Source of the DNA: Alphaproteobacteria bacterium | GTDB taxonomy: Bacteria > Pseudomonadota > Alphaproteobacteria > Rs-D84 > SZUA-605 | Length of the DNA: 64,000 nucleotides | NCBI GenBank assembly: GCA_031549385.1 | Contig: JAVBPW010000001.1 | Coordinates: forward strand, 1 to 64,000 | Direction of reading: 5' to 3' | Shown: one piece after another, positions 1 to 64,000 of the stretch | Layout: each line of letters begins with the position of its first letter | Numbering within the stretch: position 1 is the stretch's first letter | Program-made: the position numbers and the translations under genes | The notes under the pieces: generated by a model | What the model was told of the DNA's origin: nothing | The model's input: only the letters and a program-made list of their open reading frames with translations | The model's database searches: none

Positions 1-3000
1 ACATTTGCAATTGGTGCGCCTGTCATTTCAGAGAAAATAAATCCACCTGTTGCTGTTGTAAACAATTTACCAGTTAGAGTTCCATTTCCACGATAGTTAA
101 CTTGTGTTGTTCCATTGTTATAAATTGCATAATTTGTTCCAGATATTGAAGCATTGTTCTTTATTGTTAGGTAATTAACACCACCCAATATATCAATTGC
201 TCTGTTTGTACTTGTCACTGCATGGTTAACATTTAAATTAGCTTGATCTGTTGTTAATCCAACATCCATAATTCTTATATCTGATGCTGCCACTGTTGAT
301 GTACAATCATTTGTTCCAATACAAGTATAACTTTTATCTGTAAGATGAGAGTTATCACCTTGTGTCCAATAATCTATTCCAAATGTTAACCATAGTTCTG
401 AATATCCTCCATTAGATACAACTTTCAATCGATATGAAGAAGAATCCATAGCAACTCCATTGTTTAATAATGACAAGTTATTATAAGAAACAAGAGTATT
501 AGATTTTGCAATTAAATATGAATCAGAAGACGATGTTAATATAGCACTACTATTTAAAGTTAAATTTAATGAAACCGTATCAAAAGCCAAATTTCCAATA
601 TTTGATAAAATTTTTGCTACCGCAGTATCGCTTGTAATATAAGCAATACTCAATTGTGTTGCTCCACCTTTATTAGAATATTTAATGCCATTTGCACCAG
701 TTGCTGCATTAAATTGAGCAAGTTTAGATGCAGATGCCACAGTCATATTAGAAAATTCAAATCCACCAGCTGAATGTAATCCTCCAACTAAAGTTCCATT
801 CCCTTGATAATTAATAGCTGAAGCAGTATTTAAATTGTAAATAGCATGCTCTGTTCCAGAAATATTTCCAGTTGTATTATTGATAATACTTCCAACTAAT
901 TTACCTGTAGTATCAAAATTAATACCTATTTTTCCGCCAGTAATATCTTTATTGTTTATAATATTTCCATTATATATCGCAGAAGTTAGATATGATATCC
1001 CATTTATTCCACCATTAATAGTTCCATTATTAGTAATATCACCATAAGAACTTGAAGATGAAGAAAATTCAATACCAGATTTTCCACCAGTTATAACTGA
1101 TGAAGAAGTTCTATTCAAAATATAAGATTTGGATGAAGATATTCCAAATTTGCTACTTGCTCCTGATACAAGTATACCTACACCATTTGTTGCATTTACA
1201 CCTTCAATTTTCAAAGAATTATCTACTGTACCATACATAGCTGAATTTGTAGCAAATGTTATTCCTGAAAGATCCCCTGATATTGTTCCATAATTTTTTA
1301 TATCTCCATACATTGCACTATAAATATCAAATAATATTCCATTATTTTTACCAATAATCTTTGAAGTAGTAGTCTGGTTTATTAGATTAACACTTTCTGT
1401 ATCTGAACCAAATGAAGACAGCATAGCAACACCAACTCCCTTTAATAAAATTCCAGAACTTCCAGAATTCAACCCTTCTATTGTGTTTGAATTTGTTAAA
1501 TTTCCTAACAATTTTGCAATATATAAATTAATTGCACTACTACCACCACTTATAGTTCCTAGATTTTCAATATCAATATATGAAGATGTATAGTATGAAT
1601 ATATTCCACTATTTCCTCCAGTAATTTTTGAAGATGCTGAAGAATTAAGTATTTTAGAATGATTTAAACTTGTACCTTGTGATGCATTATCTAATTGAAT
1701 AGCATAGCCTGTTGCAGTATTTTCAATTGTTCCAGTATTTTGAATTTGACCATTAAAAGAATATAAACTTAAAGCAGCATAGGATGAAGAAGTTGCTCTA
1801 ATTATACCACTATTTACTATATTTCCAGTAAATATTCCTCCAAAAGGTGAAGTTTCAATTGCACGATTTGAAGCAATAATAGTACCATAATTTTGTATAT
1901 CACCATTCATGTTTCCATAAACTTGTATAGCATTCGTTACTTGTATAGTTTTTCCAGAATTATTTCTTATATATCCATTATAAGTTGCACTATTATCAAT
2001 TTTAATAAAACTACTTCTCGGCATATCAGAATTATTTATTATATTCAAATAATTAACTCCATCCATTACATTAATTGCAACACTAGCGTAGTTACTCATA
2101 TCGTGATTTAATGTCAAAGTTGCATAGTCTGTAGATTTTCCAACACTTTTTATATTTATACTATCAGAAAAATTTAAAGAAATTATAGCGCTGGCCATTG
2201 TGGAACAATCATTACCTGTGCCTGTATCACAATTAAACCATTTTGATTCTACATGAGAATTATCACCTTCAGTCCACCAATCAAGAGCATAAAACAACCA
2301 AAATTTTTTACTATCTAAAGAACCAGTTGAAAAATCAGATGAATATTTTAAAGACCTATTTGTTAAATCAAACCCATAGCCATGAGCATGAGCATTATTA
2401 TCTAACGATGTAACCACAGCTACATTATAAACATCAAAATAAACTTCATTTGCAGCACTGGCTAATAAAAATTTGCCTGTCTGGGTAATTACAGCGCCAT
2501 CTTTTTTTAAATTTAAAACATACATATTATCATCTGCACCTAGAATAGATAATTTATCTGGAGATGTAATTTGAGCAAACTGAGACCAACTTTGATTCAA
2601 CTCTGCGGTTGTGTAATTTAAACGTAATAAAGAATCTCCATAATTATAACCGGATATATAGGTAATTGTTCCTGTTCCTGTTATAACATTAGTCTTGTTT
2701 AACGGAACTTTATTAAATCCTCCAATATGAAAGTCTGCGTCTTCTAATAAAATACCACCAGTTAAAGTACCATTCCCTCTATATTCAACCAAACCTTTTG
2801 CATGCAAGGAATAATTTATACCTTTAATTGTTCCGTTATTAATAAAAGAAGCACCAGTATTATATAATACAGCTCCAGTATCTCCACCTTCAATCAAACC
2901 ATTATTTAAAACCATACCTCTATCAAAACTTATCCAACTTAAATACACCCCATACTTACCACCTTTAATTATTCCCCCAACATTATTAACTAATGCATTT

Positions 3001-4832
3001 TCACCATCAAGTCCAAAATAAGCACCGCTGCTATTTCCAACATTAAAACCAATACCATTAACACCAGTTCCTTCAATTGTTCCAGAATTAGTTACAGTTC
3101 CTTTAATATAAACTATATCTATTCCCATTAATAATCCTGATATCGTACCAGAATTAACAATATTTCCATTAAGTTGTGCCCCACGCATAGAACCCTCTGG
3201 TGAAAGAGCCATTCCATAACCACTGGTTCCTTTTATGGTTCCTGTGTTAATTATATCTCCATAAATTTTCACATAAGAATTATAGTAAATTCCATTATAT
3301 CCTATTATTGTTCCATTATTATAAATATTTGATTGTTCAGAGAGACTGTTTCCAAATTTACCACCATAAATTTTAATCCCAGCATCTTCAATATTTACAC
3401 CATTACCCTGTATGATATTACTGTTTGTAATATTACCAACATAGATATCTCCTGAATTAAAAGCTCCAATAGAAATTCCAGAACTTCCAATAATCTTTCC
3501 TTTGTTTAAAATATCAAGATACGAACCTCGAAGATAAATCCCAACATCTAAACTACTAATTTCAGAAGTTGAGGTTTCATTTGTTATAGTTGTTTTCAGT
3601 GAAGCAGAACCCATATTGGAAAAACTTATCCCATTTCCATAAGTTGATTGCGATATTATTTTACCATAATTTTTTATATCAACATAACCACCAGAAGATA
3701 TAATTGATGTCATCTGCCCCGCAGCATCATTTATAATAGTAGCATTCTTACTTATAGATCCAAATTGTCCTTCAACTGCAGCATAGGAACTTGAAATAAT
3801 ACCATAATTTGTTATAGTTCCTGTAAAGTTTGAAAGACTATTAACTCTTATACCATAATTACCTTGCATAACCCCACTTGAATAATTTGTAATATCCCCA
3901 TACATATTAGATGTAATAGAAATCATCGCATTACCAAGCCCACCAGTAAGTAACCCATAATTATTTATATCCCCATACATAACTCCACTCATAGAGATTG
4001 GGATACCAGAATTAATTGTTCCACCATAATAATTAACAATATTCGAACGATCAGTTTCTAAACCAAATTGTCCGTTAATTTCTATACCAATACTATATCC
4101 AAGCATGTTGTTATTTATTGATCCATAGTTATAAATATTTCCAATAAACAGCGTAGAATTAGCTTCCCCAGATTTTCCAATAAGAATTGCAATTCCACCA
4201 TTTCCTTCTATACGTAATTCCCCTCTGTTTGTAATATCCCCATACATTTTCACCCCATTGGATAAAGAAATTAAATCCCCACCATATTGATTTGTAATTA
4301 AAGCACTAGCTTCATTTACAATATAAGATTTCAATAAAGAAGAACCAAATATAGTATTTGCTCCAGCCATTGCAATTGATCCAAAACTGCCTGAACCAAA
4401 AGATGTTGTAAAAGTTGCATTATTTGTGATCGTTCCATACATAGTACCATTACTAAAATAAATAACTGCCCCTCCATTTAATTTAAGTTCAGCATTATTT
4501 ACTATATTCAAATAATTTGTTCCAGAATTTATTTGAACAATATGAGGATTACCAACATATGTCGGACTAACATTATGATTGAATATCAAGTTTGCATAAT
4601 TAGCCGAAGACCCAACTCCCTGAATTAACAACATTCCAGAACCAGAAGGATAGACTGCTTTTGTTTTACAATCATTAACTCCACCATCAATACTTCCATC
4701 ACATGTAAAATATGTTGCGTTTGGTATTGAAGTATTTGCTCCAGTCCAAGTAGTCTGTGAAAACGAATCAGTTGATGTGAATAAAAATGTTGCTGTTAAT
4801 ATTGGAAATATTAGCTTTTTAATAAAATTCAT
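1..4832 (-). CDS. Giant secreted Gly/Asn/Ser/Thr/Ile-rich repeat protein (beta-helix adhesin/autotransporter-passenger-like), runs off the window end
   Basis: ATG at 4832 after AGGAG; signal peptide MNFIKKLIFPILTATFLF; same frame still open at position 3; many IxNxGxIxG repeats; absent from the ORF track, consistent with no stop in the window. Confidence 0.85.
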   Translation of the reverse strand, partial: MNFIKKLIFPILTATFLFTSTDSFSQTTWTGANTSIPNATYFTCDGSIDGGVNDCKTKAVYPSGSGMLLIQGVGSSANYANLIFNHNVSPTYVGNPHIVQINSGTNYLNIVNNAELKLNGGAVIYFSNGTMYGTITNNATFTTSFGSGSFGSIAMAGANTIFGSSLLKSYIVNEASALITNQYGGDLISLSNGVKMYGDITNRGELRIEGNGGIAILIGKSGEANSTLFIGNIYNYGSINNNMLGYSIGIEINGQFGLETDRSNIVNYYGGTINSGIPISMSGVMYGDINNYGLLTGGLGNAMISITSNMYGDITNYSSGVMQGNYGIRVNSLSNFTGTITNYGIISSSYAAVEGQFGSISKNATIINDAAGQMTSIISSGGYVDIKNYGKIISQSTYGNGISFSNMGSASLKTTITNETSTSEISSLDVGIYLRGSYLDILNKGKIIGSSGISIGAFNSGDIYVGNITNSNIIQGNGVNIEDAGIKIYGGKFGNSLSEQSNIYNNGTIIGYNGIYYNSYVKIYGDIINTGTIKGTSGYGMALSPEGSMRGAQLNGNIVNSGTISGLLMGIDIVYIKGTVTNSGTIEGTGVNGIGFNVGNSSGAYFGLDGENALVNNVGGIIKGGKYGVYLSWISFDRGMVLNNGLIEGGDTGAVLYNTGASFINNGTIKGINYSLHAKGLVEYRGNGTLTGGILLEDADFHIGGFNKVPLNKTNVITGTGTITYISGYNYGDSLLRLNYTTAELNQSWSQFAQITSPDKLSILGADDNMYVLNLKKDGAVITQTGKFLLASAANEVYFDVYNVAVVTSLDNNAHAHGYGFDLTNRSLKYSSDFSTGSLDSKKFWLFYALDWWTEGDNSHVESKWFNCDTGTGNDCSTMASAIISLNFSDSINIKSVGKSTDYATLTLNHDMSNYASVAINVMDGVNYLNIINNSDMPRSSFIKIDNSATYNGYIRNNSGKTIQVTNAIQVYGNMNGDIQNYGTIIASNRAIETSPFGGIFTGNIVNSGIIRATSSSYAALSLYSFNGQIQNTGTIENTATGYAIQLDNASQGTSLNHSKILNSSASSKITGGNSGIYSYYTSSYIDIENLGTISGGSSAINLYIAKLLGNLTNSNTIEGLNSGSSGILLKGVGVAMLSSFGSDTESVNLINQTTTSKIIGKNNGILFDIYSAMYGDIKNYGTISGDLSGITFATNSAMYGTVDNSLKIEGVNATNGVGILVSGASSKFGISSSKSYILNRTSSSVITGGKSGIEFSSSSSSYGDITNNGTINGGINGISYLTSAIYNGNIINNKDITGGKIGINFDTTGKLVGSIINNTTGNISGTEHAIYNLNTASAINYQGNGTLVGGLHSAGGFEFSNMTVASASKLAQFNAATGANGIKYSNKGGATQLSIAYITSDTAVAKILSNIGNLAFDTVSLNLTLNSSAILTSSSDSYLIAKSNTLVSYNNLSLLNNGVAMDSSSYRLKVVSNGGYSELWLTFGIDYWTQGDNSHLTDKSYTCIGTNDCTSTVAASDIRIMDVGLTTDQANLNVNHAVTSTNRAIDILGGVNYLTIKNNASISGTNYAIYNNGTTQVNYRGNGTLTGKLFTTATGGFIFSEMTGAPIAN

Positions 4833-5011
4833 AGAATCTCTCCTTCTCTCTTCTAGTAAAAACTTAGCATTTTAAAATATGTTTGGCAAGAAATTTTGTT
4901 AATTTGATTTTTATCAAATTATTACTTTTGAATTGAATCCTATTTTAGAAAAATTTTAATAAAAAAAGAGCCAGAATTGGCTCTTTATTTTTGTCAAAAA
5001 ATGCTAAATAA

Positions 5012-5743
5012 TTATTTTTTATTTGCTACTTTTTTCATTGGAGCTTTTTTTGCTACTTTTTTGTTTGCATTTGCAACTTTCAATGGAATGATGTTTGCAA
5101 CTGGTTTCATTGGAGTAACTTTTTTAGCTTTTACTTTCTTTGCTTTTTTTGCTTTTGGAGCTTTAGCGATTTTTGCTTTTGCTATAATAGCTTTCAAAGA
5201 TGATTTTTTTGATTTTGTTTTTTTAGCTTTAGCTTTTTTTGCTTTTGGAGCTGCTTTTTTTACTGCTAATGAAAAAGAAGCTTTCTTTTCAACTTTCTTT
5301 AATGCTTTCTTTACTGCTTTTTTTGCAACTTTTACTTTCTTCTTTGCTTTAGCTTTTACTTTTTTTGCTTTCTTTGCAACTTTCTTTACTTCTTTTTTAA
5401 CAACTGCAACTACTGGAGCTGCTGCTTTTTCAACTGCAACAACTTCTTTCTTTACTTCTGCTACTACTTTCTTTGCAACTTTTTTTGCTTTAGCTTTTTT
5501 AGATTTTTTTGCTTTAGCTTTTTTAACCGGTGTTGCTTTTGCAATTACTTTTGCAAGTTCTGCTTTTCCAGCATCAGTTGTTTCTTTTACATCAATATTT
5601 GTATTTAAGAAAAAGCCGATGTGTTGTTTTGCTTCATTGTAAATTTGTTTATCTTGGTTTTTTGGCATTCCACGATTCATCCAAATATAGTAAGCAACCA
5701 TTTGTATGAATTTTTCATCAACCATTCTGCTATTTAATGTCAT
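5012..5743 (-). CDS. Histone H1-like Lys/Ala-rich protein with N-terminal DUF2934-like domain
   Basis: IQMVAYYIWMNRGMP...YNEAK resembles DUF2934; long KKAK/KKVA tail; AAGGAG RBS. Confidence 0.7.
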   Translation of the reverse strand: MTLNSRMVDEKFIQMVAYYIWMNRGMPKNQDKQIYNEAKQHIGFFLNTNIDVKETTDAGKAELAKVIAKATPVKKAKAKKSKKAKAKKVAKKVVAEVKKEVVAVEKAAAPVVAVVKKEVKKVAKKAKKVKAKAKKKVKVAKKAVKKALKKVEKKASFSLAVKKAAPKAKKAKAKKTKSKKSSLKAIIAKAKIAKAPKAKKAKKVKAKKVTPMKPVANIIPLKVANANKKVAKKAPMKKVANKK

Positions 5744-5896
5744 TTAATTTTCTCCTTATAAAAAATTTTTCCCTATTATTCCCTCAGGTAATTTCTAGTA
5801 TACTATATTTTAAAGAGAAAAAAAAGCTTTTTTTTAATTTTTTTAACATTTATTTTTTCTCTTTTAAAAAATTATGTTTTGAGATAACATATTATT

Positions 5897-6079
5897 ATGA
5901 TTAAAAAATTATTTTTATGTTTTGCTTTATGTTTTATTTCAGCTTGTCATATGTCTGAATACTACGAATATGCTGATGCATTTGAACGTGGACAAAATAT
6001 TTATTTAGCTAATCAAGATAAATATTTTAAAAAAACTTTTAATGATGATGATTTAGCAAAAACTAAAAATAAAAAATAA
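5897..6079 (+). CDS. Small lipoprotein
   Basis: Signal peptide ending in lipobox-like ISAC. Confidence 0.55.
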   Translation: MIKKLFLCFALCFISACHMSEYYEYADAFERGQNIYLANQDKYFKKTFNDDDLAKTKNKK

Positions 6080-8026
6080 TTAAATTATCTTTTCTGCAAA
6101 CTTTGCATTTTCTACAATAAATTTATAACGAGATTCAGCTGTCTTTCCCATTAAATCTTCAACTAGTTTTTTAGTACGCCCAGCATCTTCCATATCTTCT
6201 TCTGTTCTGTTTGGAATTACTACTCTTACTAATTGACGAGTCTTTGGATTCATTGTTGTATCTTTTAATTGATCTGAATTCATTTCACCCAAACCTTTAA
6301 AGCGAGAGGTTTCATACTTTCTGTTTTTAAATTCTTTTTCTATTATTTCATTTAATTCTTTATCTGTTTTTGCATAAAAACTTTTTCCACCACCTGATAT
6401 TTTATATAATGGAGGTAGTGCTATATATAAATGTCCATTAGAAATTAATTCTGGCATTTGTTTATAAAAGAATGTCATTAATAATGAAGCAATATGTGCA
6501 CCGTCTACGTCGGCATCAGTCATTATGATTACTCTTGTGTATCTTAATTTTTCAATATCAAAATCTTTTCCGAGTCCACAACCTAATGCTTCCGCTATAT
6601 CTGATAGTTCTTTATTTTCATCTATCTTATCTTTTGATGATGATGCTACGTTTAAAATTTTTCCGCGTAATGGTAATATAGCTTGAAGCTCACGATTACG
6701 TGATTGCTTTGCAGTACCACCAGCTGAGTCTCCTTCTACTATAAATATTTCTGTGTTCTCTCTTGTCTTAGATGAACAGTCCGTTAATTTACCTGGAAGA
6801 CGGAGTCTTTTTGTTGCACTTTTTCGCGCAATATCTTTTTCTTTACGAGATCTTAATCTTGATTCTGCTACTTCAATTATATCGTCTAATAATAATGTAG
6901 ATGCTTTTGTGTTTTGTGTTAGATATAAATCTATCGAATCCTTTAATGCATTTTCAATTAACTTTATAACTTCTGGTGAAGATAATTTTTCTTTTGTTTG
7001 ACCTTGGAACTGTGGAGTCTTATAAAATAATGAAAGTAAACAACAAGCGTCAGAAAATAAATCATCTGTTGTAATTATTTCTGCTTTCTTATTTCCTATC
7101 ATTGCTCCAAAACTTTTTAAACATTTTAATGCAATGGATTTAAAACCACTTTCATGTGATCCACCTTCTGGTGTTGGAACTGTATTACAATATGATGAGA
7201 AAAAACTTTCTCTGCTTGTACACCAATTTAATGCCCATTCTATTTTACCTTGTTCGTTTGGTAAACATGATACTCCACAAAATTGTGATGGCATTAAACA
7301 TTCTTTTCCTTTTAATGACTCTGATAAGAAATCAGATAAACCATTTGGAAAATAAAATTCATCTGTTGCTGGAATACCCATATCTTCTGTTATTAATTCT
7401 GGATTACACTTCCATTCTATTCTTACACCTTTTTCTAAAAATGCTTTTGAACGTGCAAGACGATAAATTCTTTTTGGTTTGAATAATATTTTATCTGTAA
7501 AAATAGTCGAATCAGGACGGAATGTTACTTTTGTTCCATGACCTTTTGCATCACCTAATACTTCTAAACCACCTGTTGGTTTTCCATAAGCAAATGTTTG
7601 ACGATATTTTTTTCCATCTTTTATTACGATTATTTCCATAAATGATGAAAGAGCATTTACTACTGATGAACCTACCCCATGTAAACCACCTGAAGTTTGA
7701 TAGCTTTTTGAGCCTGAAAATTTTCCACCTGAATGAAGAGTCGTTAAAATTACTTCAAGTGCTGATTTATTTGGAAATTTTGGATGTGGATCAACCGGAA
7801 TACCACGACCATCATCTGTAATTGATATTAAATTGTCTTCTGAAAGTTCAATTGTTATTTTTTTTGCAAAACCCGCTACTGCCTCATCCATAGCATTATC
7901 CAAAATTTCAGATACTAAATGATGATAGGCATTTTCGTCCGTTCCACCGATATACATACCTGGACGTTGACGAACTGGCTCTAAACCTTCTAATACTTCT
8001 ATATCTTTTGCACTATATGAATTCAC
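6080..8026 (-). CDS. parE: DNA topoisomerase IV subunit B
   Basis: [61 protein letters not shown]; no long GyrB insertion. Confidence 0.93.
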
Positions 8027-8109
8027 TACGCAATTTCCTTTATTTTCCAGTCTATTATATAAATTGGGATTTCTTTTTCAAGAACTTTAAAAGATATTTT
8101 TCTCATTTG

Positions 8110-8138
8110 CTTGATTTTTCTGAAAAATATCTTATATT
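8110..8138 (+). promoter_or_regulatory. Putative RpoH/sigma70-type promoter of dnaJ
   Basis: CTTG-N17-CTTATAT just upstream of the dnaJ ATG. Confidence 0.5.
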
Positions 8139-8148
8139 TCTACTTACT

Positions 8149-9273
8149 ATGTCGAAAGATTATTATGAAATTTTAGGAGTATCAAAAACAGCTAGCGACG
8201 ATGAGCTTAAGAAAGCTTATCGTAAATTGGCTATGAAATATCACCCTGATAAAAATCCGGGAGATAAAGAAGCTGAACAAAAATTTAAAGAAATTAGTAC
8301 TGCTTATGATACTTTGAAGGATAAAAATAAAAGAGCTCAATATGATCAATTTGGAGAAGCTGGGGTAAATAACGGTTCTTCTGGATATGGTGGTGGAAAT
8401 TCTTCTGGCTTTAATGGGTTTAATGATTTTGGTAGCGGATTTAGTGGAAATGATTTTTCAGACATATTCGAAAATATATTCTCAGAAATGATGGGCGGAA
8501 TGGGAAATCGAGGAAGACGTAAGAAACCTTCTAATAAAGGCGCAGATCTTTCTTATCATATGACTATTTCTTTATCTGATGCTTATCACGGTGTTACTCA
8601 CACACTTTCTGTTTCTAAAAATAATACTTGTTCTAAATGTCATGGAACTGGGTCTAATGATGGAAAAGCTTCTACTATTACTTGTCCTAAATGTGGCGGA
8701 GCTGGCGTGCTTCAAATGCGTCAGGGATTTTTCGTAACTCAAGTTATTTGTGATGAATGTAACGGCTCTGGAACAGTTGTTAAAGATCCTTGCACAAAAT
8801 GTGGTGGAACTGGAACAGAATATGGGGATAAAAAATTAGAAATTAAAATTCCTGCTGGAATCGATACAGGAATGAAAATAAAATTAACAGGTGAAGGTGA
8901 TGCAGGACTTAGAGGCGGCGAACCTGGTAATCTTTATATTATTATAGATGTTAAAAACGATAAAATATTTAAACGTGAAGGTGATGATCTTTATGCTGAT
9001 GTAGATGTTCCATTTACTACTGCTATTATGGGTGGAGATATTGAATTGAAACATATTAGCGGCGAAGAATTTAATGTTAAAATTCCTGCTGGAACAAATC
9101 CTGAAACTCAACTTAGATTGAAAGATAAAGGTATGCTTAAATTACAATCTTCTTATTTTGGAAATTGCTATATCACTGTTAAAGTAAAAATGCCTAAGAA
9201 AATTTCTAAGAAACAAGCTGATCTTTTAAAAGAATTTGAAGCCGAAGGCAAAAAATCTAAGAGTTGGTTTTAG
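8149..9273 (+). CDS. dnaJ: Chaperone DnaJ
   Basis: Start reassigned to [10 protein letters not shown]; HPD motif, G/F-rich region, four CxxCxGxG repeats. Confidence 0.97.
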
Positions 9274-9294
9274 CAACCTGACGTTGCACGCTTA
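9271..9294 (+). repeat. 24-bp palindromic dispersed repeat, copy 1
   Basis: TAGCAACCTGACGTTGCACGCTTA, identical to 55493..55516. Confidence 0.9.
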
Positions 9295-9792
9295 GTTTTT
9301 CTTCTTTTTAAAAAATCCTAACACTTTTTTAATCTTTGATACTTTTTGTCGGCTGTGACGGGCTTGATATTCGTCTAAACGTTTTTCTAATGGCAATACC
9401 CTTATCTTCATTCCTGCAATTTTCATGATTTCATATTCTGATGTGTCTAATACTGGTGACCATTTACCATTCTTTTTATATTGATAGTCACCTATTAAAT
9501 CTATATTAACACCTTTGATTTCATACTTTCCATAACATGAACGGTACATATCTGTTTGACTGCATACCGGCTTTTGCTTTCTGTATTCTTTTATAAGTTT
9601 ATCAACTTTATTACATTGAGATGAGTCCAATGCAATATCTATGTCATATGAAACAGGAACATTTACATCTTGAAGTATCAAGGATGTTGATCCTATTAAT
9701 GTCCATGGTATTTTATTTGGATCTACTTTCTTATAAAATATTTTTAATGCGTCTAAAACTTCTTTAAATTCACTTGTATTTTTCATTCGCAC
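9292..9792 (-). CDS. Nucleotidyltransferase-fold protein
   Basis: W-x-L-x-GS...DIDI motif. Confidence 0.65.
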   Translation of the reverse strand: MRMKNTSEFKEVLDALKIFYKKVDPNKIPWTLIGSTSLILQDVNVPVSYDIDIALDSSQCNKVDKLIKEYRKQKPVCSQTDMYRSCYGKYEIKGVNIDLIGDYQYKKNGKWSPVLDTSEYEIMKIAGMKIRVLPLEKRLDEYQARHSRQKVSKIKKVLGFFKKKKN

Positions 9793-9870
9793 AATAGTAC
9801 TACTTTATAGGAATGTTTTCAATCTTTTGGAGAAATATTTTTAAAAAAGGCTCTTTTTCAGAGCCTTAGA

Positions 9871-11259
9871 TTATGCACCTTTTTTGAGTTCCGTGAGGAA
9901 TTCTTCAATTGTTGGTACTTTCCCGTTAGCAAATAATGGATCGTTTGCAAATCTGTATGCACTGTGACCTGAAAACATTAAATTGTTTTCTATATCACCA
10001 CCATGAGCTACTGCTACTAGTGTCTTTTGAATACAGAAGCTTCTTGGATCTGGTTCTATCTTTATATCGTCCCTTTCACACCAGCCTGAAAATTTACAGC
10101 CAGCTAAACATCCTACACAGGATTTTTGCTCTGCTACTATTTTCAATGCTTGGCCTGGAGTTTCAAACACTAATGTAGAATCTGGTGTTGGAAGCGGTAC
10201 GTTAAACCCAGCGTTTGCATATTCTGTTATTTTGTTTAATGAATCTGTTGATACATATGTATTTTTACCCGACGGTAAAACATATAATTGATCATTTGTT
10301 TCATTTGCTTGGTCAGAAAAAGCAACTTGTCTTTCTTTACGAGCATTTAAATTTCTTACAAATTCATTGTCAATTGCTGATGAATACATTCCAGTTGGTG
10401 AGAATTTTTGTAGCTTAATGTCACCTTCTTTTAATGATAACATTTTTTCTCTCCAAGCTTGTGATACTGGAGATTCTTTTGTTAATAGTGGACGAGTTCC
10501 TAATTGGAATGCTACTTCGCCTACTTCTGGATTGTTCATATATTGGGTACATTCTGACAATGTCCAAATTCCACCTGCTATGATGATAGGAACTGCTGCG
10601 AGTCCTACTGAATTCATGAACTTTCTTAGTTCAACTATACGGTCGTATGCACTTTCTCTTTTTTTAGGATCTTCAGCACCTGAAATTCCATTATGACCAC
10701 CTGCTACCCATGGGTCTTCGTATATTACACCACCTAACCATTCTTGTGTCTTTTCAAATCCTCTTGACCAGAGGGCTCTGAATGCACGAGCTGATGATAC
10801 TATTGGTTGATAATGTACTTTGAATTTAGCTGCTATTTCGCCTAGTTGGTATGGCATTCCTGCCCCTACTGAAATTCCGTGGATTTTACCTTTTGCACGT
10901 TCCAATATTCCTTCTAGGATTTCACGAGAATTACTTACACCCCATAAGATGTTCATCAATATACGACCTTTACCTTGTGATTCTTTGTAAGCTATTTCTG
11001 CGTTTGCTACTCCACCTTCTATTGAAAGACGTACTAATTCTTTATGTCTTTCTTTAGGAGTATCACCTTTTATGATGGCTGGATTGGGATTTCCATTTTC
11101 ATCGTATGTGTCTGCCATAACTGCACTGAATGTTCCTGCACAATCTTGAGCAGCAAAACGGCCAGAAGTTAAACCTGTAGATAATGCTACACCTTTTCCA
11201 CCCTCGATTATTGGGTCGATAAGTTTACCGGCTATTTTAACTTTTTTTAAATTTAACAT
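9871..11259 (-). CDS. Nitronate monooxygenase/FabK-like FMN oxidoreductase
   Basis: PIIEGGKG, GAGMP, EDPWVAGGHNG, AGGIW, FQLGTR, CxxCxxxC. Confidence 0.85.
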   Translation of the reverse strand: MLNLKKVKIAGKLIDPIIEGGKGVALSTGLTSGRFAAQDCAGTFSAVMADTYDENGNPNPAIIKGDTPKERHKELVRLSIEGGVANAEIAYKESQGKGRILMNILWGVSNSREILEGILERAKGKIHGISVGAGMPYQLGEIAAKFKVHYQPIVSSARAFRALWSRGFEKTQEWLGGVIYEDPWVAGGHNGISGAEDPKKRESAYDRIVELRKFMNSVGLAAVPIIIAGGIWTLSECTQYMNNPEVGEVAFQLGTRPLLTKESPVSQAWREKMLSLKEGDIKLQKFSPTGMYSSAIDNEFVRNLNARKERQVAFSDQANETNDQLYVLPSGKNTYVSTDSLNKITEYANAGFNVPLPTPDSTLVFETPGQALKIVAEQKSCVGCLAGCKFSGWCERDDIKIEPDPRSFCIQKTLVAVAHGGDIENNLMFSGHSAYRFANDPLFANGKVPTIEEFLTELKKGA

Positions 11260-11355
11260 TTAAATCTTCTCCTTTGTAATGTTAATTTCGTCCTTATTTC
11301 TAGGATAAAAATCTTTATAGCACAAAAAAATTGTGATATAAAGCAATTTTTTACA

Positions 11356-12357
11356 TTATTTTTTTAAGATTTTTAAGACTTCATCCAATATTCTTGTTAT
11401 AGATTCTTGTGTATTAAATGCTATATGGGGGGTGATTATTACATTTTCAAGCTTCTTTACATCAGAATTTTTTTTCATTATTGAAAGAATCTTCTTTTTA
11501 GTAGCTGAATCCTTGCTGGATAGCTCTGATTTTGATGGTTGAGTTAATACCTCATATTCCATTACATCTGATGCAAAACCTGATACTTTCTTTGATTTTA
11601 GAGCATCATATAATACAAAAACGTCTATTAATTCGCCACGAGCTGTGTTTATTATTAAAACTCCGTTTTTCATCTTAGAAAATAGTTTCTTATCAAACAT
11701 ATGATAATTTTGAGTCGGAATATATGGGCAATGAAGCGAAATTATGTCTGAATTCTTTAATAATTCATCTAATTTTGCATATTTTATTTCTTTGCTCTTT
11801 TTTATCTCTTTTTCTTTAAATGGATCGTGAGCTAATACTTTCATATTGAAAGCTAATGCAAGACGAGCCACTTGTTGACCTATTTGACCGTAGCCTATTA
11901 AACCTATTGTCTTTCCATGAATATCTGTTCCTATAAAGTTTGCATAGTCTACTTTTTTGTCTATTTGATGTTGCGCTGCTGGAAGAACTTTTCTTGTTAA
12001 AGATAGTAATAATGCAAATGTATATTCTGCTACTGTTATTGCTCCATAACCTTCTATGTTTTTTACTTGAATGTTTTTAGATTGGCAATAATTTAAATCT
12101 ATATGATTTGTTCCTGTGGAACGAGTTATTATTAACTTTAAGTTTGGAAAATTTTTTAATTCTTTTTCTCCAACTTTTGATGTTATGAAAATTGATAACA
12201 TTTCAACTTGTTTTTGAAGTACTGATAATTTCTTTATTGATGATAAATTTAATTCATCTTTTATGTATGTGAAATTATATTTTAGTAAGGTATTCTTTGT
12301 AAGGTAGTTTTTTTCTGTTTCCTTACAATCAAAAAATAATATGTTTTTCTTTTTCAT
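11356..12357 (-). CDS. D-isomer-specific 2-hydroxyacid (D-lactate-type) dehydrogenase
   Basis: GYGQIG, SLHCP, INTARGELID, TPHIAF. Confidence 0.9.
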   Translation of the reverse strand: MKKKNILFFDCKETEKNYLTKNTLLKYNFTYIKDELNLSSIKKLSVLQKQVEMLSIFITSKVGEKELKNFPNLKLIITRSTGTNHIDLNYCQSKNIQVKNIEGYGAITVAEYTFALLLSLTRKVLPAAQHQIDKKVDYANFIGTDIHGKTIGLIGYGQIGQQVARLALAFNMKVLAHDPFKEKEIKKSKEIKYAKLDELLKNSDIISLHCPYIPTQNYHMFDKKLFSKMKNGVLIINTARGELIDVFVLYDALKSKKVSGFASDVMEYEVLTQPSKSELSSKDSATKKKILSIMKKNSDVKKLENVIITPHIAFNTQESITRILDEVLKILKK

Positions 12358-12432
12358 GATACGCTGTATTTTATCATATTTTTAATATGCTTTCAAGAAC
12401 ACAAAAAATGGCAAGAAATAATCTTGCCATAA

Positions 12433-13212
12433 TTAAACCGCGATTGGAGCTTTAATGCCTGGATGAGGATTATACCCTACCACTTCAAAGTCTTCGTAAA
12501 CAAAGTCTTCAATATCTTCTACCTTACGCTTAATTATAAGCTGAGGCAGTGGACGAGGCTCCCGAGTAAGTTGTAATCTTACTTGTTCTTGATGATTGTC
12601 ATAAATATGAAGGTCACCATAGGTGTGGACAAAATCTCCTACTTCATAATTACACACATGAGCAATCATGTGAGTCAACAAAGCATATGATGCTATGTTA
12701 AATGGAACACCAAGAAAAGTATCACAACTTCTTTGATACAATTGACACGAAAGAGTACCTTCATACACATACCATTGAAATAAACAATGACATGGAGGAA
12801 GTTTCATTAAAGGAATTTCTGGAGGGTTCCATGCACAAATTACATTTTGTCGGGAATTAGGATTGTTTTTGAGTTTTTCTATTGATTCTTTCAATTGATC
12901 AACCCCTCCGCAATTTCTCCATTGTTTTCCATACACGGGACCTAGGTCACCGTTTTCATCTGCCCATTCGTCCCAAATTGTTACTCTGTTATCATTAAGA
13001 TACTTTATATTAGTATCTCCTTTTATAAACCACAAAAGTTCATAAATAATTGATCGCAAATGTAGCTTTTTGGTAGTCATGAGCGGAAAGCCTTCCTTTA
13101 AATCATATCTGGCTTGATAGCCAAATACACTTTGTGTGCCAGTACCTGTACGATCTTCTTTGAACACTCCTTTATCAAGGATATGTTGCAACATATCTAA
13201 ATACTGTTTCAT
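12433..13212 (-). CDS. thyA: Thymidylate synthase
   Basis: [33 protein letters not shown]. Confidence 0.98.
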
Positions 13213-13327
13213 TTTTTAAAATTTGATTATTTACTTTTGATTTTAGTTTTGTTGACATTTTAGTTTCTTTTTTGGAAAAAGCAATTATTTTATTGCCTGT
13301 TAGTTTTTTATCAGCAATAATAAGGAC

Positions 13328-14485
13328 ATGAAAAATTATGATGTAATTATTATTGGCGCTGGTGCTGCTGGATTAATGTGCGGCGGGAAGATTAAATCTG
13401 CATCTGTACTTATTATTGATTCTTCTTCTGAAATTGGAAAAAAGTTAAAAATATCTGGAGGAGGAAAATGTAATTTTACTAATAAATATCTTAGTGATGC
13501 TAATTACATCAGTCATAATCCTAAATTTTTGAAATCTGTTTTATCTAAATTCAAACCTGAAAATATTACTTCTTTGCTTGATAAATATAGTATTTCATAT
13601 GGAGAGAAAAAATTAGGGCAATTGTTTGCTACAACTTCTTTGGATATTATCAATATGCTTAAATCTGAATTAGGGGATAATGTTGAATTTTCTTTAGAAA
13701 ATATTGTTGAGAAAATTAAAAAGATAGATGATGGATTTGAAATAAAAACTTCTTCTGGCAATTTTAATTGTAAAAAACTTGTTATTGCAACTGGGGGAGC
13801 ATCATATAAAAACTTAGGAGCTTCTGACTTTGCTTTGAAGTTAGCTCAACAGTTTGGAATTAAATACTATGAATTTACCCCTGCTCTTGTGCCACTTACT
13901 TTTTCTTCTTGGAATGATAGTTTGATGGGAGTTTCTTTTAAAACTCAAGTTTGCTTTAATAAAATATGTTTTGTTGATGATATTTTGTTTACTCATTTTG
14001 GATTAAGTGGACCTGCTGTGCTTCAAATATCTTCTTATGTTAAACAAGGGGAAAATATTTCTGTTAACTTTTTACCTGGAGAAAATGTTAAAAAGCTTTT
14101 AATGGAAATAAAAAAATCTGATGGTAAAAAAAGTTTGTGGCAAATTTTTTCTGAAAAAATGCCTAAAAAACTTTTGGAGTTTTTGCTTGCAGGATTTGAT
14201 AGTAAAACGTCTTTAAATCAAATGTCTGATAAAATTCTTGAAGCAGTTGCTGCTAAATTATCTCATTTTGAATTAAAGGTTGCTGGAAATAAAGGTTTTG
14301 ATATGGCTGAAGTTTGTCTTGGCGGAATTGACCTTAATGAAATAGATAATAAGTTTGAAGTGAAAAAAGTTAAAGGACTTTATTTTATAGGTGAATGCTT
14401 AGATATTACTGGTCAACTTGGTGGGTTTAATATTCATAATGCTTTTGCTAATGGAGCTATTTGTGGTGAGGCATTGAATGAATAA
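13328..14485 (+). CDS. BaiN/HI0933-family flavoprotein
   Basis: GAGAAG, ISGGGKCNFTN, ATGG, GECLDITGQLGGFN. Confidence 0.9.
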   Translation: MKNYDVIIIGAGAAGLMCGGKIKSASVLIIDSSSEIGKKLKISGGGKCNFTNKYLSDANYISHNPKFLKSVLSKFKPENITSLLDKYSISYGEKKLGQLFATTSLDIINMLKSELGDNVEFSLENIVEKIKKIDDGFEIKTSSGNFNCKKLVIATGGASYKNLGASDFALKLAQQFGIKYYEFTPALVPLTFSSWNDSLMGVSFKTQVCFNKICFVDDILFTHFGLSGPAVLQISSYVKQGENISVNFLPGENVKKLLMEIKKSDGKKSLWQIFSEKMPKKLLEFLLAGFDSKTSLNQMSDKILEAVAAKLSHFELKVAGNKGFDMAEVCLGGIDLNEIDNKFEVKKVKGLYFIGECLDITGQLGGFNIHNAFANGAICGEALNE

Positions 14486-17400
14486 ACTTGCAACTGAAAT
14501 TCAAAATAAAGCTTCGAATCCTACTATATCTGCTTGGGTAGATGCTTCTGCTGGAACTGGAAAGACTAAAGTTTTAACTGATAGAATTTTGAAGATACTT
14601 CTTTATGGCGGAGATATTTCAAAAATACTTTGTATTACATATACAAAAAATAGCGCTAATGAAATGCTTAATCGATTGATTGAGACTTCTAAGAAATGGG
14701 CTATGATGAATGATGAAAAGTTGAAATGTGAATTGGGTAATATATTAGAAGATGAGTATATAAATGATGAGCTAATTTTAAAGGCTAGAACTTTATTTGC
14801 TGTTGTTTGCGAAAATATTGAAAGCATTAAAATTAAAACTATTCACTCTTTTTGTGAAGAAATATTAAAGAAATTTCCTGTGGAAGCTGGAATTAATCCT
14901 CATTTTAAAAATATTCCTGAAAATGAACGAAAAGCATTTTTGAAAAATGTTATTAATGAAATATTCAAACAAAATGATGTTCAAGTTTTAGACCAAATAA
15001 GCTACTTAGCTTCATTTATTAACCAAGATGCGTTTGGAGATATTCAAAAAGATATTATTAGTAATGCTAATAAATTTGAAGAATTATTTAAGACTGATTT
15101 TAAAACTATTGATAATAAACTTAGAAAAACTCTTGAAATCAAAGAGACTGATTTAGATAAAATTAAGTTAGATTTTATAAAAAATCATATCGGACTGTTT
15201 AATGGGTTTGTTAACATTTCTTCTGCTCTTAGTGAGACTGCAAAAAAGTATGGAAGAGAATTATCAGAATTCTTATTACTTAATGATATTGATAAAATCA
15301 GAAACTTTAATTCTGTTGTTAGCATTTTTTTAACCGGAGATAAAACTGTTAGAAAGACTCCTAAAGAAGATAATTTTCAAAATTTGGCCAATAAGGTTTT
15401 TGAATTTTATAAAGTTTTTGTTAATATTAATGTTTATAATCAATCAAAAGCTGTTCTTATTATTGCCAAGAAATTCTTAGACCAATATAAACAAGAAAAA
15501 GAAAAACAAGGGTTGCTTGATTTTGATGATTTAATTTCTAAAACTCTTGCTCTTTTGACTAAAAAAGATATTTCTTCTTGGGTTATTTATAAAATGAATG
15601 GCGGAATTTCTCATATTCTTCTTGATGAAGCTCAAGATACTTCACCCTATCAGTGGAAAATTATTGATGCTATATCTGAGAACTTTTTTGAAACTAATCC
15701 AAGAAATTTTGCTGAGTTTAAATCTATATTTATTGTGGGAGATAGAAAGCAATCTATTTATTCTTTCCAAGGAGCGGATGTAGAAAACTTTGAAAAGTAT
15801 TTTAAATATTTAGAAGATAAAATTGATAATTCTGATTATAAATTTAAAAAAGTTGATATGAATGTATCTTTCCGTTCATCTGAGACTGTTTTGAATTTCG
15901 TTGATGAAGTGTTTAAAAAAGATGAAATTCTTAAAGGTGTTTCTTTAGATAAAGTTAAGCATATTAACGGAAAAGAACTTAACGGAAGAGTTGAACTTTA
16001 CCCACATATCAAATTAAATGAAAAAGTCAAAAAAGACTATATTGAAGGACATTTTGACGAAAAGTTTTATGAAAATAACTATTTGAATTTGGCGAAAGCT
16101 ATTGCAATTAAGATTAGAAATCTTTTAGATAGCAAAATATATCTTGCTGATCAAAAGAGATATTTATCAGAACAAGATATTATAATACTTGTTAAAAGCA
16201 GAAATAGAATTGTGAGCTATTTAAACAAAGAACTTAAAAATCTTGATATAGAATTTGAAGGAATCGATAAATTTAAACTGCTTGATGATATGGCTACTGA
16301 AGATTTGCTTGCTTGCGGAAAATTTGCAGTGTTTCCTTTTGATGATTTGAATTTAGCAGGTCTTTTTAAATCTCCACTAATTGGCGGAAGCGAAAAGGAA
16401 CTTTTTGATCTGTGTTATGGACGTGGGGGAGAAAGCCTTTGGGATAGGATTTTAAATTCTTCTGATGTTGAAATCGCTAAAAAAAGAACAAAGTTACAGA
16501 AAATATATGAACATAGAAATGATACGCCGTTTGAATTTTATTCATTTGTTTTAAATAAACTTGATGGAAAAAAATTATTGCTTAAAAGGCTCTCTATGGC
16601 TGCTCTTGATAGTATAAACTATTTTATAAATACAGCGCTTGAATGGAATAATAAAATTGTTTCTGATTTGTCTTCTTTCTTAGACTTCATTGTTAATGGA
16701 GATATAGAAATTAAACGTGAGGGACAAGGTAATAAACAAAATGGCGTTAAAATCCTTACTGTTCATGGAGCTAAAGGACTTGAAGGACAATATGTGTTTC
16801 TAGCTGATACTTGTAAAGTTAAAAGCAATAAAGCTGAAGATAAGTTTATATTTGATGAAGAATTGTTTTTTTGGTTCGTTAATAAGAGCTTTGTTAATGA
16901 ACAAATTGAAAATTCTTTAGCTCATCAATCAGAAAAAGATATGGAAGAATATAAAAGATTGCTTTATGTTGCTTTAACTAGAGCTAAAAGAAATCTATAT
17001 ATATTTGGATTAGAAAAGTGCGAGAAGAATTCTTGGTATGAAATACTTAGAGATACTTTTAATTCTTTAGATAAGAAAAAGATTGAAAGTGTTCCTGAAT
17101 ATTTGGCTGAATATTATGAAGAAGATGCTAAGATACTTTCTGTGGAAAATATTGTGGAAGAAGTATCTGAAATTATTGAAGAGAAAATTGAAAAGAAAAA
17201 AGAAAGTAATTTCAACTATCCTCAAGAACCTGAAATTGAAACACCTGTTTTAAAGAATGACGTTGAGTTAGATAAAAATGAAGAATCTATTAGAATAGGA
17301 AATATTATTCATAAAATTATGCAAAATGTTTCTCAAATACCTGAAGATATTAGGCTAGATTGGGTTAGTGAAAAAATTGAAAATTCTGATTTAAATGATA

Positions 17401-17726
17401 ATCAAAAAGAAGATTTTAATAATAGTTTGAAAACTATTTTAGATGATTATCCTTGGATGTTTGAAAATAATAGACCTGAACAAGAAGTAATTGTTAAAGG
17501 GAAAAATGGAACTCAAGTTTATAGAATCGATAATCTTATTATTAATGAAGATGAAGTCATCATTATTGACTATAAAACTGATAGAAAAGCTTCACTTGAA
17601 TTATTTGAACTATATAAAAAGCAATTGAAAAACTATAAGCTAGCAATTGGCGATATTTATAAAGATAGAGCCATAAAGACTTATATTCTATGGCTCCTAG
17701 ACGCTTCCTTACAAGAAATTATTTAG
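14478..17726 (+). CDS. addA: AddA helicase/nuclease
   Basis: ASAGTGKT, DEAQDT, VGDRKQSIYSFQGA, TVHGAKGLE, LYVALTRA; C-terminal RID...IDYKT nuclease. Confidence 0.9.
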   Translation: MNKLATEIQNKASNPTISAWVDASAGTGKTKVLTDRILKILLYGGDISKILCITYTKNSANEMLNRLIETSKKWAMMNDEKLKCELGNILEDEYINDELILKARTLFAVVCENIESIKIKTIHSFCEEILKKFPVEAGINPHFKNIPENERKAFLKNVINEIFKQNDVQVLDQISYLASFINQDAFGDIQKDIISNANKFEELFKTDFKTIDNKLRKTLEIKETDLDKIKLDFIKNHIGLFNGFVNISSALSETAKKYGRELSEFLLLNDIDKIRNFNSVVSIFLTGDKTVRKTPKEDNFQNLANKVFEFYKVFVNINVYNQSKAVLIIAKKFLDQYKQEKEKQGLLDFDDLISKTLALLTKKDISSWVIYKMNGGISHILLDEAQDTSPYQWKIIDAISENFFETNPRNFAEFKSIFIVGDRKQSIYSFQGADVENFEKYFKYLEDKIDNSDYKFKKVDMNVSFRSSETVLNFVDEVFKKDEILKGVSLDKVKHINGKELNGRVELYPHIKLNEKVKKDYIEGHFDEKFYENNYLNLAKAIAIKIRNLLDSKIYLADQKRYLSEQDIIILVKSRNRIVSYLNKELKNLDIEFEGIDKFKLLDDMATEDLLACGKFAVFPFDDLNLAGLFKSPLIGGSEKELFDLCYGRGGESLWDRILNSSDVEIAKKRTKLQKIYEHRNDTPFEFYSFVLNKLDGKKLLLKRLSMAALDSINYFINTALEWNNKIVSDLSSFLDFIVNGDIEIKREGQGNKQNGVKILTVHGAKGLEGQYVFLADTCKVKSNKAEDKFIFDEELFFWFVNKSFVNEQIENSLAHQSEKDMEEYKRLLYVALTRAKRNLYIFGLEKCEKNSWYEILRDTFNSLDKKKIESVPEYLAEYYEEDAKILSVENIVEEVSEIIEEKIEKKKESNFNYPQEPEIETPVLKNDVELDKNEESIRIGNIIHKIMQNVSQIPEDIRLDWVSEKIENSDLNDNQKEDFNNSLKTILDDYPWMFENNRPEQEVIVKGKNGTQVYRIDNLIINEDEVIIIDYKTDRKASLELFELYKKQLKNYKLAIGDIYKDRAIKTYILWLLDASLQEII

Positions 17727-17934
17727 ATAGATTTTGTATTAATTTTACTAAATTTCTTTGACCTTCAAGAAAATACAATTCCTCTTTAGTTGCTGATGAT
17801 GGAAGAGTTTTATTTAAAGTTATCTGATTTAAATATTCTAACACATTCTTTCCATTTATATTATTGAAAGTTAAAAAGAAACTTCTTTGTAATTGCTCTC
17901 TTTCTTGTTTTTCTCTGACGTTAAACATTTGCAC
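17719..17934 (-). CDS. Small podophage protein typically downstream of the portal (Bbp19-like)
   Basis: F...G..VLEYL...FLEGQRNLV motif; overlaps portal stop and addA stop. Confidence 0.7.
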   Translation of the reverse strand: MQMFNVREKQEREQLQRSFFLTFNNINGKNVLEYLNQITLNKTLPSSATKEELYFLEGQRNLVKLIQNLSK

Positions 17935-19498
17935 CTTCCATTTGCTTTTGTGTTTTTTGTATCATCCATTCTTTATAATTTTCTAGATTTTCAGCTAAGA
18001 CTTTATCATCTAAATTTATCAAGCCATCTATTAAATTTGCTGGCATTTTATGAACAAACTCTAAAACCTTGTTTTCATATTCTTCATCTTTTGTTAGTAA
18101 AAAACTTTTAGAAATATTCATCTTTTTAGTTATTGATTGAAGGATTTCTTCTTTGTCTATCATCTTTTCAAATGTTTGACCTAAGGCTGATACCATTTTT
18201 ATCCAATCCAAAATATTCGATACATCATCATAGGACTTTAACTGGCCTAGTTTTGATACATAATTTATCTGAATATCACTTTTAGAATATGGATCTTTAA
18301 TCTCACCCCTTCTTTTCAATATTGAATATGCTCTTAAAATTAATGGATTTAATAACTCACTTTGTAATCTTCCATATGTTGCTCCAAGTACCTTCAACGA
18401 GATACTTGAACGTTGCAATACTTCTGTTGCTGACATATTAAAGTTTTGATTAAATGGCTGTAATTGTGTTGATAATAATGCAGATTTTATATTCTCTCTT
18501 ATATCTTTTAAAATTAAGTCTGAAATATTAAAATCTGTTCCTACTTTCAACGGTGTTAGCCCACTTGACCCCATTGCTTTTGGTATTATTGCCCCTGGGG
18601 TTAGTTCTATATTTGCTGGATTTAGCACTCCATCATCGTCCGCTTGCCATACTCCGCTTACTGCTAAAGAAGCATTTTTTAATACTAATTCTACTATTTT
18701 ATTTGCTGTTTTTATGTCAGGTAGCGCTTTCATTATTGGAGATCTTCCATAAAAAACTGATGGAGATTTAGTAAAGCGGAAAATTATAAATGGATTTTGC
18801 TCGAATGTTCCTGATGCTAATACTTGATTGTCATTTTCTGTGAAAATAAAATATTTAAATTCATTGTTTTGCTTGTATACACATTCCACTATATTCAACT
18901 TAAAGTCTGAGTCATTCTTTTGCACATCTTCCATTTGCTTTGTCGGAATAAAATTTGAAAACTTTTCTTTTATTGCTGCTAATCCCATTTGACTTTTCTT
19001 ATATATGGTTTCTGGATGGGTTGAATTGTTTTCATCTATATAAATATCACGCATAGAAATTGCTTTGAAATTAAAGGCTGAATTTTGTCCTAATTGAGCT
19101 TCTTCAAATAATAAACATGCTGTTCCTATTACACATAAATCTATGTAGCATTGATGAATTGTTGAAAAGAAATTTGAGCGACCTAAATGAGCATATATCT
19201 TTTCTTGAGTTTCATGCAATGTGATTTCTGCTAATCTCTTTGATTTTCTATCTTTAGTTTCATAGTTTGAATGCAACTGAAACCATGATGAATAAGGTGG
19301 AGTCATTTCTGATAAAAGATGTGAAGCTAATTGGTCTACACAATCTGATGCAGTTGAATCAAATAAATTATCTTTTCTTGCACATGATGCAAATACATTT
19401 TGAGAGGGAAATGTATAATTATAACATTCTTCCCAAAGAGATTCTAAATCTCTTCTTTGCTCTTTTATTTTATAATATTTTTGTATTTTATTTTCCAT
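17921..19498 (-). CDS. T7 gp8-like portal (head-to-tail connector)
   Basis: FDSTA, YGRSPIMKALPDIK, MSATEV, GRLQSELLNPLI; 525 aa; AAGGAG RBS. Confidence 0.92.
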   Translation of the reverse strand: MENKIQKYYKIKEQRRDLESLWEECYNYTFPSQNVFASCARKDNLFDSTASDCVDQLASHLLSEMTPPYSSWFQLHSNYETKDRKSKRLAEITLHETQEKIYAHLGRSNFFSTIHQCYIDLCVIGTACLLFEEAQLGQNSAFNFKAISMRDIYIDENNSTHPETIYKKSQMGLAAIKEKFSNFIPTKQMEDVQKNDSDFKLNIVECVYKQNNEFKYFIFTENDNQVLASGTFEQNPFIIFRFTKSPSVFYGRSPIMKALPDIKTANKIVELVLKNASLAVSGVWQADDDGVLNPANIELTPGAIIPKAMGSSGLTPLKVGTDFNISDLILKDIRENIKSALLSTQLQPFNQNFNMSATEVLQRSSISLKVLGATYGRLQSELLNPLILRAYSILKRRGEIKDPYSKSDIQINYVSKLGQLKSYDDVSNILDWIKMVSALGQTFEKMIDKEEILQSITKKMNISKSFLLTKDEEYENKVLEFVHKMPANLIDGLINLDDKVLAENLENYKEWMIQKTQKQMEGANV

Positions 19499-19531
19499 AT
19501 TTTCTCCTTACTGTTTTATAGGAAATTAATT

Positions 19532-19553
19532 TAGCCCTGAATTAATCAGGGCT
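19532..19553. terminator. Hairpin between the ftsZ operon and portal
   Basis: TAGCCCTGA-N4-TCAGGGCTA inverted repeat. Confidence 0.5.
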
Positions 19554-19578
19554 ATTAAACGTTACAAATTCGTTAAAT

Positions 19579-20025
19579 TTATTGCTGTTGATACTTAATT
19601 AAATCTGAAATAGATTTATTTTCTTGTATATCACTTATCTTAATTCTCATTGGTTCACATTCATAACTTATCTTTGTATTTGTTATAAACTCAACTACTG
19701 GTGTTATTAATGTCATTGTTATTAAACATACTGTTATCATTACTAAAGCACCTGCAAAATTAATTTGCTTACCACTTGCTAGCATATCAAATACCATTTT
19801 TAATATAACAAAAAATATCATTATATATGCTAACATTTTTAAAAAATCGATTAACTCTTTTACGTATTTTTGAAAACAACTGTTTGAAGTTACTACTAAT
19901 GAATCTCCACTGATTACATTTTCATATCCAACAGATGTGAAATAATTTTGCATCTCTGATAATGATACTGCAAATAAGTTACTGCATGCAAATATTATTA
20001 GAAAAATTACAAATATTTTATTCAT
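19579..20025 (-). CDS. Secreted/membrane protein, possibly TrbC/VirB2 pilin-like
   Basis: Signal peptide plus two hydrophobic helices; overlaps the ftsZ stop. Confidence 0.5.
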   Translation of the reverse strand: MNKIFVIFLIIFACSNLFAVSLSEMQNYFTSVGYENVISGDSLVVTSNSCFQKYVKELIDFLKMLAYIMIFFVILKMVFDMLASGKQINFAGALVMITVCLITMTLITPVVEFITNTKISYECEPMRIKISDIQENKSISDLIKYQQQ

Positions 20026-21538
20026 CTTGTTCTTTTAAAAAGCTTTCAAAAGTATTTTCTTCTTCATTTAATGATGGCATGTCTTTGAATAAATCCATCA
20101 AATCATATGAAGCTGGTGTTTCTTTTTTAACTGGCTTTGGTTCTGGCCTTACTGGTCTTTCACCTTCTTCTTTAGCACCAAAGATATTTTTTAATTTACT
20201 TGAAAAAGATGCGTTTTTATCATCTGGCTTTGGTTCATTTGTTTGACCAATTGCCATTGATGAGATATCCAATGCTTGTGGGGTATCATCAAATTCTTCG
20301 ATGATTACTTCATCCATTGTCATTGGAAATACTTCTTCAATTTCTATTACTTCTTCTTGTTCTTCTTGCACTTCTTGTTCTTCTTCCAATGGAATAAATG
20401 TTTGTTCTTCATCTTCTTGAGTTGGTATCTCTTGAATTATTGTTGTTTCTGTGATTTCTATTATTCCATCTAATGGATCTAAGATTTCACCAGCTTCTTC
20501 TTGAACTGGTTTTGCTTCATCCAATATAGGTTTGATAAATTCATCAAAACTTTTATATTTGAAATCTGTATTTACTGAACCACTTAAACCTGTTGCTATT
20601 AATGTTAGGATTAATTTTCCATTTAAGCTTTTATCAAAGTTTGTTCCGAAAACAAAATTTTCTTGTGTCTTTAATTGATCCCTAACTTTTTCCATTATTC
20701 CTTTTACTTCACTTAATCTGATATCTGTACCACCAGAAATTTGAAGTAATACTTGTTTTGCTGAAACGGCACTTCCTTTGTCTATTAAATGATTTTCTAA
20801 TACTTGTGAAACAGCATCTTCTACTCTGTTATCACCTGTTGTGATTGCAGAATTTACCATTATTTGACCACCATTATCTAAGATAGATTTGATGTCAGCA
20901 AAGTCTAAATTAATTTGACCTGTTGTATTTATTATGTCTGTTATTCCTTGTATACCATTTGCTATTTGCATATCTGCTGAACCAAATGCTTCTGATACTG
21001 GAATGTTATTATCAAATGCTGTGAAGAAATTTTCATTTGGTATTATTACGTAACTTGATGTAGCTCCTGATAAATCATCCAGTGCGGAATTTGCTACTTT
21101 CTTTCTTTTTTCTCCTTCAAATGAGAATGGAAGAGTTACGATTGATACGTTTAATACACCTGCTTGTGTTGCTGCATTTGTTAATATTGGAAGAGCTCCT
21201 GAACCTGTTCCTCCACCTAAACCGCCTACAAAAAATATTAATGAAAAATCTTTAAAATAATCTTGAATTGCTGCAATATTTTCTATTGCACTTTGTTTTC
21301 CTATTTCTGGATTTCCACCTGTACCAAATCCTTTAGTCAATTTTACACCAAGAGGAATCTTTGTTTCTGATAGTGAACTTTGTAAACTTTGAGAATCTGT
21401 GTTTAAGGCTACATATGTAACGCCTGATATTTTCTGCTTTATTAGAGTGTTTAATATATTTATACCTGCACCACCTACACCTGCTATTAATATTTTTGGT
21501 GTAACATTATCTTCAAATTTAGCCCATGTATCTTGCAT
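20018..21538 (-). CDS. ftsZ: Divergent FtsZ
   Basis: GVGGAG, NTD, GGGTGSG, PFSFEG, INLDFAD; long acidic linker. Confidence 0.88.
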   Translation of the reverse strand: MQDTWAKFEDNVTPKILIAGVGGAGINILNTLIKQKISGVTYVALNTDSQSLQSSLSETKIPLGVKLTKGFGTGGNPEIGKQSAIENIAAIQDYFKDFSLIFFVGGLGGGTGSGALPILTNAATQAGVLNVSIVTLPFSFEGEKRKKVANSALDDLSGATSSYVIIPNENFFTAFDNNIPVSEAFGSADMQIANGIQGITDIINTTGQINLDFADIKSILDNGGQIMVNSAITTGDNRVEDAVSQVLENHLIDKGSAVSAKQVLLQISGGTDIRLSEVKGIMEKVRDQLKTQENFVFGTNFDKSLNGKLILTLIATGLSGSVNTDFKYKSFDEFIKPILDEAKPVQEEAGEILDPLDGIIEITETTIIQEIPTQEDEEQTFIPLEEEQEVQEEQEEVIEIEEVFPMTMDEVIIEEFDDTPQALDISSMAIGQTNEPKPDDKNASFSSKLKNIFGAKEEGERPVRPEPKPVKKETPASYDLMDLFKDMPSLNEEENTFESFLKEQDE

Positions 21539-21690
21539 ATTTCCCTCCGAACTTAGTGTCCGATACTTTTTGTTTTTAAAGTATTTTCTTTAAAAATCCA
21601 GTTTTTTCCTTATTCGGTACACATTATAACATATTGTTTGTTTTTTTTATAGACTTTTTTATTTTTTTATATTACTATGCTTTAGTCATT

Positions 21691-21766
21691 GGCCAGGTAG
21701 CTCAGTTGGTAGAGCAAAGGACTGAAAATCCTTGTGTCGACGGTTCGATTCCGCCCCTGGCCACCA
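21691..21766 (+). tRNA. tRNA-Phe(GAA)
   Basis: 76-nt cloverleaf, anticodon loop CTGAAAA, GGTTCGA T-arm, encoded CCA; TAGACT-N17-TACTAT upstream. Confidence 0.97.
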
Positions 21767-22037
21767 CTTATTTTATTTTCAATAAAATCATTGTTGGAGG
21801 AGACGTTTCCTCACCTTCGGTTCGATGTCCTCGGCAAAATTGCCTGCGGGCTTCGCGTACGCATTTTAAATGCTACTTGTCGGGCCGCCCCTGGCCACTA
21901 CTTATTTTATTTTCAATAAAATCATTGTTGGAGGAGACATTTCCTCACCTGCGGTTCGATGTCCTCGCAACTTTCGTTGCTTGCGGGCTTCGCGTACGCA
22001 TTTTAAATGCTACTTGTCGGGCCGCCCCTGGCCACCA
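21767..22037 (+). repeat. Two tandem ~135-bp tRNA-linked repeats, each ending in the tRNA-Phe 3' 16-mer
   Basis: Units 21767..21900 and 21901..22037; CCGCCCCTGGCCAC(C/T)A at 21751, 21885 and 22022. Confidence 0.92.
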
Positions 22038-22130
22038 CAAACTTGAAGTTTGACATTTTATTTTAAAAAACTAAATAATTTTCCTAAATATCTAATTTTA
22101 GAATTGCTATTATTAGTTTATTTGGAAATT

Positions 22131-23306
22131 TTAATCTTCTATGAATGGGTAGGATTTTACTGCTTCGGCTATCTTTTTTACTAATAATCTTTGATAGTCG
22201 TTTGTCTTTAATCGTTTCTCTTCTTCTCTGTTTGACATGTATCCTAATTCAACTAATACTGATGGAATGTGAGACTTTAATACTGCAAATGGAGCGTATC
22301 TTTGATTAGTGTCTAATAATGATACACTTCTGTCCTTCTTACATTTTTCGATTACTAACTTTGAAAAGATTATTGATTCCTCTTTTGTTTGTCGTAGTTT
22401 TAAATCACTTAACATACTTACTACTTTTTTATCATAATTTTTTGATAGTGATAAATCCATTAAGTCGGCTGCGTTTTCTCGTTCGGCTAGTCTTTGAGAT
22501 TCTATGTCAGATGCTTTGTCTGATAATGTATATATAGATAACCCCTTTGTATTTTCTTTTGGATGAGAGTCAGCATGAATTGATATAAATAAATCTGCCT
22601 TTTTCTTTCTTGCAAATTCACTTCTTTCAGCAAGCTGTAAGAAAGTATCGTTGCGACGAGTTAGATATACTTCATATCCCATGTTTTCTAATTCTCTTTC
22701 CAATAACTTTGCTGCTGATAAAGTTATTGTTTTTTCATAAGTTCCACCTTTTCCTATTGCTCCTGGATCTTTTCCACCATGACCTGCATCAACTACTATT
22801 ATCTTCTTTGTATGCTTTTTCATTTTTTGATCTTGAGTTATTATTGGAACGTTTGTAGTTTTTGGAATAACTTTTTCTTCGTCATCATCTTTATCTTTTG
22901 AACCTGATTTGCCTTTTTGAACAGTATCAAAAACTATACGATAGTTTTTATTTGAACCTTGTGGATTTAATATAAAATGTTTTTCTATTTTTGCATCACC
23001 GTCTACATCAAGGACTACTCTGTTTATATTTGGTAATTTTCCATAACGAACATCTTTTACATAGTCTAACTTTGAACCTGAGCCATTTAACTTATAAGCT
23101 TTAGCTTGTTCTATATTTATTACTATGCGGTTATCCATATATAAAAATGTATATTCTGGCTTGAAAGGAGTTTCTAATACAAATCTTACTCCACCCTCTG
23201 GACGTTTGCCTAATCTGTAGTCCATAGTCTCTGGTGCTCCAAATCCTTGCGAAAAGATTCCACATAAGAATAAAAAGAAAAATAATAAACCTTTTATTTT
23301 ATTCAA
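22131..23306 (-). CDS. amiC: N-acetylmuramoyl-L-alanine amidase (AMIN + Amidase_3)
   Basis: DAGHGGKDPGA, FISIHADS, VLVELGYMSN; signal peptide. Confidence 0.9.
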   Translation of the reverse strand: MNKIKGLLFFFLFLCGIFSQGFGAPETMDYRLGKRPEGGVRFVLETPFKPEYTFLYMDNRIVINIEQAKAYKLNGSGSKLDYVKDVRYGKLPNINRVVLDVDGDAKIEKHFILNPQGSNKNYRIVFDTVQKGKSGSKDKDDDEEKVIPKTTNVPIITQDQKMKKHTKKIIVVDAGHGGKDPGAIGKGGTYEKTITLSAAKLLERELENMGYEVYLTRRNDTFLQLAERSEFARKKKADLFISIHADSHPKENTKGLSIYTLSDKASDIESQRLAERENAADLMDLSLSKNYDKKVVSMLSDLKLRQTKEESIIFSKLVIEKCKKDRSVSLLDTNQRYAPFAVLKSHIPSVLVELGYMSNREEEKRLKTNDYQRLLVKKIAEAVKSYPFIED

Positions 23307-23769
23307 ATTCTATATTCAGTATATTTACTGCCCCTTCTTGACATTGTAAGTCTTCACTTGTTTCTGCATCTCTTCTTACTGCACTTCCGTTTAACCAAAC
23401 TTCTTTTGCAGATTTCCATTCTGAAAGTCCATAGAATATACAATCAGCTTGGGATAATTCTTCATAGGAAATTATAAAACCTTGACCACCTTCTGATGGA
23501 CGAACTATAAATTCTTTTCCATATGCATTTCTGTTGTTTCTTAATGCTCCATATCTTTGTAAGTAAGATATAGTCAATAAACCGTAATCTGATTTTCCTT
23601 GGAATAATGTCTTTATGTTTTCTGATAAATCTTCAACTTCATTTATTGTAGACATTCTTGTTAATTTTTCACGTGATCTTGTGTACATTGAAACAGCACC
23701 GATTGTTAATATTCCTACAATTGCGATAACGGCCAAAGTTTCCAACATTGTTCTTCCTGATTGTCTCAT
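23299..23769 (-). CDS. Type IV pilin-like protein
   Basis: Class III signal QSG|RTMLE followed by a hydrophobic helix; C-terminal Cys pair. Confidence 0.8.
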   Translation of the reverse strand: MRQSGRTMLETLAVIAIVGILTIGAVSMYTRSREKLTRMSTINEVEDLSENIKTLFQGKSDYGLLTISYLQRYGALRNNRNAYGKEFIVRPSEGGQGFIISYEELSQADCIFYGLSEWKSAKEVWLNGSAVRRDAETSEDLQCQEGAVNILNIEFE

Positions 23770-23834
23770 TTTGTGCTCCTTGGTAAAATATCTTTGATTT
23801 TGTTAAAAGATTATAGCATAAAAATTATTTTATT

Positions 23835-24692
23835 TCAAATATTGAAATTAGTTTTTGCTTGATAAAATGCTTTTTTTTCATTTGAATTTATAATTACTTT
23901 TCTTGATAAACTTCCAAAGTTTGATTCTAAGCCTGTTGCTATTGCATCTATACAATCATCTTTATTATTTTGACGCTCTATTTTGAAAGATTCTAATTCT
24001 TCAACTAACACTGAAGTAGTCAGATTTGCTTTTATATAAAAATATGATGAATATAAAAGTGGTTGAATGTTTCTTATTATTCTCTCATTCTTGTTTTGTG
24101 TTTGGACTACCTTCTTTATAAATATAGGATAATTCATAGTTTTTGCTGTTTGAATTATCATCTCTGATAAGAATGCACCTATTCCATTTGTTTCAATTAC
24201 TAAGTTGAATAAATTGTTCTTTTTCATAAAAATTATTACCTCTTCACACTGATACTGCGCAGATGAATTTTCATCTTCTTTATTTAAACATTTCAAATCA
24301 TTTATATAACAATTACTTTGATCATCTTTGAATATTGCTACTACTATACTTTTATCACTTGTTGCTTTACCTAATGATGGATCCCATGATACACATCCGA
24401 AAGTTAAATTTCGACCATCCAAAAAATATTTTTGTATTCCATTACTTTGAAATAACTCCACATCTTTGTTGTATACATTTATTAGTGAAGTATCAAAAAA
24501 AATATTGTCCGTTTCTGGGACAATAAGCAACATTTGTGAATTAAATTTTAATGGACCTGAACGATGTGCTATTTCTTTACATTTTTTAGGTGAAAATCGT
24601 TCTGGCCAAACTGAATTTCCTTTTTCATCAAAAAGCGGTATTTTTAATATTTCAAACCCTTCTAAGAAAGGTGGAGATTTTGAAACTAACAT
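23835..24692 (-). CDS. Terminase large subunit, C-terminal RNase H-like nuclease half
   Basis: WPERF, WDPS..SD, ETNGIG, KNERI, DDCIDA; own AAGGA RBS. Confidence 0.85.
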   Translation of the reverse strand: MLVSKSPPFLEGFEILKIPLFDEKGNSVWPERFSPKKCKEIAHRSGPLKFNSQMLLIVPETDNIFFDTSLINVYNKDVELFQSNGIQKYFLDGRNLTFGCVSWDPSLGKATSDKSIVVAIFKDDQSNCYINDLKCLNKEDENSSAQYQCEEVIIFMKKNNLFNLVIETNGIGAFLSEMIIQTAKTMNYPIFIKKVVQTQNKNERIIRNIQPLLYSSYFYIKANLTTSVLVEELESFKIERQNNKDDCIDAIATGLESNFGSLSRKVIINSNEKKAFYQAKTNFNI

Positions 24693-24777
24693 TTATTTCC
24701 TTATTTTTGCGAATCCAAAATGCTTTATCAACCTTTTAAAAGGCAACTTATCTTTGTTTGAAATTTCAATGATTTAT

Positions 24778-24872
24778 AAAAAAAAGAACCCGGGGCAACT
24801 TTTTTATAGGAGAGGAGGAAGGAGAAAAAGAGAATGCCTCGGGATTTTTTATATAGACTCGGAGCCTATACG
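24778..24872 (-). ncRNA. Candidate small RNA with CU-rich anti-SD loop, between the terminase halves
   Basis: TTGACA-N17-TAAAGT at 24907..24879; hairpin 24852..24870; stem 24787..24846 enclosing UUUUUCUCCUUCCUCCUCUCCU; U-tract. Confidence 0.65.
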
Positions 24873-24928
24873 GTTCACACTTTAAACACCTGATTCTAAA
24901 TTGTCAAGCATAAAGTTTTCTTTAGTAT

Positions 24929-25561
24929 TTATTTATTTGCATATATTGTGTCATAAGTGTGTGGAGTACCTATATAAAGCTGTAAACCATTGGGATTCAA
25001 TATAAAATCTAGTTCTGATAGAAATTGGCGAAGATTTTCTCTTTTTTCCGAATTATCGCTGTTTTTTGGCACTTCGCAGTCATCACATATTATTATATCA
25101 GCCCTGTAACCCGTTATATTTCCCATTACTGATGCTGAAATTACAGATGGATCTCTTAATTCTTTAGTTCTTTCAACTGTAAAACAGTCTGAAGCCCATT
25201 GCTCTTTCTTTAATGGGACTAAATTTTGGGTTAAAGGATGCTTTTGTATAATATGTTTTATATTTCGTACCATTTTTGTTGCCAAATTTTGTTCACATGA
25301 CAAGATTAATATGACTAAATTTGGATTTTTATATAAAATCCATGCACAAAATAAACCAACTATTGATGACTTGCCTGAATTTCGAAAAGCCATCAATAAT
25401 CCCTTTTTAGTTTGTGATGTGTGTATTTTTTCCAACCAAAATGCTATTTGTTTATGATGATTTGGGGTTTTGAATTCGTTTTGTTTGTTAAATATATCTA
25501 TAAATTCATAAAAATTTACTTTGATTGCTTGATTAGATATTTCCGTAATCTTCGCTTTCAT
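24929..25561 (-). CDS. Terminase large subunit, N-terminal ATPase half
   Basis: Walker A AFRNSGKS, G-x-RAD, Walker B IIICDDCE, motif III IGTP. Confidence 0.88.
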   Translation of the reverse strand: MKAKITEISNQAIKVNFYEFIDIFNKQNEFKTPNHHKQIAFWLEKIHTSQTKKGLLMAFRNSGKSSIVGLFCAWILYKNPNLVILILSCEQNLATKMVRNIKHIIQKHPLTQNLVPLKKEQWASDCFTVERTKELRDPSVISASVMGNITGYRADIIICDDCEVPKNSDNSEKRENLRQFLSELDFILNPNGLQLYIGTPHTYDTIYANK

Positions 25562-26195
25562 TGTAAGCTTCCATGATAGTTCCTAAATCTTGAGAAAGTT
25601 CAGGAAATTTTGCTTTTAATAAATCAATCATATTTACTACCAAACCATAACAACTTCCATCGTTTGAATTATTTAACAACTTTTTCATATCTTCAAATAT
25701 TATTTTTATATCTTCATATGTTTTTTCAGCTGATAAACTTTCATCAAGGAAATCAATTTCTGAATTTACTAATCGTTTTGCTGTTTCATCCCAGACTATT
25801 GCTTTTTTTGCTTCTGCTTGAGGAAGAGTTGTTTTTATTTCACCTTTTTCTGGATCATATTTAATACATTTCTTTAGCTCCTCATTTGTCTGTCTTATTA
25901 ATTCAACTATGTAATCCATATCTAGATTTAAATCTTGAGCAGATATTACCCCATATTCTTGTAAATCTGTTTGGCGAACTATTTTTAAATTCCTTTTTAT
26001 AACTATTTTACTATTTAATGCTGGTGGAATGGAAAATATTATTTGCCCATAATCATCACTGAGCTCTGTATGGTAACCACCCTCTTGCTTTAATCCATTT
26101 ATATAAATTTCTAAATTTTCTGGTTTAAAAACTTTAAAGTTAAATGAAAATTCTGTTGTTGTACCATTTGCTTTATATGTTACTTGATTATCCAT
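25533..26195 (-). CDS. T7 gp17-like tail fibre N-terminal (adaptor) domain protein
   Basis: YKANGTTTEFSFNF...I.IKR...LNLDMDY...Q pattern; only 220 aa. Confidence 0.75.
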   Translation of the reverse strand: MDNQVTYKANGTTTEFSFNFKVFKPENLEIYINGLKQEGGYHTELSDDYGQIIFSIPPALNSKIVIKRNLKIVRQTDLQEYGVISAQDLNLDMDYIVELIRQTNEELKKCIKYDPEKGEIKTTLPQAEAKKAIVWDETAKRLVNSEIDFLDESLSAEKTYEDIKIIFEDMKKLLNNSNDGSCYGLVVNMIDLLKAKFPELSQDLGTIMEAYNESEDYGNI

Positions 26196-26685
26196 TTGTA
26201 CCTCCGCTGATTATTGTAGTTGTGCTTTTTGTTGTCTTTGGCATTGCTGAACTTACTGTTGTTACTGTACTGCCTACTCCAGAAATTAGATTTCTTCTTT
26301 TTGACATTAAATTCTTTGATAATGTGTTATCTAAATCTCTTGTCAAATTTTTTGAACTTGCTTCATAGTCTTGTTGATTACTATATTGTCTTTTAGCAGA
26401 TTCTTCTTTTATATTACTTAACACTGCTGATGAAGATTCTGAATCTATTTCAATTTGATTAGCTCCAAATCTTGCACTTTGTTCTGCTAATGTTCTTTTT
26501 AATAATGAATTTTCTGTTTCTTGTTGCTCCTTATAATTTCTGTCCAAAGCTTCTTTTTTAATCTCATAATCTTCCATTATTGTTTTCTTTTGTTTTTTAT
26601 TTTCATCTGCATTTAAGGCTTGATCTATACCTTTAAATATTAAATCAAATCCTGTTGCTGCTACCGTTGCTGCTGCTGTTGCCAT
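26188..26685 (-). CDS. Putative internal virion protein (gp14-like)
   Basis: Ala/Thr-rich N-terminus, coiled coil, EQSARFGANQI..S.SS; follows the tail nozzle gene. Confidence 0.55.
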   Translation of the reverse strand: MATAAATVAATGFDLIFKGIDQALNADENKKQKKTIMEDYEIKKEALDRNYKEQQETENSLLKRTLAEQSARFGANQIEIDSESSSAVLSNIKEESAKRQYSNQQDYEASSKNLTRDLDNTLSKNLMSKRRNLISGVGSTVTTVSSAMPKTTKSTTTIISGGTNG

Positions 26686-26697
26686 TTAAAACCTCCT

Positions 26698-28587
26698 TTA
26701 AGATAGTGCTTTAATTTTTAGTGAAATACTTTGCATACAAAATTTAAATGGTGCATCACTTTGTATTTTCCAAAGTGGAGTGTTTCCATTTGTTTTATAT
26801 CCAAATGATGACATTACATAATTACCTGTGAATTCTGTTAAACCTTTTCCATAACTACGTTGCTCCAGTTGTAATTTGTTTAATCCAAATCCTGTGTCTA
26901 TTTCTAATATTGCTGATTCTTCTAATCTTATTGATAATTCTATTAGTCTGTACTTTTTGTAACCACCGCCTGATAACTTAGTAAATGGAAATGGAACAAT
27001 CGTATGTTTATATGGATAGCCTATACAATAACTTGAAACAGGTTCGTTTAAAATCATTGTACTTTCTTCTATTTTCTTTTTTGAATATATAAAATCATCA
27101 ACTTTAATATAAATTTCTTCTCCTAAATATTCACTTAATTCATAAATACCTGTTATACTTTGTTCTTTTGAATGTTCGTATTTTGCACAATCTAAATATA
27201 AATCGTCTTCAAATTTTTCCAGATAAAAGTTTTCATTTCTTTTAGTTATTACATAGGTATTATTATCTAATGTTGTTGAATATAAAAACTTCCCATATGT
27301 TTGATAGTTACTCCAAGATAAAACTTGATTCTGAGGAGATACTGTTAATACTGCCATTTCTCCATTTGATAAAACTACATACAATTGTCTTTTAGACTTA
27401 TTATAAGTCATATCAGTTGGATCTTTTATTAAATGTGAACAAAGTTGCGATAGATTGTTTGATGTATAATTTGCTACCACTTGTCCATATACAAATTCTC
27501 TGATTTCTTTTTTGTCTTTTGATACAAAAATTGTTGCTGATTCTATTTGTAACACTGGTAAAAATCTCTCTGTTGGACTTCCTATTGCTGTTTGCTTCGA
27601 TAAAGATACTGTTGATGGTGTTATCAAATTTGTTGGAACTATCCATTCACCACTGTATGTTAAAATTTGTAAATGAAGGGCTGAAAATATTGTCTGAATT
27701 TCTTCCATACCTGAAGATAGGAGACAGAATTCTATTGCTTCATCATCTAACCCTTGTCCGCAATCAAAGTTTCCATATGTAAAAGTTTTTGAAAACCATA
27801 ACTTATTTGGCTGAGTTGGAGTTGCTCCAAAAACTAAACGACCTTGATGAAAACATGAAGTTTTTGGATACCCTCTTGTATCAGAAAAAGCAGCCTCTTT
27901 GTATGAACCTTGAGCAATATTTTTAAATTGCTTTAAGACCTGAATGTTTGCTTTTACTAAAGAAATTATACTTATAATTTTAAAAGAACCTTCGTTAAAT
28001 ATAAATTCTTTATTAATCATGTCTGATGTAAAAAAATCTACATTAGATGTTATTGTTGTTGCCCCTGTTATTCCAGCCGGTGTAAATAAAACACTCTTTT
28101 TATCATCAAATTTATAATAAGGGTAAAGACTTGTTCCGTATGTGTCTTGAGCGAACACAAAATTCTTAAACACAAAACCATAAGTTTTTTCATAGGTCAA
28201 AACTTTTGGATGGTGGTTTTGATGAGTGAAAATCATTTCTGATAAATTCTGAGATGTTTGTATTTGATCGATTTCACTTTCTTTATATGGAGTTTCTAAA
28301 ATATCAAATAACGCATCGTCTTTGTATAAATACATTAGACCTGGAAGTAATACTATTAGATAATTATCATTACTTTTTAATGTAAAACTGAATAATTTTC
28401 CCTTTTGTGGAAGTTTATGGACTAGTTTTAATCCGCCTCTTCTTTTTATTGCTCCACTCTCTGTTGTGTGAGCATTTTGTAAAACTGATACCCCGTTTGA
28501 ATGTGCTGCTAAATCAGCACGAGATGTGTAACTTTGAGCAAGTTCTCCATTTAAGAAAGAGTTTTGTGTGTGTGTAAATATTGTCAT
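26698..28587 (-). CDS. Tail tube B/nozzle (T7 gp12-like)
   Basis: QNSFLNGEL, GAIKRRGG, GYP..CFHQGRLVFG, LWFSKT; about 630 aa. Confidence 0.85.
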   Translation of the reverse strand: MTIFTHTQNSFLNGELAQSYTSRADLAAHSNGVSVLQNAHTTESGAIKRRGGLKLVHKLPQKGKLFSFTLKSNDNYLIVLLPGLMYLYKDDALFDILETPYKESEIDQIQTSQNLSEMIFTHQNHHPKVLTYEKTYGFVFKNFVFAQDTYGTSLYPYYKFDDKKSVLFTPAGITGATTITSNVDFFTSDMINKEFIFNEGSFKIISIISLVKANIQVLKQFKNIAQGSYKEAAFSDTRGYPKTSCFHQGRLVFGATPTQPNKLWFSKTFTYGNFDCGQGLDDEAIEFCLLSSGMEEIQTIFSALHLQILTYSGEWIVPTNLITPSTVSLSKQTAIGSPTERFLPVLQIESATIFVSKDKKEIREFVYGQVVANYTSNNLSQLCSHLIKDPTDMTYNKSKRQLYVVLSNGEMAVLTVSPQNQVLSWSNYQTYGKFLYSTTLDNNTYVITKRNENFYLEKFEDDLYLDCAKYEHSKEQSITGIYELSEYLGEEIYIKVDDFIYSKKKIEESTMILNEPVSSYCIGYPYKHTIVPFPFTKLSGGGYKKYRLIELSIRLEESAILEIDTGFGLNKLQLEQRSYGKGLTEFTGNYVMSSFGYKTNGNTPLWKIQSDAPFKFCMQSISLKIKALS

Positions 28588-28597
28588 TGCCAACTCC

Positions 28598-28999
28598 TTA
28601 ATATAAAAATAGTGTTTGTGGTAAGTTTGTGTAATTGCTTCGAAGATCGAGATGTATAAATGTTTTTGCTATACCAACTGAAAAGCCTAAATTAAGTGCA
28701 CACCTTATTAGCTTTGCATTTAAAATCCCGTTTTGTTTTGCTATATCAATTGCACAAGTTGCTAAATTTTGCTTTTCATCAAAAATGTGAAAACTGTTTT
28801 TTACTCCACCTATTTCTTGATTATAAGATAAACTTCTGCAACATGAATTAACAATCATAGGATGTCCATAAAGCAATCTTAATTCTTTTAATTTTTCTGC
28901 AAAACTACAAGCTAGTATTCCGTCTTTTGATTTTTTACATTGAAGTTCCTTTATGGAAAAGAGAACTTTTCCATTGTCGTCTTTTATATCTTGTAACAT
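28598..28999 (-). CDS. Peptidase M15-type endolysin
   Basis: NSCCRS..N..IGG..NSFH, AIDI, FIHLDLR (His/Asp/His Zn ligands). Confidence 0.85.
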   Translation of the reverse strand: MLQDIKDDNGKVLFSIKELQCKKSKDGILACSFAEKLKELRLLYGHPMIVNSCCRSLSYNQEIGGVKNSFHIFDEKQNLATCAIDIAKQNGILNAKLIRCALNLGFSVGIAKTFIHLDLRSNYTNLPQTLFLY

Positions 29000-29000
29000 A

Positions 29001-29570
29001 TTAACCTCGGCAGTCTATTAATGAGAATTTAGTTATTTTTTCTGGGGTCTTTTGTTGAGCGTCTATTAGTTTTGCTAATCTTTCTTGGCTTATACAAACT
29101 TGGTTTAAGTAACTTGATTTTGCATGGTCTTCTGTTAATGGAAGACAAAATTCATAAGATAAAAAATCCACTAATAAATTTATGAAAAATGGAGGCATTT
29201 GACTTTCGTCAATATCCTGAATCACTTTTATTGTTACTATGTCTGAGTTTGCATAAAGTCGGTCTTTCATTATTTTATATGAAATGTCTGAAAAATTATC
29301 CCCTGCCCCACATGAAATTATCCTTAAAATATTTTTAGGTAATAAATAGGTATATGAATAACCTTGAATTGCAGGTTCATCTAATGATGCTGGTTGAATT
29401 AAATTGCAAGCAAATGTCCATGGGTATGATGAAAGCAATTTTTGTTTTACTATTTTATAAAAAGATTTTGAAATTTTAGCTTCTGCTGTGTTTTGATTAA
29501 AATTTGATATTGTATTTGCACCTATTTTAAGCAATGCCATAGAGCAAATATCTATGTTTGTGTAATTCAT
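29001..29570 (-). CDS. Tail tube A/adaptor (T7 gp11-like)
   Basis: DICSMALLKIG, YPWTFA, Y.LP..LR; position after the capsid gene. Confidence 0.8.
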   Translation of the reverse strand: MNYTNIDICSMALLKIGANTISNFNQNTAEAKISKSFYKIVKQKLLSSYPWTFACNLIQPASLDEPAIQGYSYTYLLPKNILRIISCGAGDNFSDISYKIMKDRLYANSDIVTIKVIQDIDESQMPPFFINLLVDFLSYEFCLPLTEDHAKSSYLNQVCISQERLAKLIDAQQKTPEKITKFSLIDCRG

Positions 29571-29593
29571 TAGAAATACTCCTTTTAAAGTTT

Positions 29594-29617
29594 AAAGGGG
29601 GCAAAAAGCCCCCTTTT
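29594..29617 (-). terminator. Intrinsic terminator after the capsid/decoration genes
   Basis: AAAGGGGGC-N5-GCCCCCTTTT. Confidence 0.75.
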
Positions 29618-29618
29618 A

Positions 29619-29849
29619 TTACATTGCTACTAATGTTACTGCTGTGTCAGTTACTGCTGAAACTGCTGCAATTACACTTTGATCACTTGCATTGATGAAA
29701 ATAAAATCATTAGCATTAATTACTTTTGACATGTCTGCAAAATATGTAGATGCCATTGTTACTGCTTTTGTATCTGTTGTTTTATAGTGCCACAATGTGA
29801 AGCCATTTGCATAGGCTAGTACGCTTAAATTGTTTGTTTTAAAAGCCAT
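29619..29849 (-). CDS. Putative head decoration/cement protein
   Basis: 76 aa, LSVLAYANGFTLWHY...YF; directly after capsid; AAGGAG RBS. Confidence 0.65.
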   Translation of the reverse strand: MAFKTNNLSVLAYANGFTLWHYKTTDTKAVTMASTYFADMSKVINANDFIFINASDQSVIAAVSAVTDTAVTLVAM

Positions 29850-29860
29850 AGTATTCTCCT

Positions 29861-30694
29861 TTATGCTACTATTGCTGCGTCATCTTTGCAGCTGATTTTT
29901 ACTATTCCACTTTCGTCAATTACACATGAACCTTGGCTCATTGAGTTTGATATGAAATGTGATTGGCGATCGCCTTGCCATGAAATGTCAGATTTTACTT
30001 CTGAACCTACAGCATGACCTATTGCTGTTTTATGATAAATAAAGCATTGGCGATTTCCTGAAATTAATGGAAGATTGTTGTGTAAAATCCAAATTACTCC
30101 CATCCATTTTCTTGCTTCACTTCCATTTATTAATGCATAGTTTTCACCACAATATTCTGATGAAGTGAATTCTTTAATGCTTAATAGTTCTGACCATTGA
30201 TGAACACCTACTACACCAAATCTTTGACCGTCGTCTGGACATGAAAGTTCATTCAATTTTTCAATTGCTTTCATAATCTTTTCTTTTGTTAGACCTTTTG
30301 TGTCCGCTGCTACTTCATTTGTTGCTTTTGAAAGTGCACTAATGATTAATTCATCTGTTTTTCTTCCTAATGCATATGCTCCAGCTGAAGCTATTACTTT
30401 TCTTTCGTCTGTGTTTGTTTTTAATTCATCCATAGCATCGCACCAATCGCCTGCATAAAAATCTTGCAAAACACATTCTATTGGTGTGTGTTGAATGTTC
30501 ATTGTTGGAACTAACCCATGACGAGATTTTGTTGATGCTGTGCCTTTGCCTACTCTTTGGAATGTAGTTGAAGAACCTTTTACATCATTTTTTACTCGCA
30601 CAGTGTTGCGTAGTTTTGTTCCGTATTGTTGATATTGCAAATGTACATCTGCTTCAAATTGTTTGATAAATGCTTGATCTATTGTTAAAGACAT
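29861..30694 (-). CDS. Major capsid protein (podovirus-type)
   Basis: FIKQFEADVH..YQQ.G.KLRNTV, AGAYALGRKTDELII; strong RBS; follows the scaffold gene. Confidence 0.85.
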   Translation of the reverse strand: MSLTIDQAFIKQFEADVHLQYQQYGTKLRNTVRVKNDVKGSSTTFQRVGKGTASTKSRHGLVPTMNIQHTPIECVLQDFYAGDWCDAMDELKTNTDERKVIASAGAYALGRKTDELIISALSKATNEVAADTKGLTKEKIMKAIEKLNELSCPDDGQRFGVVGVHQWSELLSIKEFTSSEYCGENYALINGSEARKWMGVIWILHNNLPLISGNRQCFIYHKTAIGHAVGSEVKSDISWQGDRQSHFISNSMSQGSCVIDESGIVKISCKDDAAIVA

Positions 30695-30783
30695 TCTTAT
30701 TCTCCTTTAATTAATTATTTAATTGTCGACTTTATACCGGAGGGTGAGTCTTTATTTATTGTTATCCTTGCGGGCAATAGTTT

Positions 30784-31413
30784 TTATTTGTATAGTTTTT
30801 CAAATCCTTCTTTTACCTTTTGGCAAAATTCCGGATCATTTTCTTTCCAATATTTTGGATTATTCATTAGCTTCTTTAGTGAATCTAATGTTAATTGTTT
30901 TGATGGGGATGATGTTTCGTCTAAGATTTTAGGCTCTGATGAATTCAACATCTTATATAGTAATAATACTCCGTCATATGATGAAGCAAGAACTTCATAT
31001 AAATCTTGAGATAGATTATTGTCTGCATATGTTTGAATTTGAGATGCTACTTTTTCCCAATTTTCTTGTCCACCAAAATAATTTTTTAAATTTTGTAATT
31101 GTGTTTGTTGTTTTAAATCAAATTCTGTTTCTTGTATCTTTGTATTTAAATTCTGATTCAAAATATCATGAACACATTTTGCTTGTGATTTTGTAAATTT
31201 ATTTTCAAATAGTTTCTTACCTATAGCTTCATCTTGAAAATCTAGTTCATATTCACTTGGGTCTTGAGGTAAATCTAAATTTATTTCTTCTTGATTTGAT
31301 GTGCTTAGCTTTTTTTCTAAATCTTTATATGATTTCAATAAATTTTTTGCGTTTAGTTGACCTGTTTCTTTATCCAAAAATTTTTCTGGTATCTTTATTT
31401 CTTGATCTGTCAT
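30784..31413 (-). CDS. Capsid scaffolding protein (T7 gp9-like)
   Basis: IPEKF..L.KSY.DLEKKL, FGG..W, M.NPKYW...DPEF..KV. Confidence 0.8.
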   Translation of the reverse strand: MTDQEIKIPEKFLDKETGQLNAKNLLKSYKDLEKKLSTSNQEEINLDLPQDPSEYELDFQDEAIGKKLFENKFTKSQAKCVHDILNQNLNTKIQETEFDLKQQTQLQNLKNYFGGQENWEKVASQIQTYADNNLSQDLYEVLASSYDGVLLLYKMLNSSEPKILDETSSPSKQLTLDSLKKLMNNPKYWKENDPEFCQKVKEGFEKLYK

Positions 31414-31421
31414 AATTGCTC

Positions 31422-31607
31422 CTATTTTAAATTTTCATCAATAGATTTTCTTAAGAAAACTATCGAAAATAATGGGAAGATTGTGGAAAATAAATTAGCT
31501 AAATCTAAATCTCCTAATAAATATCCTGAGACTGCTGAAATAATTCCTGTGATTGATACAAGGTATGTTTTTTTACCTTTTAACATTCCACCGTTTAATA
31601 AATTCAT
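31422..31607 (-). CDS. Holin-like small membrane protein
   Basis: GKKTY, two hydrophobic segments, basic tail; next to a cell wall hydrolase. Confidence 0.6.
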   Translation of the reverse strand: MNLLNGGMLKGKKTYLVSITGIISAVSGYLLGDLDLANLFSTIFPLFSIVFLRKSIDENLK

Positions 31608-31617
31608 TTTAATTCCT

Positions 31618-32079
31618 TTATATTTTGTAAAATAAATATTGTTTTATTTGAGTTTGGTAACCTTTTCCTTCTGCGAGTTCTGGAAATTCGTCTTCGTGAT
31701 GGTAAAAAGTAGATCCAAAGGTTGTATCCTTTAAAATTCCTCGTAGCACTTTACCGGCTAGCCTTGAACATATTGCAAATTCAGGATTGGTTATTGTGGT
31801 ACCTGGAAGTTTATTTTTTAATTTTTGATAAAAGTTTTCATCTAAACAAATTGAGTCTATGGTTTTATTAGCATGATTTGAATTTTTAATTCTGTTTGCT
31901 ATTGTGCATGCTATTGCTTCTTTTAAAATTAATGAAAGACCATAAGATTCATGATATATGGTAAAGGCTAGTATAAATTGTTGGTGTTCTTTCTTTTGAC
32001 AATCTTGAAGTAATATATCTTTATATTCTTTGGTTGCATTTGATTTTGTGAAATCACAAAATTTTAAACTATTTAACAT
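31618..32079 (-). CDS. SleB/Hydrolase_2-family cell wall hydrolase
   Basis: LAFTIYHES (catalytic Glu), IANR, D.T.GSTFYH, YLFY. Confidence 0.75.
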   Translation of the reverse strand: MLNSLKFCDFTKSNATKEYKDILLQDCQKKEHQQFILAFTIYHESYGLSLILKEAIACTIANRIKNSNHANKTIDSICLDENFYQKLKNKLPGTTITNPEFAICSRLAGKVLRGILKDTTFGSTFYHHEDEFPELAEGKGYQTQIKQYLFYKI

Positions 32080-32359
32080 TATACTTCCTTTTTTCTAATT
32101 TTTCTTCTATACGCAATAAATGATTTGTTAGACGAGTTTCAAGATCTCTAATGTAAGAAACCGAACAATAGGACATTGCTACTTCAAGCTTGTATGAAGA
32201 TAAATCTTCGGCAAGCTTTATAACATTTGCCTTTGCTTCGTCTTTTAATTGATTTAAATCGTTTTGAGTTTGCCTTGAATGGGATCTTAGTAAAAAAAAT
32301 AAGCCTGTTAGTGCAGGCAATTCTATTACTTGTATCCACCAAAAATAGCTAAATTCCAT
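32069..32359 (-). CDS. First gene of the virion cluster, membrane-anchored coiled-coil protein
   Basis: N-terminal hydrophobic WWIQVIELPALTGLFF, YKLEVA..Y.S, HLLRIEEKL. Confidence 0.7.
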   Translation of the reverse strand: MEFSYFWWIQVIELPALTGLFFLLRSHSRQTQNDLNQLKDEAKANVIKLAEDLSSYKLEVAMSYCSVSYIRDLETRLTNHLLRIEEKLEKRKYNVK

Positions 32360-32381
32360 TAGTACCCCCTGAGTTTAGATG

Positions 32382-32551
32382 AAAAAAGCCCAAAACCTTT
32401 CGATTTTGGGCAAAAAAAGAGGAGACCGAAGTCTCCATAAAAGTGAGAACCGAAGTTCTCATAAAGTGAAGTCCGAAGACTTCATAATTTCTTAGGAAAT
32501 AGTTTTCCCTTGAAGACTTATCAGTATATAGAACTTTTTCATAAAAGTCAA
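32382..32551 (-). promoter_or_regulatory. Virion-cluster leader: sigma70 promoter, three cUUCGg hairpins, intrinsic terminator
   Basis: TTGACT-N17-TATACT (32551..32523); hairpins at 32468..32483, 32445..32460 and 32421..32436; terminator 32388..32411 plus U6. Confidence 0.8.
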
Positions 32552-32773
32552 CTACAAATTTGAAATTTTATACATTGTTTTTTAATTTACAACAAAATAC
32601 TCTCTAAATACAATCTCTTAAATTTGTATAATTTTTTTCAAAAAGTGGACTAATTTTTCATTTTTAGACTAAATATTATAATATTTTGTAATTTTGCGAT
32701 TCGTAAAGTTTTCATTATTTACTTGCATTTTTGGTTTTGGACTGTACTATTTAACCCATAAGAGGAGAGAGAT

Positions 32774-33409
32774 ATGTTGAAAAAAATTTTGTTTGCATTA
32801 GTTTGCGCAGTTATAGGAACATCTTATGCCCAACTTAGCGAGGCAGATAATAAAGCAGCAGTTGATAAGATGAAAGCTTTAGTTACTGATGTAGAAGATA
32901 AAATTTTAAAACGAGATATCCCTCAAGATGAGAAAAATAAGCACTTTGATGAAATTCTTGTTTCCCAAATGGATTTGGAAAAGGTTTCATCATTTATTGT
33001 TGGAAAACCATGGAAAGAAGCAAATTCTGCTGATAAGGACAAATTTTTAAAATCTTTCAGACATTTTCAAATTTTAAGATTTAAAGAAACTTTTAATTCT
33101 TACTCTGATGAAGTTATTGAAGTTGGGGGTACTTTACCTTCTTCTTCTAAAAATCAATTGTTTGTTGAAATGCAAATTAAGTCAAAAAGTAAACAAGGTG
33201 AGCCTATTGATATTAAATGGAAAATGGCAAAAGAAAATAATGGAGATTTCAAAATTACTGATGTTGTGATTGAAGGAGTTTCTATGGCTGCTTCTTTAAA
33301 GCAAGAATATTCTGCTATTTTAAATAACGCTACAGGCAATAAGCTTGAATATCTTGCAAAAAAAATAGATGCTAAAGCAAAAGAATTTGAAAAGCCTAAA
33401 AAGAAATAA
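32774..33409 (+). CDS. mlaC: MlaC/Ttg2D-family periplasmic binding protein
   Basis: Signal peptide, VGKPW, KITDVVIEGVSM....KQEY. Confidence 0.8.
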   Translation: MLKKILFALVCAVIGTSYAQLSEADNKAAVDKMKALVTDVEDKILKRDIPQDEKNKHFDEILVSQMDLEKVSSFIVGKPWKEANSADKDKFLKSFRHFQILRFKETFNSYSDEVIEVGGTLPSSSKNQLFVEMQIKSKSKQGEPIDIKWKMAKENNGDFKITDVVIEGVSMAASLKQEYSAILNNATGNKLEYLAKKIDAKAKEFEKPKKK

Positions 33410-33419
33410 GGCGGTTCCT

Positions 33420-35294
33420 ATGAATAACAATACTTATACTAATATTGCTACTGCTCTTCGTATGCTATCTGTTGATATGGTTGTTAATGCTGGAAGTGGA
33501 CATCAAGGTATGCCGCTTGGTATGGCTGATATTGCAACTGTGTTATTTTGTAATCATTTAAATTTTAATACTCAAAATCCTCATTGGATTAATAGAGATA
33601 GATTTATTCTTTCTAATGGTCATGGTGTTGCTCTTCAATATTCACTACTTTATATGGCTGGGTATGAAGATATTAAACTTGAAGATATTAAAAATTTTAG
33701 ACAAGTTGGCTCAAAAGCTGCTGGACATCCTGAATATCGTTCTTTTGATGGAATTGAGACTACTACTGGTCCTTTAGGACAAGGGTTTGCTAATGCAGTT
33801 GGAATTGCTTTGGGACAAAAAATATTAAATAAAAAATGTGGCAAAAATGCTTTAGATTTTAAGGTATATTGTTTCTGTGGAGATGGCGATCTTATGGAAG
33901 GTATCTCATATGAAGCACAAAGTTTTGCTGGAAAAAACCAACTCAATAACCTGATAGCTGTTTTTGACAATAATCAAATTACTATTGATGGTAATGTTTC
34001 CCTTTCTCGAAAAGAAAATATTAAAGAAAGATTTTTATCAACTGATTGGAATGTTATTGAAATAGATGGTCATAATTTTAAGCAAATTGATGACGCTTTT
34101 AAAAAGGCTAAAAAGGAAACTAAGCGCCCTACTTTAATTATTGCTAATACTATTATTGGTAAGTTTAGTGAATTTGCTGGGGAAGCTAAAGTTCATGGAA
34201 ATCCTATTAATGCAGAGGGCAGAGAAAAAATTGCCAAAAAATTAAATTGGAAATATAAACCTTTTGAAATACCTGATGATATCATTTGTGAATTCCAAAA
34301 ACTATCATCACGTGGACAAGAAAAATTTGATAACTTTGATAAAAAATCTTTTGATGTTTTCGAAAAATTTTATGGCGATAGTTACAACGAAAAACAAATA
34401 AATTCTAAATTAAAAAAATATATTTCTGATATTGTTAAAAACAAAAAAGATGTTTCTACACGAAAAGCTTTCGGTGAAGTTTTAGGATTGGTTAAAGATG
34501 ATATTTTTGACTATGTTAATGGGTCTGCTGATTTGACTGAATCTAATAATTTTATAGTTGATGATGAATATATTAGATATGGTATCAGAGAACATTTTAT
34601 GGCTGCTTGTTCGAGTGGACTTTCATTAATGGGTTTTAAAAGCTTCTGTGGTACTTTCCTTGCTTTTTCTGATTATATGAGACCTGCTATTCGATTATCT
34701 TGTCTTATGGGGTTAGATGTTAATTACGTGTTTACTCATGACTCAATTGGGGTTGGAGAAGATGGACCTACTCATCAACCTGTTGAACAATTAAGTGGAT
34801 TACGATTAGTGCCTAATATTACTGTGTTTAGACCTTGTGATGCAATTGAAGCAACACAATGTTTGAAGTATTCGTTAGAAATAGATACACCAAAAGTATT
34901 TGCATTATCTCGTCAAAATTTGCCTGTTATTTTAGATAGCAAAACTGATAAAGTAAGTTATGGAGCATATGCTATTGTTGATTGTAAAAAACCATCATTA
35001 ATTATTATGGCAAGTGGCTCAGAAGTTCAAATAGCTTTAGAGTTGGCTAAAGATAAAAAAAATGTTCGAGTAATTTCATTTGTTTCTATGGAACTTTTTG
35101 AAAAACAAAATGAAAAATATAAATCAGAATTATTGCCAAAAGGCGTTAAAAAGGTTGCTATTGAAGCTGGAGTAACTGGTCTTTGGTATAAATATGCTAA
35201 TCAAGTTTTTGGTATTGATACATTTGGAAAATCTGGAAAATATAAAGACATTTTCGAATGGGCAAAATTGACTTATAAACAAATCAAAATTTAG
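33420..35294 (+). CDS. tkt: Transketolase
   Basis: SGHQGMPLG, GHPE, GPLGQG, GDGDLMEG, THDSIGVGEDGPTHQP; start reassigned to MNNNTY. Confidence 0.96.
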   Translation: MNNNTYTNIATALRMLSVDMVVNAGSGHQGMPLGMADIATVLFCNHLNFNTQNPHWINRDRFILSNGHGVALQYSLLYMAGYEDIKLEDIKNFRQVGSKAAGHPEYRSFDGIETTTGPLGQGFANAVGIALGQKILNKKCGKNALDFKVYCFCGDGDLMEGISYEAQSFAGKNQLNNLIAVFDNNQITIDGNVSLSRKENIKERFLSTDWNVIEIDGHNFKQIDDAFKKAKKETKRPTLIIANTIIGKFSEFAGEAKVHGNPINAEGREKIAKKLNWKYKPFEIPDDIICEFQKLSSRGQEKFDNFDKKSFDVFEKFYGDSYNEKQINSKLKKYISDIVKNKKDVSTRKAFGEVLGLVKDDIFDYVNGSADLTESNNFIVDDEYIRYGIREHFMAACSSGLSLMGFKSFCGTFLAFSDYMRPAIRLSCLMGLDVNYVFTHDSIGVGEDGPTHQPVEQLSGLRLVPNITVFRPCDAIEATQCLKYSLEIDTPKVFALSRQNLPVILDSKTDKVSYGAYAIVDCKKPSLIIMASGSEVQIALELAKDKKNVRVISFVSMELFEKQNEKYKSELLPKGVKKVAIEAGVTGLWYKYANQVFGIDTFGKSGKYKDIFEWAKLTYKQIKI

Positions 35295-35593
35295 TTATCA
35301 TCTACTTTTCGTCCTTTTGCTTTAAAAATACATGCTGAAGATTTACTATCCCAATTTCCACCACGACTTGTGCAATCTTTTTTATATGCATCATTTTTAA
35401 TCTCTTCTGCTTTTTTCTTTTCTTTATCTGCTGCTTTTTGCTCTTTCTTTTCAGCTTTTGCTAATGCTTTTTCTTCTTTTTTTATTTTATTTAATTCAGA
35501 ATTAATTTCTTTTTCTTGAGCTTTTTTGATTTGTTTTTCAATTTTTTGAGCAGTTTTTTCTTCTTTCTTAGTTATTACTGGGAGATATACCAA
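35291..35593 (-). CDS. Probable frameshifted C-terminal continuation of the Cys-rich secreted protein
   Basis: Repeats KAEKKEQKAADKE and KIEK.IKKAQ.KE from the upstream ORF; no RBS. Confidence 0.55.
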   Translation of the reverse strand: MVYLPVITKKEEKTAQKIEKQIKKAQEKEINSELNKIKKEEKALAKAEKKEQKAADKEKKKAEEIKNDAYKKDCTSRGGNWDSKSSACIFKAKGRKVDDN

Positions 35594-37022
35594 AATCCAT
35601 ATTATCTAAATCTTGTTGGATACTTTTATTTAAATCTTCTTGATCTTTTTTAGACTGTTTTAATGCGGCATCTAATTCTTTATCTTGAGCTTTTTTGATG
35701 GATTTTTCTATCTTTTCACCTTGCTTTATTTCTTTATCAGCTGCCTTTTGTTCTTTTTTCTCCGCCTTTTCTTCTGCTTTTGCCTCTGCCTTTGCTTCTT
35801 TTTCTGCTGAACTTTTAAATAGTGTTCCTGCTTGTAGTTTTCCACCAAGAATTCCACCTGCTATAGCTCCTACTCCTGCTGCTACTCCAGTTACTATATT
35901 CTTGTTTCCTTCTACTTTAGATTTTACTCCAGAAATTGGGTCATAACCAAAAGTTGCTGCGTCACATTTTAATACTTCACCATTGTTAAATGTTAATTTA
36001 ATTTCACCAGGATCGTTTGCTCCTACTGCTGGATATTTTAATGATACGTCAAATGTACATGAACCAACACCATTGAATGTTCCGTTAATATTTTCACATG
36101 CTTTTTGCCATGCGTCAAATTCGTTTTGCATAGATTTTTGATCTTTTTCTATTTTTGAAATTACTTTGTCATATCCATATGATCCTATTGATTGACATCT
36201 GTCTATTACTTCCAAACATGTTGCTCTGTATGTTGCACGTGAAATGCTGTCAAAACAAAGTTCATATTGGTATTTTTCACCACGACATGCTTTAGCCATA
36301 CATGATTCTATTTCAGAATCACATTTACTTATTGCTGCTAGTTTTGCTGAATCTAAATTACCCTGTCTTGAATTATCAAGTTCCATTATGAAATTTGCCC
36401 ATACGTCTTGTGAAACTGATACTCCACAATCTATTAAAACACCTTCACAAGCTTGTTTCTTTAATGTTACTTGGTCAAGATTTAATGTTGCACAATTTTC
36501 ATAATTTGCTCCACACACTGAACCTGATTTCATACATCCATTAAATTTTTTTGAACAATCTGAAATATTTGCTGAAAGCATTCTTTCAAATTCTGCATCT
36601 GCTTTATTTTGTTCTGCTATAATTTCTGCTTTGAATGCATTTAATTCTTTTTCATAAGATTTTGCTATATTTTCAAATGTGTAAACTTTATCTTTGATTT
36701 CTATCATTGTGAAATCTGTAACTGTTGTTGTGGCAGTAGTAGTTGTTGTTGCAGCTGTTGTTCTTGGAGTAGTCCCTGCTTTTGTTGTAGTTGTTACTCT
36801 GTTTGCACCTGTTCGACTTGATGCAGCACGACCACTTGTTCCACGAGATGCAGCAGCCTTACTTCTTAATTGAGTACTTGAACTTGAGCTTTTACTTGAT
36901 GAAGATGCAGCACTTTTAGAAGCTGAACTTCTTCCTGTGTTTGCTCTTTGAGAATATGAGTAAGAAGATGCAATAACTAGCATCGCAAACAAAATTAAGT
37001 ATCTTTTATTAAATTTGTGCAC
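35568..37022 (-). CDS. Secreted Cys-rich protein with Ser/Thr/Arg-rich N-terminus and glycine-zipper helix
   Basis: GTG start after AGGAG; signal peptide; many Cys; GVAAGVGAIAGGILG. Confidence 0.75.
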   Translation of the reverse strand: MHKFNKRYLILFAMLVIASSYSYSQRANTGRSSASKSAASSSSKSSSSSTQLRSKAAASRGTSGRAASSRTGANRVTTTTKAGTTPRTTAATTTTTATTTVTDFTMIEIKDKVYTFENIAKSYEKELNAFKAEIIAEQNKADAEFERMLSANISDCSKKFNGCMKSGSVCGANYENCATLNLDQVTLKKQACEGVLIDCGVSVSQDVWANFIMELDNSRQGNLDSAKLAAISKCDSEIESCMAKACRGEKYQYELCFDSISRATYRATCLEVIDRCQSIGSYGYDKVISKIEKDQKSMQNEFDAWQKACENINGTFNGVGSCTFDVSLKYPAVGANDPGEIKLTFNNGEVLKCDAATFGYDPISGVKSKVEGNKNIVTGVAAGVGAIAGGILGGKLQAGTLFKSSAEKEAKAEAKAEEKAEKKEQKAADKEIKQGEKIEKSIKKAQDKELDAALKQSKKDQEDLNKSIQQDLDNMDFGISPSNN

Positions 37023-37151
37023 TCTTTTCTCCTGAAATCTTGTCATATTGTATCACAAAATTCGTTGTATTAAAAGCATTTTTTAATTTTTTTATTGCTT
37101 CTTTCTGGTTTTATGCTATAAGGTAGGAAATTTAAATATATGAGGTTTTTT

Positions 37152-37808
37152 ATGGATTTGATTATTCGTGGACAAGTGGGAAGGATTGAGGCTGCATATC
37201 AGAAGAATCCACAACCAGCTGCCCCTGTTGTTTTAGTTATGCCTGATGCTCCTAATGTTAGTGGAGCTAATATGAACGATAAGTTAACTTATACACTGTT
37301 TCATTCATTCGTTAATGAAGGGTTTCATACTTTAAGAATGAACTTTAGATCTGTTGGAAGATCAGAAGGCGAATTCACTGGTGGCGAAGGCGAACTTGCT
37401 GATGCTGGGTGTATTTTAGACTGGATACAAAAGAATCATGAATATTCTGAAAATATCTGGGTAGCTGGAGTTGGCTTTGGTGCTTATATAGGAATGCAAC
37501 TTTTAATGAGAAGACCGGAAATTACTACTTTTATTACAGTTAATCCACCATTGGCTGATTTTGACTTTTCATTCTTATCACCATGCCCTTGTAACGGTTT
37601 GATTTTAAACTCTGCTGGAGATACTAACGAAAACCATAATTTACGTAAAGCATTGGCTGATAAAATTAATGAACAAAAAGATGTTAAAGTTAAATACGTT
37701 TCTTTAAAAGATACTACTCCGGCTTTTGAAAATAGATTGCCATTACTATTTAAAACTTTGAGAGAATATATCGCTACACAAAAAGATAAAGAAAATAAGT
37801 TGATATAA
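37152..37808 (+). CDS. Alpha/beta hydrolase-fold protein, apparently catalytically degenerate
   Basis: [32 protein letters not shown]; nucleophile elbow reads GVGFG. Confidence 0.85.
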
Positions 37809-38797
37809 TGAATAATGATGAACAAAGAATTTTTGATGCTAAGAAAAAAGATGAAGACATTTTATCTTTAAGACCAAAGTTTTTAAAAGAACTAATTGGT
37901 CAAATGGAAGTTAAAGATAATTTAGATGTTTTTATTTCTGCAGCGCTTAAGGAAAGCAGAGCTTTGGATCATGTTCTTTTTCATGGACCTCCAGGACTTG
38001 GAAAAACTACACTCGCTCATATTGTTGCTAGAGAATTAGGAGTTGGATTTAGAGCAACTTCCGCACCTATGATTTCTAAGGCTGGTGACTTGGCTGCTAT
38101 TCTTACAAATTTACAACAAAATGATGTTTTGTTTATTGATGAAATTCATAGATTAAACCCAGCTATTGAAGAAGTTTTATATTCTGCGATGGAAGATTTC
38201 CAATTGGATTTAATTATTGGTGAGGGTCCTGCTGCAAGATCTGTTAGAATTGATTTGCAACCTTTTACTCTTGTTGGAGCTACTACAAAAACTGGGCTTT
38301 TAACTTCACCACTTCGTGAAAGATTTGGAATTCCTATGCGAATGAAATTTTATTCTCATGATGAACTTGCTCAAATTGTTTCTCGTTCTGCCAATCTTTT
38401 AGGAATTGATATTAATGATGATGCAGCACTTAAAATTGCACAAAGTTCTCGTGGAACTCCTCGTATTTCTAATCGTCTTTTAAAGAGAATTAAAGATTTT
38501 GCTGTTTACAAAAATTTAGAAAAAATATCTTTTGATATGACCTTAGATGCTCTTAAAAGATTAGGTGTTGATGAAATCGGACTTGATGAAATGGATCAAA
38601 GATATTTGAATTATATCATTAATAATTATGGCGGTGGGCCTGTTGGAATTGAAAATATTGCAGCTGGACTTTCTGAAGAATTATCTACTATTGAAGATGT
38701 GATAGAACCATTTTTATTACAACAAGGATTTATTCAAAGAACACCTCGTGGAAGAGTTGTAACTGAAATAACTTATACTCATTTGAAAAAACACTAA
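37808..38797 (+). CDS. ruvB: Holliday junction helicase RuvB
   Basis: [30 protein letters not shown]. Confidence 0.98.
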
Positions 38798-38830
38798 TTT
38801 AATAAACTTAATTTTTAAAACCTATTATAT

Positions 38831-39190
38831 ATGAATACAAACAAACAGTTCTGGAAAATTGTGAATAATTCAGATTCACAAAAAAATCAAATTTGCGAAC
38901 TTATCAGATTGATAAGTAAACTTGACGGAAGATTAACTGAACTTGAAGAAGTTATACTTTGGATACTTCTGTCCGAAAAAACTTTAGGACAAACAGCGCT
39001 TGTTCGTTATTCTATTAAGTTCAATTTTGACTTTAGTACTATTACCGTACCTATTAAAGTAATAGGAGATTTTTTGAAAGGGGAAAAGGAAGTAAATTTT
39101 ATTCCTGAAAATCCGGAGCAAGAAAAAGAACTTGAAAAATCTTTAAACCTCTTGAGTGATTTAAAAAATCTTTATCAAGAAGTTGCTTAA
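38831..39190 (+). CDS. Hypothetical protein (SD-less leader)
   Basis: 119-aa ORF followed by a terminator hairpin. Confidence 0.6.
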   Translation: MNTNKQFWKIVNNSDSQKNQICELIRLISKLDGRLTELEEVILWILLSEKTLGQTALVRYSIKFNFDFSTITVPIKVIGDFLKGEKEVNFIPENPEQEKELEKSLNLLSDLKNLYQEVA

Positions 39191-39224
39191 AAAATTAGAG
39201 CCTGTTTTTTACAGGCTCGTTTTT

Positions 39225-40658
39225 TTATAAAGTTGATACAGTTACAACGTCAGGAACGCCACCTGCAAGAACTGATTTATTTTCGTCACTTCTTTTTCCC
39301 AATGTAATTACTATATTGTCACCGGATTTTAAGCCTAAATAATTTGCAGCATATTTTTTTGCTAAACTTTCAAAATCTGTATAATTTGGATCTTCTTTTT
39401 CTTCCAAAATAACTGATCTTACACCCCAAAACAATTCACTTTGTCTTGCAAATTCTTCATTTCTTGTTAAACATAACATTGGAGTTTGTATACGATAAGA
39501 TGACATTATTTTTGGTAATGTTCCTGTTATTGAAAAACATACTATTGCTTTTGCATTTATTTTTTTTGCTAGCTTTGCAACCATTAAACCAATTGCTTCT
39601 TTTAATGTTACTACATCTTTTGAACGAGCTGATGCATTTAAAAATTTATTCCAATTTGATGAATGTTCTACATCTTCAATAATGTCTTCCATCATATTTA
39701 CTGTTTCTATTGGATATTTTCCTGTTGCTGTTTCCGCTGATGTCATTACTGCATCTGCTCCTAAATAAACCGCTGTTGCTACGTCTGATGTTTCAGCACG
39801 TGTTGGTGATGGATTTTCTATCATAGATTCCATCATTTGTGTTGCAACTATTACTGGCTTTCCATACTTTTGACACATAGAAATTATATCACGTTGAATT
39901 GATGGAACTTTTGATTGACCTATTTCAACTGCAAGATCACCTCGAGCAACCATTATACCATCTGATTCTTTTACTATATTTTCTAAATCTTCTACGGCTG
40001 ACGGTTTTTCTATCTTAGAAATTATTTTTAATTTTCCATCTGTTTTACTTCTTACTTCAATTACATCTTTTGCAGTTTGAACAAATGAAATTGCTAAATA
40101 ATCTACATTTTGAGTTAGAACAAATTTTAAATCATTTTCATCTTTTTCTGTTAGTATTGGGATATCCAAAATAGTGTTTGGAATATTGAAACCTTTTTTA
40201 TCTGATAATTTATCACCATACAAAACTTTTGTTTCTGCAAAATCCTTTCCAGCTTTTAAAACTTCAAGCGCTACATAACCATCATTTAATAAAATTTTTT
40301 GACCTTTTGTTAGTACTTTAAATACTTCTGGATTTGGAAGACGAACTCCTTGTTCATCTCCTAATTTATCTTCTAGATAAATTTTAAAATCCTGACCTGG
40401 TTTTAATTTTATTTCACCATCTTTAAAACAACCTATTCTGTGTTTTGGACCTTGTAAATCAGCCAATATTGCAACTGGACGATTTAATTCTTTTGATATT
40501 CTTTTAATATCTTTTATTTTTGCACCTTGTTCAGCATGATCACCATGACTGAAGTTTACTCGACATACATCCACACCAGCTTCAAGGATTTCTTTTATTT
40601 TCTTCTCTGATGATGGACCAATTGTTGAGACTATTTTTGTAAACGTATTTTTTGACAT
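39225..40658 (-). CDS. pyk: Pyruvate kinase
   Basis: TKIVSTIGPSS, RVNFSHG, DLQGPK, KIEK, MVARGDL, ATQMMESM; start reassigned to MSKN. Confidence 0.97.
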   Translation of the reverse strand: MSKNTFTKIVSTIGPSSEKKIKEILEAGVDVCRVNFSHGDHAEQGAKIKDIKRISKELNRPVAILADLQGPKHRIGCFKDGEIKLKPGQDFKIYLEDKLGDEQGVRLPNPEVFKVLTKGQKILLNDGYVALEVLKAGKDFAETKVLYGDKLSDKKGFNIPNTILDIPILTEKDENDLKFVLTQNVDYLAISFVQTAKDVIEVRSKTDGKLKIISKIEKPSAVEDLENIVKESDGIMVARGDLAVEIGQSKVPSIQRDIISMCQKYGKPVIVATQMMESMIENPSPTRAETSDVATAVYLGADAVMTSAETATGKYPIETVNMMEDIIEDVEHSSNWNKFLNASARSKDVVTLKEAIGLMVAKLAKKINAKAIVCFSITGTLPKIMSSYRIQTPMLCLTRNEEFARQSELFWGVRSVILEEKEDPNYTDFESLAKKYAANYLGLKSGDNIVITLGKRSDENKSVLAGGVPDVVTVSTL

Positions 40659-40746
40659 AAATTTTCCTTGCTTTTTTTCTCTATTTATCTTACATTTTTG
40701 AAAGTCCATTATAATACACATTTAATTTAAAATAAAGGAGAAAGTT

Positions 40747-40986
40747 ATGGCTGAAGCAAAAGGTGTAGCAAAAGAACAATTAAAAAAGTTCATTGAAAGA
40801 ATCGAACGTTTAGAAGAAGAAATGAAGAACTTAAGACAAGATATTAAAGAAGTGTTTGACGAAGCCAAAATTACTGGATTTGACGTACCTGCTTTGAAAC
40901 AAGTTTTGAAAATGAAGAAAGTAGATCCTGAAAAGAGAGAAATGCACGAAATGATGGTTAAAACATATTTCGACGCTATTAAATAA
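40747..40986 (+). CDS. gapR: GapR/DUF2312 nucleoid-associated protein
   Basis: QLKKFIERIERLEEE...DIKEVF.EAK..GFD. Confidence 0.9.
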   Translation: MAEAKGVAKEQLKKFIERIERLEEEMKNLRQDIKEVFDEAKITGFDVPALKQVLKMKKVDPEKREMHEMMVKTYFDAIK

Positions 40987-41031
40987 TAGGATTTGAAAAG
41001 ATATAAAAAGAAGCCCCAAATGGGGCTCTTT

Positions 41032-41586
41032 TTAATTTCGGTGTTCAATTTCATGAACAACATTTCTTTTTTCAAAGGAATATACGGCTTTTCTGCTTGA
41101 TGCATTACTATTATGAACAATGCAATATACCTTTTCGAAAATATTGAGTGTTTTGAAACACCATGGCTCTTTGATTTCAACACGTATTATATCACCCCTC
41201 TTCATATCGACGAATTTATAAGATGTGTTTTCTTTTTCGTTTTCATAAAAAACATGAACACCACCAGTTCCCAGTTCTTCATGATGGTAAGACGGAGCTT
41301 TTTTGAAAACTGCAGGAAGCTTTATAAACATAATAGGGGAGCCGCCTACCGACATATTCCTGAACATGATTAAATTTGTATCCTCATGTATGATTTCATA
41401 CATTTGATCAAATTTGATATCATCCCACTTATATTTGTCTTTATACATCTTTGATATTTCTGTTGGTTGCCCGTCATGGATAAATGTCAGGCGATTGTCC
41501 TTTTCAAAAAAGAACATTTGTTCACTGATCCTCCAATGATGCACCTTTAGGATATCAAGTACCCCTGTTGTTATTTCATCTGCCAT
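41032..41586 (-). CDS. Hypothetical protein (SD-less cassette)
   Basis: 184-aa ORF with upstream TTGACA and a downstream hairpin. Confidence 0.6.
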   Translation of the reverse strand: MADEITTGVLDILKVHHWRISEQMFFFEKDNRLTFIHDGQPTEISKMYKDKYKWDDIKFDQMYEIIHEDTNLIMFRNMSVGGSPIMFIKLPAVFKKAPSYHHEELGTGGVHVFYENEKENTSYKFVDMKRGDIIRVEIKEPWCFKTLNIFEKVYCIVHNSNASSRKAVYSFEKRNVVHEIEHRN

Positions 41587-41858
41587 ATTATTGATTTTTA
41601 AGTTTGACTTTTAAATATTTAGCTGATTTATGACATAGAATATTAGGATTGTCAATTACCCATCCTACTGATTCGTTAAAATTAACCTTTCAAGACCATA
41701 TTTTAACCTATTTTAAATCCCTAAAGTGAAAATTTTTGATATTTAAATCTTTGATTTTCGACTATTTTAAAATTTATTTACATTTTATATCTTTTTTATT
41801 GACAAATAACTATTACATATATAATATGTCAATCATAAAATAATAAGGAGTAACGAAT

Positions 41859-42527
41859 ATGACACAAGTTAACCAAATTACTACTGATAGTAAATATAAG
41901 ACTTATAACATCTTATTGTTAGTGTCTGTGCTTGCACTTTTAGTTTTGTACTTATTTGTACAATCTAATAAGCCTATCAATAAAGTAGTTAAACCAAATA
42001 ATATTTTTGTAACTAAAACTTCACCAACTGCACCTACTGAAGATATAGATGCTAATAAAGATATTGAAGCTCAAGACAAATTAATTGGAGCTCTTGTTGG
42101 TAAAAATGAACCAGTTAAACCTGTAGTTGAAGAAGTTAAAGAAATTGCAGAAGTAAAACCTGTTGCACCTAAGGTAGTAGAACAACCTAAAACAACTGTT
42201 AGAATTAACAGAAAAATAGTAATTCTTGACTTCGGTAAAAAAGAAGAAGGTAGAACCGTTATACCTGGAGATTATGTAGTTTCTAAAGGATCAAAAAATA
42301 TCTTAAGAGAAAATACTACAGTTAAAGGAAATCTTTATATAGTTAATATCGCTTCTAACTTTAAACTTCCTAAAGGATTACGAGTTGAAGGACATATATA
42401 TATGAAAAATGCTAAAGCTGTTAGATTAAATGAAGATCTTTTACTAGATGGAAATATTTATGTGTATGAAAGTGCTATATTACCTGTTGCTGAAACAGCT
42501 AAGATAGGTGGACAAATCATACTTTAA
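41859..42527 (+). CDS. Membrane-anchored hypothetical protein with C-terminal beta-repeat domain
   Basis: TTGACA...TATAAT promoter, AAGGAG RBS, one TM helix, VKGNLYI/VEGHIY/LDGNIY repeats. Confidence 0.75.
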   Translation: MTQVNQITTDSKYKTYNILLLVSVLALLVLYLFVQSNKPINKVVKPNNIFVTKTSPTAPTEDIDANKDIEAQDKLIGALVGKNEPVKPVVEEVKEIAEVKPVAPKVVEQPKTTVRINRKIVILDFGKKEEGRTVIPGDYVVSKGSKNILRENTTVKGNLYIVNIASNFKLPKGLRVEGHIYMKNAKAVRLNEDLLLDGNIYVYESAILPVAETAKIGGQIIL

Positions 42528-42531
42528 AGGT

Positions 42532-42634
42532 TTCGACCTTCGGTCGAATAGGGTTTGTTGGCTCCCTCCTTATTTTCTCTCTCCTCTTAAACCAACAAAC
42601 CTGAACTTGGCTCCGTGCAATGCGGGGCCATTTT
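42532..42634 (+). ncRNA. Candidate 3'UTR-derived sRNA with CU-rich anti-SD loop
   Basis: Hairpin TTCGAC/GTCGAA; 10-bp stem GGTTTGTTGG/CCAACAAACC with 30-nt pyrimidine-rich loop; terminator hairpin. Confidence 0.6.
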
Positions 42635-42819
42635 CATTCAAACTTGAAGCTGTATACTTATTCTTTTTCAATAGTTTTAATAAAGTTGTAGCAAATGCAA
42701 TTCAAAGATTTGAAAAGGAAAATCCATATAATGTAGTATCTTATTCAATTATGTGGGAGTAATAACAAAATTAAAAAACGCTGGTATAACCCAGCGTTTT
42801 TGTTTTCTCTTCCAACCTA

Positions 42820-43455
42820 TTACTGTCTTGAGTAGAATTCGATAACCATATGTGGTTCCATTTGTACTGGATATGGAACTTCTTCCAATGTTGGTACATG
42901 TGCATATGTAGCTTCAAATTTATTTAAATCTACTGCTACATATTCACAGAAATCACGTTCTGGTGATGATAATGCTGTTAATACAAAAGGAATATTTCTT
43001 GCTTTATCCTTTAATGTAATAATATCACCTGCTTTACATTGGTATGAACCAATTGTTACTCTTTTGCCGTTTACTAATATATGACCGTGTGATACTAATT
43101 GTCTTGCAGAGAATACTGTTACTGCAAATTTTGCACGGTATACTATTACGTCTAATCTTGATTCTAATGAAGCAATTAAATTTGCAACTGTATCACCTGA
43201 TTTAGCTGCAGCTTCTTTGTAATATCTTAAGAACTTTTTTTCTGTGATATTACCATAATATGCTTTAATTCTTTGTTTTGCTTGTAACTGCTTACCATAA
43301 TCAGTTAACTTGTTTCTTAATGTTTGACCATGTTGGCCTAAACCATAAGGTCTTTTATTTACTGGAGATTTAGCACGTCCCCATAGGTTTATTTTTTGAC
43401 GTCTGTCAATTCTGTGTTTTTGAGCGTGAATTCTTCCGCTGTTTACTTTTGCCAT
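42820..43455 (-). CDS. rpsD: 30S ribosomal protein S4
   Basis: GQHG, YG.QL.AKQ, LESRLD, ARQLVSHGH, EFYSR. Confidence 0.97.
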   Translation of the reverse strand: MAKVNSGRIHAQKHRIDRRQKINLWGRAKSPVNKRPYGLGQHGQTLRNKLTDYGKQLQAKQRIKAYYGNITEKKFLRYYKEAAAKSGDTVANLIASLESRLDVIVYRAKFAVTVFSARQLVSHGHILVNGKRVTIGSYQCKAGDIITLKDKARNIPFVLTALSSPERDFCEYVAVDLNKFEATYAHVPTLEEVPYPVQMEPHMVIEFYSRQ

Positions 43456-43692
43456 AGCAAATTTCCTTTGTTTAGTCAGTTTCGCCCGGTATTCCCATTA
43501 ATTCAGGTGAGACGCCTTATGAAAAGCTGTTGATAAGCTTTGTTTAATCAGGTCTACATTCCCAGACATTGCTGAGGATTTTATTTTATTCTTTAGAAAA
43601 TGTCAACAGTTTTGATATTTTCCTTGAAATTTTTGAATTATTGTCTTATAAAGTAGACAAACAAATAAATTTCAAACTTAAATAAAAATAAT

Positions 43693-44811
43693 ATGAATAT
43701 CGTAGAAGGAAAGACAAAACGTATTGTTCCTATGGGAACAGTTGATGGTAAAGAAGTTGTAGCTTTTGAGCAACTCGGCCGGTCGGTAAATGCCGATGGA
43801 ACAACAGTAACAGAAAGCGAAAAAAACGTGTCTGACACGTTAATATCAAGTTTGGTTTCACAAAACCATAACATGTTTTCACTTTTGAATAACTTAGGAG
43901 TTCCAACAACCTACCTTGGCCGGGGTGAACAAACCCCCCTTATACTGTTGCATGAAAGGTGTGAACCTTTGGCATTGGAATTTGTGGTACGGTTTGCTGT
44001 TTGCAATGCATCGTCTATCATTTACAGGGAACCGGAAAGATATGGAAAGAAATTGTACGATGGAACTTTTTCGTCGACTGAAGCTGATCCTAAATTCTTC
44101 AATGAAAAAGGACAGGTGATTCTTTTTAAAAAACCTGTTGTTGAAACATTTCACAAAAAATGTCTCATAGAAAAGCCGGACGGAAGTATCGACTTGATTT
44201 TCGAAAGCGAAGCAAAAAAGGACCCCCGTTATTTCAAAGATGGAAAAATGACTCCGTTTATGCATGAAGACCCATTATTGTTTACTGACGGTTCAGATTG
44301 GTTAGTTTTTGACCAAAAAAAACCGCTTAGCCAACAAGGATATCTGGCAGTTATTGATCGCGAAAATCAAATACTGATGGATAAAAACTACAGGCCAATG
44401 CGGGAGCTTGAAGATTATGAATGTATTTCTCCAGGAGTAGAACATATTCTTCAAACCAGAACAGTTAAAACTTTGAGCTCAATTCAAGCTGCGTGCAAAA
44501 ATACCAGCTTTAAAAAAGCCGAATTTGTTGATGGTAAAATCGTTTTCGATGGCGTCATGGAGACACCTGTAATAATCGATGGAAAATTGGAATATGGCAA
44601 ACTTGCCAATAAGACATTCAGTTTAACGGATGACCTTGTTTCCGATAATATGCGATGGGCATTTGGTGGTTATCCACAAATATCTCTGAAACGATTATTC
44701 CAAAACTACGAAAGCTTGGAGCAAAAGCTTCTTGTAGCTGCAATGGTTGCGGAAGGCACAAAAAATTGGCCGACTGTAGAATTCGCAAAGAATATGGTGC
44801 CAATTTATTAA
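43693..44811 (+). CDS. Highly divergent SAICAR synthetase (PurC)-like protein
   Basis: EGKTK, GVPTTY, LEFVVR, P.VETFHK, EDP, IDGKLEYG, D....DNMR. Confidence 0.6.
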   Translation: MNIVEGKTKRIVPMGTVDGKEVVAFEQLGRSVNADGTTVTESEKNVSDTLISSLVSQNHNMFSLLNNLGVPTTYLGRGEQTPLILLHERCEPLALEFVVRFAVCNASSIIYREPERYGKKLYDGTFSSTEADPKFFNEKGQVILFKKPVVETFHKKCLIEKPDGSIDLIFESEAKKDPRYFKDGKMTPFMHEDPLLFTDGSDWLVFDQKKPLSQQGYLAVIDRENQILMDKNYRPMRELEDYECISPGVEHILQTRTVKTLSSIQAACKNTSFKKAEFVDGKIVFDGVMETPVIIDGKLEYGKLANKTFSLTDDLVSDNMRWAFGGYPQISLKRLFQNYESLEQKLLVAAMVAEGTKNWPTVEFAKNMVPIY

Positions 44812-44856
44812 ACTGATATTCTGTATTAAAGTAGAAGCCCTGAAAAGGGCTTCTTT

Positions 44857-45177
44857 TTATTTTTCTGCTTTTCCCATTATATGTAAATGCAAATGCGGAA
44901 CTTCTTCACCATGGAAAAAATATTTTACTGGTTGAACCAAATTTAACATGTTTGAAATTTCTAATGCTTTGTCAAAAAATGCTTTGAATTCTTTTGCGTC
45001 TGTTTTACTTATAAAGTCTGCTAAATTTATATAAGGCTTCTTTGTTATTAGTAATACATGAATATCATCTTTTGGGTCTGTTGACTTAAAACATAGATAA
45101 TTATCATCTTCATAAATTCTTTTTGATGGAATTTCATCTCTTAATATTTTTGCAAAGACATTATTTTTATCATACAT
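44857..45177 (-). CDS. HIT-family nucleotide hydrolase
   Basis: NVFAKIL..EIP, VPHLHLHI. Confidence 0.9.
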   Translation of the reverse strand: MYDKNNVFAKILRDEIPSKRIYEDDNYLCFKSTDPKDDIHVLLITKKPYINLADFISKTDAKEFKAFFDKALEISNMLNLVQPVKYFFHGEEVPHLHLHIMGKAEK

Positions 45178-45305
45178 AATTTCGCTCCTTTTTTATCTTA
45201 TAATATTAAAATAAAAAATGTTAGAAATCAAGAAATTCAATTGTTTCCTTGAAAATTTAAAATTTTTCTTTATAATATACATATAACAAATAGAGGACTA
45301 AATTC

Positions 45306-45716
45306 ATGCCAGATTCAAAAAATATTCCTAACCCAATTGATATTTATGTTGGGAGCAGAATGAAGGTTCGAAGACAAATGCTTAAAATGAACCAAGACCA
45401 CTTAGCTAATTTGGTTGGAGTTACTTTTCAACAAATTCAAAAATATGAAGCAGGTTTAAACAGAATTAGCGCATCAAAATTATTTATGGTGGCTAATGCT
45501 TTGGAAGTTCCTGTAAACTTTTTCTTTGATGGGTTTAAAAGTGATGATACAAATATTAACACACATCAACAAACTGATAACTCTTATCAAGTGGCAGAAA
45601 ACAAAGACCCTCTTTTAGATACTCAAACTATCAAATTAATCAATGCTTATTGGAAGCTTGATGACGATGCTCGACAAAAAATCTTTGACTTTATCGTAGT
45701 TATGGGAAAGAAATGA
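45306..45716 (+). CDS. XRE-family HTH regulator
   Basis: [27 protein letters not shown]. Confidence 0.9.
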
Positions 45717-46147
45717 AATATAAACTAGACATCTATACCGATGGCGCCTGTAGTGGCAACCCTGGAAAAGGTGGTTGGGGAGCTATTATAATGATGGGAG
45801 ATTGTTTGAAAGAACTTTCTGGCTTTAATCATGAGACTACTAATAATCAAATGGAAATGACCGCCGTTATTAAAGCTCTTAAGGCTATTAAAGAACCCGT
45901 TGAGGCTACTATTACAACTGACTCAAAATATGTTATTGATGGATTTACTAAATGGCTTCCTAATTGGAAAAAAAATAGCTGGAAAACAGCTGATAAAAAA
46001 CCTGTTAAAAATAAAGAACTTTGGGTTGAATTAGACGAACTTTCATCAAAACATAAAATTGATTGGAAGTGGATAAAGGGTCATGCTGGACATGAATTCA
46101 ATGAACGTTGCGATTATTTAGCTCGCAAACAAATCGAAGAAAATTAA
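45713..46147 (+). CDS. rnhA: Ribonuclease HI
   Basis: [37 protein letters not shown]. Confidence 0.97.
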
Positions 46148-46159
46148 AATTAAAATTAA

Positions 46160-46444
46160 CTAATTTGATGATTTATAAAGTTGTGTAGATTTTTGTGAAT
46201 CCACATTAATTTTGTCGAGAGTTATTGTACCTTCCCAACCTGCTACTTTTTTGCCATTTACATAGCAACCTGTTTGCTCTTTTTGTTTTGAAATCTTTTT
46301 ATTAGCATTACCTGACATAATTACATTTGCTATACCACCAAGAGCCGCTCCACCAACTGCAGCACCGCCTAGTACACCTCCAACCTGTGCACTGGCAGTA
46401 CCACTAATAAGAATAATAGATAAAACTATTATCAATTTTTTCAT
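46160..46444 (-). CDS. Small secreted glycine-zipper protein
   Basis: Signal peptide then GGVLGGAAVGGAALGG. Confidence 0.7.
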   Translation of the reverse strand: MKKLIIVLSIILISGTASAQVGGVLGGAAVGGAALGGIANVIMSGNANKKISKQKEQTGCYVNGKKVAGWEGTITLDKINVDSQKSTQLYKSSN

Positions 46445-46451
46445 TGGTTAT

Positions 46452-46700
46452 TTATTCTCCAACTGGTTCATCATCGTAATAAATGAATTCATCTTCACTT
46501 GTTACGTTTCCGTCTGTATCTTCATACTCATAATGAGATTGGTATGTTGAGTTTTCTGGGTTTTGTAAATCAATTTCTTCATCAACTTCATATACTTCTG
46601 TGATTTGTGATTGATCTATTGGTTCATCATAATCGTATTGAGCGATTGATGCGCCTGATGCCAATAATAAAACTGCAACCAATAATAATAGTTTCTTCAT
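46452..46700 (-). CDS. Small acidic secreted protein
   Basis: AGGAGG RBS before MKKLLLL; signal peptide; D/E/Y-rich. Confidence 0.7.
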   Translation of the reverse strand: MKKLLLLVAVLLLASGASIAQYDYDEPIDQSQITEVYEVDEEIDLQNPENSTYQSHYEYEDTDGNVTSEDEFIYYDDEPVGE

Positions 46701-46760
46701 ATTAAAATCCTCCTGATGCGCAAAGTATATCACAATTTTGAATACTTAGCAAATTATTTT

Positions 46761-47375
46761 TTAAAATCTTATCTTTGCCATTACTGTAAATACATTGCTT
46801 TGAACACCTATATTATTAGCTTTATAATGTAAATATCTTCCTTCTAAACCTAGGCGACCCAAAAATGGAAATTCAAATTCAAGACCTAAGATACCTTGAT
46901 AGCCTGTCGATTGATTAGAGCTTAGTGAAAGACCCATATCTTTATCTGTTATGTCTGTTTCAAGCATTCCTATACCAAAACCAAGATAAGGAGATAGTTC
47001 CCATGTTGGCATTTGCATATATATATTTAACATTACACCTTGGTTTACCGCCGTTGTTGAATGTTCGCTTTTTACTCCTGATTGAACTCTTAAGTATTCT
47101 ACTTCAAATCTTCCAAAGTCTATGAAAAAAGGTTGATAACCTATTGCCAAAGAATATGTTGCACCCCCTGCTTTTGCATCTGCTTTTTGACCTGGAATTA
47201 AGGGTTCATATTTATCACTTATTTTATAATTACCACCTATTGTTGAACCTATACCAAATGCAGAATAAAAACCACGTGGCTCTTTTGACTTTTCATCATC
47301 TGAAGCAAACGATGCTGTTGAAATTGAACCTAATAAAATTGATATTATTGATAACGATAGAAGTGTTTTTTTCAT
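46761..47375 (-). CDS. Eight-stranded outer-membrane beta-barrel protein
   Basis: Signal peptide, RFEVEY, PYLGFGIG, YQGILG, terminal Phe. Confidence 0.8.
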   Translation of the reverse strand: MKKTLLSLSIISILLGSISTASFASDDEKSKEPRGFYSAFGIGSTIGGNYKISDKYEPLIPGQKADAKAGGATYSLAIGYQPFFIDFGRFEVEYLRVQSGVKSEHSTTAVNQGVMLNIYMQMPTWELSPYLGFGIGMLETDITDKDMGLSLSSNQSTGYQGILGLEFEFPFLGRLGLEGRYLHYKANNIGVQSNVFTVMAKIRF

Positions 47376-47501
47376 GGCATTTCCTTTTTAATTGTTCTTA
47401 CCATTGTACCTTGAATCATAATTCTTTTCAATAGCGCAAGATTATGCCTTGTATTTTAAAAATAAATTTTGTAAAATCTGCGTTAATTATAAGGATATAT
47501 T

Positions 47502-49955
47502 ATGGAAAAGAAAAAATTTAATTTTTGGAGATTTTTATTTAAAAGTATTTTTTATGTTACTTTTATTATATTTTTAGCAACTGTATTTTTGTTTTTTAAA
47601 TATGGTACTAATTTACCTAATTACGAACAACTAGCAAATTATAAACCATCACTTTCATCTCGTTTCTTTGCAAAAGATGGATCTTTGCTTACTGAATATG
47701 CTGCAGAAAAAAGAATTTATATGGAATTAAAAGAAATTCCTCAAAACGTTATTGATGCTTTTATTTCTGCTGAAGATAAAAATTTTTATTCACATTCTGG
47801 TGTAGATTTTACTGGTCTTGCTAGAGCTATGCTTGGTAACATTAAGAATGTTCTTTCTGGTTCAAAAAAACGACCTACTGGAGCTTCTACTATTACTCAA
47901 CAGGTTTCTAAAAACTTCTTTTTAAGTTCTGACCTTTCTGTTGGACGTAAAATTAAAGAAATGATTCTATCTTTGAAAATAGAACGTACTTTTACTAAAG
48001 ACCATATCTTAACACTTTATTTAAATAAAATTTATCTTGGTTATTATTCTTATGGAGTTGCTGCTGCTGCTCATAATTACTTTGATAAATCTTTAGATCA
48101 ATTAACTTTAGGCGAAGCTGCATTCTTGGCTGCTCTTCCTAAAGCTCCTAATAATTATAATCCTATTTCAAATAAAGACAGAGCTATTGAACGTCGTAAT
48201 TGGGTTTTATGGAGAATGTTGAAAAATAAAAAAATTAATGATGAACAATATAATACTGCCCTTGCTGAAGATTTAGTTGTTTCAAGTAAATTTAATAATA
48301 ATTTACATTTTTACTCAATGTATTTTGCAGAAGAAGTTAGAAAAACTGTGTCTGAACAATTTTCTAATGATATTTTATATCAAGAAGGATTTTCTGTATT
48401 TACTACTATGGATCCAGAAATTCAAAAACTTGCAACTGTTGCTCTTAAAAATGGTATCGTTAATTATGACAGAAACAATGGATACAGAGGTCCTCTTGGA
48501 ACTATGAAAGACGTTTCAGAATGGAGAAGAAGTTTAGTTAATGATTTTTCTAAACCTGCTGGAATTCCTAAAACTTGGGAAATGGCTGTTGTGTTAAATG
48601 TTACAAATGAAGAAGCTGAAATTGGTTTAGAAAATAATTCTAAAGGTGTTATTCCTGTTAAAAATCTTGGTTGGGCAAGAAAGAATTTGAAAGATCAAAG
48701 ACTTGGTGAAGAAATTAAATCTGCTAGACAAGTGTTAAAAGTTGGTGATGTTATCTTAGTTGAAAATGATAAAGAAAACTCATACAAACTTACACAAAAT
48801 CCTAATGTAAATGGAGCTATGATTGTTATGGACCCATATACTGGAAAAGTTTTTGCTATGGTTGGTGGATATGCTTTTGAACAATCTAAATTCAACAGAG
48901 TTACACAAGCTCAACGTCAAGTTGGTTCTATTATAAAACCATTCATTTATTTGACTGCTTTGCAAAAAGATGAATATACTCCATTTACGATTTTATTAGA
49001 CGCTCCTGTTGTTATGGACAGAGGTGAAGATGAAGGTCTTTGGAAACCTGAAAATTATGAAAAAAATTTCAGAGGTAATTTAACTCTAAGATCAGCACTT
49101 GAATTATCACGTAACTCCCCTACTATCCGTTTGGCTCAAGAATTAGGTATTAGTGAAATTAGTGATACTTTTAGAAAGTTTGGAATCTATAACCGTGATA
49201 TGACTAAGAGTGGGCTTTCTATTGCTCTTGGAAGTGGTGAAACAACTTTAATTAAAATGGCTGGTGCATTTTCTACATTTGCTAATGGAGGATATAAAAT
49301 TACTCCTTACTATATTGAAAAAGTTCAAGACAGAAATGGAAAAAACATCTATAAAAATGAAACTAGAGAATGTGATGTTTGCAGATCTTCTGTTTTAAAT
49401 AATAGTCAAACACCTGCTATAACAGATAATCGTGAAGTTATTCTTGATCCTCAAACTAACTATCAAATTATATCTATATTAAAAGGTGTGATTGAAAGAG
49501 GGTCTGGAACAAGAGCTTTTATTCCTGGTGCTTATTTAGCAGGAAAAACAGGAACATCTTCTGACTTTAAAGATGCTTGGTTTGTAGGATTTTCTGACAA
49601 CTTACTTGTTGGTATTTATATCGGATTTGATAAACCTTCTTCTCTTGGAAATTATGGAAGCGGTGGATTAGTTGCTGCGCCTATATTTAAAGAATTTATG
49701 GAACAAGCTTTGAAAATGTATCCTTCAAAAGATTTCAAAGTGCCAGATGGAATTACATTCATAAGATTGAATAAACAAACTGGAAACTATGCTGAACCAG
49801 GTGACGAATCTGTTATAGTTGAAGCTGTTAAAGATTCCCAAATGAACAAGATTCAAAAGTCTAGTGAAGTACAACCTGAAGAAGAACATATTATAAGAGG
49901 AAAAGGCGTTAAAGTAGAACAAAACTATGACGCAGATATTGGCGGACTTTATTAA
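47502..49955 (+). CDS. mrcA: Penicillin-binding protein 1A
   Basis: EDKNFYSH.G, GASTITQQ, SIIK, SRN, KTGT. Confidence 0.93.
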   Translation: MEKKKFNFWRFLFKSIFYVTFIIFLATVFLFFKYGTNLPNYEQLANYKPSLSSRFFAKDGSLLTEYAAEKRIYMELKEIPQNVIDAFISAEDKNFYSHSGVDFTGLARAMLGNIKNVLSGSKKRPTGASTITQQVSKNFFLSSDLSVGRKIKEMILSLKIERTFTKDHILTLYLNKIYLGYYSYGVAAAAHNYFDKSLDQLTLGEAAFLAALPKAPNNYNPISNKDRAIERRNWVLWRMLKNKKINDEQYNTALAEDLVVSSKFNNNLHFYSMYFAEEVRKTVSEQFSNDILYQEGFSVFTTMDPEIQKLATVALKNGIVNYDRNNGYRGPLGTMKDVSEWRRSLVNDFSKPAGIPKTWEMAVVLNVTNEEAEIGLENNSKGVIPVKNLGWARKNLKDQRLGEEIKSARQVLKVGDVILVENDKENSYKLTQNPNVNGAMIVMDPYTGKVFAMVGGYAFEQSKFNRVTQAQRQVGSIIKPFIYLTALQKDEYTPFTILLDAPVVMDRGEDEGLWKPENYEKNFRGNLTLRSALELSRNSPTIRLAQELGISEISDTFRKFGIYNRDMTKSGLSIALGSGETTLIKMAGAFSTFANGGYKITPYYIEKVQDRNGKNIYKNETRECDVCRSSVLNNSQTPAITDNREVILDPQTNYQIISILKGVIERGSGTRAFIPGAYLAGKTGTSSDFKDAWFVGFSDNLLVGIYIGFDKPSSLGNYGSGGLVAAPIFKEFMEQALKMYPSKDFKVPDGITFIRLNKQTGNYAEPGDESVIVEAVKDSQMNKIQKSSEVQPEEEHIIRGKGVKVEQNYDADIGGLY

Positions 49956-50548
49956 TGAAAAAAATTAATTTGGCTGTTTATGATTTCGACGGAACTTTAG
50001 TACCTTTTGAAACTCAATCAAAAATATTATCTTTTGCAATTAAAAAGAATCCTTCAAAGATTCTTTTTTTACCTTATGTGTTAATATGTTTTGTTTTATA
50101 TTTGCTAAAAATTGTTAATGAAACTTATATGAAAAGTTTGGTATTAAAATTCTTAAATAAAAAACTTATAAAAGAATTCTGGCAAACACATGAAAAATAT
50201 CTTTTTAATTGGGTAAAGACAAAATTTGCTCAAGATAAAAAAGATGGAAAAGAGGTTTTTGTTATTTCTGCTTCTCCTGAAAATGTTTTGAAAGATTTTG
50301 TTATGAGAATCGGGGCTGATTATTTTATTGGAACACCTGTTTCAAAAGATGGAAAACGAATCATTGGAAAAAATTGCAAAGGAGTTCAAAAAATTGTATA
50401 CTTAAACAAATGGGCTGAAGAGAATCATCTTGATACTGTTATTGAATCTATGTATTCAGATTCTAAAAATGATTTACCTTTAATGAGATTAGCTAAAATC
50501 TCTTTCTGGGTTGATACTTCAGGAAATTTGAAGAAGTTTAACAAATAA
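49955..50548 (+). CDS. HAD-IB family hydrolase
   Basis: DFDGTL, ISAS, K, YSDS..D. Confidence 0.85.
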   Translation: MKKINLAVYDFDGTLVPFETQSKILSFAIKKNPSKILFLPYVLICFVLYLLKIVNETYMKSLVLKFLNKKLIKEFWQTHEKYLFNWVKTKFAQDKKDGKEVFVISASPENVLKDFVMRIGADYFIGTPVSKDGKRIIGKNCKGVQKIVYLNKWAEENHLDTVIESMYSDSKNDLPLMRLAKISFWVDTSGNLKKFNK

Positions 50549-50560
50549 AAAAGAGAGATT

Positions 50561-51436
50561 ATGCTATTTTTAAAACTTTTTTCTTCTGGGAAACAAAGTA
50601 ATAGCTTGGACGAAAAAAAAATCAAAAAAGAAATAAGATTTATTTTAAATAAAGCTGATGCACTTAGACCTGCATTTACAAAATATATAAAAGAGAATAT
50701 GGCTAAAGGACTGTCTTATGATATTGGCCCGACCAAAACTTTTGCTAGATCTTTTGAAAAAGTTATCAAAGAAAAAGGCGGTAATGTTTCTCGATTGAAA
50801 GATTCTTATCGTGGTGCTATTTATTTTGATACTCTTGAACAACTTTATTCTTTCATAGATAGATTAGTTAAATATCAAAATAAAGATTTTGAAATTATCC
50901 ATATTGAAGATTCTTTTTATCCTATTGTGGTAAGTGGAAATATTAAAATTCATCATGCACAAGCTGAGCTTACCTCAAGATTATATAGAGATATAAAAAT
51001 TATTGTTAATAGTAAAAAATGGAATATTCCAGGGGAAATTCAACTTCATTTTAATCAATATGTAACTGTGAAAGATGAAACTTATAGACTTTATGGAAAA
51101 GAAAGAGAATATATTTCTCAACTTAAACAAGGTTTCTTAAATGATGGAAGAAATATAAGAATTTTTAGAAAAATGATGAGATATAAAAAACAAACTATTG
51201 CTCTGAATGAACTTGCTATTATTAAATATAATTTAATTTCAAAAGATATTGAGTTTATGAAAACTAAAGATGTTGTTTATCTTTATATGAAGAAAAATAA
51301 AATTACCGATTATGATTATGCTCTTTATGAAATTATTGTTTCACGTACTGTTAAAGAATTAAAGTTTCGAAAGAATTTTTATTTGAAACAATTTTATAAA
51401 TATGATCTTGATTTTATAAAAGCTGTAATTTCTTAA
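50561..51436 (+). CDS. RelA/SpoT-type nucleotidyltransferase-domain protein
   Basis: K...R..EK, LKD..RG.I, YRDI, EIQLH motifs. Confidence 0.6.
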   Translation: MLFLKLFSSGKQSNSLDEKKIKKEIRFILNKADALRPAFTKYIKENMAKGLSYDIGPTKTFARSFEKVIKEKGGNVSRLKDSYRGAIYFDTLEQLYSFIDRLVKYQNKDFEIIHIEDSFYPIVVSGNIKIHHAQAELTSRLYRDIKIIVNSKKWNIPGEIQLHFNQYVTVKDETYRLYGKEREYISQLKQGFLNDGRNIRIFRKMMRYKKQTIALNELAIIKYNLISKDIEFMKTKDVVYLYMKKNKITDYDYALYEIIVSRTVKELKFRKNFYLKQFYKYDLDFIKAVIS

Positions 51437-51512
51437 AAAATAGAGCCCTCATCGCGAGGGCTCATGTTTTCAGTTAACACTACAACTTTATTGCATATTT
51501 TGCCAACTCTGG

Positions 51513-51677
51513 TCACTTAAAACCAACAGGGAACTTTGGCATCGTTTGCGCTTTTGACTTATTGGTTGCGGGAATATGCGAACCCGCGCTGGATGTGTGT
51601 GCCGTAAACGGCGATGAAGGAGAAAACACCTTCGGGATATCCAGGAACCAATTTAGCCATTTTATGACTTTGTGCAT
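51513..51677 (-). CDS. Possible 54-aa small protein MHKVIKWLNWF... (array unit A)
   Basis: Lies between TTGACT-N17-TAATTT (51737..51709) and terminator 51443..51463; AAACTTAA leader. Confidence 0.4.
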   Translation of the reverse strand: MHKVIKWLNWFLDIPKVFSPSSPFTAHTSSAGSHIPATNKSKAQTMPKFPVGFK

Positions 51678-51743
51678 TTATATTTTTATTTTTTAAGTTT
51701 GTCATATCAAATTAGCAAATAATTATTTTGAAGTCAATAGGAT

Positions 51744-51966
51744 AAAAAAATGCCCCGCTATCTCTCGATAGTTATGGGGGCAAATATATCTACACAGAAC
51801 TAATGATTTAATTCACTACTGCCAATAATCACAGCTACGTGAAGCCTGATGAAAAAAGCCTGAACATAATGTTAACTGGTTAAGTTTGTAACTTGATTCT
51901 TAGAGCTTTCTTTTAGTCCCCTCCAAAGGACGTTTGATTTTTTAAATAAAAAAGTTTTTAACGTGA
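51744..51966 (-). ncRNA. Candidate small transcript, array unit B
   Basis: TTGATT-N17-TATATT (52001..51973); terminator 51752..51781; only a 10-codon ATG ORF found. Confidence 0.5.
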
Positions 51967-52007
51967 GTTATCAATATAAATTTGTTTTATCTTTAAATCA
52001 AGCAAAT

Positions 52008-52471
52008 AAAAAAAGCCCCGCTATCTCACGACAGTTATGGGGGCTTTTGTAAAGTTATTCGATAGTTCTCGCGTCTACAAGGATACTACGAATAAAGGAA
52101 TATTCTTAAAAGAAACTTCTAGATATCTCACGACATGGGGAAGAAGTTTCTTTGATGAGACATATAATGAAGACATTATAGCTCAGCGGCATCTTTAAAA
52201 GCTCAAAGAGCTTTGTTAACGCGGGGAGAAAAGAGATCAGAACCCGAAGGCTCTTTGTCTTAACTCCCCCAAACGTGATGGAGGCACGTTTAATATTTTA
52301 TAAAGATACTTATTGTCTTTTAAAAAACCCAGCACGAGCTATGAAGACTCCTAAACCCCAGCGGAAAGGGGAATTTGGCACAGGAGTTACGTGCTGGGTT
52401 CGATTTTGCACCCTTGACCTCAAAGAGGTTGCGACAGTGCGGTGTATTTATTTAATTTTATTATTATGATT
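52008..52471 (-). ncRNA. Candidate ~460-nt structured RNA, array unit C
   Basis: TTGACA-N17-TAAATT (52506..52478); about eight stem-loops with GNRA and cUUCGg loops; terminator 52015..52044. Confidence 0.6.
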
Positions 52472-52525
52472 TCTAGTAATTTAGAATCTTTTTATAAATT
52501 TGTCAACCAAAAGATGAAGTTTAAT

Positions 52526-52709
52526 AAAAAAAATCCCCAGCATTAAAGCTGGGGGCGGAGTTAATACCCTTTATTCCCTTGTATTCAGGAGGATAAGTTC
52601 CGGTCATATACTTCTTATAATACAGCTCCTTAAGCCGCCCTTTTCGCTCGCCACTACTGGTGACGCCTTAATTCTCTTCTGTCCACTGTTTTATGTATTA
52701 ATAAGATGT
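52526..52709 (-). ncRNA. Candidate small transcript, array unit D
   Basis: TTGACT-N17-TAAAGT (52744..52716); terminator 52535..52554 plus U8. Confidence 0.5.
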
Positions 52710-52768
52710 AGCCTTACTTTATGAAAGATATTGGGATTAGTCAATAAAAAAAGCCCGTATTTCTTGGA

Positions 52769-52954
52769 TTATTGGTGCTTTTCTAGGAATGTTTTCAAAT
52801 CTTGAGCTAACAATTTCAAAGAACTGTCATAAATATTAGCATTAGATGCTTCCAGCTTTTGCTTTTGCATCACCTTTTTTGTGGTTTCTGATAATCCACC
52901 GTCAATTACTTGAAATTTTGATCTTTTTTCAAAAGGTGATTCTGGTAATGCCAT
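52769..52954 (-). CDS. Small hypothetical protein
   Basis: AAGGA RBS; FQVIDGG short motif. Confidence 0.55.
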   Translation of the reverse strand: MALPESPFEKRSKFQVIDGGLSETTKKVMQKQKLEASNANIYDSSLKLLAQDLKTFLEKHQ

Positions 52955-53044
52955 CTTTTTTGCTTTCCTTTGATTTTTGGTTGCTATTTCTCTTAAAACT
53001 TTTATTATTATATCATAATTTTTAAACTAAGGAAAGAAATTTTT

Positions 53045-55495
53045 ATGAAATTGTTAATAGTAGAGTCTCCTGCAAAAGCGAAAACCATCAATAAATATTT
53101 AGGTTCTGACTTCAAAGTTATTGCATCTGTAGGACATGTGAGGGATTTGAAGGCTGAAAATAATGCTGTGGATACTGAAAACAATTTTAAACCTTTATGG
53201 GAAGTTTCTAAAGACAAAGAAAAACAAATCAAAGAAATTGAAAAATTACTTAAGCAAGCTGATGAATTGTACCTCGCAACCGACCCTGATCGTGAAGGAG
53301 AGGCTATTTCTTGGCATTTATTGGATATTTTATCTGAAAAATCACCTATTACTATGCCTGTTAAACGAGTCGTATTCCATGAAATCACTAAAAAAGCTGT
53401 TCAGGAAGCAATGGCGAATCCAAGAGATATTGATCAAAACCTTGTAAATGCTTATATGGCACGCCGAATCCTCGATTATTTAGTAGGATTTAACTTATCC
53501 CCAGTTTTATGGAGAAAATTACCAGGATCTAAAGCTGCTGGTCGTGTTCAATCTGTAGCTACTCGATTAGTTGCTGAAAGAGAAGGCGAAATTGAAGATT
53601 TCGTTAAAGAAGAATTTTGGTCTATTGATGCTAAATTCAAAACTCAAGAAGGAAAAGAATTTGATAGTAAGCTTTGGACATATAATAATGAAAAGCTTGA
53701 AAAGTTTTCTATTAAAAATGAAAAACAAGCAAAGGAAATCGAATCCGAATTAAATAAACTTACTTATTTTGTTTCAAATGTAGAAAAAAAGAAAACTACA
53801 CGAAATCCATTTGCTCCATTTACCACTTCAACTTTACAACAGGAAGCTTCACGTAAACTTAGATTTGCTGCAAAGAAAACTATGCAAGTTGCTCAAAAGT
53901 TATATGAAAATGGACTTATCACTTATATGAGAACTGATAGTGTGAATTTGGCTCAAGATGCTGTTGTTGCTATTAGAAATGAAATTAATACAAATTATGG
54001 TGAAAAATATTTACCAGAAAAACCTATTGTATATGCTAATAAATCAAAGAATGCTCAAGAAGCTCACGAAGCTATTCGTCCTTCTGATGTTACTAAGTCA
54101 CATCGTAACTTAGATGGAATCGATGCAGATGGTATCAAACTTTACGAACTTATATGGAAAAGAACTATTGCTTCTCAAATGGAAAAAGCTCAATTTGACC
54201 AAGTATCTATTGATATTTCTTCTCAAGATAAAAAGAATACATTTAGAAGCGTTGGTACAACTTTAACATTTGATGGATATTTAAAAATATATAACGAAGA
54301 TAAAGATGATGACAACGATGATGAAGCATCAAAATTGTTGCCTCTTATGAATGAAGGTGAAAAATCTGATTTAGTTGAATTGAAATCTGAACAACATTTT
54401 ACTCAACCGCCTGCAAGATATTCTGAAGCGACACTCGTTAAGAAGCTGGAAGAATTAGGAATTGGAAGACCTTCTACTTATGCTGCTATTTTAGCGCGAA
54501 TCGTAGACCATGAATATGTTAAATTAGAAAAAATGAAATTCCATGCTACTGAACGTGGTCGTTTAGTTACTGCATTTTTAAAAAAATATTTTCCTATATA
54601 TGTTGAATATAATTTTACTGCTGGAATGGAAGATAAACTCGATGACATTTCAAATGGAGATATTGATTATTTGAAAATTTTAAGAGAATTTTGGGATCCA
54701 TTTATTTCTACTGTTAAAAATTCTTCTGGATTGCAACTTGAACAAATTGAAAAAGATTTACAAGAAGAATTAAAGAATCACTTATTCAAACCCCAAGACG
54801 GTGTTGATGTTTATAAATGTCCTGATTGTGCAGATGGAAAGCTTGGTTTAAAACTTGGAAAGTTTGGTGGGTTTATTGGATGTTCTAATTATCCTGAATG
54901 CAAATATACTAAACAAATTGTAACCAATGAAATTCCTGTTGCTGCTACTGATAAAAATGGCTCTAATGGAGATGCTGGATTAATCGGTAATGATAATGCA
55001 ACTGGTCTTGGTATTTATTTGAAAAAAGGACCTTATGGAAATTATTTACAACTTGGCGATAATGCGAATCATGTAAAAAGATTTTCATTACCTAAAAATT
55101 TTGACGAATCAACTTTGACTTTAGAAAAAGCACAAGAGTTTTTATCTTTGCCTAAAAAATTAAATGAAGAAATAGAAGTTGGTATTGGAAGATTTGGACC
55201 TTATATTAAACGCGCAAATGCATTTACTAAGATGCCTGCGAATCTTGATCCATTAACTATTACTCTTGATGAAGCATTAGAAATTTTAAAAGATGCTCCT
55301 TCACGAGAAGCTGCTATTAACTTAGGAGTCGAACCTAAATCAAAGAAAGATGTTTTATGGTATAAAACTGGTAGGTACGGACCTTATGTAAAATGCGGAA
55401 AAGTTTCTGCTTCTATTCCTGCGGAATATAAAGACAAAGAAATAGATTTGAAAATTGCTCTGCAAATCTTGAATGATAAAGTTAAAAAGAAATAG
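53045..55495 (+). CDS. topA: DNA topoisomerase I
   Basis: IVESPAKAKTI, ATDPDREGEAI, GRVQS, ITYMRTDS, AHEAIRP, GIGRPSTY, zinc ribbon. Confidence 0.98.
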   Translation: MKLLIVESPAKAKTINKYLGSDFKVIASVGHVRDLKAENNAVDTENNFKPLWEVSKDKEKQIKEIEKLLKQADELYLATDPDREGEAISWHLLDILSEKSPITMPVKRVVFHEITKKAVQEAMANPRDIDQNLVNAYMARRILDYLVGFNLSPVLWRKLPGSKAAGRVQSVATRLVAEREGEIEDFVKEEFWSIDAKFKTQEGKEFDSKLWTYNNEKLEKFSIKNEKQAKEIESELNKLTYFVSNVEKKKTTRNPFAPFTTSTLQQEASRKLRFAAKKTMQVAQKLYENGLITYMRTDSVNLAQDAVVAIRNEINTNYGEKYLPEKPIVYANKSKNAQEAHEAIRPSDVTKSHRNLDGIDADGIKLYELIWKRTIASQMEKAQFDQVSIDISSQDKKNTFRSVGTTLTFDGYLKIYNEDKDDDNDDEASKLLPLMNEGEKSDLVELKSEQHFTQPPARYSEATLVKKLEELGIGRPSTYAAILARIVDHEYVKLEKMKFHATERGRLVTAFLKKYFPIYVEYNFTAGMEDKLDDISNGDIDYLKILREFWDPFISTVKNSSGLQLEQIEKDLQEELKNHLFKPQDGVDVYKCPDCADGKLGLKLGKFGGFIGCSNYPECKYTKQIVTNEIPVAATDKNGSNGDAGLIGNDNATGLGIYLKKGPYGNYLQLGDNANHVKRFSLPKNFDESTLTLEKAQEFLSLPKKLNEEIEVGIGRFGPYIKRANAFTKMPANLDPLTITLDEALEILKDAPSREAAINLGVEPKSKKDVLWYKTGRYGPYVKCGKVSASIPAEYKDKEIDLKIALQILNDKVKKK

Positions 55496-55516
55496 CAACC
55501 TGACGTTGCACGCTTA
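55493..55516 (+). repeat. 24-bp palindromic dispersed repeat, copy 2
   Basis: Identical to 9271..9294; begins at the topA TAG stop. Confidence 0.9.
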
Positions 55517-55566
55517 ATAAAAAAAATAACCCCGAGAAATCGGGGTTTGAATTTTTATATTTCTTA

Positions 55567-55776
55567 TTATTTCTTTTTGCCTGTTGTTTTTGCAAAATAC
55601 ATTTGATAGCCAACAACTGCAGCTGAAATACCTACTAAAATATAGATAATTCTTGCAATAATGCTGCCGCCAAATAGGAATGCTACTAAATTAAAATCTA
55701 ATAATCCAAGTAGTCCCCAGTTTAATCCACCAATAATTAATAATGGGTTAAATAAATATTTTGTTAAGTCTTTCAT
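55567..55776 (-). CDS. DUF378-family small membrane protein
   Basis: IIGGLNWGL.G...FNLV..LFG...RIIYILVGISA. Confidence 0.9.
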   Translation of the reverse strand: MKDLTKYLFNPLLIIGGLNWGLLGLLDFNLVAFLFGGSIIARIIYILVGISAAVVGYQMYFAKTTGKKK

Positions 55777-55892
55777 CGTTCTTCTCCTTTTTTTGTTTCT
55801 TCTCTTAACGAGATTTTATTATTATATCATATTTTAAAATAAATTCAAATATGGAAAAAATTCATAAAAAATAGCCCCTTTTGGGGCCTATT

Positions 55893-56387
55893 TTATAAAT
55901 AATAATTGTCAACACCTCCACTTTCCATATGTTTGATAATTTGTGGACGACCGCCCCAATCTTCAACATGAACTGAAGTGTATTGAATTGAACCTTCTAT
56001 TTTATGAGTCAATAGATTGTATAATCCGATTAAAGGCTTACCATATTCTGCAATGGCAATTAAATCCTTTTTCACTTCATATTTCGGCTCACGTTGCCAA
56101 CCGTTTTGGTACTTGACGAATTCATATCCGATTTCTTTGTCGCTGGCAATGTAGTGATAAGTATCAACATTTTTTGATGAATAATGCCAATAATTGATAT
56201 TGCTTTCAATCCAGACATAACTGCCATCTGTTAATGGGAAAAAGTTTTTATCCAATAACAGACTACTTCCACCACTTCGCCAATAAAATTCACCATTTTC
56301 ATGCTTGTAAATAAAATGATTTTCATCTTTTACAAATAAGACTTGGCATCCTGCTTTTTTTATTTCTTCTAAAGTCCTTTTAAACAT
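55893..56387 (-). CDS. Hypothetical protein (SD-less cassette)
   Basis: TTGACA-N17-TATAGT promoter, AACTTAA leader, terminator hairpin near 55872..55890. Confidence 0.65.
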   Translation of the reverse strand: MFKRTLEEIKKAGCQVLFVKDENHFIYKHENGEFYWRSGGSSLLLDKNFFPLTDGSYVWIESNINYWHYSSKNVDTYHYIASDKEIGYEFVKYQNGWQREPKYEVKKDLIAIAEYGKPLIGLYNLLTHKIEGSIQYTSVHVEDWGGRPQIIKHMESGGVDNYYL

Positions 56388-56566
56388 ATTTTTAATTTTT
56401 AAGTTATGAAGTTACTATATGATAGAAAGCACCATTTGTCAATGTTGTTTATCCAACACTTTTTAATGCAAAAAATGTTGAAAAAATAAGCATTTTTTGC
56501 TTGTTTTTATTAGCCACAAATGCTAAGATTTTAACACAATTTAAGATAAGTTAGCAGGAGAAAAAA

Positions 56567-59404
56567 ATGTCACAAAAACAAGATGATAAGAATTCAATAA
56601 TTGTAGATAAAAATATAGAACAAGTTGGTATAGTTAAGGAAATGGAAACAAGCTATCTTGAATATGCTATGTCCGTTATTGTTTCACGTGCACTTCCAGA
56701 TGTTCGAGATGGATTTAAACCAGTTCACAGACGTGTTCTTTATGGTATGAAAGAAAATGGGTCTACACATAATAAACCTTACACAAAATCTGCTAATACC
56801 GTTGGTTATGTTATGGGAAATTATCACCCTCATGGTGACACTGCTATTTATATGACACTTGTTCGTATGGCTCAACCATTTTCTATGGGATTGCCATTGA
56901 TTGATGGACAAGGAAACTTTGGTTCTATTGACGGTGATAGCCCTGCTGCTATGCGTTATACTGAATCTCGTTTAGCTTCTATTGCTCAACATCTTTTAGC
57001 TGATCTTGAAAAAGATGTGGTTGATTTTAGACCTAATTACGATGAACGTTTAATGGAACCTTCTGTACTTCCTGTAAAATTTCCACAACTTTTAGTTAAT
57101 GGAACTGGTGGTATTGCTGTTGGTATGGCTACAAATATTCCTACACACAACTTGGGTGAAGTTATTGATGCTACTATTGCTTTAATACATAACCCTGAAC
57201 TTACTGTTGAAGATTTGTTGCAATATGTACCTGCTCCTGATTTTCCAACTGGAGGTATGATTTTAGGTCGTCGTGGATCTCAATCTGCACTTCTTACAGG
57301 AAAAGGCTCAGTTGTTATGCGTGGACGCACTCATATTGAAGAAATCGGTGGACATGAAGCTATTATTGTTACTGAAATTCCATACCAAGTTAATAAAACT
57401 GAACTTATTAAAAAAATTCAAGAACTTGTTAAAGATAAAAAGATTGAAGGAATTTCTGCTATTCGTGATGAATCAGACAGACATGGAATTCGTTTAGTTG
57501 TTGAACTTAAAAAAGACGCTTTTGGTGAAATTATTTTAAATCAACTTTTCAAAATGACACCATTGCAAAGTAATTTCCCTGTAAACATGTTAGCTATTAG
57601 CAATGGAAGACCAGGTATTTTAAACTTGAAAGAAATATTAGATGCATTTATTGAATTCAGAAAAGAAGTTGTACGTAGATACTGTATTTTCGATTTAGAT
57701 AAATCTCGTAATAAAGCTCATAATTTAGTAGGACTTTCTATTGCTGTTGCTAATATCGACGAAGTTATTAATTTAATCCGTAAATCTAAAGATCCAAGAG
57801 ATGCTCGTGAACAATTGCTTGCTCGTGAATGGAACGCTGATGTTGTTGCTCCATTAATTGAACTTATCGATGATCCTTTAAGCAAAATTATTAACGGAAA
57901 ATATAAATTATCTGAAGCTCAAGCAAAAGCTATTCTTGATTTGCAATTACAAAAATTGACAGGGTTAGAACAAGATAAATTAGCTAATGAAATTACCGAA
58001 ATTGGTGTTGATATTAAAGATTTATTATCTATTTTACGTGATGAAAATAGAATCAAAGAAATTATTATAAATGATCTTAATGATATTAAAACTAATTATG
58101 CAGTTCCTCGTAGAACTGAAATTATCGAATCAGAATTTGAAGCTGATATTGAAGATTTAATTGCTCGTGAAGATATGGTTGTTACTGTTACAAACACAGG
58201 ATATATCAAACGTGTTCCATTATGTACTTATAAAGCTCAAAGACGTGGTGGTAAGGGACGTAATGCTATGAATACTAAAGAAGAAGATTATGTAACAAAA
58301 GTGTTTGTGGCAAATACACATACACCTATTTTATTCTTCTCTGATACAGGTCTTGCTTATAAATTAAAAGTTTATATGTTACCTCTTGGCTCACCTACTT
58401 CACTTGGAAAAGCTTTAGTAAATGTTCTTCCACTTCAAACTGGAGAAAGTATTTCTGAAATGATGCCACTTCCTGAAGATGAAGCATCATGGGATAATAT
58501 GTCTATTATGTTTGCTACACAAAAAGGAACTGTCAGACGTAATAAACTTTCTGATTTCCAAAGTGTAAGAGCTAATGGAAAGATTGCTATGAAATTAGAA
58601 AATGGAGAAAGATTAGTTAACGTTAAAGTTTGTGACGAATCACATGACGTGTTGCTATCTTTAAAAGGTGGAAAATGTATCCGCTTCCCTGCTTCTGCTA
58701 TCAGAGTTTTTGCTTCTCGTAATTCTGTTGGTGTTAGAGGTGTAAAACTTTCTAAAGGTGATGAGGTTATTTGTATGTCTATTATCAATCATACTGATTT
58801 AGATTCTGAAACACGTGCTGCTTATATCAAAGAATCACGCGCTCGCAGAAGAGATGAAGTATTGGCTGGAGATGAAGAGGCAAATACTACTTCAACTGTT
58901 ACACTATCTGAAGCAGATTTCAAAAAGTATGAAAGCGAAGAAGAATTCATTTTAACAGTTTCTGATACTGGATTTGGAAAACGTTCAAGTGCTTATGAAT
59001 ATAGAATTACTAACAGAGGTGGATCTGGAATTACTGGTATTAAACTTGGGGATAAATCTAAGGGAGTTGTTGCTTCTATGAAAATTGAAGATCATCAAGA
59101 AATTATACTTGTTACAGACCAAGGTAAGTTAATCAGAATTCCTGTAGAAAATATCAGAATTGCTGGAAGATCAACTATGGGTGTTACACTATTTAAAGTG
59201 GACGATAAAGAAAAAGTAGTTGGTGTTGCAGTTGTTGATATTGATGAAGATGAAAATGAAGAAGCATTCGAAAAATGCGATATTGATGCAGGAAATATTA
59301 TTGCTGATGAACTTGATAGCAGCAAAAATATAGAAACTGTAATTCAAGAAACTGAAGAAGTTGTTGAAGACGAAGGTGTTGTAAAGACAGATTTGTTTGA
59401 ATAA
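56567..59404 (+). CDS. gyrA: DNA gyrase subunit A
   Basis: RALPDVRDG, YHPHGD, AAMRYTE, GyrA box QRRGGKG. Confidence 0.98.
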   Translation: MSQKQDDKNSIIVDKNIEQVGIVKEMETSYLEYAMSVIVSRALPDVRDGFKPVHRRVLYGMKENGSTHNKPYTKSANTVGYVMGNYHPHGDTAIYMTLVRMAQPFSMGLPLIDGQGNFGSIDGDSPAAMRYTESRLASIAQHLLADLEKDVVDFRPNYDERLMEPSVLPVKFPQLLVNGTGGIAVGMATNIPTHNLGEVIDATIALIHNPELTVEDLLQYVPAPDFPTGGMILGRRGSQSALLTGKGSVVMRGRTHIEEIGGHEAIIVTEIPYQVNKTELIKKIQELVKDKKIEGISAIRDESDRHGIRLVVELKKDAFGEIILNQLFKMTPLQSNFPVNMLAISNGRPGILNLKEILDAFIEFRKEVVRRYCIFDLDKSRNKAHNLVGLSIAVANIDEVINLIRKSKDPRDAREQLLAREWNADVVAPLIELIDDPLSKIINGKYKLSEAQAKAILDLQLQKLTGLEQDKLANEITEIGVDIKDLLSILRDENRIKEIIINDLNDIKTNYAVPRRTEIIESEFEADIEDLIAREDMVVTVTNTGYIKRVPLCTYKAQRRGGKGRNAMNTKEEDYVTKVFVANTHTPILFFSDTGLAYKLKVYMLPLGSPTSLGKALVNVLPLQTGESISEMMPLPEDEASWDNMSIMFATQKGTVRRNKLSDFQSVRANGKIAMKLENGERLVNVKVCDESHDVLLSLKGGKCIRFPASAIRVFASRNSVGVRGVKLSKGDEVICMSIINHTDLDSETRAAYIKESRARRRDEVLAGDEEANTTSTVTLSEADFKKYESEEEFILTVSDTGFGKRSSAYEYRITNRGGSGITGIKLGDKSKGVVASMKIEDHQEIILVTDQGKLIRIPVENIRIAGRSTMGVTLFKVDDKEKVVGVAVVDIDEDENEEAFEKCDIDAGNIIADELDSSKNIETVIQETEEVVEDEGVVKTDLFE

Positions 59405-59539
59405 TTTACTAAGTTTTAATAAATTTTACTTTAAAGCTCTGTTTATCAGAGCTTTTTTATTACAAGTTTAGACTTGACAAATGAGGAGTTTTGTAGGAAT
59501 ATGAAACTGACATAATTATATTAAACTTAATTTAAACAT

Positions 59540-59863
59540 ATGGAAAAAGAATCAAAAAACTTTACCTTATTTCCAGTAGGGGCAGACTTATGGAGAGTCG
59601 AACGAAAATTAACCGGAACCCTAATTGAAATTAACGGAGAAACTGAAATCCCTGTTATTGGATTTTCACCGGAACGTGAAATCCTTTATGTTCTTGATAG
59701 AGAACGTGGGGAAGACCCTTTACCTGACGATGTTGGTGAGGAAGTTATCCGAGAATGGAAAATTGGAAATTTGGGAAAACCCAAACTTGTAGATACCTAT
59801 GAAGGGTTTTCTATGAGAGGCCTTATGGAGGAATTGGGAGTTTTTGAGGAAGAGGAAGCTTAA
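59540..59863 (+). CDS. Hypothetical protein (SD-less cassette)
   Basis: TTGACA upstream, AAACTTAA leader, downstream terminator. Confidence 0.65.
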   Translation: MEKESKNFTLFPVGADLWRVERKLTGTLIEINGETEIPVIGFSPEREILYVLDRERGEDPLPDDVGEEVIREWKIGNLGKPKLVDTYEGFSMRGLMEELGVFEEEEA

Positions 59864-59943
59864 GGCTTCACGGTTTAACTTTTATTCGCCGCCCTTATTG
59901 TGGGCGGTTTTTTTACAGATTACATTTAAATAATATATAAATC

Positions 59944-60216
59944 ATGATTAGAATTGGTTATAAAGAAATCCCTTTAGACAATGGGTTGTCTAGAATTGAA
60001 AAAGACACTGGAGAAGTTATTTCATTTAATGGAAAAACTGACGTAAAAATCTTGTTTAATCAAGGTACTTTAATTTTTCTTGAAGTTTTAACTCCTCTAG
60101 CTGAATTAACCGTTGAAGAATGGTTCTTAGGAGAAAAAGTGTTTATTATAGAAACACTTACTGGTCAAGAAGCTCAAATACAAAAAAGACATTTATTAGA
60201 GGGTAGCAGTTGCTAG
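59944..60216 (+). CDS. Hypothetical protein, probable paralogue of 59540..59863
   Basis: RIEKDTGEVISFNGKTDV vs RVERKLTGTLIEINGETEI; EEWFLG vs REWKIG. Confidence 0.55.
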   Translation: MIRIGYKEIPLDNGLSRIEKDTGEVISFNGKTDVKILFNQGTLIFLEVLTPLAELTVEEWFLGEKVFIIETLTGQEAQIQKRHLLEGSSC

Positions 60217-60294
60217 CCCTCATTTTTTATTTAGTTGACAAAATTAAAAATGTCTGACAATATGTAAGCCTAAACTTTAAAAAATATATATAAT

Positions 60295-60486
60295 ATGGCA
60301 AACAAAAAAAATGCCTCGGCAGGCGAGACAGCTTACAACCAACATCAAAACACAATTAAATTCCAAGGACCGGTCACCGGGAAAAATAAACCTCATTATG
60401 GCCAATATGCCGCAACAACTCAAGAGTTGCGAGACAAAAGTAAACACTTGGTACAAGGCGGTGATGTTTTTATACCTTGGTGGTAA
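60295..60486 (+). CDS. Small hypothetical protein (SD-less cassette)
   Basis: TTGACA upstream, AAACTTTA leader, terminator AGCCAGC/GCTGGCT. Confidence 0.5.
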   Translation: MANKKNASAGETAYNQHQNTIKFQGPVTGKNKPHYGQYAATTQELRDKSKHLVQGGDVFIPWW

Positions 60487-60541
60487 AAAAGTAATTAACT
60501 TTAAAAAATTTAGCCAGCTTTATGCTGGCTTTATTTTTTGT

Positions 60542-60982
60542 TTAGAATGGGATTTCATCGTCAACTGATGTATCTGAACCACTTGGTCCTGCAACCTGAC
60601 TTTCATCACCCATATCATGAGATCCGTCACCTGCTCTGTCCATCATTACTATTGAACCTGCGTAATTTGAAATTACTACTTCTGTTGTGTATCTGTCTTG
60701 ACCTGAATTATCTTGCCATTTACGAGTTCTTAGACTTCCTTCTACATAAACACGGCTGCCTTTTTTAAGATATTTTTCTGCTATGTCTGCAAGACCACTT
60801 GAGAACACTACTACTCTGTGCCATTCTGTTCTGTCTTTTCTTTCGCCTGATGATTTGTCTTTCCATACATCTGATGTTGCAAGTGAAAATGTTACTACTT
60901 TATTTCCATCTTGACCATGACGTACTTCTGGATCTTGCCCTAAATTTCCTACTAATATAACTTTGTTGATTGAACTTGGCAT
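60542..60982 (-). CDS. ssb: Single-stranded DNA-binding protein
   Basis: [36 protein letters not shown]. Confidence 0.98.
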
Positions 60983-61051
60983 CTCTACTTCCTTTATTTT
61001 AAATTAACTCGCTTTTAAGTTTAATTTAAAATTTGTAAACTGCAAGAACTT

Positions 61052-62044
61052 TTATTCTATATACTTCAAATATGGAGAATATGGATACTCGTATTTTAAT
61101 GCTTTTATTATCTCACAATGCTCTCTGTTTTCACATGTCAAACAATTAGTGTCGTCAAACAAACCATCGTCTTTTTGAAAGTTGATTTTATGAGTCTTTA
61201 TTTGAGTTTGGACTTTATGATTTTTTACTACTGAATATTCTAATTCTAATATTATAGACTTAAGATTCGAATCAGTTGATGATATGCGTAAATCCTTTAA
61301 ATCTGCAGTTTTCAATAGCCAATTACCTTGTTTATCTTTTATACCTTTTGATAAGCATATTGAGGAAGGAAGGTTTCTTATTTTTATAGAATGAAGAAAT
61401 GAATCTTTATCTTCTTTTAATTGAAAATCATGAATTATACTAAACACTTTTTCTAACTTTTCTTTTGGCGAAGAATAGATTTTTACAGGAACTGAGGTAG
61501 ATGTTTTATTTTCAAAAATTGCATTTACAGTTAATACAAAATCCTCAATTTTTTTATTTTTAGGTAATTGAAAAACAAATTCTTTTTGATCATTAAAATT
61601 ATGACACATTATGCAATTTTCTATTTTTTTATCTGATTTTACTTTTATAAATTCTGGAACACCTTCTATTAAAATATTCACCTTTAATTTTGAATCATCA
61701 TACACTTTAGCTAACAACTTTATTTCATCATCTTTAGATGAATGTTTTACTGATAAATATGGAGAGGAAGAAATTTTTGAATCGTTAAAAAACACATTAG
61801 AACTTGCTTCAAAATTATTTGAAATTGCTACTATTAAAAATTGGGATGTTAAAACATCTTGTTTCAATATTAACTCAGTATCTTCATATTGTTTTAAAGT
61901 TAATTTCCATAAACCATTACCCTTTTTTTCTCCGTTTGATAATTCAAATATAGAATCAGACAAAAATAGAACAAATAAATGCCCTTCTTTTACCTTTTCT
62001 TTTACTTGTTTTGGAATAATAGGTAATTTATAACTTGTATTCAC
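61052..62044 (-). CDS. Hypothetical protein with internal duplication and C-terminal Cys motif
   Basis: LSNGEKKGNGLWKL / LSKGIKDKQGNWLL; CLTCENREHC; AGGAG RBS. Confidence 0.65.
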   Translation of the reverse strand: MNTSYKLPIIPKQVKEKVKEGHLFVLFLSDSIFELSNGEKKGNGLWKLTLKQYEDTELILKQDVLTSQFLIVAISNNFEASSNVFFNDSKISSSPYLSVKHSSKDDEIKLLAKVYDDSKLKVNILIEGVPEFIKVKSDKKIENCIMCHNFNDQKEFVFQLPKNKKIEDFVLTVNAIFENKTSTSVPVKIYSSPKEKLEKVFSIIHDFQLKEDKDSFLHSIKIRNLPSSICLSKGIKDKQGNWLLKTADLKDLRISSTDSNLKSIILELEYSVVKNHKVQTQIKTHKINFQKDDGLFDDTNCLTCENREHCEIIKALKYEYPYSPYLKYIE

Positions 62045-62113
62045 CTTAAATCTCCTTTGTTATTATTATAGTAGGAAATTTAAGCTTTTTCAAGTCTTAC
62101 TTGATTTAATTAT

Positions 62114-62542
62114 TTATATTATAGTATTACTAGATTTAATTTTATGAACTTCATTTTCTATGTAAAAATTTAAGGTTATTGTATCCTTAGGTAAAAACGA
62201 TTTTGCAATTTGTGGCCATTCTATCATTGTTATACCATTTGAAAAAAGACCTTGGATATCCAGTTCTATTAATTCTTCTTTGTCGTTTAGGCGATATAAA
62301 TCCAAATGATTTATTATATTGTCTTTTCCTTTATAGACTTGGAGTATAGTAAATGTTGGAGATGGAACTATTGTTTCATTACCTAGCAAATGTTTTATGA
62401 AAGCACGAGCAAAGGTTGTTTTGCCTGTTCCTAAATCTCCATTTAATGCTATTACTTTTGGGGCAGAAATCGAATCAGCCATTTTTCTTGCAAAAGCTTC
62501 CATATCCTGCTGAGTTAAAAATTCATATATCTTTTCTGACAT
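62114..62542 (-). CDS. tsaE: tRNA t6A biosynthesis ATPase
   Basis: GDLGTGKTTF, SPTF, HLDLYRL, IEW. Confidence 0.95.
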   Translation of the reverse strand: MSEKIYEFLTQQDMEAFARKMADSISAPKVIALNGDLGTGKTTFARAFIKHLLGNETIVPSPTFTILQVYKGKDNIINHLDLYRLNDKEELIELDIQGLFSNGITMIEWPQIAKSFLPKDTITLNFYIENEVHKIKSSNTII

Positions 62543-63543
62543 TAGAATATTGCAAACCCCATTGTCTTTTTTACTGCATCTACTTTCTTTGATGCTGTTT
62601 GACGGGCAGTGTCTGCACCTTTTTTCAAAATAGACTCTAAATAATCTTTGTTATTCATTAACTCATTTGTTTTATCTCTGATTGGAGCTACACACTCAAT
62701 TACCTTTTCTGTGAGAATCGGTTTGAATGTTCCAAAATTATTTCCAGCAAACTCTTTTACTGTATCTGATAATGATAATCCTGAAAGAGATGAATAAATT
62801 GTTAATAGGTTTTTAACCTCTGGACGCGAATCGAGAGCTTTTATATTATCTGGTATTGGTTCTGTATCTGTCTTTGCTCTTTTGATTTTTGATGCTATTG
62901 CATCGTTGCTATCAAGAAGATAGATAATTCCATTACCTTCATCATCTGACTTACTCATTTTTTTGCTAGCATCTTTCAAAGACATTATGCGAGCACCCTC
63001 TTTCTTTATTACTGGTTGAGGTATTACAAATAAATTTTTTTTATAATCATGATTGAACTTTTGAGCTATATCACGACATAATTCAACATGTTGTTTTTGA
63101 TCATCACCTACTGGTACATGAGTAGAATCATATAATAAAATATCTGCGGCCATTAATGATGGATAAGCATACAAACCTAATGATGCTTTTTCTTTATTTG
63201 TGCCTGACTTTTCTTTGAACTGTGTCATTCTGTCCATCCAACCTACACGTGCTACACAATTTAATAACCATGCTAGCTCTGAATGTTCTTTAACATGACT
63301 TTGAATGAATAAAGTTGATTTTTTGGGATCTATACCAGATGCTAAATATACTGCCGCTGTTAGGTAACTTCTTCTTAATAAATCTGATGGTTCTTGATAA
63401 ACTGTTATAGCATGTAAATCTGCTACACAAAAATATTTTGTACCATCTTCTTTTTGAGTATCTAACCATTGAGAAACTGCGCCAATTATATGACCTATTG
63501 TTAATTCTCCACTTGGTTTGATACCTGAAAAAATAGTTTTCAT
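62542..63543 (-). CDS. trpS: Tryptophan-tRNA ligase
   Basis: SGIKPSG, TIGH, YPSLMAADIL, VPVGDDQKQH, KMSKS. Confidence 0.97.
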   Translation of the reverse strand: MKTIFSGIKPSGELTIGHIIGAVSQWLDTQKEDGTKYFCVADLHAITVYQEPSDLLRRSYLTAAVYLASGIDPKKSTLFIQSHVKEHSELAWLLNCVARVGWMDRMTQFKEKSGTNKEKASLGLYAYPSLMAADILLYDSTHVPVGDDQKQHVELCRDIAQKFNHDYKKNLFVIPQPVIKKEGARIMSLKDASKKMSKSDDEGNGIIYLLDSNDAIASKIKRAKTDTEPIPDNIKALDSRPEVKNLLTIYSSLSGLSLSDTVKEFAGNNFGTFKPILTEKVIECVAPIRDKTNELMNNKDYLESILKKGADTARQTASKKVDAVKKTMGFAIF

Positions 63544-63556
63544 TTTTTATCCTTTA

Positions 63557-64000
63557 TTAATAGAAGTCAGCATTTGCATCTTTAACACCATCTGAAGTGT
63601 AAATTTTTTGACGTTTGATTGTAAAAAAATCTTTGCTGAAGCTTTTTGTTTTTTCTATGTTTTGTAATGTTACTCTTGTTGTTAATCCTGTTGCATCTTT
63701 TGTTTCCCAACCTACTAATTCAAATGGTGCTTTGCGGAAGTATATTTTAATATTTCCAACAGCTGGATCTTTTGCAAGAGTTGCAAGTATTTCATAATAT
63801 TCATCAACTTGTTGTGTTTGAATTACTTTGATTTCTTTTCCGTCTAATAAATCTAAATCCTTTTTGAATAAAATTCCTGCTGGTATAGAATTTAAACCTA
63901 TGTGAGTTACTTGGTCTAATTTTTTATCATAATAAATTAAATTCTTTCCATCACTTACCATTTGTTGTGGTGATTTGTAATCCAAACGAATCAATGATGG
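63557..64000 (-). CDS. lolA: Outer-membrane lipoprotein carrier LolA family (5' part outside window)
   Basis: RLDY..P....VSDG....YYD..LDQ, L.GW...D..G..T. Confidence 0.75.
   Translation of the reverse strand, partial: PSLIRLDYKSPQQMVSDGKNLIYYDKKLDQVTHIGLNSIPAGILFKKDLDLLDGKEIKVIQTQQVDEYYEILATLAKDPAVGNIKIYFRKAPFELVGWETKDATGLTTRVTLQNIEKTKSFSKDFFTIKRQKIYTSDGVKDANADFY

Follow-up and report, generated by a model that had tools for sequence, protein, structure and literature searches.

At this locus of a gut alphaproteobacterium with a small genome, a T7-type large terminase (TerL) is encoded by two intact open reading frames (ORFs) on the minus strand, 236 bp apart. We refer to the whole stretch of DNA analysed, 64,000 nucleotides in length, as the window, and to the two terminase genes and their products as the N-half and the C-half. 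The features around the terminase are as follows.

17921-19498, minus strand: T7-type portal (head-tail connector), 525 aa; PF12236, E 4e-99
20018-21538: FtsZ, between portal and C-half
21691-21766: tRNA-Phe, between portal and C-half
22131-23306: Amidase_3 (amiC), Pfam domain, between portal and C-half
23835-24692, minus strand: TerL C-half, 285 aa; conserved N-terminal part of ~95 residues (putative ATPase lid and linker), then RNase H-like nuclease
24693-24928, no strand assigned: spacer between the halves, 236 bp; promoter-like site, candidate small RNA gene and C-half ribosome binding site
24698-24702, minus strand: C-half ribosome binding site AAGGA, 5 nt upstream of the ATG, read from the sequence
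24929-25561, minus strand: TerL N-half, 210 aa; ATPase core comprising Walker A and its P-loop Arg, Walker B and its catalytic Glu, and motif III
25533-26195, minus strand: tail-fibre N-terminal-domain-like protein, 220 aa; PHROG 1640 and other tail/tail-fibre families
26698-28593, minus strand: T7-type tail tubular protein B-like, 631 aa; PHROG 376, E 1.7e-91
29001-29570, minus strand: T7-type tail tubular protein A-like, 189 aa; PHROG 394, E 8.7e-35
29861-30694, minus strand: major capsid protein, 277 aa; PF19821, E 8.7e-73
30784-31413, minus strand: scaffold-like protein, 209 aa; weak PHROG 1018 match, position conserved in relatives

The N-half ends in ...GTPHTYDTIYANK-stop, and the C-half starts with an ATG codon. 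Stops occur in all three frames across the spacer, which is thus non-coding in the TerL frames. The preliminary description of this DNA had read the layout as two separate terminase genes with a 236-bp gap, an AAGGA site before the C-half and no other lesion in either half, and the ORFs and the sequence confirm it, with both window ORFs intact. The end of the tail-fibre-like gene overlaps the start of the N-half by 29 bp, and this gene is also conserved upstream of the N-half in relatives. Between the window portal gene and the other module genes lie ftsZ, tRNA-Phe, amiC and a pilin-like gene. Among those ORFs of the window that were annotated, only structural, lysis-type and terminase genes stand out from the host genes, and no small terminase was identified.

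The N-half matches Terminase_6N (PF03237; Pfam, E 2e-6), and residues 116-215 of the C-half match Terminase-T7_RNaseH-like (PF22530; Pfam, E 1.7e-8). On the TerL profile PHROG 38, the N-half covers positions 266-459 (E 1.5e-46) and the C-half positions 473-714 (E 4.9e-26). On the NCBIfam model NF033889 (termin_lrg_T7, cut-off 150), the N-half scores 239.4 bits over profile positions 1-190, the C-half 86.4 bits over positions 231-498, which is under the cut-off when taken alone, and an unsplit orthologue (L076) 426.8 bits over positions 1-500. Residues 45-208 of the N-half align to residues 46-211 of PDB 8DGC_E (E 1.5e-25). Searched against the PDB, the C-half gave no match as a single sequence and weak matches only as a profile (8DGC, E 0.0084). 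Among 26 N-halves, the residues F59, R60, G63, K64 and S65, D160, D161 and E163, and G198, T199, P200 and H201 are invariant, and we take these to be Walker A with the P-loop arginine, Walker B with the catalytic glutamate, and motif III, respectively. Among 21 C-halves, W103, D104 and P105, D113, E167, and D245, D246 and D249 are invariant, as are nine further residues inside the first 95. The ATPase and nuclease motifs, which had been called intact from the window alone, are thus invariant in relatives. By profile and motif criteria, the two window proteins together are a T7-type large terminase. The placement of ATPase and nuclease on one polypeptide, which belongs to the definition of a T7-type TerL, is absent from the window and from all 50 genomes from which the halves were extracted (G046 was excluded from extraction because its C-half is fragmented over small contigs).

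The break falls ~9 residues past motif III and ~100 residues ahead of the nuclease domain. It had been assigned to the usual linker between ATPase and nuclease, which is wrong. When the breakpoint is mapped against full-length homologues, as the preliminary description had proposed, it lies after motif III within a loop of 6-13 residues that varies in length and sequence among the unsplit orthologues. Alignments of the halves show an identical break, with N-halves ending 2-12 residues after a TIY motif and C-halves starting 6-20 residues before PFLxGF. The stop of the N-frame lies 0-11 residues past the alignment end near ...TIY in 50 of 50 extracted genomes. Based on profile coordinates and the literature, the first ~95 residues of the C-half probably include the lid subdomain of the ATPase. 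The ATPase should then need the C-half, since in solved terminases the lid touches the P-loop arginine (PMC5727402, PMC7617512). This layout suggests an obligate two-subunit enzyme rather than separately regulated cutting.

Among 61 genomes of this order, we found both halves in 51, the N-half only in two, the C-half only in two, and neither in six. Each half is present in 53 of the 61 genomes, and the two occur together in 51 of the 55 genomes having either. The host genomes are strongly reduced (0.5-1.1 Mb). The halves can be as close as about 170 bp or as far apart as 15.6 kb. Families f1, f2 and f4 have spacers of about 170-550 bp. In family f5, the gap measures 3.3-4 kb and is occupied on the opposite strand by dnaB, an HTH regulator and a further ORF, and in family f3, it holds ftsZ and the portal gene. 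The largest distance was found in G035, the gene order is inverted in G040, and in three genomes the halves are on different contigs. Because of this varied spacing, the intervening genes and the inverted order, we regard the halves as independent genes. The question raised earlier of whether relatives share the split is answered by its presence across the order at the same residue; the split is not private to this assembly. A quick IQ-TREE analysis of 122 N-half sequences gave a poorly resolved backbone and a very long phage outgroup branch, and placed the unsplit group on one side of a branch with a support of only 21. Therefore, a single origin of the split is not proved by the tree alone.

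Elsewhere in Alphaproteobacteria, the orthologues are single ORFs of ~500 aa. The best 80 loci comprise 73 with one ORF (median 499 aa), four that are split and three cut by a contig end beyond the break. In a class-wide sample, the gene was found in 62 of 401 genomes, mostly in one copy, and the 58 carriers outside the order have long frames, except one with a run of N and one cut by a contig end. These unsplit orthologues, in records titled Azospirillum, Thalassospira, Micavibrio, Magnetovibrio and many uncultured Alphaproteobacteria, show 51-61% identity to the N-half. Like the window genes, they are mostly single-copy and have tail tubular proteins A and B, a fibre-like protein, a wall hydrolase and the portal as neighbours. 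Their frame stays open over the break, whereas the window shows a stop codon, 236 bp of spacer and a second start codon at this position. We note that three short N-half-like proteins (P0046, P0108 and P0125) stop 8-15 residues after the TIY-equivalent motif; these may be independent fissions or fragments.

One possible reading of the split is subfunctionalisation, in which the N-half would be the translocating ATPase and the C-half a free nuclease whose cutting is regulated apart, for example in chromosomal headful packaging. The halves form separate transcription units in family f5, which is consistent with this reading, and one half may occur alone. G006 (99% complete, 70 contigs) has the capsid, the portal and, immediately ahead of the portal gene, an intact N-half; no C-half was detectable in this genome, profile search included. 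Either the N-half can persist without the C-half, or this lineage is losing the enzyme. Two genomes have the C-half only (G024 and G026), and G042 (70% complete) also has the N-half only; assembly gaps are possible in all three. A review (PMC13595956) states that the Sf6 nuclease domain shows higher activity in isolation than the full-length protein does, and that the isolated SPP1 and P22 nucleases are inactive. Against subfunctionalisation, the ~95 strongly conserved residues before the nuclease continue the ATPase-domain homology, so that separate regulation of cutting and translocation is not indicated. The contact of lid and P-loop arginine in solved terminases (PMC5727402, PMC7617512) and the joint presence of the halves in nearly all genomes having either also speak against it. 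We consider this reading unlikely. Of the selected two-subunit motor that the preliminary description had envisaged, the split itself holds as real, clean, order-wide and under purifying selection, and its regulatory part is not indicated, given the ~95 pre-nuclease residues of the C-half.

Purifying selection acts on both halves. Of 1176 pairs, 25 had dS <1.5 in each half, and their median NG86 dN/dS is 0.13 for the N-half and 0.20 for the C-half (the other 1151, with dS >=1.5 or undefined in one half, were left out, as was the N-half of G007, which has an in-frame TAG near its start). For the closest pair, the values are 0.012 and 0.046. Within the C-half, dN/dS is 0.17 for the first-95 part versus 0.20 for the rest. 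The ratio of dN in the C-half to dN in the N-half is alike in the two clades, at 1.4-2.0 for the split one and 1.4-1.8 for the unsplit one (1200 random pairs of 70 sequences). We used this ratio of dN alone because dN/dS in the unsplit clade (0.39 and 0.46), which comes from GC-rich and deeply diverged pairs, is not comparable with that in the split clade. The per-half comparison that had been proposed therefore gives no sign of relaxed selection on either half. Internal stops are absent from 49 of 50 N-halves and from 50 of 50 C-halves, and the signs of a pseudogene (relaxed selection, frame disruption and catalytic loss) are not seen.

These data bear on the idea that the terminase is a dying gene in a defective prophage remnant and that the split is its first pseudogene lesion. 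The strong reduction of the host genomes would suit such decay, as would the six genomes without both halves, three of which were checked (G010, G011 and G057) and also lack the capsid and the portal. In addition, G010 has a C-half remnant of 30 residues with two stops, and the N-half of G007 has its in-frame TAG. However, across 50 genomes and five families both ORFs are open and the catalytic residues invariant, dN/dS is low, the C-half is not extra relaxed relative to the unsplit orthologues, and the capsid is 53-71% identical in relatives' loci across the order. The open ORFs, the invariant residues and the low dN/dS refute this idea, and we give it very little weight.

The spacer holds two features in addition to the ribosome binding site.

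24879-24907, minus strand: sigma-70-like promoter TTGACA, 17 nt, TAAAGT; 10/12 matches, 22 bp after the N-half stop
24776-24872, minus strand: candidate small RNA of ~100 nt; 5' hairpin, terminator hairpin and U-run

An equivalent site resembling TTGACA-17-TATAAT lies just past the N-half stop in the spacers of G001, G002, G004 and G007. The predicted fold of the spacer RNA has an energy of -21.1 kcal/mol (z -2.81), and one of 200 shuffles was as good. The terminator hairpin of the candidate RNA contains an unpaired CU-rich loop of ~30 nt with CCUCC cores, which are anti-Shine-Dalgarno-like. In single-sequence folds, the same architecture was predicted for 16 of 16 candidate stretches, with differing stem sequences. 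The stems appear to be kept by compensatory change, and the candidate has a putative promoter of its own, CCUCC-type loop motifs and a predicted intrinsic terminator. A simple terminator scan missed the spacer hairpin because its loop is longer than 8 nt. RNAalifold on a MAFFT alignment of the whole candidates gave a poor consensus (-0.62 kcal/mol) because the stems are misaligned.

A covariance model, R1, matches positions 24778-24845 (E 2.6e-7); it was built from these sequences with a hand-given structure and is dominated by near-identical g4 sequences, so that it matches its own members by construction. R1 finds 1-3 copies in 21 of 61 genomes (f1 1/1, f2 4/4, f3 13/19, f4 1/1, f6 1/3, f5 0/32). 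The small RNA cassette lies in the spacer in all five genomes with adjacent halves and 0.5-1.6 kb from the N-half end in eight further genomes. When 84 loci were scanned with a regular expression, a CU-loop hairpin within about 3 kb of the TerL match was found in no unsplit locus and only in the split loci L072 and L100. These observations point to a candidate small RNA gene that would be linked to the N-half in the split clade only. Matches to the RNA family also occur in four genomes where no TerL half was found (G010, G011, G015 and G028), and the RNA is therefore not tied to TerL. Rfam gave nothing for the spacer beyond chance-level rows at E values up to 10, and no match, cuckoo and alpha-r families included, for the window spacer, the g4 copy or the second copy in the window. 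A repeat search of the whole genome found no second copy of the 236-bp spacer, and a search of the spacer for repeat or mobile elements returned short AT-rich pairs only. A 31-bp match to the spacer at 44949-44979 was rejected as unrelated sequence and not a repeat element.

The structured spacer could instead be taken to rejoin the halves into one polypeptide, by an intron, by trans-splicing of a split intein or by translational bypass. Group I introns split some phage terminases, which splicing then restores (PMC12880540), and the spacer folds better than shuffled sequences. However, the Rfam search showed no intron or other family in the spacer, and its structured part, a promoter-preceded hairpin with a U-run, is what a terminator looks like. 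The halves align end to end with the unsplit orthologues and therefore leave no room for intein segments. In family f5, opposite-strand genes including dnaB separate the halves, and the gene order is inverted in some genomes. Rejoining is thus even less credible to us than decay of the gene.

A search of sequencing runs turned up no RNA run containing the stretch. One DNA run and two metatranscriptome runs from the same study were compared with positions 17900-32100 at 90% likeness. Of the RNA libraries, X2 has depths of 6.3 and 1.1 in bins on the C-half and 1.7 on the N-half, X3 has 1.0 on the N-half, and the bin 24536-25009, which holds the spacer, has zero; these are summed depths of metagenomic contigs at 90% likeness and show neither transcription nor silence. 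As the genome was assembled from a metagenome, the split could in principle be an artefact of assembly or sequencing, such as a frameshift or a chimeric join. The only DNA run with the stretch has one contig covering 22006-32100 without difference, but this run may be the source of the assembly and is not independent. The identical split at the same residue in 49 other genomes with differing spacers and gene orders refutes an artefact, whose probability is negligible.

The terminase genes belong to a module that comprises the capsid, the scaffold, the portal, tail tubular proteins A and B, a fibre-like protein, wall hydrolases and TerL. Within the order, 53 of 61 genomes carry the module, and class-wide 62 of 401 do, with housekeeping genes interspersed, which is the pattern of vertical inheritance. 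The GC content of the loci is 0.30-0.73 across hosts. The G091 cluster spans about 12-13 kb, with pyrD and an HTH/S24 repressor-like gene at its flanks. In a free-living relative, the module takes a compact form that adjoins a Pfam GTA_holin_3TM match and is bordered by pyrD. Judged from its genes, the terminase appears to be part of a vertically inherited T7-like structural gene set resembling a gene transfer agent (GTA). The preliminary description had supposed a cell that packages its own chromosome. This view survives only in one limited sense, in that the GTA-like, vertically inherited module would fit such a cell.

On the observed fission, its age, the identical break, the unsplit outgroup, the selection on both halves and the co-occurrence with the module, we consider it probable that the gene for a T7-type large terminase, part of a vertically inherited, podovirus-derived gene set, was split long ago and that selection has maintained the split. 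The common ancestor of the order would have had a single gene of ~500 aa that was cut in the variable loop of 6-13 residues after motif III. The most likely cause of the cut would be the insertion of a small cassette (promoter, small RNA hairpin and terminator) that is still there. The N-product would be the nucleotide-binding core, and the C-product would carry the remaining ATPase domain, presumably lid and linker, together with the nuclease. Translation of each half would begin at a separate start, and some families would also transcribe the two halves as separate units. The halves would most likely reassemble non-covalently into one protomer, a heterodimer, and the reassembled terminase may package DNA into a T7-like capsid.

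Beyond this, we tentatively propose a broader reading, which we hold with clearly less confidence. The module may be an undescribed, vertically inherited, podovirus-derived element of the GTA type, carried by ~1 in 7 of the alphaproteobacterial genomes sampled. Its terminase may, in one order of gut bacteria with reduced genomes, have become an obligate pair of genes, cut between core and lid by insertion of an anti-Shine-Dalgarno small RNA gene, with coupling of P-loop and lid across a non-covalent interface.

Large terminases are treated as single two-domain proteins, and current models of packaging motors pass movements via lid and linker within one chain. Two separately encoded pieces, maintained throughout an order, would be a natural test of which covalent connections the motor needs. 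The split terminase would also be informative about the coupling of ATPase and nuclease activities. In addition, a widespread T7-like structural module in Alphaproteobacteria appears domesticated. If the module makes particles, it would represent a second, independent kind of alphaproteobacterial GTA, kept even in genomes below 1 Mb.

The T7-family TerL proteins (T7 gp19, PhiV-1 gp19; PDB 4BIJ and 8DGC; NF033889) are homologous to the window terminase over its whole length. The N-termini of Autographiviridae TerL proteins show about 35% identity to the N-half, and the profile of the unsplit orthologues matches phage phi15 TerL with an hhalign probability of 99.95% over 438 columns. The T7 family shares the motif set, and its gene order portal-scaffold-capsid-tubular A/B-fibre-TerL recurs in the compact module. 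In contrast to the single gene in a lytic phage genome, the terminase here is encoded by two chromosomal, vertically inherited genes. It is also without the ~45 residues that phage proteins have after the break region and without the last ~60 residues of the 586-aa phage protein. The phi29-type packaging ATPase (gp16) resembles the N-half in that no nuclease is covalently joined to it. The phi29 system lacks a terminase nuclease altogether and relies on a pRNA, whereas the genomes studied here keep the cognate nuclease half in 51 of the 53 cases with an N-half.

Terminase coding sequences in at least two DNA pieces are also described for some phages. In Jug phages, the terL pieces are co-transcribed and rejoined by group I intron splicing (PMC12880540), and phage phiPDS1 has two terL CDS, for which its authors suspected a code or assembly issue (PMC10773633). 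In contrast to both, no intron is detectable here, the pieces can flank opposite-strand host genes, and the split has been retained while the order diversified. In our literature searches, which covered mainly open-access main texts, we found neither a heritable two-gene terminase nor a conserved T7-like alphaproteobacterial element.

The closest known kind to the candidate small RNA is the cuckoo/alpha-r14-type small RNAs of Alphaproteobacteria with CCUCCUCCC loops, as far as the published account consulted describes them (PMC4615179). Common features are an alphaproteobacterial host, C/U-rich CCUCC loops complementary to the Shine-Dalgarno sequence, and an own promoter and terminator, whereas the predicted spacer RNA would have a single long loop inside the terminator hairpin.

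A Faecalibacterium element was called the first podovirus-like GTA-like element in a 2026 paper (PMC12946183). The ancestry of RcGTA is an HK97-like siphovirus, whereas the GTA-like module described here is T7-like (podovirus). Among the annotated ORFs of the window, no replication genes were recognised. Like GTAs of the RcGTA type and others, the module consists of phage-derived structural genes that pass vertically with the host lineage and lie dispersed between housekeeping genes.

The T7-type large terminase of the window is encoded in two pieces, with no part missing at the junction. The two open reading frames and the DNA between them are as follows.

24929-25561, minus strand, N-half of the terminase (TerL-N), clean open reading frame of 210 aa, ending ...GTPHTYDTIYANK-stop
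24693-24928, spacer between the halves, 236 bp, stops in every frame
23835-24692, minus strand, C-half of the terminase (TerL-C), clean open reading frame of 285 aa

For the N-half, the Pfam match is to PF03237, a terminase ATPase family; in the C-half, residues 116-215 match PF22530, the RNase H-like domain of the T7 terminase. The two halves cover positions 266-459 and 473-714 of the full-length terminase profile PHROG 38, and positions 1-190 and 231-498 of NCBIfam NF033889 (termin_lrg_T7, 500 positions), respectively. The N-half is also alignable to residues 46-211 of 8DGC, a solved T7-family terminase. An AAGGA motif lies 5 bases upstream of the C-half ATG, and the catalytic residues of both the ATPase and the nuclease parts are invariant in alignments of N-halves and C-halves. 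Walker A, Walker B, and motif III are the usual motif names for terminase ATPases, and their positions are taken from the alignments. These observations agree with the preliminary description of two clean frames 236 bp apart, a C-half with its own ribosome binding site, and intact catalytic motifs.

The same description placed the break at the linker between ATPase and nuclease, which the alignments do not bear out. The cut is 9 residues past motif III (T199 P200 H201), and nuclease domain models start only about 100 residues downstream of it; in L076, an unsplit orthologue, the break corresponds to a position near residue 195 and the nuclease domain to residues 295-443. In published structures, the terminase ATPase domain consists of an ASCE core and a lid subdomain, which touches the P-loop arginine and is joined to the nuclease by a short linker; in phage D6E, N169 is the residue of the motif III region, residues 213-224 belong to the lid, and residues 230-241 to the linker (PMC5727402; PMC7617512). 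Judged by position, the N-half would thus contain the nucleotide-binding core alone, and lid, linker, and nuclease would all lie in the C-half. If the C-half carries the lid, the ATPase would need the C-half, and the two products would form an obligate two-subunit enzyme, instead of one in which cutting is regulated separately from translocation, as had been proposed.

An N-half profile, run against a single genome for each prokaryote species, gave at least 587 confirmed relatives. The record titles among the matches listed point to Alphaproteobacteria, for example Azospirillum, Thalassospira, Micavibrio, and Magnetovibrio, along with numerous uncultured ones. Among the best 80 of these at least 587 loci, 73 contain a single open reading frame (median 499 aa) in which N-part and C-part are continuous, 4 show the same split as the window, and 3 are cut by contig ends past the break. 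Of 401 genomes sampled evenly across the class, 62 contain the gene. Open frames measure 202-217 aa in the four that belong to the window's order and are long in the 58 from outside it, with two exceptions: a run of N interrupts one frame, and the end of a contig truncates another. The stretch from TIY to (F/Y)LxGF in 71 unsplit proteins is variable in sequence and 6-13 residues long, and the N-tail (3 residues) and C-leader (7 residues) of the window make up exactly this stretch. Alignment to full-length homologues maps the break point to a variable loop. The closest phage terminases are single open reading frames of 558-586 aa, and a profile of the unsplit orthologues aligns with the phage phi15 terminase over 438 columns (probability 99.95%). 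Three metagenome proteins of 200-214 aa (P0046, P0108, and P0125), 34-44% identical to the N-half, end 8-15 residues past the TIY-equivalent motif. These may be fragments, or products of separate fission events at this loop.

Within the window's order, we searched 61 genomes of 0.5-1.1 Mb each, which are related and hence non-independent in the following counts. The N-half was found in 53 and the C-half in 53, with both in 51, only the N-half in 2 (G006 and G042), only the C-half in 2 (G024 and G026), and neither in 6. Both halves were extracted from 50 genomes (the fragmentary G046 was excluded). The N-frame stop lies 0-11 residues from a common ...GTPHxxxTIY end in all 50, so the split is not private to this assembly, and a conserved PFLxGF..LKIPI..WPE motif lies shortly after the start of every C-half. 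The halves are separated by about 170-550 bp in families f1, f2, and f4, by ftsZ and the portal gene in f3, and by 3.3-4 kb in f5, where three opposite-strand genes intervene (one for a DnaB helicase, one for a double-HTH regulator, and one further open reading frame) and the halves cannot form a single transcript. The distance reaches 15.6 kb in G035, the C-half is ahead of the N-half in G040, and the halves are on separate contigs in three genomes. Misassembly or a private lesion as the cause of the split is excluded by this order-wide sharing and the varied spacing and gene order. The case for a single origin of the split is made by the identical position of the break and by its spread across taxa; the N-half tree is poorly resolved and does not establish it.

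Several individual loci are worth recording. At positions 9151-9152 of an f5 locus (L049, from G055) and at the equivalent f5 sites, the C-half and dnaB diverge from start codons that share two bases, so that the promoter of each gene must sit within the coding sequence of the other; the 30 nt upstream are kept across f5. In f6, positions 9240-11301 of L057 (from G006, 99% complete) contain an intact N-half with the portal gene about 30 bp beyond it, and L184, from another f6 genome, contains a C-half remnant of 30 residues with two stops. In L054 (from G007, about 9569-10156), an in-frame TAG lies near the N-terminus of the N-half, and the longest clean open reading frame (171 aa) starts from an internal Met; the TAG may be a recent lesion or mark an alternative start.

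It is possible that the halves have independent functions. Capsid, portal, and an intact N-half are present in the 99% complete G006, and a profile search of the whole genome did not find the C-half. An obligate pair meets its main counter-evidence here, unless the lineage is losing the enzyme or the C-half lies in an assembly gap. Rejoining of the halves by an intron, an intein, or bypass has a parallel in terL genes that group I introns split and that splicing restores, according to one paper (PMC12880540), but it is contradicted here: no intron model matches, the halves fit the unsplit protein end to end, and opposite-strand genes separate them in f5. Decay of the terminase gene is contradicted by the selection data. 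Nei-Gojobori dN/dS was calculated for 49 genomes (1176 pairs; the N-half of G007 was excluded for its in-frame stop), and the medians are 0.13 for the N-half and 0.20 for the C-half (25 pairs with dS <1.5 in both halves), with 0.012 and 0.046 in the closest pair. At equal N-divergence, the C-part evolves faster than the N-part by 1.4-2.0x in the split clade and 1.4-1.8x in the unsplit clade, so the C-half was not relaxed by the split, and neither half is under relaxed selection. The first ~95 residues of the C-half are as constrained (0.17) as the nuclease part (0.20). Three genomes with neither half also lack capsid and portal, and the halves therefore travel with the surrounding module.

The spacer contains two further elements.

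24907-24879, minus strand, sigma-70-like promoter, directly after the N-half stop
24872-24776, minus strand, candidate small RNA of ~100 nt, with a small hairpin, a second hairpin, and a U-run

The second hairpin has a stem of 9-13 bp around a ~30-nt unpaired C/U-rich loop with CCUCC cores, and the fold has a z of -2.81. The promoter, hairpin, and CU-loop terminator are present in all five spacers between adjacent halves (the window, G001, G002, G004, and G007), with stems that diverge in sequence and retain pairing. Eight f3 genomes contain a near-identical copy 0.5-1.6 kb past the N-half. The covariance model R1, built from these same sequences, mostly near-identical g4 copies, finds 1-3 copies in 21 of the 61 genomes, including four with no terminase half found (G010, G011, G015, and G028), and matches none of 32 f5 genomes. 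Two copies are in the window's genome; the second R1 match (42549-42605, E 7.3e-5) is within a second candidate small RNA of this family at 42526-42640 on the plus strand, just after the open reading frame 41859-42527, with three hairpins and a CU-rich loop on the middle one. No Rfam family matches the spacer copy, the g4 copy, or the second window copy. In a scan of 84 loci for a CU-rich hairpin within about 3 kb of the terminase match, every unsplit locus was negative and only two split loci were positive. The element looks like a candidate anti-Shine-Dalgarno small RNA gene, and the closest kind we could name is presumably the cuckoo / alpha-r group. The position of this cassette, directly in the split, suggests that its insertion into loop-coding DNA may have caused the split.

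The terminase halves belong to a T7-like structural module, listed here with the genes that interrupt it.

31618-32079, minus strand, wall hydrolase
30784-31413, minus strand, scaffold-like protein
29861-30694, minus strand, capsid
29001-29570, minus strand, tubular protein A
28598-28999, minus strand, M15 peptidase, flanked by the genes of tubular proteins A and B
26698-28593, minus strand, tubular protein B
between the tubular protein B and fibre-like genes, minus strand, 165-aa protein
25533-26195, minus strand, fibre-like protein, followed by TerL-N and TerL-C
23299-23769, minus strand, pilin-like gene (prepilin-like, 156 aa), directly after the C-half
22131-23306, minus strand, amiC (AmiC-type amidase with AMIN domain), after the pilin-like gene
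17921-19498, portal gene, beyond amiC, tRNA-Phe, and ftsZ

The prepilin-like and AmiC pair also follows the C-half in G001, and the M15 peptidase has no counterpart in the loci of 12 relatives (tblastn, E 1e-4). Within the order, 53 of 61 genomes retain the module, as do 62 of the 401 sampled across the class. In the free-living relative G091 (complete 4.6-Mb genome), the set is compact (about 12-13 kb) and in T7 order (portal, scaffold, capsid, tubular A, tubular B, collar/fibre, unsplit terminase, wall hydrolase), next to a protein matching Pfam GTA_holin_3TM after the wall hydrolase, and flanked by pyrD and a repressor-like gene. In the window, it is interrupted by ftsZ, amiC, the pilin-like gene, and tRNA-Phe. 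The module is mostly single-copy, its GC tracks that of the hosts, no replication genes were recognised in it, and in the reduced genomes essential genes lie in between its own. Because of these marks, it looks like an undescribed, domesticated, podovirus-type element of the gene-transfer-agent kind.

Our literature search, with most subscription journals and supplements outside it, found neither a heritable two-gene terminase nor a conserved T7-like alphaproteobacterial module, and with this coverage either could still have been published. Two terL coding sequences occur in one phage, which its authors regard as a possible code or assembly problem (PMC10773633). In a 2026 paper, an element of Faecalibacterium is called the first podovirus-like GTA-like element (PMC12946183).

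Follow-up and report, generated by a model that had tools for sequence, protein, structure and literature searches.

A conserved candidate small RNA gene with an anti-Shine-Dalgarno-like loop in the split terminase locus of a small-genome alphaproteobacterium

The 236-bp gap (24693-24928) between the N-half ORF and the C-half ORF of a split terminase, both on the minus strand, contains what sequence comparison indicates to be a real, conserved and self-contained small RNA (sRNA) gene, which runs from promoter to terminator on the same strand. This gene, designated A1, belongs to a previously uncatalogued RNA family. A gene-like anatomy, conservation in other genomes, covariation of the terminator stem, invariance of the loop among relatives and an anti-Shine-Dalgarno (anti-SD) content were all observed. 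Our favoured reading, to which we give about an even chance, is that A1 is a genuine and independently transcribed A-type sRNA of ~96 nt that would lower translation by pairing broadly with Shine-Dalgarno (SD) sequences. The window, which is the whole stretch of 64,000 nucleotides that was analysed, is part of a 0.93-Mb alphaproteobacterial chromosome with ~30% G+C. An initial annotation of this DNA had described a TTGACA-N17-TAAAGT promoter, a first hairpin, a stem enclosing a CU-rich loop, and a U-tract at 24778-24907 on the minus strand, and all of these elements are present as described:

24778-24907, minus strand: sRNA unit, from the -35 box to the last U, with two hairpins between
24907-24902, minus strand: -35 box TTGACA of the sRNA promoter, with a 17-nt spacer to the -10 box
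24884-24879, minus strand: -10 box TAAAGT, weaker than the TATAAT of genome G001
24871-24851, minus strand: 5′ hairpin of 9 pairs with a 3-nt loop
24843-24835, minus strand: 5′ arm of the terminator stem, CCCGAGGCA
24834-24798, minus strand: CU-rich loop of 37 nt, UUCUCUUUUUCUCCUUCCUCCUCUCCUAUAAAAAAGU, enclosed by the terminator stem
24797-24789, minus strand: 3′ arm of the terminator stem, TGCCCCGGG
24788-24778, minus strand: U-tract UUCUUUUUUUU, the 3′ end of the sRNA, kept in family members

The promoter agrees with the consensus at 10 of 12 positions, and the 5′ start of the RNA is predicted from the spacing alone to lie at ~24872 ± 3. The two arms of the terminator stem form eight pairs, seven of which are G-C, and one A.C mismatch. 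The 37-nt loop includes the anti-SD core CCUCC as well as CUCCUU and UCUCCU, and a U-run in it can pair with an A-run, which leaves ~20 nt exposed. The predicted fold of A1 (-21.1 kcal/mol) is more stable than that of 200 shuffled sequences (-13.9 ± 2.6 kcal/mol; z = -2.76), only one of which was as stable. A G+C-rich stem lies directly 5′ of the U-tract, as is expected of an intrinsic terminator. However, the hairpin has a total length of 55 nt, and its loop exceeds the short-loop criterion for such terminators (3-8 nt); a loop of 37 nt is atypical of an efficient intrinsic terminator. Because of this loop, the hairpin was not listed by a scan for consensus terminators. The promoter motif by itself is no more than chance, as the region contains 78 promoter-like sites compared with 84.8 ± 8.5 in shuffled sequences. 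A1 is lifted above chance because the whole unit is conserved in other genomes.

The gene lies in a phage-like cluster and is flanked by the following ORFs:

24929-25561, minus strand: N-half of the terminase large subunit, 210 aa, with Walker A/B and coupling motifs (PF03237)
23835-24692, minus strand: C-half of the terminase, 285 aa, a T7-type RNaseH-like nuclease (PF22530, E = 1.7e-08)

The N-half aligns to residues 46-211 of T7 gp19 (E = 1.5e-25), and its PF03237 match places it with the N-terminal ATPases of large terminases of the T4/T7 type. The -35 box lies 22 nt downstream of its stop codon and the hairpin and U-tract ~50 nt downstream of it, and the C-half has its own SD and ATG 85 nt downstream of the U-tract. 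FtsZ, an AmiC-type amidase and tRNA-Phe are encoded between the terminase and a T7-type portal gene. Homologs of the N-half occur as stand-alone ORFs in all 19 relatives' loci, where the alignment stops at query residue 207-210; the split is therefore old. An intact adjacent ortholog of the nuclease half is retained in only three of these 19 loci. Directly after the N-half stop codon, ten of the 19 have a unit of the same kind, in which a promoter close to consensus is followed by one or two small hairpins and by a terminator hairpin with a long CU-rich loop, and the remaining nine (seven from family f5, one from family f6, and genome G040) have other genes in that place. The next ORF overlaps the end of the N-half in the f6 locus L013, and a convergent gene follows the N-half in f5.

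The family comprises two types, A and B, and members were detected only in part of a single order of Alphaproteobacteria with small genomes. When 45 related small genomes were searched with R1, a covariance model of the terminal hairpin, 21 proved to carry the family: the genome analysed here (G000), 1/1 of family f1, 4/4 of f2, 14/18 of f3, 1/3 of f6, 0/1 of f4 and 0/17 of f5. Among 150 other alphaproteobacterial families, R1 matched none. It recovered members outside its training set (G004, G002, G010 and G032). Within G000 it scored the B copy (42544-42618) at 44.7 bits, A1 at 40.1 bits and a paralog on contig C1 at 28.5 bits, and all other matches had E > 0.01. The two further copies in G000 are as follows:

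42532-42639, plus strand: B-type paralog, with a UUCG hairpin, the stem GGGUUUGUUGG/CCAACAAACC, the loop CUCCCUCCUUAUUUUCUCUCUCCUCUUAAA and a separate terminator hairpin
contig C1, 57291-57388 (locus L047), minus strand: A2, the third copy, with the stem GGCGGCA/TGCCGCC and a loop very like that of A1

The loop of type B is CAUUCCCUCCUUAUUUUCUCUCUCCUC. Allowing at most two mismatches, this 21-mer is present in 18 of the 201 genomes of the order, always as a single copy (G000, f1 1/1, f2 3/4, f3 13/19, f4 0/1, f5 0/172 and f6 0/3), and a reversed-pattern control gave 0 everywhere. The B stems vary between species through paired changes while the loop is unchanged. Type A is less widespread than its sister type B. 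In eight g4 loci it was recovered as an additional gene, located some hundreds of bases away from B. Its loop is UUCCUUUUCUCUCCUUUCCUCCUUCUCUCCUC, and an exact core of 21 nt is common to the eight g4 loci and to the terminase-gap element of G001. A1 agrees with this core in 18 of the 21 positions and is therefore the A-type ortholog. In family f1 the terminase gap is occupied by the A copy, and the distance to the B copy is 18 kb in G000 and 7 kb in G001. The families that carry the common A core have DnaA proteins of only 30-39% identity. The near-invariance of the loop across such distant families therefore points to strong selection on an exposed anti-SD-like sequence.

Several other identities were considered and rejected. 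No Rfam 15 family matched the element, either with a cut-off of E ≤ 10 for the window and E ≤ 5 for the loci of ten relatives or with the gathering score, so an intron or a known RNA was rejected. A repeat or MITE was rejected, since the nucleotide match of A1 in its own genome is single-copy and the next best match is 31 nt long (E = 0.004). In a collection of viral contigs, the B motif occurred in none and the A motif in one. A phage origin was rejected, since this lone match is 100% identical to the bacterial locus of G001 and is not independent. The 18-mer matches outside Alphaproteobacteria lacked the hairpin in those looked at. Neither conserved loop sequence (A or B) was found in the searchable literature. 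Locus L197, an 11.5-kb entry among the viral contigs, is 100% identical to the chromosomal terminase/sRNA locus of G001 over the 3.5 kb compared, and its sequence is evidently that of a domesticated terminase cluster being called as a virus.

Family members have sigma-70-type promoters of their own: when a strict pattern was applied, 18 of 32 were preceded by one, compared with 0.032 expected per 175-nt window. The G001 ortholog, which is also located between the terminase halves, has a perfect TTGACA-N17-TATAAT. The eight g4 A genes keep TTGACT-N17-TAAGAA(T) and fail the strict pattern only because their conserved -10 box is TAAGAA(T); TTGACA or TTGACT thus occupies the equivalent place in G001 and in all eight. 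The self-contained minus-strand sRNA gene proposed in the initial annotation is borne out by this conserved unit with its promoter-bearing A-type orthologs. Covariation in relatives, which had been named as a check, was also found. In an alignment of 34 family hits that was fitted to the covariance model and includes two or three non-members, 89.7% of the terminator-stem cells are paired (63.5% in shuffles), and 10 of 10 pairs have changed on both sides. The covariation score of 0.740 was reached by none of 500 shuffles (0.256), and sliding the partner by 1-3 columns lowered it to 0.08-0.24. A 5′ hairpin of different sequence lies at the same place in the relatives, where RNAalifold could not align or call it (too variable). 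A coding function was rejected for want of a conserved ORF: G000 and G001 lack one altogether, and the reading frames that cross the loop are not the same in the different g4 genomes.

It is nevertheless conceivable, if unlikely, that A1 is a cis element only, namely the terminator and 3′ UTR of the N-half operon, in which case the promoter-like hexamers arose by chance, A1 is a decaying duplicate and the B copy does the job. The chance density of promoter-like sites, the weak -10 box and the drifted loop are consistent with this explanation. Moreover, the other two copies in G000 directly follow ORFs without a recognisable promoter, the B copy being directly 3′ of a 222-aa ORF and A2, which has a poor U-tract, being directly 3′ of another. 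However, the ortholog of G001 has a perfect promoter at the same terminase position, the stem and U-tract of A1 are intact, and a simple terminator requires neither a 37-nt loop nor a conserved CU tract. The same weaker -10 box and drifted loop, 18/21, are the reason why we consider that A1 may be less active than the B copy.

The content of the loops suggests what the RNAs might do. The 3′ end of the 16S rRNA of this genome is GGAUCACCUCCUUUC, with the anti-SD core CCUCC. All three loops (A1, A2 and B) contain CUCCUU/UCUCCU, and CCUCC is present in A1 and B. AAGGAG and AGGAGA, the complements of which occur in all three loops, are the most enriched hexamers upstream of genes, an enrichment that is inflated because the choice of start codons favoured SD-bearing starts. 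An SD core of at least 4 nt precedes 516 of the 862 crudely called genes (~60%); the gene calls of both G000 and G020 are crude ORF calls with the same bias in start choice. Loop duplexes are stronger at initiation regions than in coding interiors (-9.5 vs -6.5 kcal/mol). The sequence GAGGAGAGAGAAAAUG is the exact complement of the 3′ half of the B loop, and it heads unrelated genes order-wide. GAGGAGAGAGAAAA was rejected as a target tag, as it is simply a recurrent ribosome-binding site (RBS) across the order. Neither Hfq nor ProQ was found in the genome analysed here, which is 97% complete, whereas control genomes gave matches.

Some occurrences of these RBSs were recorded in passing. In the f5 loci L142 and L143, a gene that starts with MTH(E/D)DVW(R/H)AIERFATEHGMSCSGLAKCSGLDPTTFNKSKR, and that is phage-repressor-like by eye, has the RBS GAGGAGAGAGAAAAUG or CAGGAGAGAGAAAAUG. 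An MTH(E/D)DVW(R/H) gene lies ~7.5 kb from the terminase N-half in G019, and the same exact 14-mer RBS lies ~7.7-7.8 kb from the terminase N-halves of G017 and G021.

From these features we infer that masking of SD sequences is the most likely mechanism. The working part of A1 would be the long single-stranded CU-rich loop, kept open by the terminator stem. The loop would act as a copy of the 16S anti-SD core that also complements the lineage's commonest SD and spacer sequence. By pairing with purine-rich ribosome-binding regions, it would lower the translation of the mRNAs concerned, and this pairing would proceed without Hfq or ProQ and have a broad rather than a gene-specific reach. In addition, the hairpin and U-tract would stop transcription from the upstream terminase N-half, the transcripts of which probably also end at the U-tract (24778-24788), and the nuclease half would then need its own expression. 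Insulation of this half by the terminator, as suggested in the initial annotation, is plausible.

The searches for targets weigh against this reading. At initiation regions, composition-matched shuffled loops bind at -9.70 ± 0.53 kcal/mol and A1 at -9.51 kcal/mol; the affinity of A1 for initiation regions is purely compositional. Among initiation regions it matches perfectly over at most 11 nt (mean of shuffled loops, 11.3), and its best perfect match genome-wide is 15 nt, to its own paralog (shuffles average 13.3). The best duplex of A1, -30.3 kcal/mol at a G-rich RBS (C2:93073), was reached by none of 30 shuffled loops, and its perfect-match length is at chance. The second complete genome used for comparison, G020 of family f3, shares 465 ortholog pairs with G000. 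The overlap of the top 10% of targets was 12/46 for A and 10/46 for B, compared with 10.4 ± 1.5 and 9.9 ± 2.5 for shuffled loops, and no target set is conserved between the two genomes. Complementarity that is conserved and above chance, the general criterion for a trans-acting sRNA, was not found for A1. If composition alone mattered, however, the near-invariance of the loop would be unexplained.

The RBS at C2:93073 belongs to a three-gene operon (C2:92430-95114, locus L080) that scores high with all three loops. The operon encodes proteins of 209, 343 and 328 aa behind the unusually G-rich RBSs GGGGAGGGG, AGAAGGGGGAAG and GGGAGGGGGAAG. These three proteins had no Pfam or NCBIfam match, and the same two databases gave nothing useful for the proteins flanking the paralogs and the top A1 target.

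The B loop has longer matches in its own genome. It matches three initiation regions perfectly, that of dnaA over 19 nt (C5:75244), that of a class-II fructose-bisphosphate aldolase gene over 16 nt (C5:12908) and that of mlaC over 14 nt (window 32774), and none of 100 shuffled loops reached 16 nt against initiation regions. The B loop of G020 gave nothing comparable (13 nt). For A, dnaA ranks 2nd and 12th of 465 in G000 and G020. Nevertheless, dnaA was rejected as a conserved target, since it ranks equally high with 12 of 60 shuffled A loops and 26 of 60 shuffled B loops. The initiation region of dnaA is purine-rich order-wide, including families without the RNA, and its duplexes reach -16 to -26 kcal/mol in f5/f6 compared with -15.6 to -19.8 kcal/mol in g4. 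The best B candidate common to G000 and G020 is ftsZ. None of 60 shuffles equals it at ftsZ itself, but 18 of 60 do so at one ortholog or another, and the candidate is not significant after selection.

Rho, ribosomal protein S1 and KH domains prefer pyrimidine-rich RNA. The loop might be a docking site for a conserved protein that prefers unstructured C/U-rich RNA, such as Rho, S1 or a KH protein, with the RNA acting as a decoy that titrates or recruits the protein and pairs with no mRNA. We regard this explanation, too, as improbable. It would account for the conservation of a loop sequence, beyond its composition, across families with DnaA only 30-39% identical, and for the emergence of no specific or conserved mRNA target. 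However, a protein-binding site needs neither an exact anti-SD core nor complements of the commonest SD hexamers, and the B copy's matches of 19, 16 and 14 nt, set against 0/100 shuffled loops at 16 nt, also speak against it.

A bolder version of SD masking, which we put forward with considerable doubt, sees in the A and B RNAs the remnants of a phage device for host takeover, domesticated along with the genes of the T7-like particle; when induced, they would mask RBSs genome-wide. Two chaperone-independent "artificial anti-SD tails" would then cover the consensus ribosome-binding sequence of the lineage. Cell-cycle genes would be masked in particular, namely dnaA, with its 19-nt B match in G000, and ftsZ, the best B candidate shared by two families, in each of which it neighbours the RNA genes. 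The cell would stop replicating and dividing for as long as particles were made. Under such a scenario, it may also have been the insertion of the RNA gene that broke the terminase into an ATPase half and a nuclease half with separate expression.

The initial annotation had proposed a narrower role, in which the portal gene and an H1-like gene would be the targets. The complementary stretches exist as described: the portal RBS has AAGGAGAAAA directly before the ATG, complementary to the A1 loop over 10 nt, and the RBS of the H1-like gene pairs with the loop over 14 nt with one bulge. In addition, three families show physical linkage between the RNA gene and the terminase N-half. It is nevertheless very unlikely that the sRNA is devoted to the phage-like cluster and silences these two genes through their RBSs. 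Among the 862 initiation regions, the portal ranks only 100th and the H1-like gene 139th in duplex strength with A1. For 16 genes the loop has perfect complementarity over 10-11 nt, and 11 nt is typical of shuffled loops. Moreover, family f5 keeps the terminase N-half without the RNA (0/17 by the covariance model and 0/172 by the B 21-mer). As specific targets, then, the two genes do no better than shuffled controls, which was the refuting outcome set in advance. The more general proposal of an anti-SD sRNA that silences SD-led mRNAs fares better in one part, since the loop does carry the anti-SD core CCUCC, whereas the targets named for it are unremarkable.

The least credible explanation is a DNA-level element, with recombination or integration at the terminase break taking place in a polypurine/polypyrimidine tract or at the RNA gene's 3′ end: short modules in the g4 loci L010, L014 and L028 each end in a copy of the B RNA 3′ end, a layout that resembles the 3′-end copies left at tRNA genes, but the conserved promoters, the stem covariation and the U-tracts are left unexplained, and A1 is single-copy without flanking repeats in its own genome. 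The three modules lie just after the B RNA gene, are ~115 nt long each and end in UCUCUCUCCUCGACUUGGGGAU followed by a U-run.

Returning to the reading of A1 as a broadly pairing sRNA, we compared it with known systems. To our knowledge, Helicobacter pylori lacks Hfq. According to the published account, the RepG RNA of this species is a short sRNA of two stem-loops, the seed of which is the C/U-rich loop of its own terminator, and it pairs with a G tract in an mRNA leader near the RBS as its one defined G-repeat target (PMC8295292). A C/U-rich single-stranded seed in the loop of an intrinsic terminator is likewise present in A1. However, the two RNAs have no sequence relationship (no Rfam match for A1), and in that account RepG has one defined target whereas our search found no specific target for A1. 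At 37 nt, the A1 loop is also much longer than that of RepG, and it mimics the anti-SD tail. Of the systems compared, RepG is the closest in design and the cuckoo family the closest in taxon.

According to its published description, the cuckoo family includes CcsR1-4/RSs0680, NfeR1/SmelC397 and alpha-r14, which are found in Rhizobiales/Rhodobacterales. In these RNAs, 2-4 hairpins of 24-50 nt lie side by side, the loops measure 9-27 nt, and every hairpin loop carries CCUCCUCCC (PMC4615179). They resemble the present family in being alphaproteobacterial, in having an anti-SD-like pyrimidine motif in hairpin loops, in varying their stems by compensation while the loop motif alone is conserved, and in occurring as several paralogs per genome. 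The differences are that CCUCCUCCC is absent here (the loop sequence is ...CCUUCCUCCUCUCCU... in A1 and ...CUCCCUCCUUAUUUUCUCUCUCCUC... in B), that the CU loop is found on one hairpin of two, the terminator, as a 55-nt hairpin with a 37-nt loop, that no Hfq was found in the genome analysed here, and that the taxonomic range differs. No Rfam model matches A1, although Rfam may not cover the cuckoo RNAs. Judged by its sequence against the published motif, A1 is not a member of the cuckoo family.

AbcR1 and AbcR2 are alphaproteobacterial sRNAs whose anti-SD motifs repress translation; they depend on Hfq and have defined ABC-transporter targets. Neither this dependence nor these targets apply to A1, which also has no Rfam match. 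A1 is not a member of the AbcR or CcsR/cuckoo families, which the initial annotation had cited for their CU-rich loops directed against SD sequences: it has no Rfam match and lacks the CCUCCUCCC motif. RNAIII is mentioned in the description of the cuckoo family as a Firmicutes sRNA with UCCC/C-rich loops (PMC4615179). RsaE/RoxS are further Firmicutes sRNAs with such loops. Exposed C-rich loops of this kind have been proposed to bind the SD regions of many mRNAs without a strict need for Hfq, as is proposed here. However, the Firmicutes sRNAs have short UCCC motifs in several loops whereas A1 has one long CU tract, and they belong to unrelated lineages with experimentally defined regulons.

We know of no riboregulation described in reduced, uncultured, symbiont-like Alphaproteobacteria without Hfq and ProQ. 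The present family would add to such organisms a pair of paralogous sRNA genes, each with a nearly invariant loop of 21-25 nt, kept across families in which DnaA is only about one-third identical. It would represent an independent case of the design in which a C/U-rich loop is directed against the ribosome-binding site. Its unusual features are the great length of the loop, the placement of this loop in the terminator, and the position of the gene between the two parts of a split, domesticated T7-type terminase. The family also offers a testable handle on translation control in organisms that are not yet cultivable, as it reduces the question to a 96-nt RNA, one loop and few candidate targets.

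Metatranscriptome contigs from two runs of the same study were compared with the region 24000-43500. Among the contigs listed, eight from one run are exact (163-318 nt), and none of those listed lies on 24778-24907 or 42532-42639, which is uninformative on expression either way. A 119-aa ORF at 38831-39190 of the window (plus strand), which was below the initial ORF size cut-off and for which the Rfam scan gave no match of note, has its own terminator, and the deepest exact metatranscriptome contig listed for this region (depth 20) covers 38880-39195.

Follow-up and report, generated by a model that had tools for sequence, protein, structure and literature searches.

A probable cluster of orphan non-coding RNA genes beside topA in a small alphaproteobacterial genome

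A gene-free stretch of ~1.3 kb in the tiny (0.93-Mb) genome of a gut, host-associated alphaproteobacterium is made up of a row of short transcription-unit-like segments, and it probably represents a set of lineage-specific non-coding RNA genes that lie clustered but are independent of one another, a judgement that concerns the presence of such genes and extends to no mechanism. As orphan non-coding RNA genes, these segments are best read as an already-known kind of element. Two pieces of the stretch are present in RNA: most of unit C, predicted to give a strongly folded minus-strand RNA of ~460 nt, and the core of unit A, which yields a very abundant RNA of 128 nt or more. The locus adjoins topA and coincides with a synteny breakpoint; its features are collected in Table 1, where positions refer to the window, i.e., the whole stretch of 64,000 nt that was analysed.

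Table 1. Signals, predicted units, RNA and neighbouring genes at the locus
Feature	Position	Strand	Remarks
291-aa gene, divergent RelA/SpoT-like (small alarmone synthetase) fold as judged by structure comparison	50561..51436	+	
Two-way terminator hairpin GAGCCCUC/GAGGGCUC	51435..51463		-16.0 kcal/mol; common to the 291-aa gene and proposed unit A
Plus-strand promoter-like site TTAACA-16-TATTTT	51474..51501	+	ends 6 nt before RNA end at 51507
RNA-A, an abundant RNA (128 nt or longer)	51507..51634		exact contigs, depth ~159-183
Unit A promoter-like site TTGACT-17-TAATTT	51709..51737	-	consensus match; TGC ahead of second box
Unit B terminator, GAGA loop and A-U pair, then T7	51744..51782	-	-14.9 kcal/mol
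Unit B, predicted transcript of ~220 nt	51744..51966	-	folds weakly, no better than shuffles (z -0.88)
Unit B promoter-like site TTGATT-17-TATATT	51973..52001	-	consensus match
Unit C terminator, GUGA loop and G-U pair, then T7	52008..52048	-	-17.4 kcal/mol; paralogue of unit B terminator
Unit C, predicted RNA of ~460 nt, about nine hairpins	52008..52471	-	exact RNA contig 52038-52450
Unit C internal long hairpin, then T6	52325..52401	-	-34.1 kcal/mol; terminator-like, yet bridged by RNA contig
Unit C promoter-like site TTGACA-17-TAAATT	52478..52506	-	10/12 consensus match
Unit D terminator, CCCCAGC/GCUGGGG hairpin, then A and T8	52526..52554	-	-15.7 kcal/mol
Unit D, predicted transcript of ~185 nt	52526..52709	-	folding z -2.16; GC 0.47 at 52548-52690
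Unit D promoter-like site TTGACT-17-TAAAGT	52716..52744	-	consensus match; 25 nt behind stop of 61-aa ORF
61-aa ORF, divergent from topA	52769..52954	-	weak homologue at same position in nearest relative

Promoter-like boxes, terminators and base composition

The preliminary description had proposed four head-to-tail minus-strand promoter-to-terminator units, here called A to D, and all of their boxes and hairpins were recovered. On a single strand, four promoter boxes are in register with five terminator-like hairpins, and the terminator hairpins of A, B, C and D each run into 6-8 T; the unit boundaries correspond to consensus promoter and terminator matches, not to mapped start sites. Taken singly, promoter-like hexamers are common in DNA of 30% GC (19 found in a local scan versus 20 expected), and the pattern TTGA(C/T)N-17-TANNNT is not enriched in the window, which holds 17 matches versus 16.1 +/- 3.8 in shuffles. 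Across the genome, the pattern occurs 285 times, and only four places carry at least four same-strand matches inside 1.1 kb, this locus and at least three others, versus 0.05 such clusters expected under a Poisson model. Additionally, the genome contains 19 terminator-then-promoter junctions (defined as a hairpin of -10 kcal/mol or better and a T-run, with the promoter box no more than 25 nt further on), three of which are at this locus. The same junction bounds ordinary genes elsewhere in the genome; thus, the signals look like the organism's real ones.

The hairpins of units B and C had been described as identical at 28 of 30 positions, and the two differences are indeed a GAGA versus a GUGA loop and an A-U versus a G-U pair. 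When further copies of this 30-bp hairpin were sought in the genome, two full copies and one partial copy were found, every one of them inside this locus; the partial copy, the third of the B/C hairpin core, is at 52140-52124. Each of the B and C terminators forms, together with the next promoter, a module of ~59 nt that is locally duplicated. The locus is not a dispersed repeat of the REP, ERIC or RPE type, which would have many copies genome-wide, as comparison of the locus DNA with its own genome returned only short AT-rich chance matches. Apart from the B/C terminator (37 nt), the units are mutually unrelated, with the other pairwise local alignments at shuffle level. The raised GC content reported earlier was confirmed, at 0.33-0.445 inside the region versus 0.205-0.295 in the flanks. 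The genome holds 55 GC-rich ORF-free islands, 34 of which overlap known RNA genes, and four of the 21 others are at this locus.

RNA contigs, folding and a possible mode of action

The RNA data stem from metatranscriptome X2, one run of one study, the same study as the genome, and consist of contigs, which give neither strand, reliable ends nor expression level. Nearly the whole of unit C is covered by an exact contig of 413 nt (52038-52450, depth 13.8), and the core of unit A is covered by two exact contigs (51530-51634, depth 183, and 51516-51559, depth 159). Neither the 291-aa gene nor topA has an exact X2 contig, which rules out carried-over DNA as the source of the contigs of units A and C. 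In runs X2 and X3, neither units B and D nor the genes on either side yielded an RNA contig, which is not proof of absence, and the matches of run X3 to the locus were only chance ones of 18 nt. Likewise, no X2 contig lies over the two-way terminator hairpin at 51435..51463.

The contigs of the unit A core represent RNA-A, one molecule end of which is marked at 51507 by an adapter joint. Neither end of RNA-A (51507 and 51634) agrees with the minus-strand promoter or the terminator of proposed unit A, and this RNA may be plus-strand, the direction towards which we lean. The earlier reading of the locus as an array of sRNAs is therefore upheld in part: non-coding composition and the RNA contigs for C and A agree with it, B and D are without an RNA contig, and the abundant RNA in unit A departs from the proposed boundaries and possibly from the proposed strand.

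Unit C folds strongly, with a z of -9.06 on the minus strand versus -4.81 on the plus strand, and its hairpins include UUCG and GUGA tetraloops as well as a CCUCCAU loop at 52284-52278. It may comprise two units, with its internal terminator-like hairpin followed by a weak promoter-like site. Unit D contains a Shine-Dalgarno (SD)-like AAGGAG and an anti-SD-like CCUCCU. In the reading favoured here, each unit has a sigma-70-type promoter and an intrinsic terminator of its own. In the mechanism that we propose, units B and D would be transcribed too, and the RNAs of the cluster would act in trans as Hfq-independent regulators, Hfq not having been found in this genome. Exposed C-rich or anti-SD loops (CCUCCAU in unit C and CCUCCU in unit D) could then pair with the ribosome-binding sites of target mRNAs. 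Taken by itself, this pairing step is a guess, and a doubtful one, that builds on a pair of short motifs, for which base composition would predict ~0.2 chance occurrences per strand. RNAduplex comparison with 838 start regions gave no usable target, the output being dominated by GC-rich false start sites over tRNA genes.

Relatives, neighbouring genes and alternative readings

Homologues of the locus DNA were sought widely. BLAST against 327 other genomes of the order gave no match (0/327), comparison with 40 relatives gave short chance-level matches only, plasmid and phage collections contained no homologue, viral contigs contained neither of two exact patterns, and metagenome contigs searched with the 291-aa pair returned none. 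Metagenome contigs searched with TopA returned 19 loci, all at or below 61% identity. As the closest relative in any collection searched does not exceed 61% TopA identity, the units have neither conservation nor covariation to support them, and a conservation test at this distance is of low power. Single-sequence covariance models of the unit A core (R1) and of the middle of unit C (R2) gave no true match in 40 and 39 relatives, respectively: an R1 match in genome G002 was rejected because the whole structured core is missing there, and an R2 match in genome G006 was rejected as merely a gene-end terminator pair. The 291-aa ORF adjoining the latter match is unrelated to the 291-aa gene of the locus.

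The lack of a homologue in any collection searched would also fit transcribed relics, i.e., genes lost in genome reduction whose surviving promoters and terminators drive functionless RNA. The position of the locus points the same way, as it lies at a synteny breakpoint where the nearest relative retains only topA and a small divergent ORF, followed by engB-yidC-rnpA; so do unit B, an AT-rich segment whose folding resembles that of shuffled sequence, and the local duplication of the ~59-nt B/C module. However, decay in a 30%-GC genome should move sequences towards AT, whereas the units keep a GC content of 0.40-0.445, and they contain UUCG and GNRA loops, which are extra-stable, and reach a fold z of -9.06. 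Furthermore, a codon-position signal is kept in no frame, and the depth of RNA-A (~160-183), next to genes that are unseen, suggests a stable, selected RNA. We consider relics unlikely, although they are the strongest competitor of non-coding RNA genes.

A second alternative takes the hairpins as a terminator stack or a long 3'-UTR that merely stops transcription from the 61-aa ORF and the divergent topA region before it reaches the convergent 291-aa gene. The 61-aa ORF probably encodes a real small protein. Its own hairpin is weak (-7.3 kcal/mol), and five terminator-like hairpins follow downstream on its strand, both of which would suit such a role. Nevertheless, a single terminator would suffice, a fresh promoter box stands behind each terminator, and RNA was detected internally, in unit C and the unit A core, but not over the ORF or unit D, which makes this explanation quite improbable.

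The 291-aa neighbour had been described as RelA/SpoT-like, and this holds at the level of the predicted fold: its top Foldseek matches are all small alarmone synthetases (SAS, RelP or RelQ, plus CapRel; E 3.5e-5, TM 0.25-0.42, from a low-confidence model of pLDDT 57.5). The protein itself matched nothing in Pfam, NCBIfam or PADLOC; among its ten best distant homologues, three have RelA_SpoT Pfam matches, one of them above the cut-off. Its conserved columns (D81/R84, Y142-R143-D144, E159 and T174/Y178) are those that we take to be synthetase motifs. It could be asked whether RNA-A or the array serves as an RNA antitoxin or tRNA-mimicking decoy of this enzyme, which would make it the first toxSAS-type enzyme checked by RNA instead of protein. 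The modelled fold is small-alarmone-synthetase-like, and its matches include CapRel, a tRNA pyrophosphokinase; no protein antitoxin gene adjoins the 291-aa gene, the very abundant RNA-A lies 70 nt past its stop, and on the minus strand of unit A, a hairpin resembling a T-arm is stacked on a closing stem of 6-7 bp. Against this, the T-arm likeness extends to 15 of 18 bases with an alignment score not above the shuffle null, and the RNA contig misses the 5' strands of the tRNA-like helices, the RNA being possibly plus-strand. In addition, the toxicity of the 291-aa protein is only putative, and the partners of toxSAS toxin-antitoxin modules, in the excerpts of the literature at hand, are proteins (PMC7229694; PMC11782079). 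The earlier suggestion of RNA antitoxins or decoys found no support in base pairing either, as the start region of the 291-aa gene shows no notable pairing with the cluster (ranks 171 to 773 of 838; for the RNA-partner reading, 624 and 711 of 838). The sole other inspectable genomic copy of the 291-aa family (L079) sits between rnc and rmuC and is without an RNA array. Nothing ties the cluster RNAs to the RelA/SpoT-like neighbour, and we hold an RNA partner of this enzyme to be very improbable.

Coding capacity was said to be almost nil, and the longest minus-strand ORF indeed has 54 aa (51677-51513), and a plus-strand ORF of 64 aa is the longest overall. Three genetic codes were tried, including TAG=Q and table 4, and none of them opened a long frame in the units. 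The GC3 of ORFs inside the units is 0.29-0.51 versus 0.171 +/- 0.048 (99th percentile 0.33) in 547 long ORFs of the genome, so far from the genome's genes that protein-coding capacity is excluded by composition. Micropeptides, which the preliminary description had entertained, are thus disfavoured by GC3 that is not gene-like and by the lack of any detected homologue of the 54-aa frame. Examples of such genes would be this frame or a 48-aa frame whose start lies 4 nt past the second box of the unit A promoter; minus-strand ORFs of 32-54 aa are present, and the ATG at 51705, directly after the TAATTT box, would permit a leaderless mRNA. However, their GC3 (0.43-0.51) is beyond the 99th percentile of the genome's genes, no SD sequence stands at a working distance, and the unit A contig spans just part of either frame, which leaves micropeptide genes barely credible.

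The Rfam scan that had been suggested as a check found no family at the gathering threshold at the locus on either strand; the best match when both strands were scanned, with E up to 10, was sroD (30.3 bits versus a cut-off of 50), and tRNA-Phe alone passes at gathering score in the whole window. A tRNA reading with relaxed ARAGORN gave only spurious "tRNAs" with huge introns, and a Y-RNA reading was dropped, Ro/TROVE being absent. RNase P, tmRNA and SRP RNAs were found elsewhere in the genome; hence, the units are not misplaced copies of these housekeeping RNAs. A known family too diverged for its model is likewise scarcely conceivable: 6S RNA (RF00013) is undetected in this genome and 40 relatives (0/41), and RNA-A shares the high abundance usual for 6S RNA, but 6S RNA is shaped as a long rod with a central bubble, whereas the folds of RNA-A and unit C are multi-hairpin.

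Relation to known systems

Provided that these RNAs are real, an Hfq-less, host-associated alphaproteobacterium with a genome of 0.93 Mb devotes 1.3 kb to non-coding RNA genes, and two uncatalogued structured RNAs, one of ~460 nt, are added to those known. The two RNAs at this locus are among the few transcripts of the organism that were assembled there from a gut metatranscriptome. In that case, GC-rich, ORF-free promoter-to-terminator units would also offer a workable route to RNA genes in such genomes. Additionally, the orphan RelA/SpoT-like neighbour raises the testable question of RNA control of that enzyme class.

Tandem sRNA sets include LhrC1-5, PrrF1/2 and OmrA/B. Another example, as given in an excerpt of the source, is the AbcR1/AbcR2 pair of Alphaproteobacteria, which are trans-acting sRNA genes arranged in tandem, each having its own promoter and terminator (PMC3712013). 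The locus resembles AbcR1/2-type arrays in having several short non-coding units placed head to tail within a single intergenic region, each bounded by a sigma-70-type promoter and intrinsic terminator, and in that the seed is suspected to be a C-rich or anti-SD motif. However, AbcR1/2-, LhrC- and NsiR1-type arrays consist of homologous sibling RNAs, whereas the units here share only one terminator. Most arrays of this kind involve Hfq, which was not detected in this genome, and unit C (~460 nt) is far longer. No model of AbcR or of another alphaproteobacterial sRNA matches the locus.

A second comparison is with the intergenic sRNAs reported, in the excerpts consulted, by surveys of Rickettsia and the reduced genomes of Rickettsiales (PMC4683814; PMC4896933; PMC5105140). 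Judging from these excerpts, both cases concern a small, AT-rich, host-associated alphaproteobacterial genome with expressed, mostly lineage-specific non-coding RNAs. Unlike the RNAs covered in these excerpts, the units here are packed as an array, and they match none of them by sequence or model. The order studied here also differs from Rickettsiales in having no detectable 6S RNA in the 41 genomes searched.

The likeness to toxin-antitoxin systems is more distant. In type I systems the toxin is a small hydrophobic peptide, unlike the 291-aa enzyme-like neighbour, and any overlap at this locus is confined to the common terminator hairpin. In type III systems (ToxIN), a single operon carries tandem direct repeats of the antitoxin RNA followed by the gene of an endoribonuclease toxin. 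As in ToxIN and toxSAS modules, a non-coding RNA locus here directly adjoins an enzyme gene, and the fold in question includes toxins acting on tRNA. Unlike in ToxIN, the locus lacks direct tandem repeats of a single RNA unit, its RNA is downstream of, or convergent to, the gene instead of upstream in the same operon, and the neighbouring protein has a predicted RelA/SpoT-like fold instead of being an endoribonuclease.

Architecture of the array

The window is the opening 64 kb of contig C7 in a genome of 0.93 Mb (30% GC, 8 contigs, 97% completeness), whose DNA occurs in sequencing runs labelled invertebrate gut metagenome. With ORFs of at least 100 aa masked, the segment 51437-53007 is the ninth longest of 652 ORF-free gaps, and seven of the eight longer ones are contig ends or rRNA operon. 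Within it lie four predicted minus-strand promoter-to-terminator units, A (51435-51737), B (51744-52001), C (52008-52506) and D (52526-52744). The features on which the preliminary description was built, i.e., four promoter boxes, terminators made of a hairpin and a T-run, raised GC (0.33-0.445 vs 0.205-0.295 in the flanks) and a hairpin 28/30 identical between units B and C, were all recovered in place.

Coordinates of the features at the locus
Feature	Coordinates	Strand	Remarks
291-aa ORF	50561-51436	+	borders array on one side
Promoter-like site TTAACA-16-TATTTT	51474-51501	+	local promoter scan; ends six bases ahead of 51507
X2 exact contig	51516-51559		44 nt, depth 159, 0 differing letters
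X2 exact contig	51530-51634		105 nt, depth 183, 0 differing letters
TTGA(C/T)N-17-TANNNT box	51737-51709	-	pattern scan
TTGA(C/T)N-17-TANNNT box	52001-51973	-	pattern scan
X2 exact contig	52038-52450		413 nt, depth 13.8, 0 differing letters
Partial third copy of B/C hairpin core	52140-52124		
Fifth, internal hairpin of unit C	52401-52325		-34.1 kcal/mol, then T6
TTGA(C/T)N-17-TANNNT box	52506-52478	-	pattern scan
TTGA(C/T)N-17-TANNNT box	52744-52716	-	pattern scan
61-aa ORF	52954-52769	-	borders array on other side; divergent from topA
topA	53045-55495		

A single promoter box means little, since the window holds 17 matches to the pattern vs 16.1 +/- 3.8 in shuffles and a general promoter scan of the locus gave 19 sites vs 20.0, neither of them an excess. 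What counts is the clustering of boxes: among the 285 matches genome-wide on both strands, at least four on one strand within 1.1 kb occur at only 4 places, vs 0.05 expected under a Poisson model. Each box is preceded at 3-25 nt by a hairpin and T-run (-16.0, -14.9, -17.4 and -15.7 kcal/mol for units A to D). Composite junctions of this type (a hairpin of -10 kcal/mol or better and at least 6 T, then a promoter box, within 25 nt) number 19 in the genome, 3 of them in this array and the other 16 mostly between ordinary genes. The junction looks like the organism's normal way to end one unit and begin the next, and the signals in the array are credible because the same arrangement separates ordinary genes elsewhere.

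The two differences between the B and C hairpins (loop GAGA or GUGA, pair A-U or G-U) are both predicted to keep the structure, two changes being too few as proof of selection. The proposed search for further copies found one, partial, and all genomic copies fall inside this locus, so the hairpins do not belong to a dispersed repeat family. Apart from this 37-nt terminator, similarity among the units is at shuffle level, and searching the genome with the array returned just short AT-rich matches.

In this genome, a GC-rich island free of ORFs marks an RNA gene fairly well: 34 of the 55 such islands overlap tRNA, rRNA, tmRNA or RNase P genes, and 4 of the remaining 21 fall in this array. Elsewhere in the window, 42524-42652, 46293-46435 and 60312-60467 are also GC-rich (0.40-0.46), hold no ORF of at least 100 aa and lie clear of known RNA genes, being possible small genes or additional RNA candidates.

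RNA evidence for units C and A

Two metatranscriptomes were compared with 50400-54000; they belong to the study that also produced a DNA run, possibly the one behind the assembly. One of them, X2, yielded exact contigs. The RNA support is thus that of one run in one study, with contigs that carry no strand and whose ends are not RNA ends. In the flanks, X2 pieces are 41-56 nt long with 3-7 differences and represent topA genes of other organisms; carried-over library DNA is ruled out as the source by this silent control, since the flanks would be covered too. No exact X2 contig lies on the 291-aa gene, units B or D, the 61-aa ORF or topA, although absent cover proves nothing. The proposed array of sRNAs is supported in part, with RNA contigs for units C and A and none for B or D.

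The unit C contig begins about 21 nt past the expected start (~52471), bridges the internal hairpin and stops in the first bases of the terminator hairpin. For the minus strand the predicted fold has -147.2 kcal/mol (z -9.06; plus strand z -4.81) and is a string of about nine hairpins, several with UUCG or GUGA loops. The contig, the promoter, the terminator and the fold asymmetry converge on an RNA of roughly 460 nt from the minus strand, alongside which a shorter form of about 150 nt, ending at the internal hairpin, may exist.

The abundant RNA from the core of unit A (RNA-A) covers 51507-51634. In X2, cover is lacking over the 68 AT-rich nt at the start of the predicted minus-strand RNA and over its terminator (cover 0 in bin 51368-51488). 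One X2 contig end, at 51507, carries 21 loose letters, which we take to be the end of an Illumina adapter. Their orientation, read by the adapter design that we assume, would place RNA-A on the plus strand and its 5' end at 51507, provided that the library was of the common dUTP-stranded type. The plus-strand promoter-like site lies just ahead of this point; such sites turn up roughly every 470 nt of strand (19 in 4.5 kb, two strands), and the odds that one falls at a suitable distance from a chosen point are an estimated one or two in a hundred. The minus-strand promoter of unit A is at least as good (TTGACT-17-TAATTT, with TGC before the second box), and folding does not separate the strands (z -3.68 minus and -2.67 plus over 266 nt; -1.4 and -1.1 over the 128-nt core). 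On balance, the plus strand is moderately favored for RNA-A, and transcription of both strands from two convergent promoters is possible.

Coding capacity, known RNAs and neighboring genes

That the array has almost no coding capacity was upheld. No frame in it exceeds 54 aa on the minus strand or 64 aa on the plus strand, and no long frame opened when TAG was read as a residue or under table 4. TAG is an ordinary stop in this genome, since 95 of the 547 long ORFs end in it. ARAGORN nevertheless calls a CUA-anticodon tRNA, under the label 'Pyl' (G000:C2:66626-66796, minus strand), beside an odd tRNA whose anticodon loop is shortened; a suppressor tRNA or a pair derived from a phage are possible explanations. 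The clearest evidence against coding is composition: GC3 is 0.29-0.51 in frames inside the units vs 0.171 +/- 0.048 in the 547 long ORFs (99th percentile 0.33), with 0.12 in the 291-aa gene and 0.26 in the 61-aa ORF. The 54-aa frame had no homologue among 5.8 billion proteins, a search of little power for an organism without close relatives. The 61-aa ORF probably encodes a conserved small protein: the nearest relative has a weak 70-aa homologue in the corresponding place (tblastn E 0.001; GGLS motif common to both).

The suggested Rfam scan, run on both strands, brought no family to threshold (best sroD, 30.3 bits vs a cut-off of 50). Housekeeping RNAs were rejected as identities, RNase P, two-piece tmRNA and SRP RNA all being found elsewhere in the genome. 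6S RNA was likewise rejected: RF00013 has no match in this genome or 40 relatives of the order (0/41), and neither the unit C RNA nor RNA-A folds as a rod. On its minus strand, unit A admits a fold with a closing stem stacked on a T-arm-like hairpin, with 15 of 18 bases like real T arms; the alignment score does not exceed that of shuffled sequence, and ARAGORN found no tRNA in the array. Searches of the genome for Ro/TROVE and Hfq were negative.

The 291-aa neighbor matched nothing in Pfam, NCBIfam or PADLOC and has one close homologue (58% identity). A weak AlphaFold model from two sequences (pLDDT 57.5) had only small alarmone synthetases (RelP, RelQ, SAS1/2) as its best Foldseek matches (E 3.5e-5, TM 0.25-0.42), with CapRel further down. 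Among 67 distant relatives from a profile search, three of the ten best hit RelA_SpoT in Pfam, one above cut-off, and the conserved columns of the family look like what we take to be synthetase motifs. The 'RelA/SpoT-like' label thus holds at superfamily level; the canonical RelA_SpoT domain was not found in this genome. The sole other genomic copy inspected, a 314-aa relative in another alphaproteobacterial assembly (L079 3935-4879), lies between rnc and rmuC without an RNA array, and its low GC (~0.30 against a background of 0.43) suggests a stand-alone gene gained by horizontal transfer. Duplexes between the unit RNAs and the start region of the 291-aa gene ranked 171 to 773 of 838 by energy, and no link from the RNAs to this protein was found. 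That RNA-A is an RNA partner of the enzyme, in the spirit of the antitoxins or decoys first proposed, is highly improbable.

Origin of the units and comparison with known systems

The locus is best read as a group of non-coding RNA genes unrelated to one another, at least two of which would give abundant, stable RNA. The chief alternative holds that genes were lost at a rearrangement point and that the units are their transcribed relics. The nearest genome (61% TopA identity) keeps topA and the 70-aa ORF; the array sits at a synteny breakpoint because engB, yidC and rnpA follow there but lie 120 kb away here. The relic reading fits unit B best (AT-rich, z -0.88) and unit C worst. Neither BLAST of the 1.3 kb against 327 other genomes of the order, plasmids and phages nor two exact patterns run against viral contigs gave a match; of two metagenome scans, one found nothing and the other returned 19 TopA loci, all at most 61% identical, and two single-sequence covariance models gave false hits only. 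The relatives at hand are too distant to inform on conservation or covariation.

If the units are RNA genes, they might act by Hfq-independent base pairing, a tentative proposal drawn from two short motifs: exposed C-rich loops, CCUCCAU in a hairpin of unit C (52284-52278) and CCUCCU in unit D, which would serve as seeds complementary to Shine-Dalgarno sequences.

A second, cleaner array (L072 3344-4524; G000:C7:382343-383523, plus strand) packs six promoter-to-terminator units into 1.2 kb, with promoters matching 9-11 of 12 consensus positions, most preceded by TG, and 15 terminator-like sites vs 2.6 expected. One unit, at ~4076-4255 of L072, holds a frame of ~59 aa (read by eye) with two paralogous matches to its start region in the genome; no homologue was found in 40 relatives. 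Four same-strand boxes within 1.1 kb also occur at G000:C7:353322-354034 and G000:C7:419013-419575 (plus strand), the former comprising an 88-aa ORF unit and a ~160-nt non-coding unit just ahead of tRNA-Trp.

What gives the locus its main value is the evidence of transcripts, together with the repeated occurrence of such arrays in this genome. The RNAs themselves match nothing catalogued, while the kind of locus is known. Its tandem-gene anatomy resembles that of the sRNA genes AbcR1/AbcR2 (PMC3712013), which are sibling copies, whereas the units here are not. For Rickettsia, surveys (PMC4683814 and others) describe reduced genomes with numerous lineage-specific intergenic sRNAs.

Follow-up and report, generated by a model that had tools for sequence, protein, structure and literature searches.

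Tandem clusters of sRNA genes are known as arrays of duplicated sRNAs, as in AbcR1/2 and the Brt arrays of Bartonella. In these clusters, as at the locus described here, several small promoter-terminator units follow each other head to tail on one strand, but the clusters consist of paralogous copies, whereas the units here are not paralogous in body. Bacteria with reduced genomes carry intergenic sRNAs, and in AT-rich genomes noncoding RNAs appear as GC-rich islands. Our RNA resembles the sRNAs of reduced genomes in being expressed, distinct in GC content, flanked by promoter and terminator signals and located in a small AT-rich genome, but its length and stability (z about -8 to -9) are unusual, and it lies in a tandem array, not alone. 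Large ornate RNAs form a further group of bacterial RNAs, to which raiA and HEARO also belong. OLE, GOLLD and ROOL share with the RNA studied here a length of several hundred nucleotides, a high degree of structure and GNRA tetraloops; as described in PMC12286853, the function of RNAs of this type was long obscure, and their GNRA loops could make tertiary or quaternary contacts. Deep covariation, multi-way junctions and pseudoknots are the defining features of those families, whereas the present RNA consists of local hairpins in a row, is without a homologue and is matched by none of their Rfam models.

RNAIII and the Rsa RNAs of Staphylococcus aureus offer a likeness of mechanism only. They are described as long transcripts with many independent hairpins and a terminator at the end (PMC2790875; PMC2837412), carrying unpaired C-rich elements (UCCC there, the predicted CCUCCAU and UCCCC here) and acting independently of Hfq in a low-GC host (PMC2790875), and in the present genome no Hfq was found. 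The account of sRNAs with C-rich motifs in PMC2790875 includes a mechanism based on UCCC loops. In contrast to RNAIII and Rsa, the RNA described here belongs to another phylum, has no sequence or covariance-model similarity to them, was seen in no quorum-sensing context and has no validated or conserved target. The Rfam matches for the RNA region include no RNAIII, Rsa or Bacillales family.

The window analyzed is a stretch of 64,000 nt of DNA from a reduced alphaproteobacterial gut symbiont with a genome of 931 kb and 30% GC. The RNA locus of about 460 bases (52008-52471, minus strand) adjoins the topoisomerase I gene (topA) and is contained in a 1.57-kb stretch that is the longest of the 87 ORF-free stretches of the genome. 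It stands out by a GC content of 0.45-0.53, against a genome average of 0.30, with a 100-nt maximum of 0.53. The best reading of the locus, to which we assign a probability of about 0.5, is that of a genuine noncoding RNA gene, specific to the lineage and transcribed independently. The ORF-free stretch (51437-53007) looks like a series of promoter-terminator units in tandem, of which the RNA is probably one. Further units of the array are:

52530-52744, minus strand: unit A, with a promoter-like TTGACT-17-TAAAGT and a terminator (52554-52535) followed by U8
51745-52001, minus strand: unit D, with a promoter-like TTGATT-17-TATATT and, at its end, a copy of the H9 terminator
51443-51737, no strand assigned: unit E, a GC-rich island of about 50% GC

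The folds of units A and D are weak (z -1.39 and -0.59, respectively), and the terminator of unit D (51779-51745) is a copy of the H9 terminator with two mismatches. A second apparent array of this layout lies elsewhere on the contig (C7:382318-383527), and throughout this array and the spacer each terminator is followed immediately by the next promoter. In the own-genome comparison the bodies of the array units were not shared, and what the units have in common is limited to the terminator module and the junction from terminator to promoter (TTTTTTATTGAC). A blastn search of the genome with the RNA region retrieved nothing but the terminator duplicate and some AT-rich fragments.

Centroid and MEA structures with pairing probabilities were used to analyze the fold of 52008-52471, where we identified nine confident local hairpins on the minus strand. 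The parts of the predicted transcript and its upstream site are:

52478-52506, minus strand: promoter-like site, -35 TTGACA (52506-52501), 17-nt spacer, -10 TAAATT (52483-52478)
52008-52471, minus strand: predicted full transcript, about 464 nt, running from the predicted start through U7
52441-52471, minus strand: AU-rich unpaired 5' leader, unpaired probability at least 0.7 throughout
52408-52440, minus strand: H1, outer stem GCAC/GUGC and inner ACCUC-UUU-GAGGU
52401-52325, minus strand: H2, AACCCAGCACG/CGUGCUGGGUU with nested helices
52327-52322, minus strand: U6 tract after H2, the two together spanning 52322-52401
52295-52324, minus strand: AU-rich spacer with a weak promoter-like TTTAAA-18-TAAAAT (9/12)
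52270-52292, minus strand: H3, AAACGUG/CACGUUU, 8-bp stem and 7-nt loop
52223-52269, minus strand: H4, GGGGAG/CUCCCC, AAGA/UCUU and AGAGCC-UUCG-GGUUCU, with a C-UUCG-G cap
52189-52222, minus strand: H5, AAAGCUC-UUU-GAGCUUU within a weaker outer stem
52156-52185, minus strand: H6, UGAGCUAUAAUG-UCUU-CAUUAUAUGUCUCA
52109-52153, minus strand: H7, AAAGAAACUUCU/AGAAGUUUCUUU, perfect 12-bp stem with the cap UGUC-GUGA-GAUA
52055-52095, minus strand: H8, UUAUUCG/CGAAUAA, a UUUAUUCGUAG.../...CUAUCGAAUAA hairpin
52008-52048, minus strand: H9, terminator-like, hairpin 52048-52011 and U7 52014-52008

The base stem of H2 has 12 bp (AACCCAGCACGU...) and encloses a nested ACUCCUG/UAGGAGU helix and a CCCC/GGGG tip. 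The loop of H3, CCUCCAU (52284-52278), includes the anti-Shine-Dalgarno core CCUCC, and H7 contains an unpaired UCCCC (52141-52137) followed by AUGUC-GUGA-GAUAU. The core of H9, GCCCCC-AUAA-CUGUC-GUGA-GAUAG-CGGGGC, is found at 52044-52015 and is followed by U7. The ten predicted hairpin loops are UUU, UUUCCGCU, CAAUAAGUA, CCUCCAU, UUCG, UUU, UCUU, GUGA, AGAC and GUGA, and in the MEA fold the unpaired probability is near 0 in almost every stem. Each of the stems named in the original prediction is present at its place and was recovered by folding, and H6 (52185-52156) is a further hairpin missing from that list. The minimum free energy was -147.2 kcal/mol, compared with -100.6 ± 5.9 kcal/mol in dinucleotide shuffles (n = 100). 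With a z-score of -7.86 and 0/100 shuffles as good, the folding check proposed together with those stems showed a structure far beyond chance. For 52010-52450, z was -8.95 on the minus and -5.72 on the plus strand, and the 5' and 3' halves are each significantly structured alone (z -4.39 and -6.93, respectively). Controls from the same genome gave z-scores of -0.97 to +1.74 for six coding windows of 441 nt each, -2.55 for RNase P RNA and -1.02 for tmRNA. The results support an exceptionally hairpin-rich RNA. Stems of this length and perfection (z -9) are unlike the old conserved RNAs of this genome; they could have arisen recently in evolution, or have been under selection for termination only.

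The 134 pairs on the minus strand include 11 G-U pairs and zero A-C 1x1 mismatches, the same structure mirrored onto the plus strand reaches -129.8 kcal/mol versus -143.4 kcal/mol on the minus strand, and the UUCG (one copy) and GUGA (two copies) loops exist on the minus strand only. The minus strand is thus favoured by the z difference, the G-U/A-C asymmetry and the tetraloops. The promoter-like TTGACA-17-TAAATT has 10/12 matches, is the best of 11 sites in 51300-53200 and predicts a start near 52471. At the 3' end, the sequence fits the pattern of a Rho-independent terminator, with a GCCCC.../...GGGGC hairpin directly before U7. A simple terminator scan omitted both H2 and H9, whose loops and internal loops are outside its rule, and the two are candidate terminators from a reading of the sequence and folds, H2 with U6 being a candidate internal, leaky terminator. 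The U-tract had been suggested to divide the RNA in two. This is plausible insofar as H2 and U6 are terminator-like and are followed by a 9/12 promoter-like site, but an RNA contig spans the junction. A sigma-70-type promoter at 52506-52478 would give one primary transcript of about 460 nt, and leaky termination at H2 and U6 would release an RNA of approximately 150 nt from the 5' part alongside the full-length RNA. With its many perfect stems and its UUCG and GNRA caps, the RNA would resist nucleases and would therefore accumulate above the neighbouring mRNAs. For these three elements jointly, we see roughly even odds.

In order to compare the RNA with known families, Rfam 15 (4227 models) was searched with the window, and at the gathering threshold the sole match in the 64 kb was tRNA-Phe. 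At E-values up to 10 (51300-53100), nothing beyond chance level overlaps the RNA. The sub-threshold matches that overlap it (bits/cut-off) were Phe_leader (22.0/55), ncr1175 (20.9/60), SpF22 (17.7/55), BTnc231 (17.5/80.4) and ctRNA_p42d (17.2/50), all of them terminator-driven and at chance level. The RNA is absent from the Rfam 15 families, and the original remark that it was not recognised as RNase P RNA, tmRNA, 6S RNA or SRP RNA agrees with this Infernal/Rfam-type check, in which no family was matched at the gathering score. RNase P RNA (C7:375038-375325, 205 bits), an alpha-type tmRNA (C7:155577-155929, 166.8 bits) and SRP RNA (C2:47903-47991, 33.9 bits and E 8e-6, thus below the cut-off of 40) are encoded elsewhere in the genome. 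6S RNA folds into one long, irregular hairpin (about 180 nt) interrupted by a central bubble, and the fold found here has nine separate hairpins, not one long helix; the 6S model RF00013 gave no match in the genome, nor in the set of 41 order genomes to which it belongs. Sponges of the CsrB/RsmZ type present many GGA motifs in hairpin loops, and here GGA was observed in 0 of the 10 predicted loops.

Searches for homologues were made at several levels. With blastn, 11 of 40 relatives matched (12 of 41 when G000 is included), only with AT-rich or topA-edge pieces of 24-83 nt and none in the structured core. Two single-sequence covariance models (R1 and R2; H6-H9 have no model) gave no credible match in 150 genomes of the order, the best non-self E-values being 0.023 and 0.015, and on nine loci, with filters off, they gave only terminator-like matches. 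Among 400 genomes of the class, four non-self genomes matched AU-rich leader or spacer pieces only. The phage search returned none, the plasmid search two records with a 45-nt AT-rich piece only, and the metagenome pattern scan 0 matches; pattern scans of viral contigs gave 0 matches in one case and, in another, a single match that falls in GC-rich coding sequence and was taken as a chance match. Loci anchored on topA were at most 60% identical in genomes (n = 34) and at most 61% in metagenomes (n = 19), the closest being only 53-61% identical, and in the same-family genome G001 topA is 61% identical and the region upstream is different. Relatives carry another gene, of 361-374 aa, directly upstream of topA. 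This gene sits elsewhere in the present genome (C7:416115-417110), and a pseudogene remnant of it left no trace at the locus (best tblastn E 3.4). By these comparisons the RNA appears to be a lineage-specific orphan. With no homologue retrieved, there is no covariation and no proof of selection, as membership of a conserved structured class would require.

Expression was assessed from assembled metatranscriptome contigs, which are strandless, have lost the transcript ends and give no levels. In run X2, we identified an exact contig of 413 nt corresponding to 52038-52450 (record 11; 0 mismatches, 0 gaps, depth 13.8), which bridges the internal U-tract and stops short of the predicted ends, the first ~21 and last ~30 nt being absent. 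This is one contig from one run of one study, which also contains the DNA. The contig is confined to the predicted promoter-terminator interval. Depth in X2 was 0 in the bins 50000-51473, 51742-52009 and 52546-52947, topA was represented only by pieces of 41-45 nt, each with 3-4 differences, and no RNA contig from the organism itself was found in this run for the neighbouring genes or for units A and D. This absence serves only as background to the contig that was found. Next to none of the stretch was covered in run X3.

Another possibility is that the locus consists of two tandem sRNA genes, of about 150 nt (52471-52322; H1, H2 and U6) and about 280 nt (about 52288-52008; H3-H9), each with its own promoter and terminator and joined by some read-through. 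The 12-bp stem of H2 followed by U6, the promoter-like TTTAAA-18-TAAAAT between the halves, the significant structure of each half taken separately and the terminator-then-promoter junctions of which the spacer and the second array are built all speak for such a division. However, the internal promoter has only 9/12 matches and a poor -35, the sole exact RNA contig crosses the junction of the two halves, and a branched H2 of 77 nt with U4-6 and then A4 is an atypical terminator that the scan did not call, and we regard two genes as a tentative reading with somewhat less than even odds. In a more skeptical explanation, the region is a functionless spacer, either young junk or a set of terminator-like palindromes insulating convergent or divergent housekeeping genes, and the RNA accumulates only because its hairpins block RNases. 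The absence of a homologue in any search, the different gene that relatives keep upstream of topA, the unusually perfect stems, the recent duplications (unit D has a copy of the H9 terminator, and H7 repeats the tip of H9) and the missing RNA contigs of units A and D are consistent with this. Against it, a near-consensus promoter is aimed into the region, 11 G-U pairs versus 0 A-C mismatches, together with the stable tetraloops, point to RNA-level selection on one strand, a 931-kb genome retains 1.57 kb at this place, and nine hairpins are present where one suffices for a terminator. We therefore consider a functionless spacer unlikely. Should the RNA be a stable by-product of palindromes, it would be a warning that an extreme fold score together with RNA-seq coverage does not equal a functional RNA.

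Coding was considered as a further explanation. No ORF of at least 60 aa is present inside the RNA on its own strand with code 11, and recoding of TGA as W or TAG as Q gave only read-through frames of 65-110 aa and no convincing gene. The minus strand has small ORFs of 33 (52176-52075), 32 (52335-52237) and 37 codons (52423-52310), and Pfam and NCBIfam gave no match for these, for a 61-aa ORF or for the 291-aa neighbour. The neighbour PBP1A has a sub-threshold S1 match only. Type I toxin mRNAs combine a small hydrophobic ORF, a ribosome-binding site and an antisense or overlapping antitoxin RNA. Here, the ORFs of 32-37 codons lack a properly spaced Shine-Dalgarno sequence and a family match, and no antisense unit is predicted. 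The RNA might still be the mRNA of one or more very small proteins, such as a type I toxin-like peptide, with the start codon locked in structure: in the predicted fold, H6 sequesters the AUG of the 33-codon ORF, and some structured toxin mRNAs bury their start codon likewise. We find this highly improbable, as GGAG or AGGA is absent at Shine-Dalgarno distance upstream of the 33-codon ORF, the peptides have no clear membrane helix or Pfam match, no antisense RNA signal was seen, and a GC-richer island would contain ORFs of such sizes by chance alone.

If the preferred reading of a noncoding RNA gene is followed, the RNA would act in trans without Hfq or ProQ, neither of which was found in the genome. 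By analogy with RNAIII and Rsa, CCUCCAU in H3 and UCCCC in H7 would prevent initiation by pairing with the Shine-Dalgarno or start regions of mRNAs. Both elements have a predicted unpaired probability of at least 0.9, the 3' end of the 16S rRNA contains CACCTCC, and GGAG peaks at -13 to -9 upstream of 177 of 839 gene starts, although these starts are crude. With the same crude starts, the H3-loop probe reached -19.4 kcal/mol on RBS windows, compared with -15.8 ± 1.4 kcal/mol for shuffled probes (0/30 as good), and for the H7 probe 4/30 shuffled probes were as good. The anti-Shine-Dalgarno argument is weak, since a contiguous CCUCC trivially beats shuffled probes and the predicted targets are unconserved. 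Such pairing in trans is thus possible but doubtful. Even less likely, in our view, is a protein-binding scaffold or decoy, along the lines of the protein-binding loops originally suggested, in which the UGUC-GUGA-GAUA hairpins or the whole string would bind or titrate a protein, perhaps a ribosomal protein. This hairpin is found twice in the RNA (at 52135 and 52033) and as a variant in the terminator of unit D, the contigs indicate that the RNA is more abundant than neighbouring mRNAs, and TGTCGTGAGAT also occurs in the 16S gene (C6:2308), where these 11 letters likewise fold into a hairpin capped by GUGA. However, the only two copies resemble the tip of a terminator that has been duplicated, by our estimate chance would supply about one 11-nt match in 4.4 kb of rRNA, the CsrA-sponge pattern is absent as no hairpin loop bears GGA, and a gene for a partner protein is lacking next to the RNA, where the neighbours have no RNA-binding family at the Pfam cut-off.

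Genomes below 1 Mb discard nearly everything dispensable, and here the longest gene-free stretch has been kept for small transcription units. As a speculation that we hold to be improbable, the genome may keep RNA islands, i.e. at least two arrays (51437-53007 and C7:382318-383527) of individually promoted and terminated, non-paralogous, hairpin-string units, of which the 460-nt RNA would be the largest expressed member. These would represent a previously undescribed class of Hfq-independent stable RNAs, working via anti-Shine-Dalgarno-like loops or as decoys or scaffolds, and might form the main private regulatory repertoire of the lineage. If functional, the RNA would be a new family from an uncultured, reduced lineage of gut alphaproteobacteria where searches found neither Hfq nor ProQ nor a recognisable 6S RNA, and a route into gene regulation in such reduced organisms. 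Metatranscriptome contigs indicate abundant RNA from at least two units of the array, and the most abundant contigs are those of unit E (51516-51634, depth 159-183).

On the minus strand between positions 52471 and 52008, the maximum-expected-accuracy structure of the predicted ~460-nt RNA consists of nine confident local hairpins (H1 to H9) in series, located between an AU-rich leader and a tract of seven uridines.

52471-52441, minus: AU-rich 5' leader
52440-52408, minus: hairpin H1
52401-52325, minus: hairpin H2, followed by six uridines at 52327-52322
52320-52302, minus: tenth hairpin of low probability, in an AU-rich spacer
52292-52270, minus: hairpin H3
52269-52223, minus: hairpin H4
52222-52189, minus: hairpin H5
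52185-52156, minus: hairpin H6
52153-52109, minus: hairpin H7
52095-52055, minus: hairpin H8
52048-52011, minus: hairpin H9, terminator-like
52014-52008, minus: U7 tract

Every stem named in the original prediction was recovered at its position by sequence reading and folding, with H6 as an additional helix; among the loop sequences are UUCG (once), GUGA (twice) and UUU (twice). The folding is far beyond chance, with a z-score of -7.86 and none of 100 dinucleotide shuffles as good. In the same genome, six coding windows gave z-scores of -0.97 to +1.74, RNase P RNA -2.55 and tmRNA -1.02. For 52010-52450, the minus strand scored -8.95 versus -5.72 for the plus strand, and 13.6 kcal/mol was lost when the minus-strand structure was mirrored on the plus strand. 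Among its 134 pairs 11 are G-U, none of the helices has an A-C 1x1 mismatch, and the UUCG and GUGA loops form stable tetraloops on the minus strand only. The best promoter-like site of the region, TTGACA-17-TAAATT (52506-52478, minus strand, 10 of 12 positions), predicts a start near 52471, coinciding with the boundary drawn earlier.

The window corresponds to C7:1-64000 of an assembly that comprises 931,143 bp in 8 contigs, is 97% complete and has ~30% GC. Its topoisomerase I is at most 56-61% identical to those in MAGs of uncultured Alphaproteobacteria from gut and environment and in the sole same-family genome compared. The surrounding genes are housekeeping genes.

47502-49955: PBP1A gene
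49955-50548: HAD hydrolase gene
50561-51436, plus: 291-aa ORF with no assigned family, convergent with the RNA array
51737-51443: unit E, a GC-rich island (~50% GC)
51463-51443, minus: strong terminator of unit E
52001-51745, minus: unit D, promoter-terminator unit
52471-52008, minus: units B-C, the RNA described here
52744-52530 (to 52535), minus: unit A, promoter-terminator unit
52769-52954, minus: 61-aa ORF; TATAAT-like promoter, AGGA-type ribosome-binding site
53045-55495, plus: topA (topoisomerase I)
56567-59404: gyrA

The 1.57-kb spacer between the 291-aa ORF and topA (51437-53007) contains no ORF of at least 80 aa and is the longest of 87 ORF-free stretches genome-wide, exceeding every rRNA-operon piece. 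In the closest relatives a different gene of 361-374 aa abuts topA; since this gene is present elsewhere in the genome and has left no remnant in the spacer, the spacer is lineage-specific. The 291-aa ORF has no Pfam or NCBIfam match, and its relatives are only 22-28% identical and occur in two of 150 genomes of the order. A protein-atlas search pointed weakly (score 0.83) to a cluster with RelA_SpoT in 15% of its members. The 61-aa ORF, likewise without a family match, is oriented divergently to topA and stands at the head of the array, on the strand that also encodes the RNAs.

Judged from sequence, the spacer appears to consist of four or five minus-strand units arranged head to tail, with the next -35 element within a few bases after each terminator. 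The only internal paralogy is that of the H9 terminator, a copy of which, with two mismatches, closes unit D. The folds of units A and D are not significant against shuffles (z -1.4 and -0.6).

Among the public runs screened, DNA of the window was detected in one study only, which includes a DNA run, possibly the source, and the metatranscriptome X2, where 30% of the sampled words were present. When the runs were compared with 50000-54000, a 413-nt X2 contig (depth 13.8) matched 52038-52450 over its full length without differences. It lies within the predicted promoter-terminator interval, spans the internal U-tract and stops 21 and 30 nt before the predicted transcript ends. X2 depth was zero over the HAD gene, the 291-aa gene and units A and D, which also lacked RNA contigs, and topA was represented only by 41-45-nt pieces with 3-4 differences, from other organisms; the zero-depth flanks and foreign topA pieces argue against DNA carry-over. 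A pure GC-bias artefact is argued against by the GC content of the topA windows (0.35-0.43). The results show a stable, abundant, noncoding transcript, the expression evidence coming from one run as assembled contigs without strand and with their ends lost. Unit E has the region's most abundant exact RNA contigs (51516-51634, depth 159-183), and there an adapter-like loose end at 51507 points to a molecule end at ~51508. Unit E folds better on the minus strand (z -3.15, cloverleaf-like) than on the plus strand (z -0.37), where a promoter-like site ends at 51501; its only Rfam match was a sub-threshold sroD (30.3 bits, cut-off 50).

No Rfam family matched the 52008-52471 RNA at gathering score, and at E-values up to 10 only terminator-driven matches of 17-22 bits appeared. 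The view that it is not RNase P, tmRNA or SRP RNA holds, as all three were located elsewhere in the genome (SRP RNA at 33.9 bits, below the Rfam cut-off of 40). A 6S identity, already doubted, was rejected: RF00013 was not detected in this genome or 40 relatives from the order, and the fold is unlike 6S. Covariation is what usually proves that an RNA class is structured. No credible homologue was found by blastn of the spacer or RNA (own genome, 40 relatives, 400 class genomes, phages and plasmids), by pattern scans of viral and metagenome contigs, at topA-anchored loci from genomes and metagenomes, or with two single-sequence covariance models (150 order genomes, and syntenic loci with filters off); the sequences that did match were AT-rich linker, the topA edge and generic terminators.

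That the RNA is an mRNA for a small protein is very improbable: it contains no ORF of at least 60 aa on its own strand, reading TGA or TAG as sense yields only short frames with 1-3 read-through codons, and for its ORFs of 32-37 codons there is neither a family match nor a suitably spaced Shine-Dalgarno sequence. Elsewhere in the genome, ARAGORN reported an amber-reading tRNA with anticodon CUA, labelled tRNA-Pyl (C2:66723-66796, minus strand), beside an odd tRNA whose anticodon loop could not be interpreted (C2:66626-66697, minus strand); this could hint at TAG read-through or be a pseudo-tRNA. The U-tract had been proposed to divide the RNA in two, and H2 with its six uridines and a weak promoter downstream do suggest two transcripts. 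The poor -35 of that promoter and the bridging X2 contig suggest one transcript with a leaky terminator.

As to function, Staphylococcus aureus RNAIII and most of the Rsa sRNAs use exposed C-rich elements to block ribosome binding in an Hfq-independent way (PMC2790875). By analogy, the H3 loop sequence CCUCCAU and the H7 internal-loop sequence UCCCC, both exposed in the predicted fold, might block ribosome binding at Shine-Dalgarno sequences independently of Hfq; this is tentative, with a probability of roughly 0.25-0.3. No Hfq or ProQ domain was detected in the genome, which uses Shine-Dalgarno sequences (a GGAG peak lies at -13 to -9 for 177 of the 839 crudely called starts) and whose 16S rRNA ends in ...CACCTCCTT. 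A 13-nt H3 probe surpassed all 30 of its shuffled versions in pairing with RBS windows, a near-automatic result with contiguous CCUCC, and the H7 probe did no better than its shuffles. A rival reading of low probability is that the RNA is a by-product of a spacer rich in terminators. A role as protein scaffold or decoy is unlikely: the H9 tip (UGUC-GUGA-GAUA after CCCCAU) recurs in H7, and both copies of UGUCGUGAGAU (52135-52124 and 52033-52022, minus strand) match, letter for letter, part of a GUGA-capped hairpin in this organism's 16S rRNA gene (C6:2308), but this 11-letter identity is about chance level, as we estimate about one 11-mer match to be expected.

RNAIII and the Rsa sRNAs are the nearest in way of working, if the RNA works at all, although it is not a member of these or of any Rfam family. 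Large ornate RNAs (PMC12286853) are defined by junctions, pseudoknots and conservation, features absent from this RNA. The most fitting class is that of a new orphan noncoding RNA gene of bacteria, a real feature that is expressed. The evidence comes from a single genome and a single RNA contig and is compatible with function or with mere stability. Its structure and array organisation are striking in a sub-megabase genome.

A second array of the same architecture lies on the plus strand outside the window (C7:382318-383527; locus L104, 319-1528), flanked by a pseudouridine-synthase gene and the C-terminal end of a beta-clamp gene. Among ORF-free stretches it ranks fourth overall, and directly after the spacer once the rRNA contig C6 is set aside; it has no Rfam match. 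Six near-consensus promoters (e.g., TTGACT-17-TATAAT) are each followed by a terminator; one unit (L104:1345-1535) forms perfect hairpins in series (z -6.34), another reaches only -1.75, and one contains a 58-aa ORF without family match. The two arrays have nothing in common beyond terminator tails and the junction motif TTTTTTATTGAC. A crude genome-wide scan returned 37 promoter-to-terminator units in ORF-free DNA, some of them tRNA genes.
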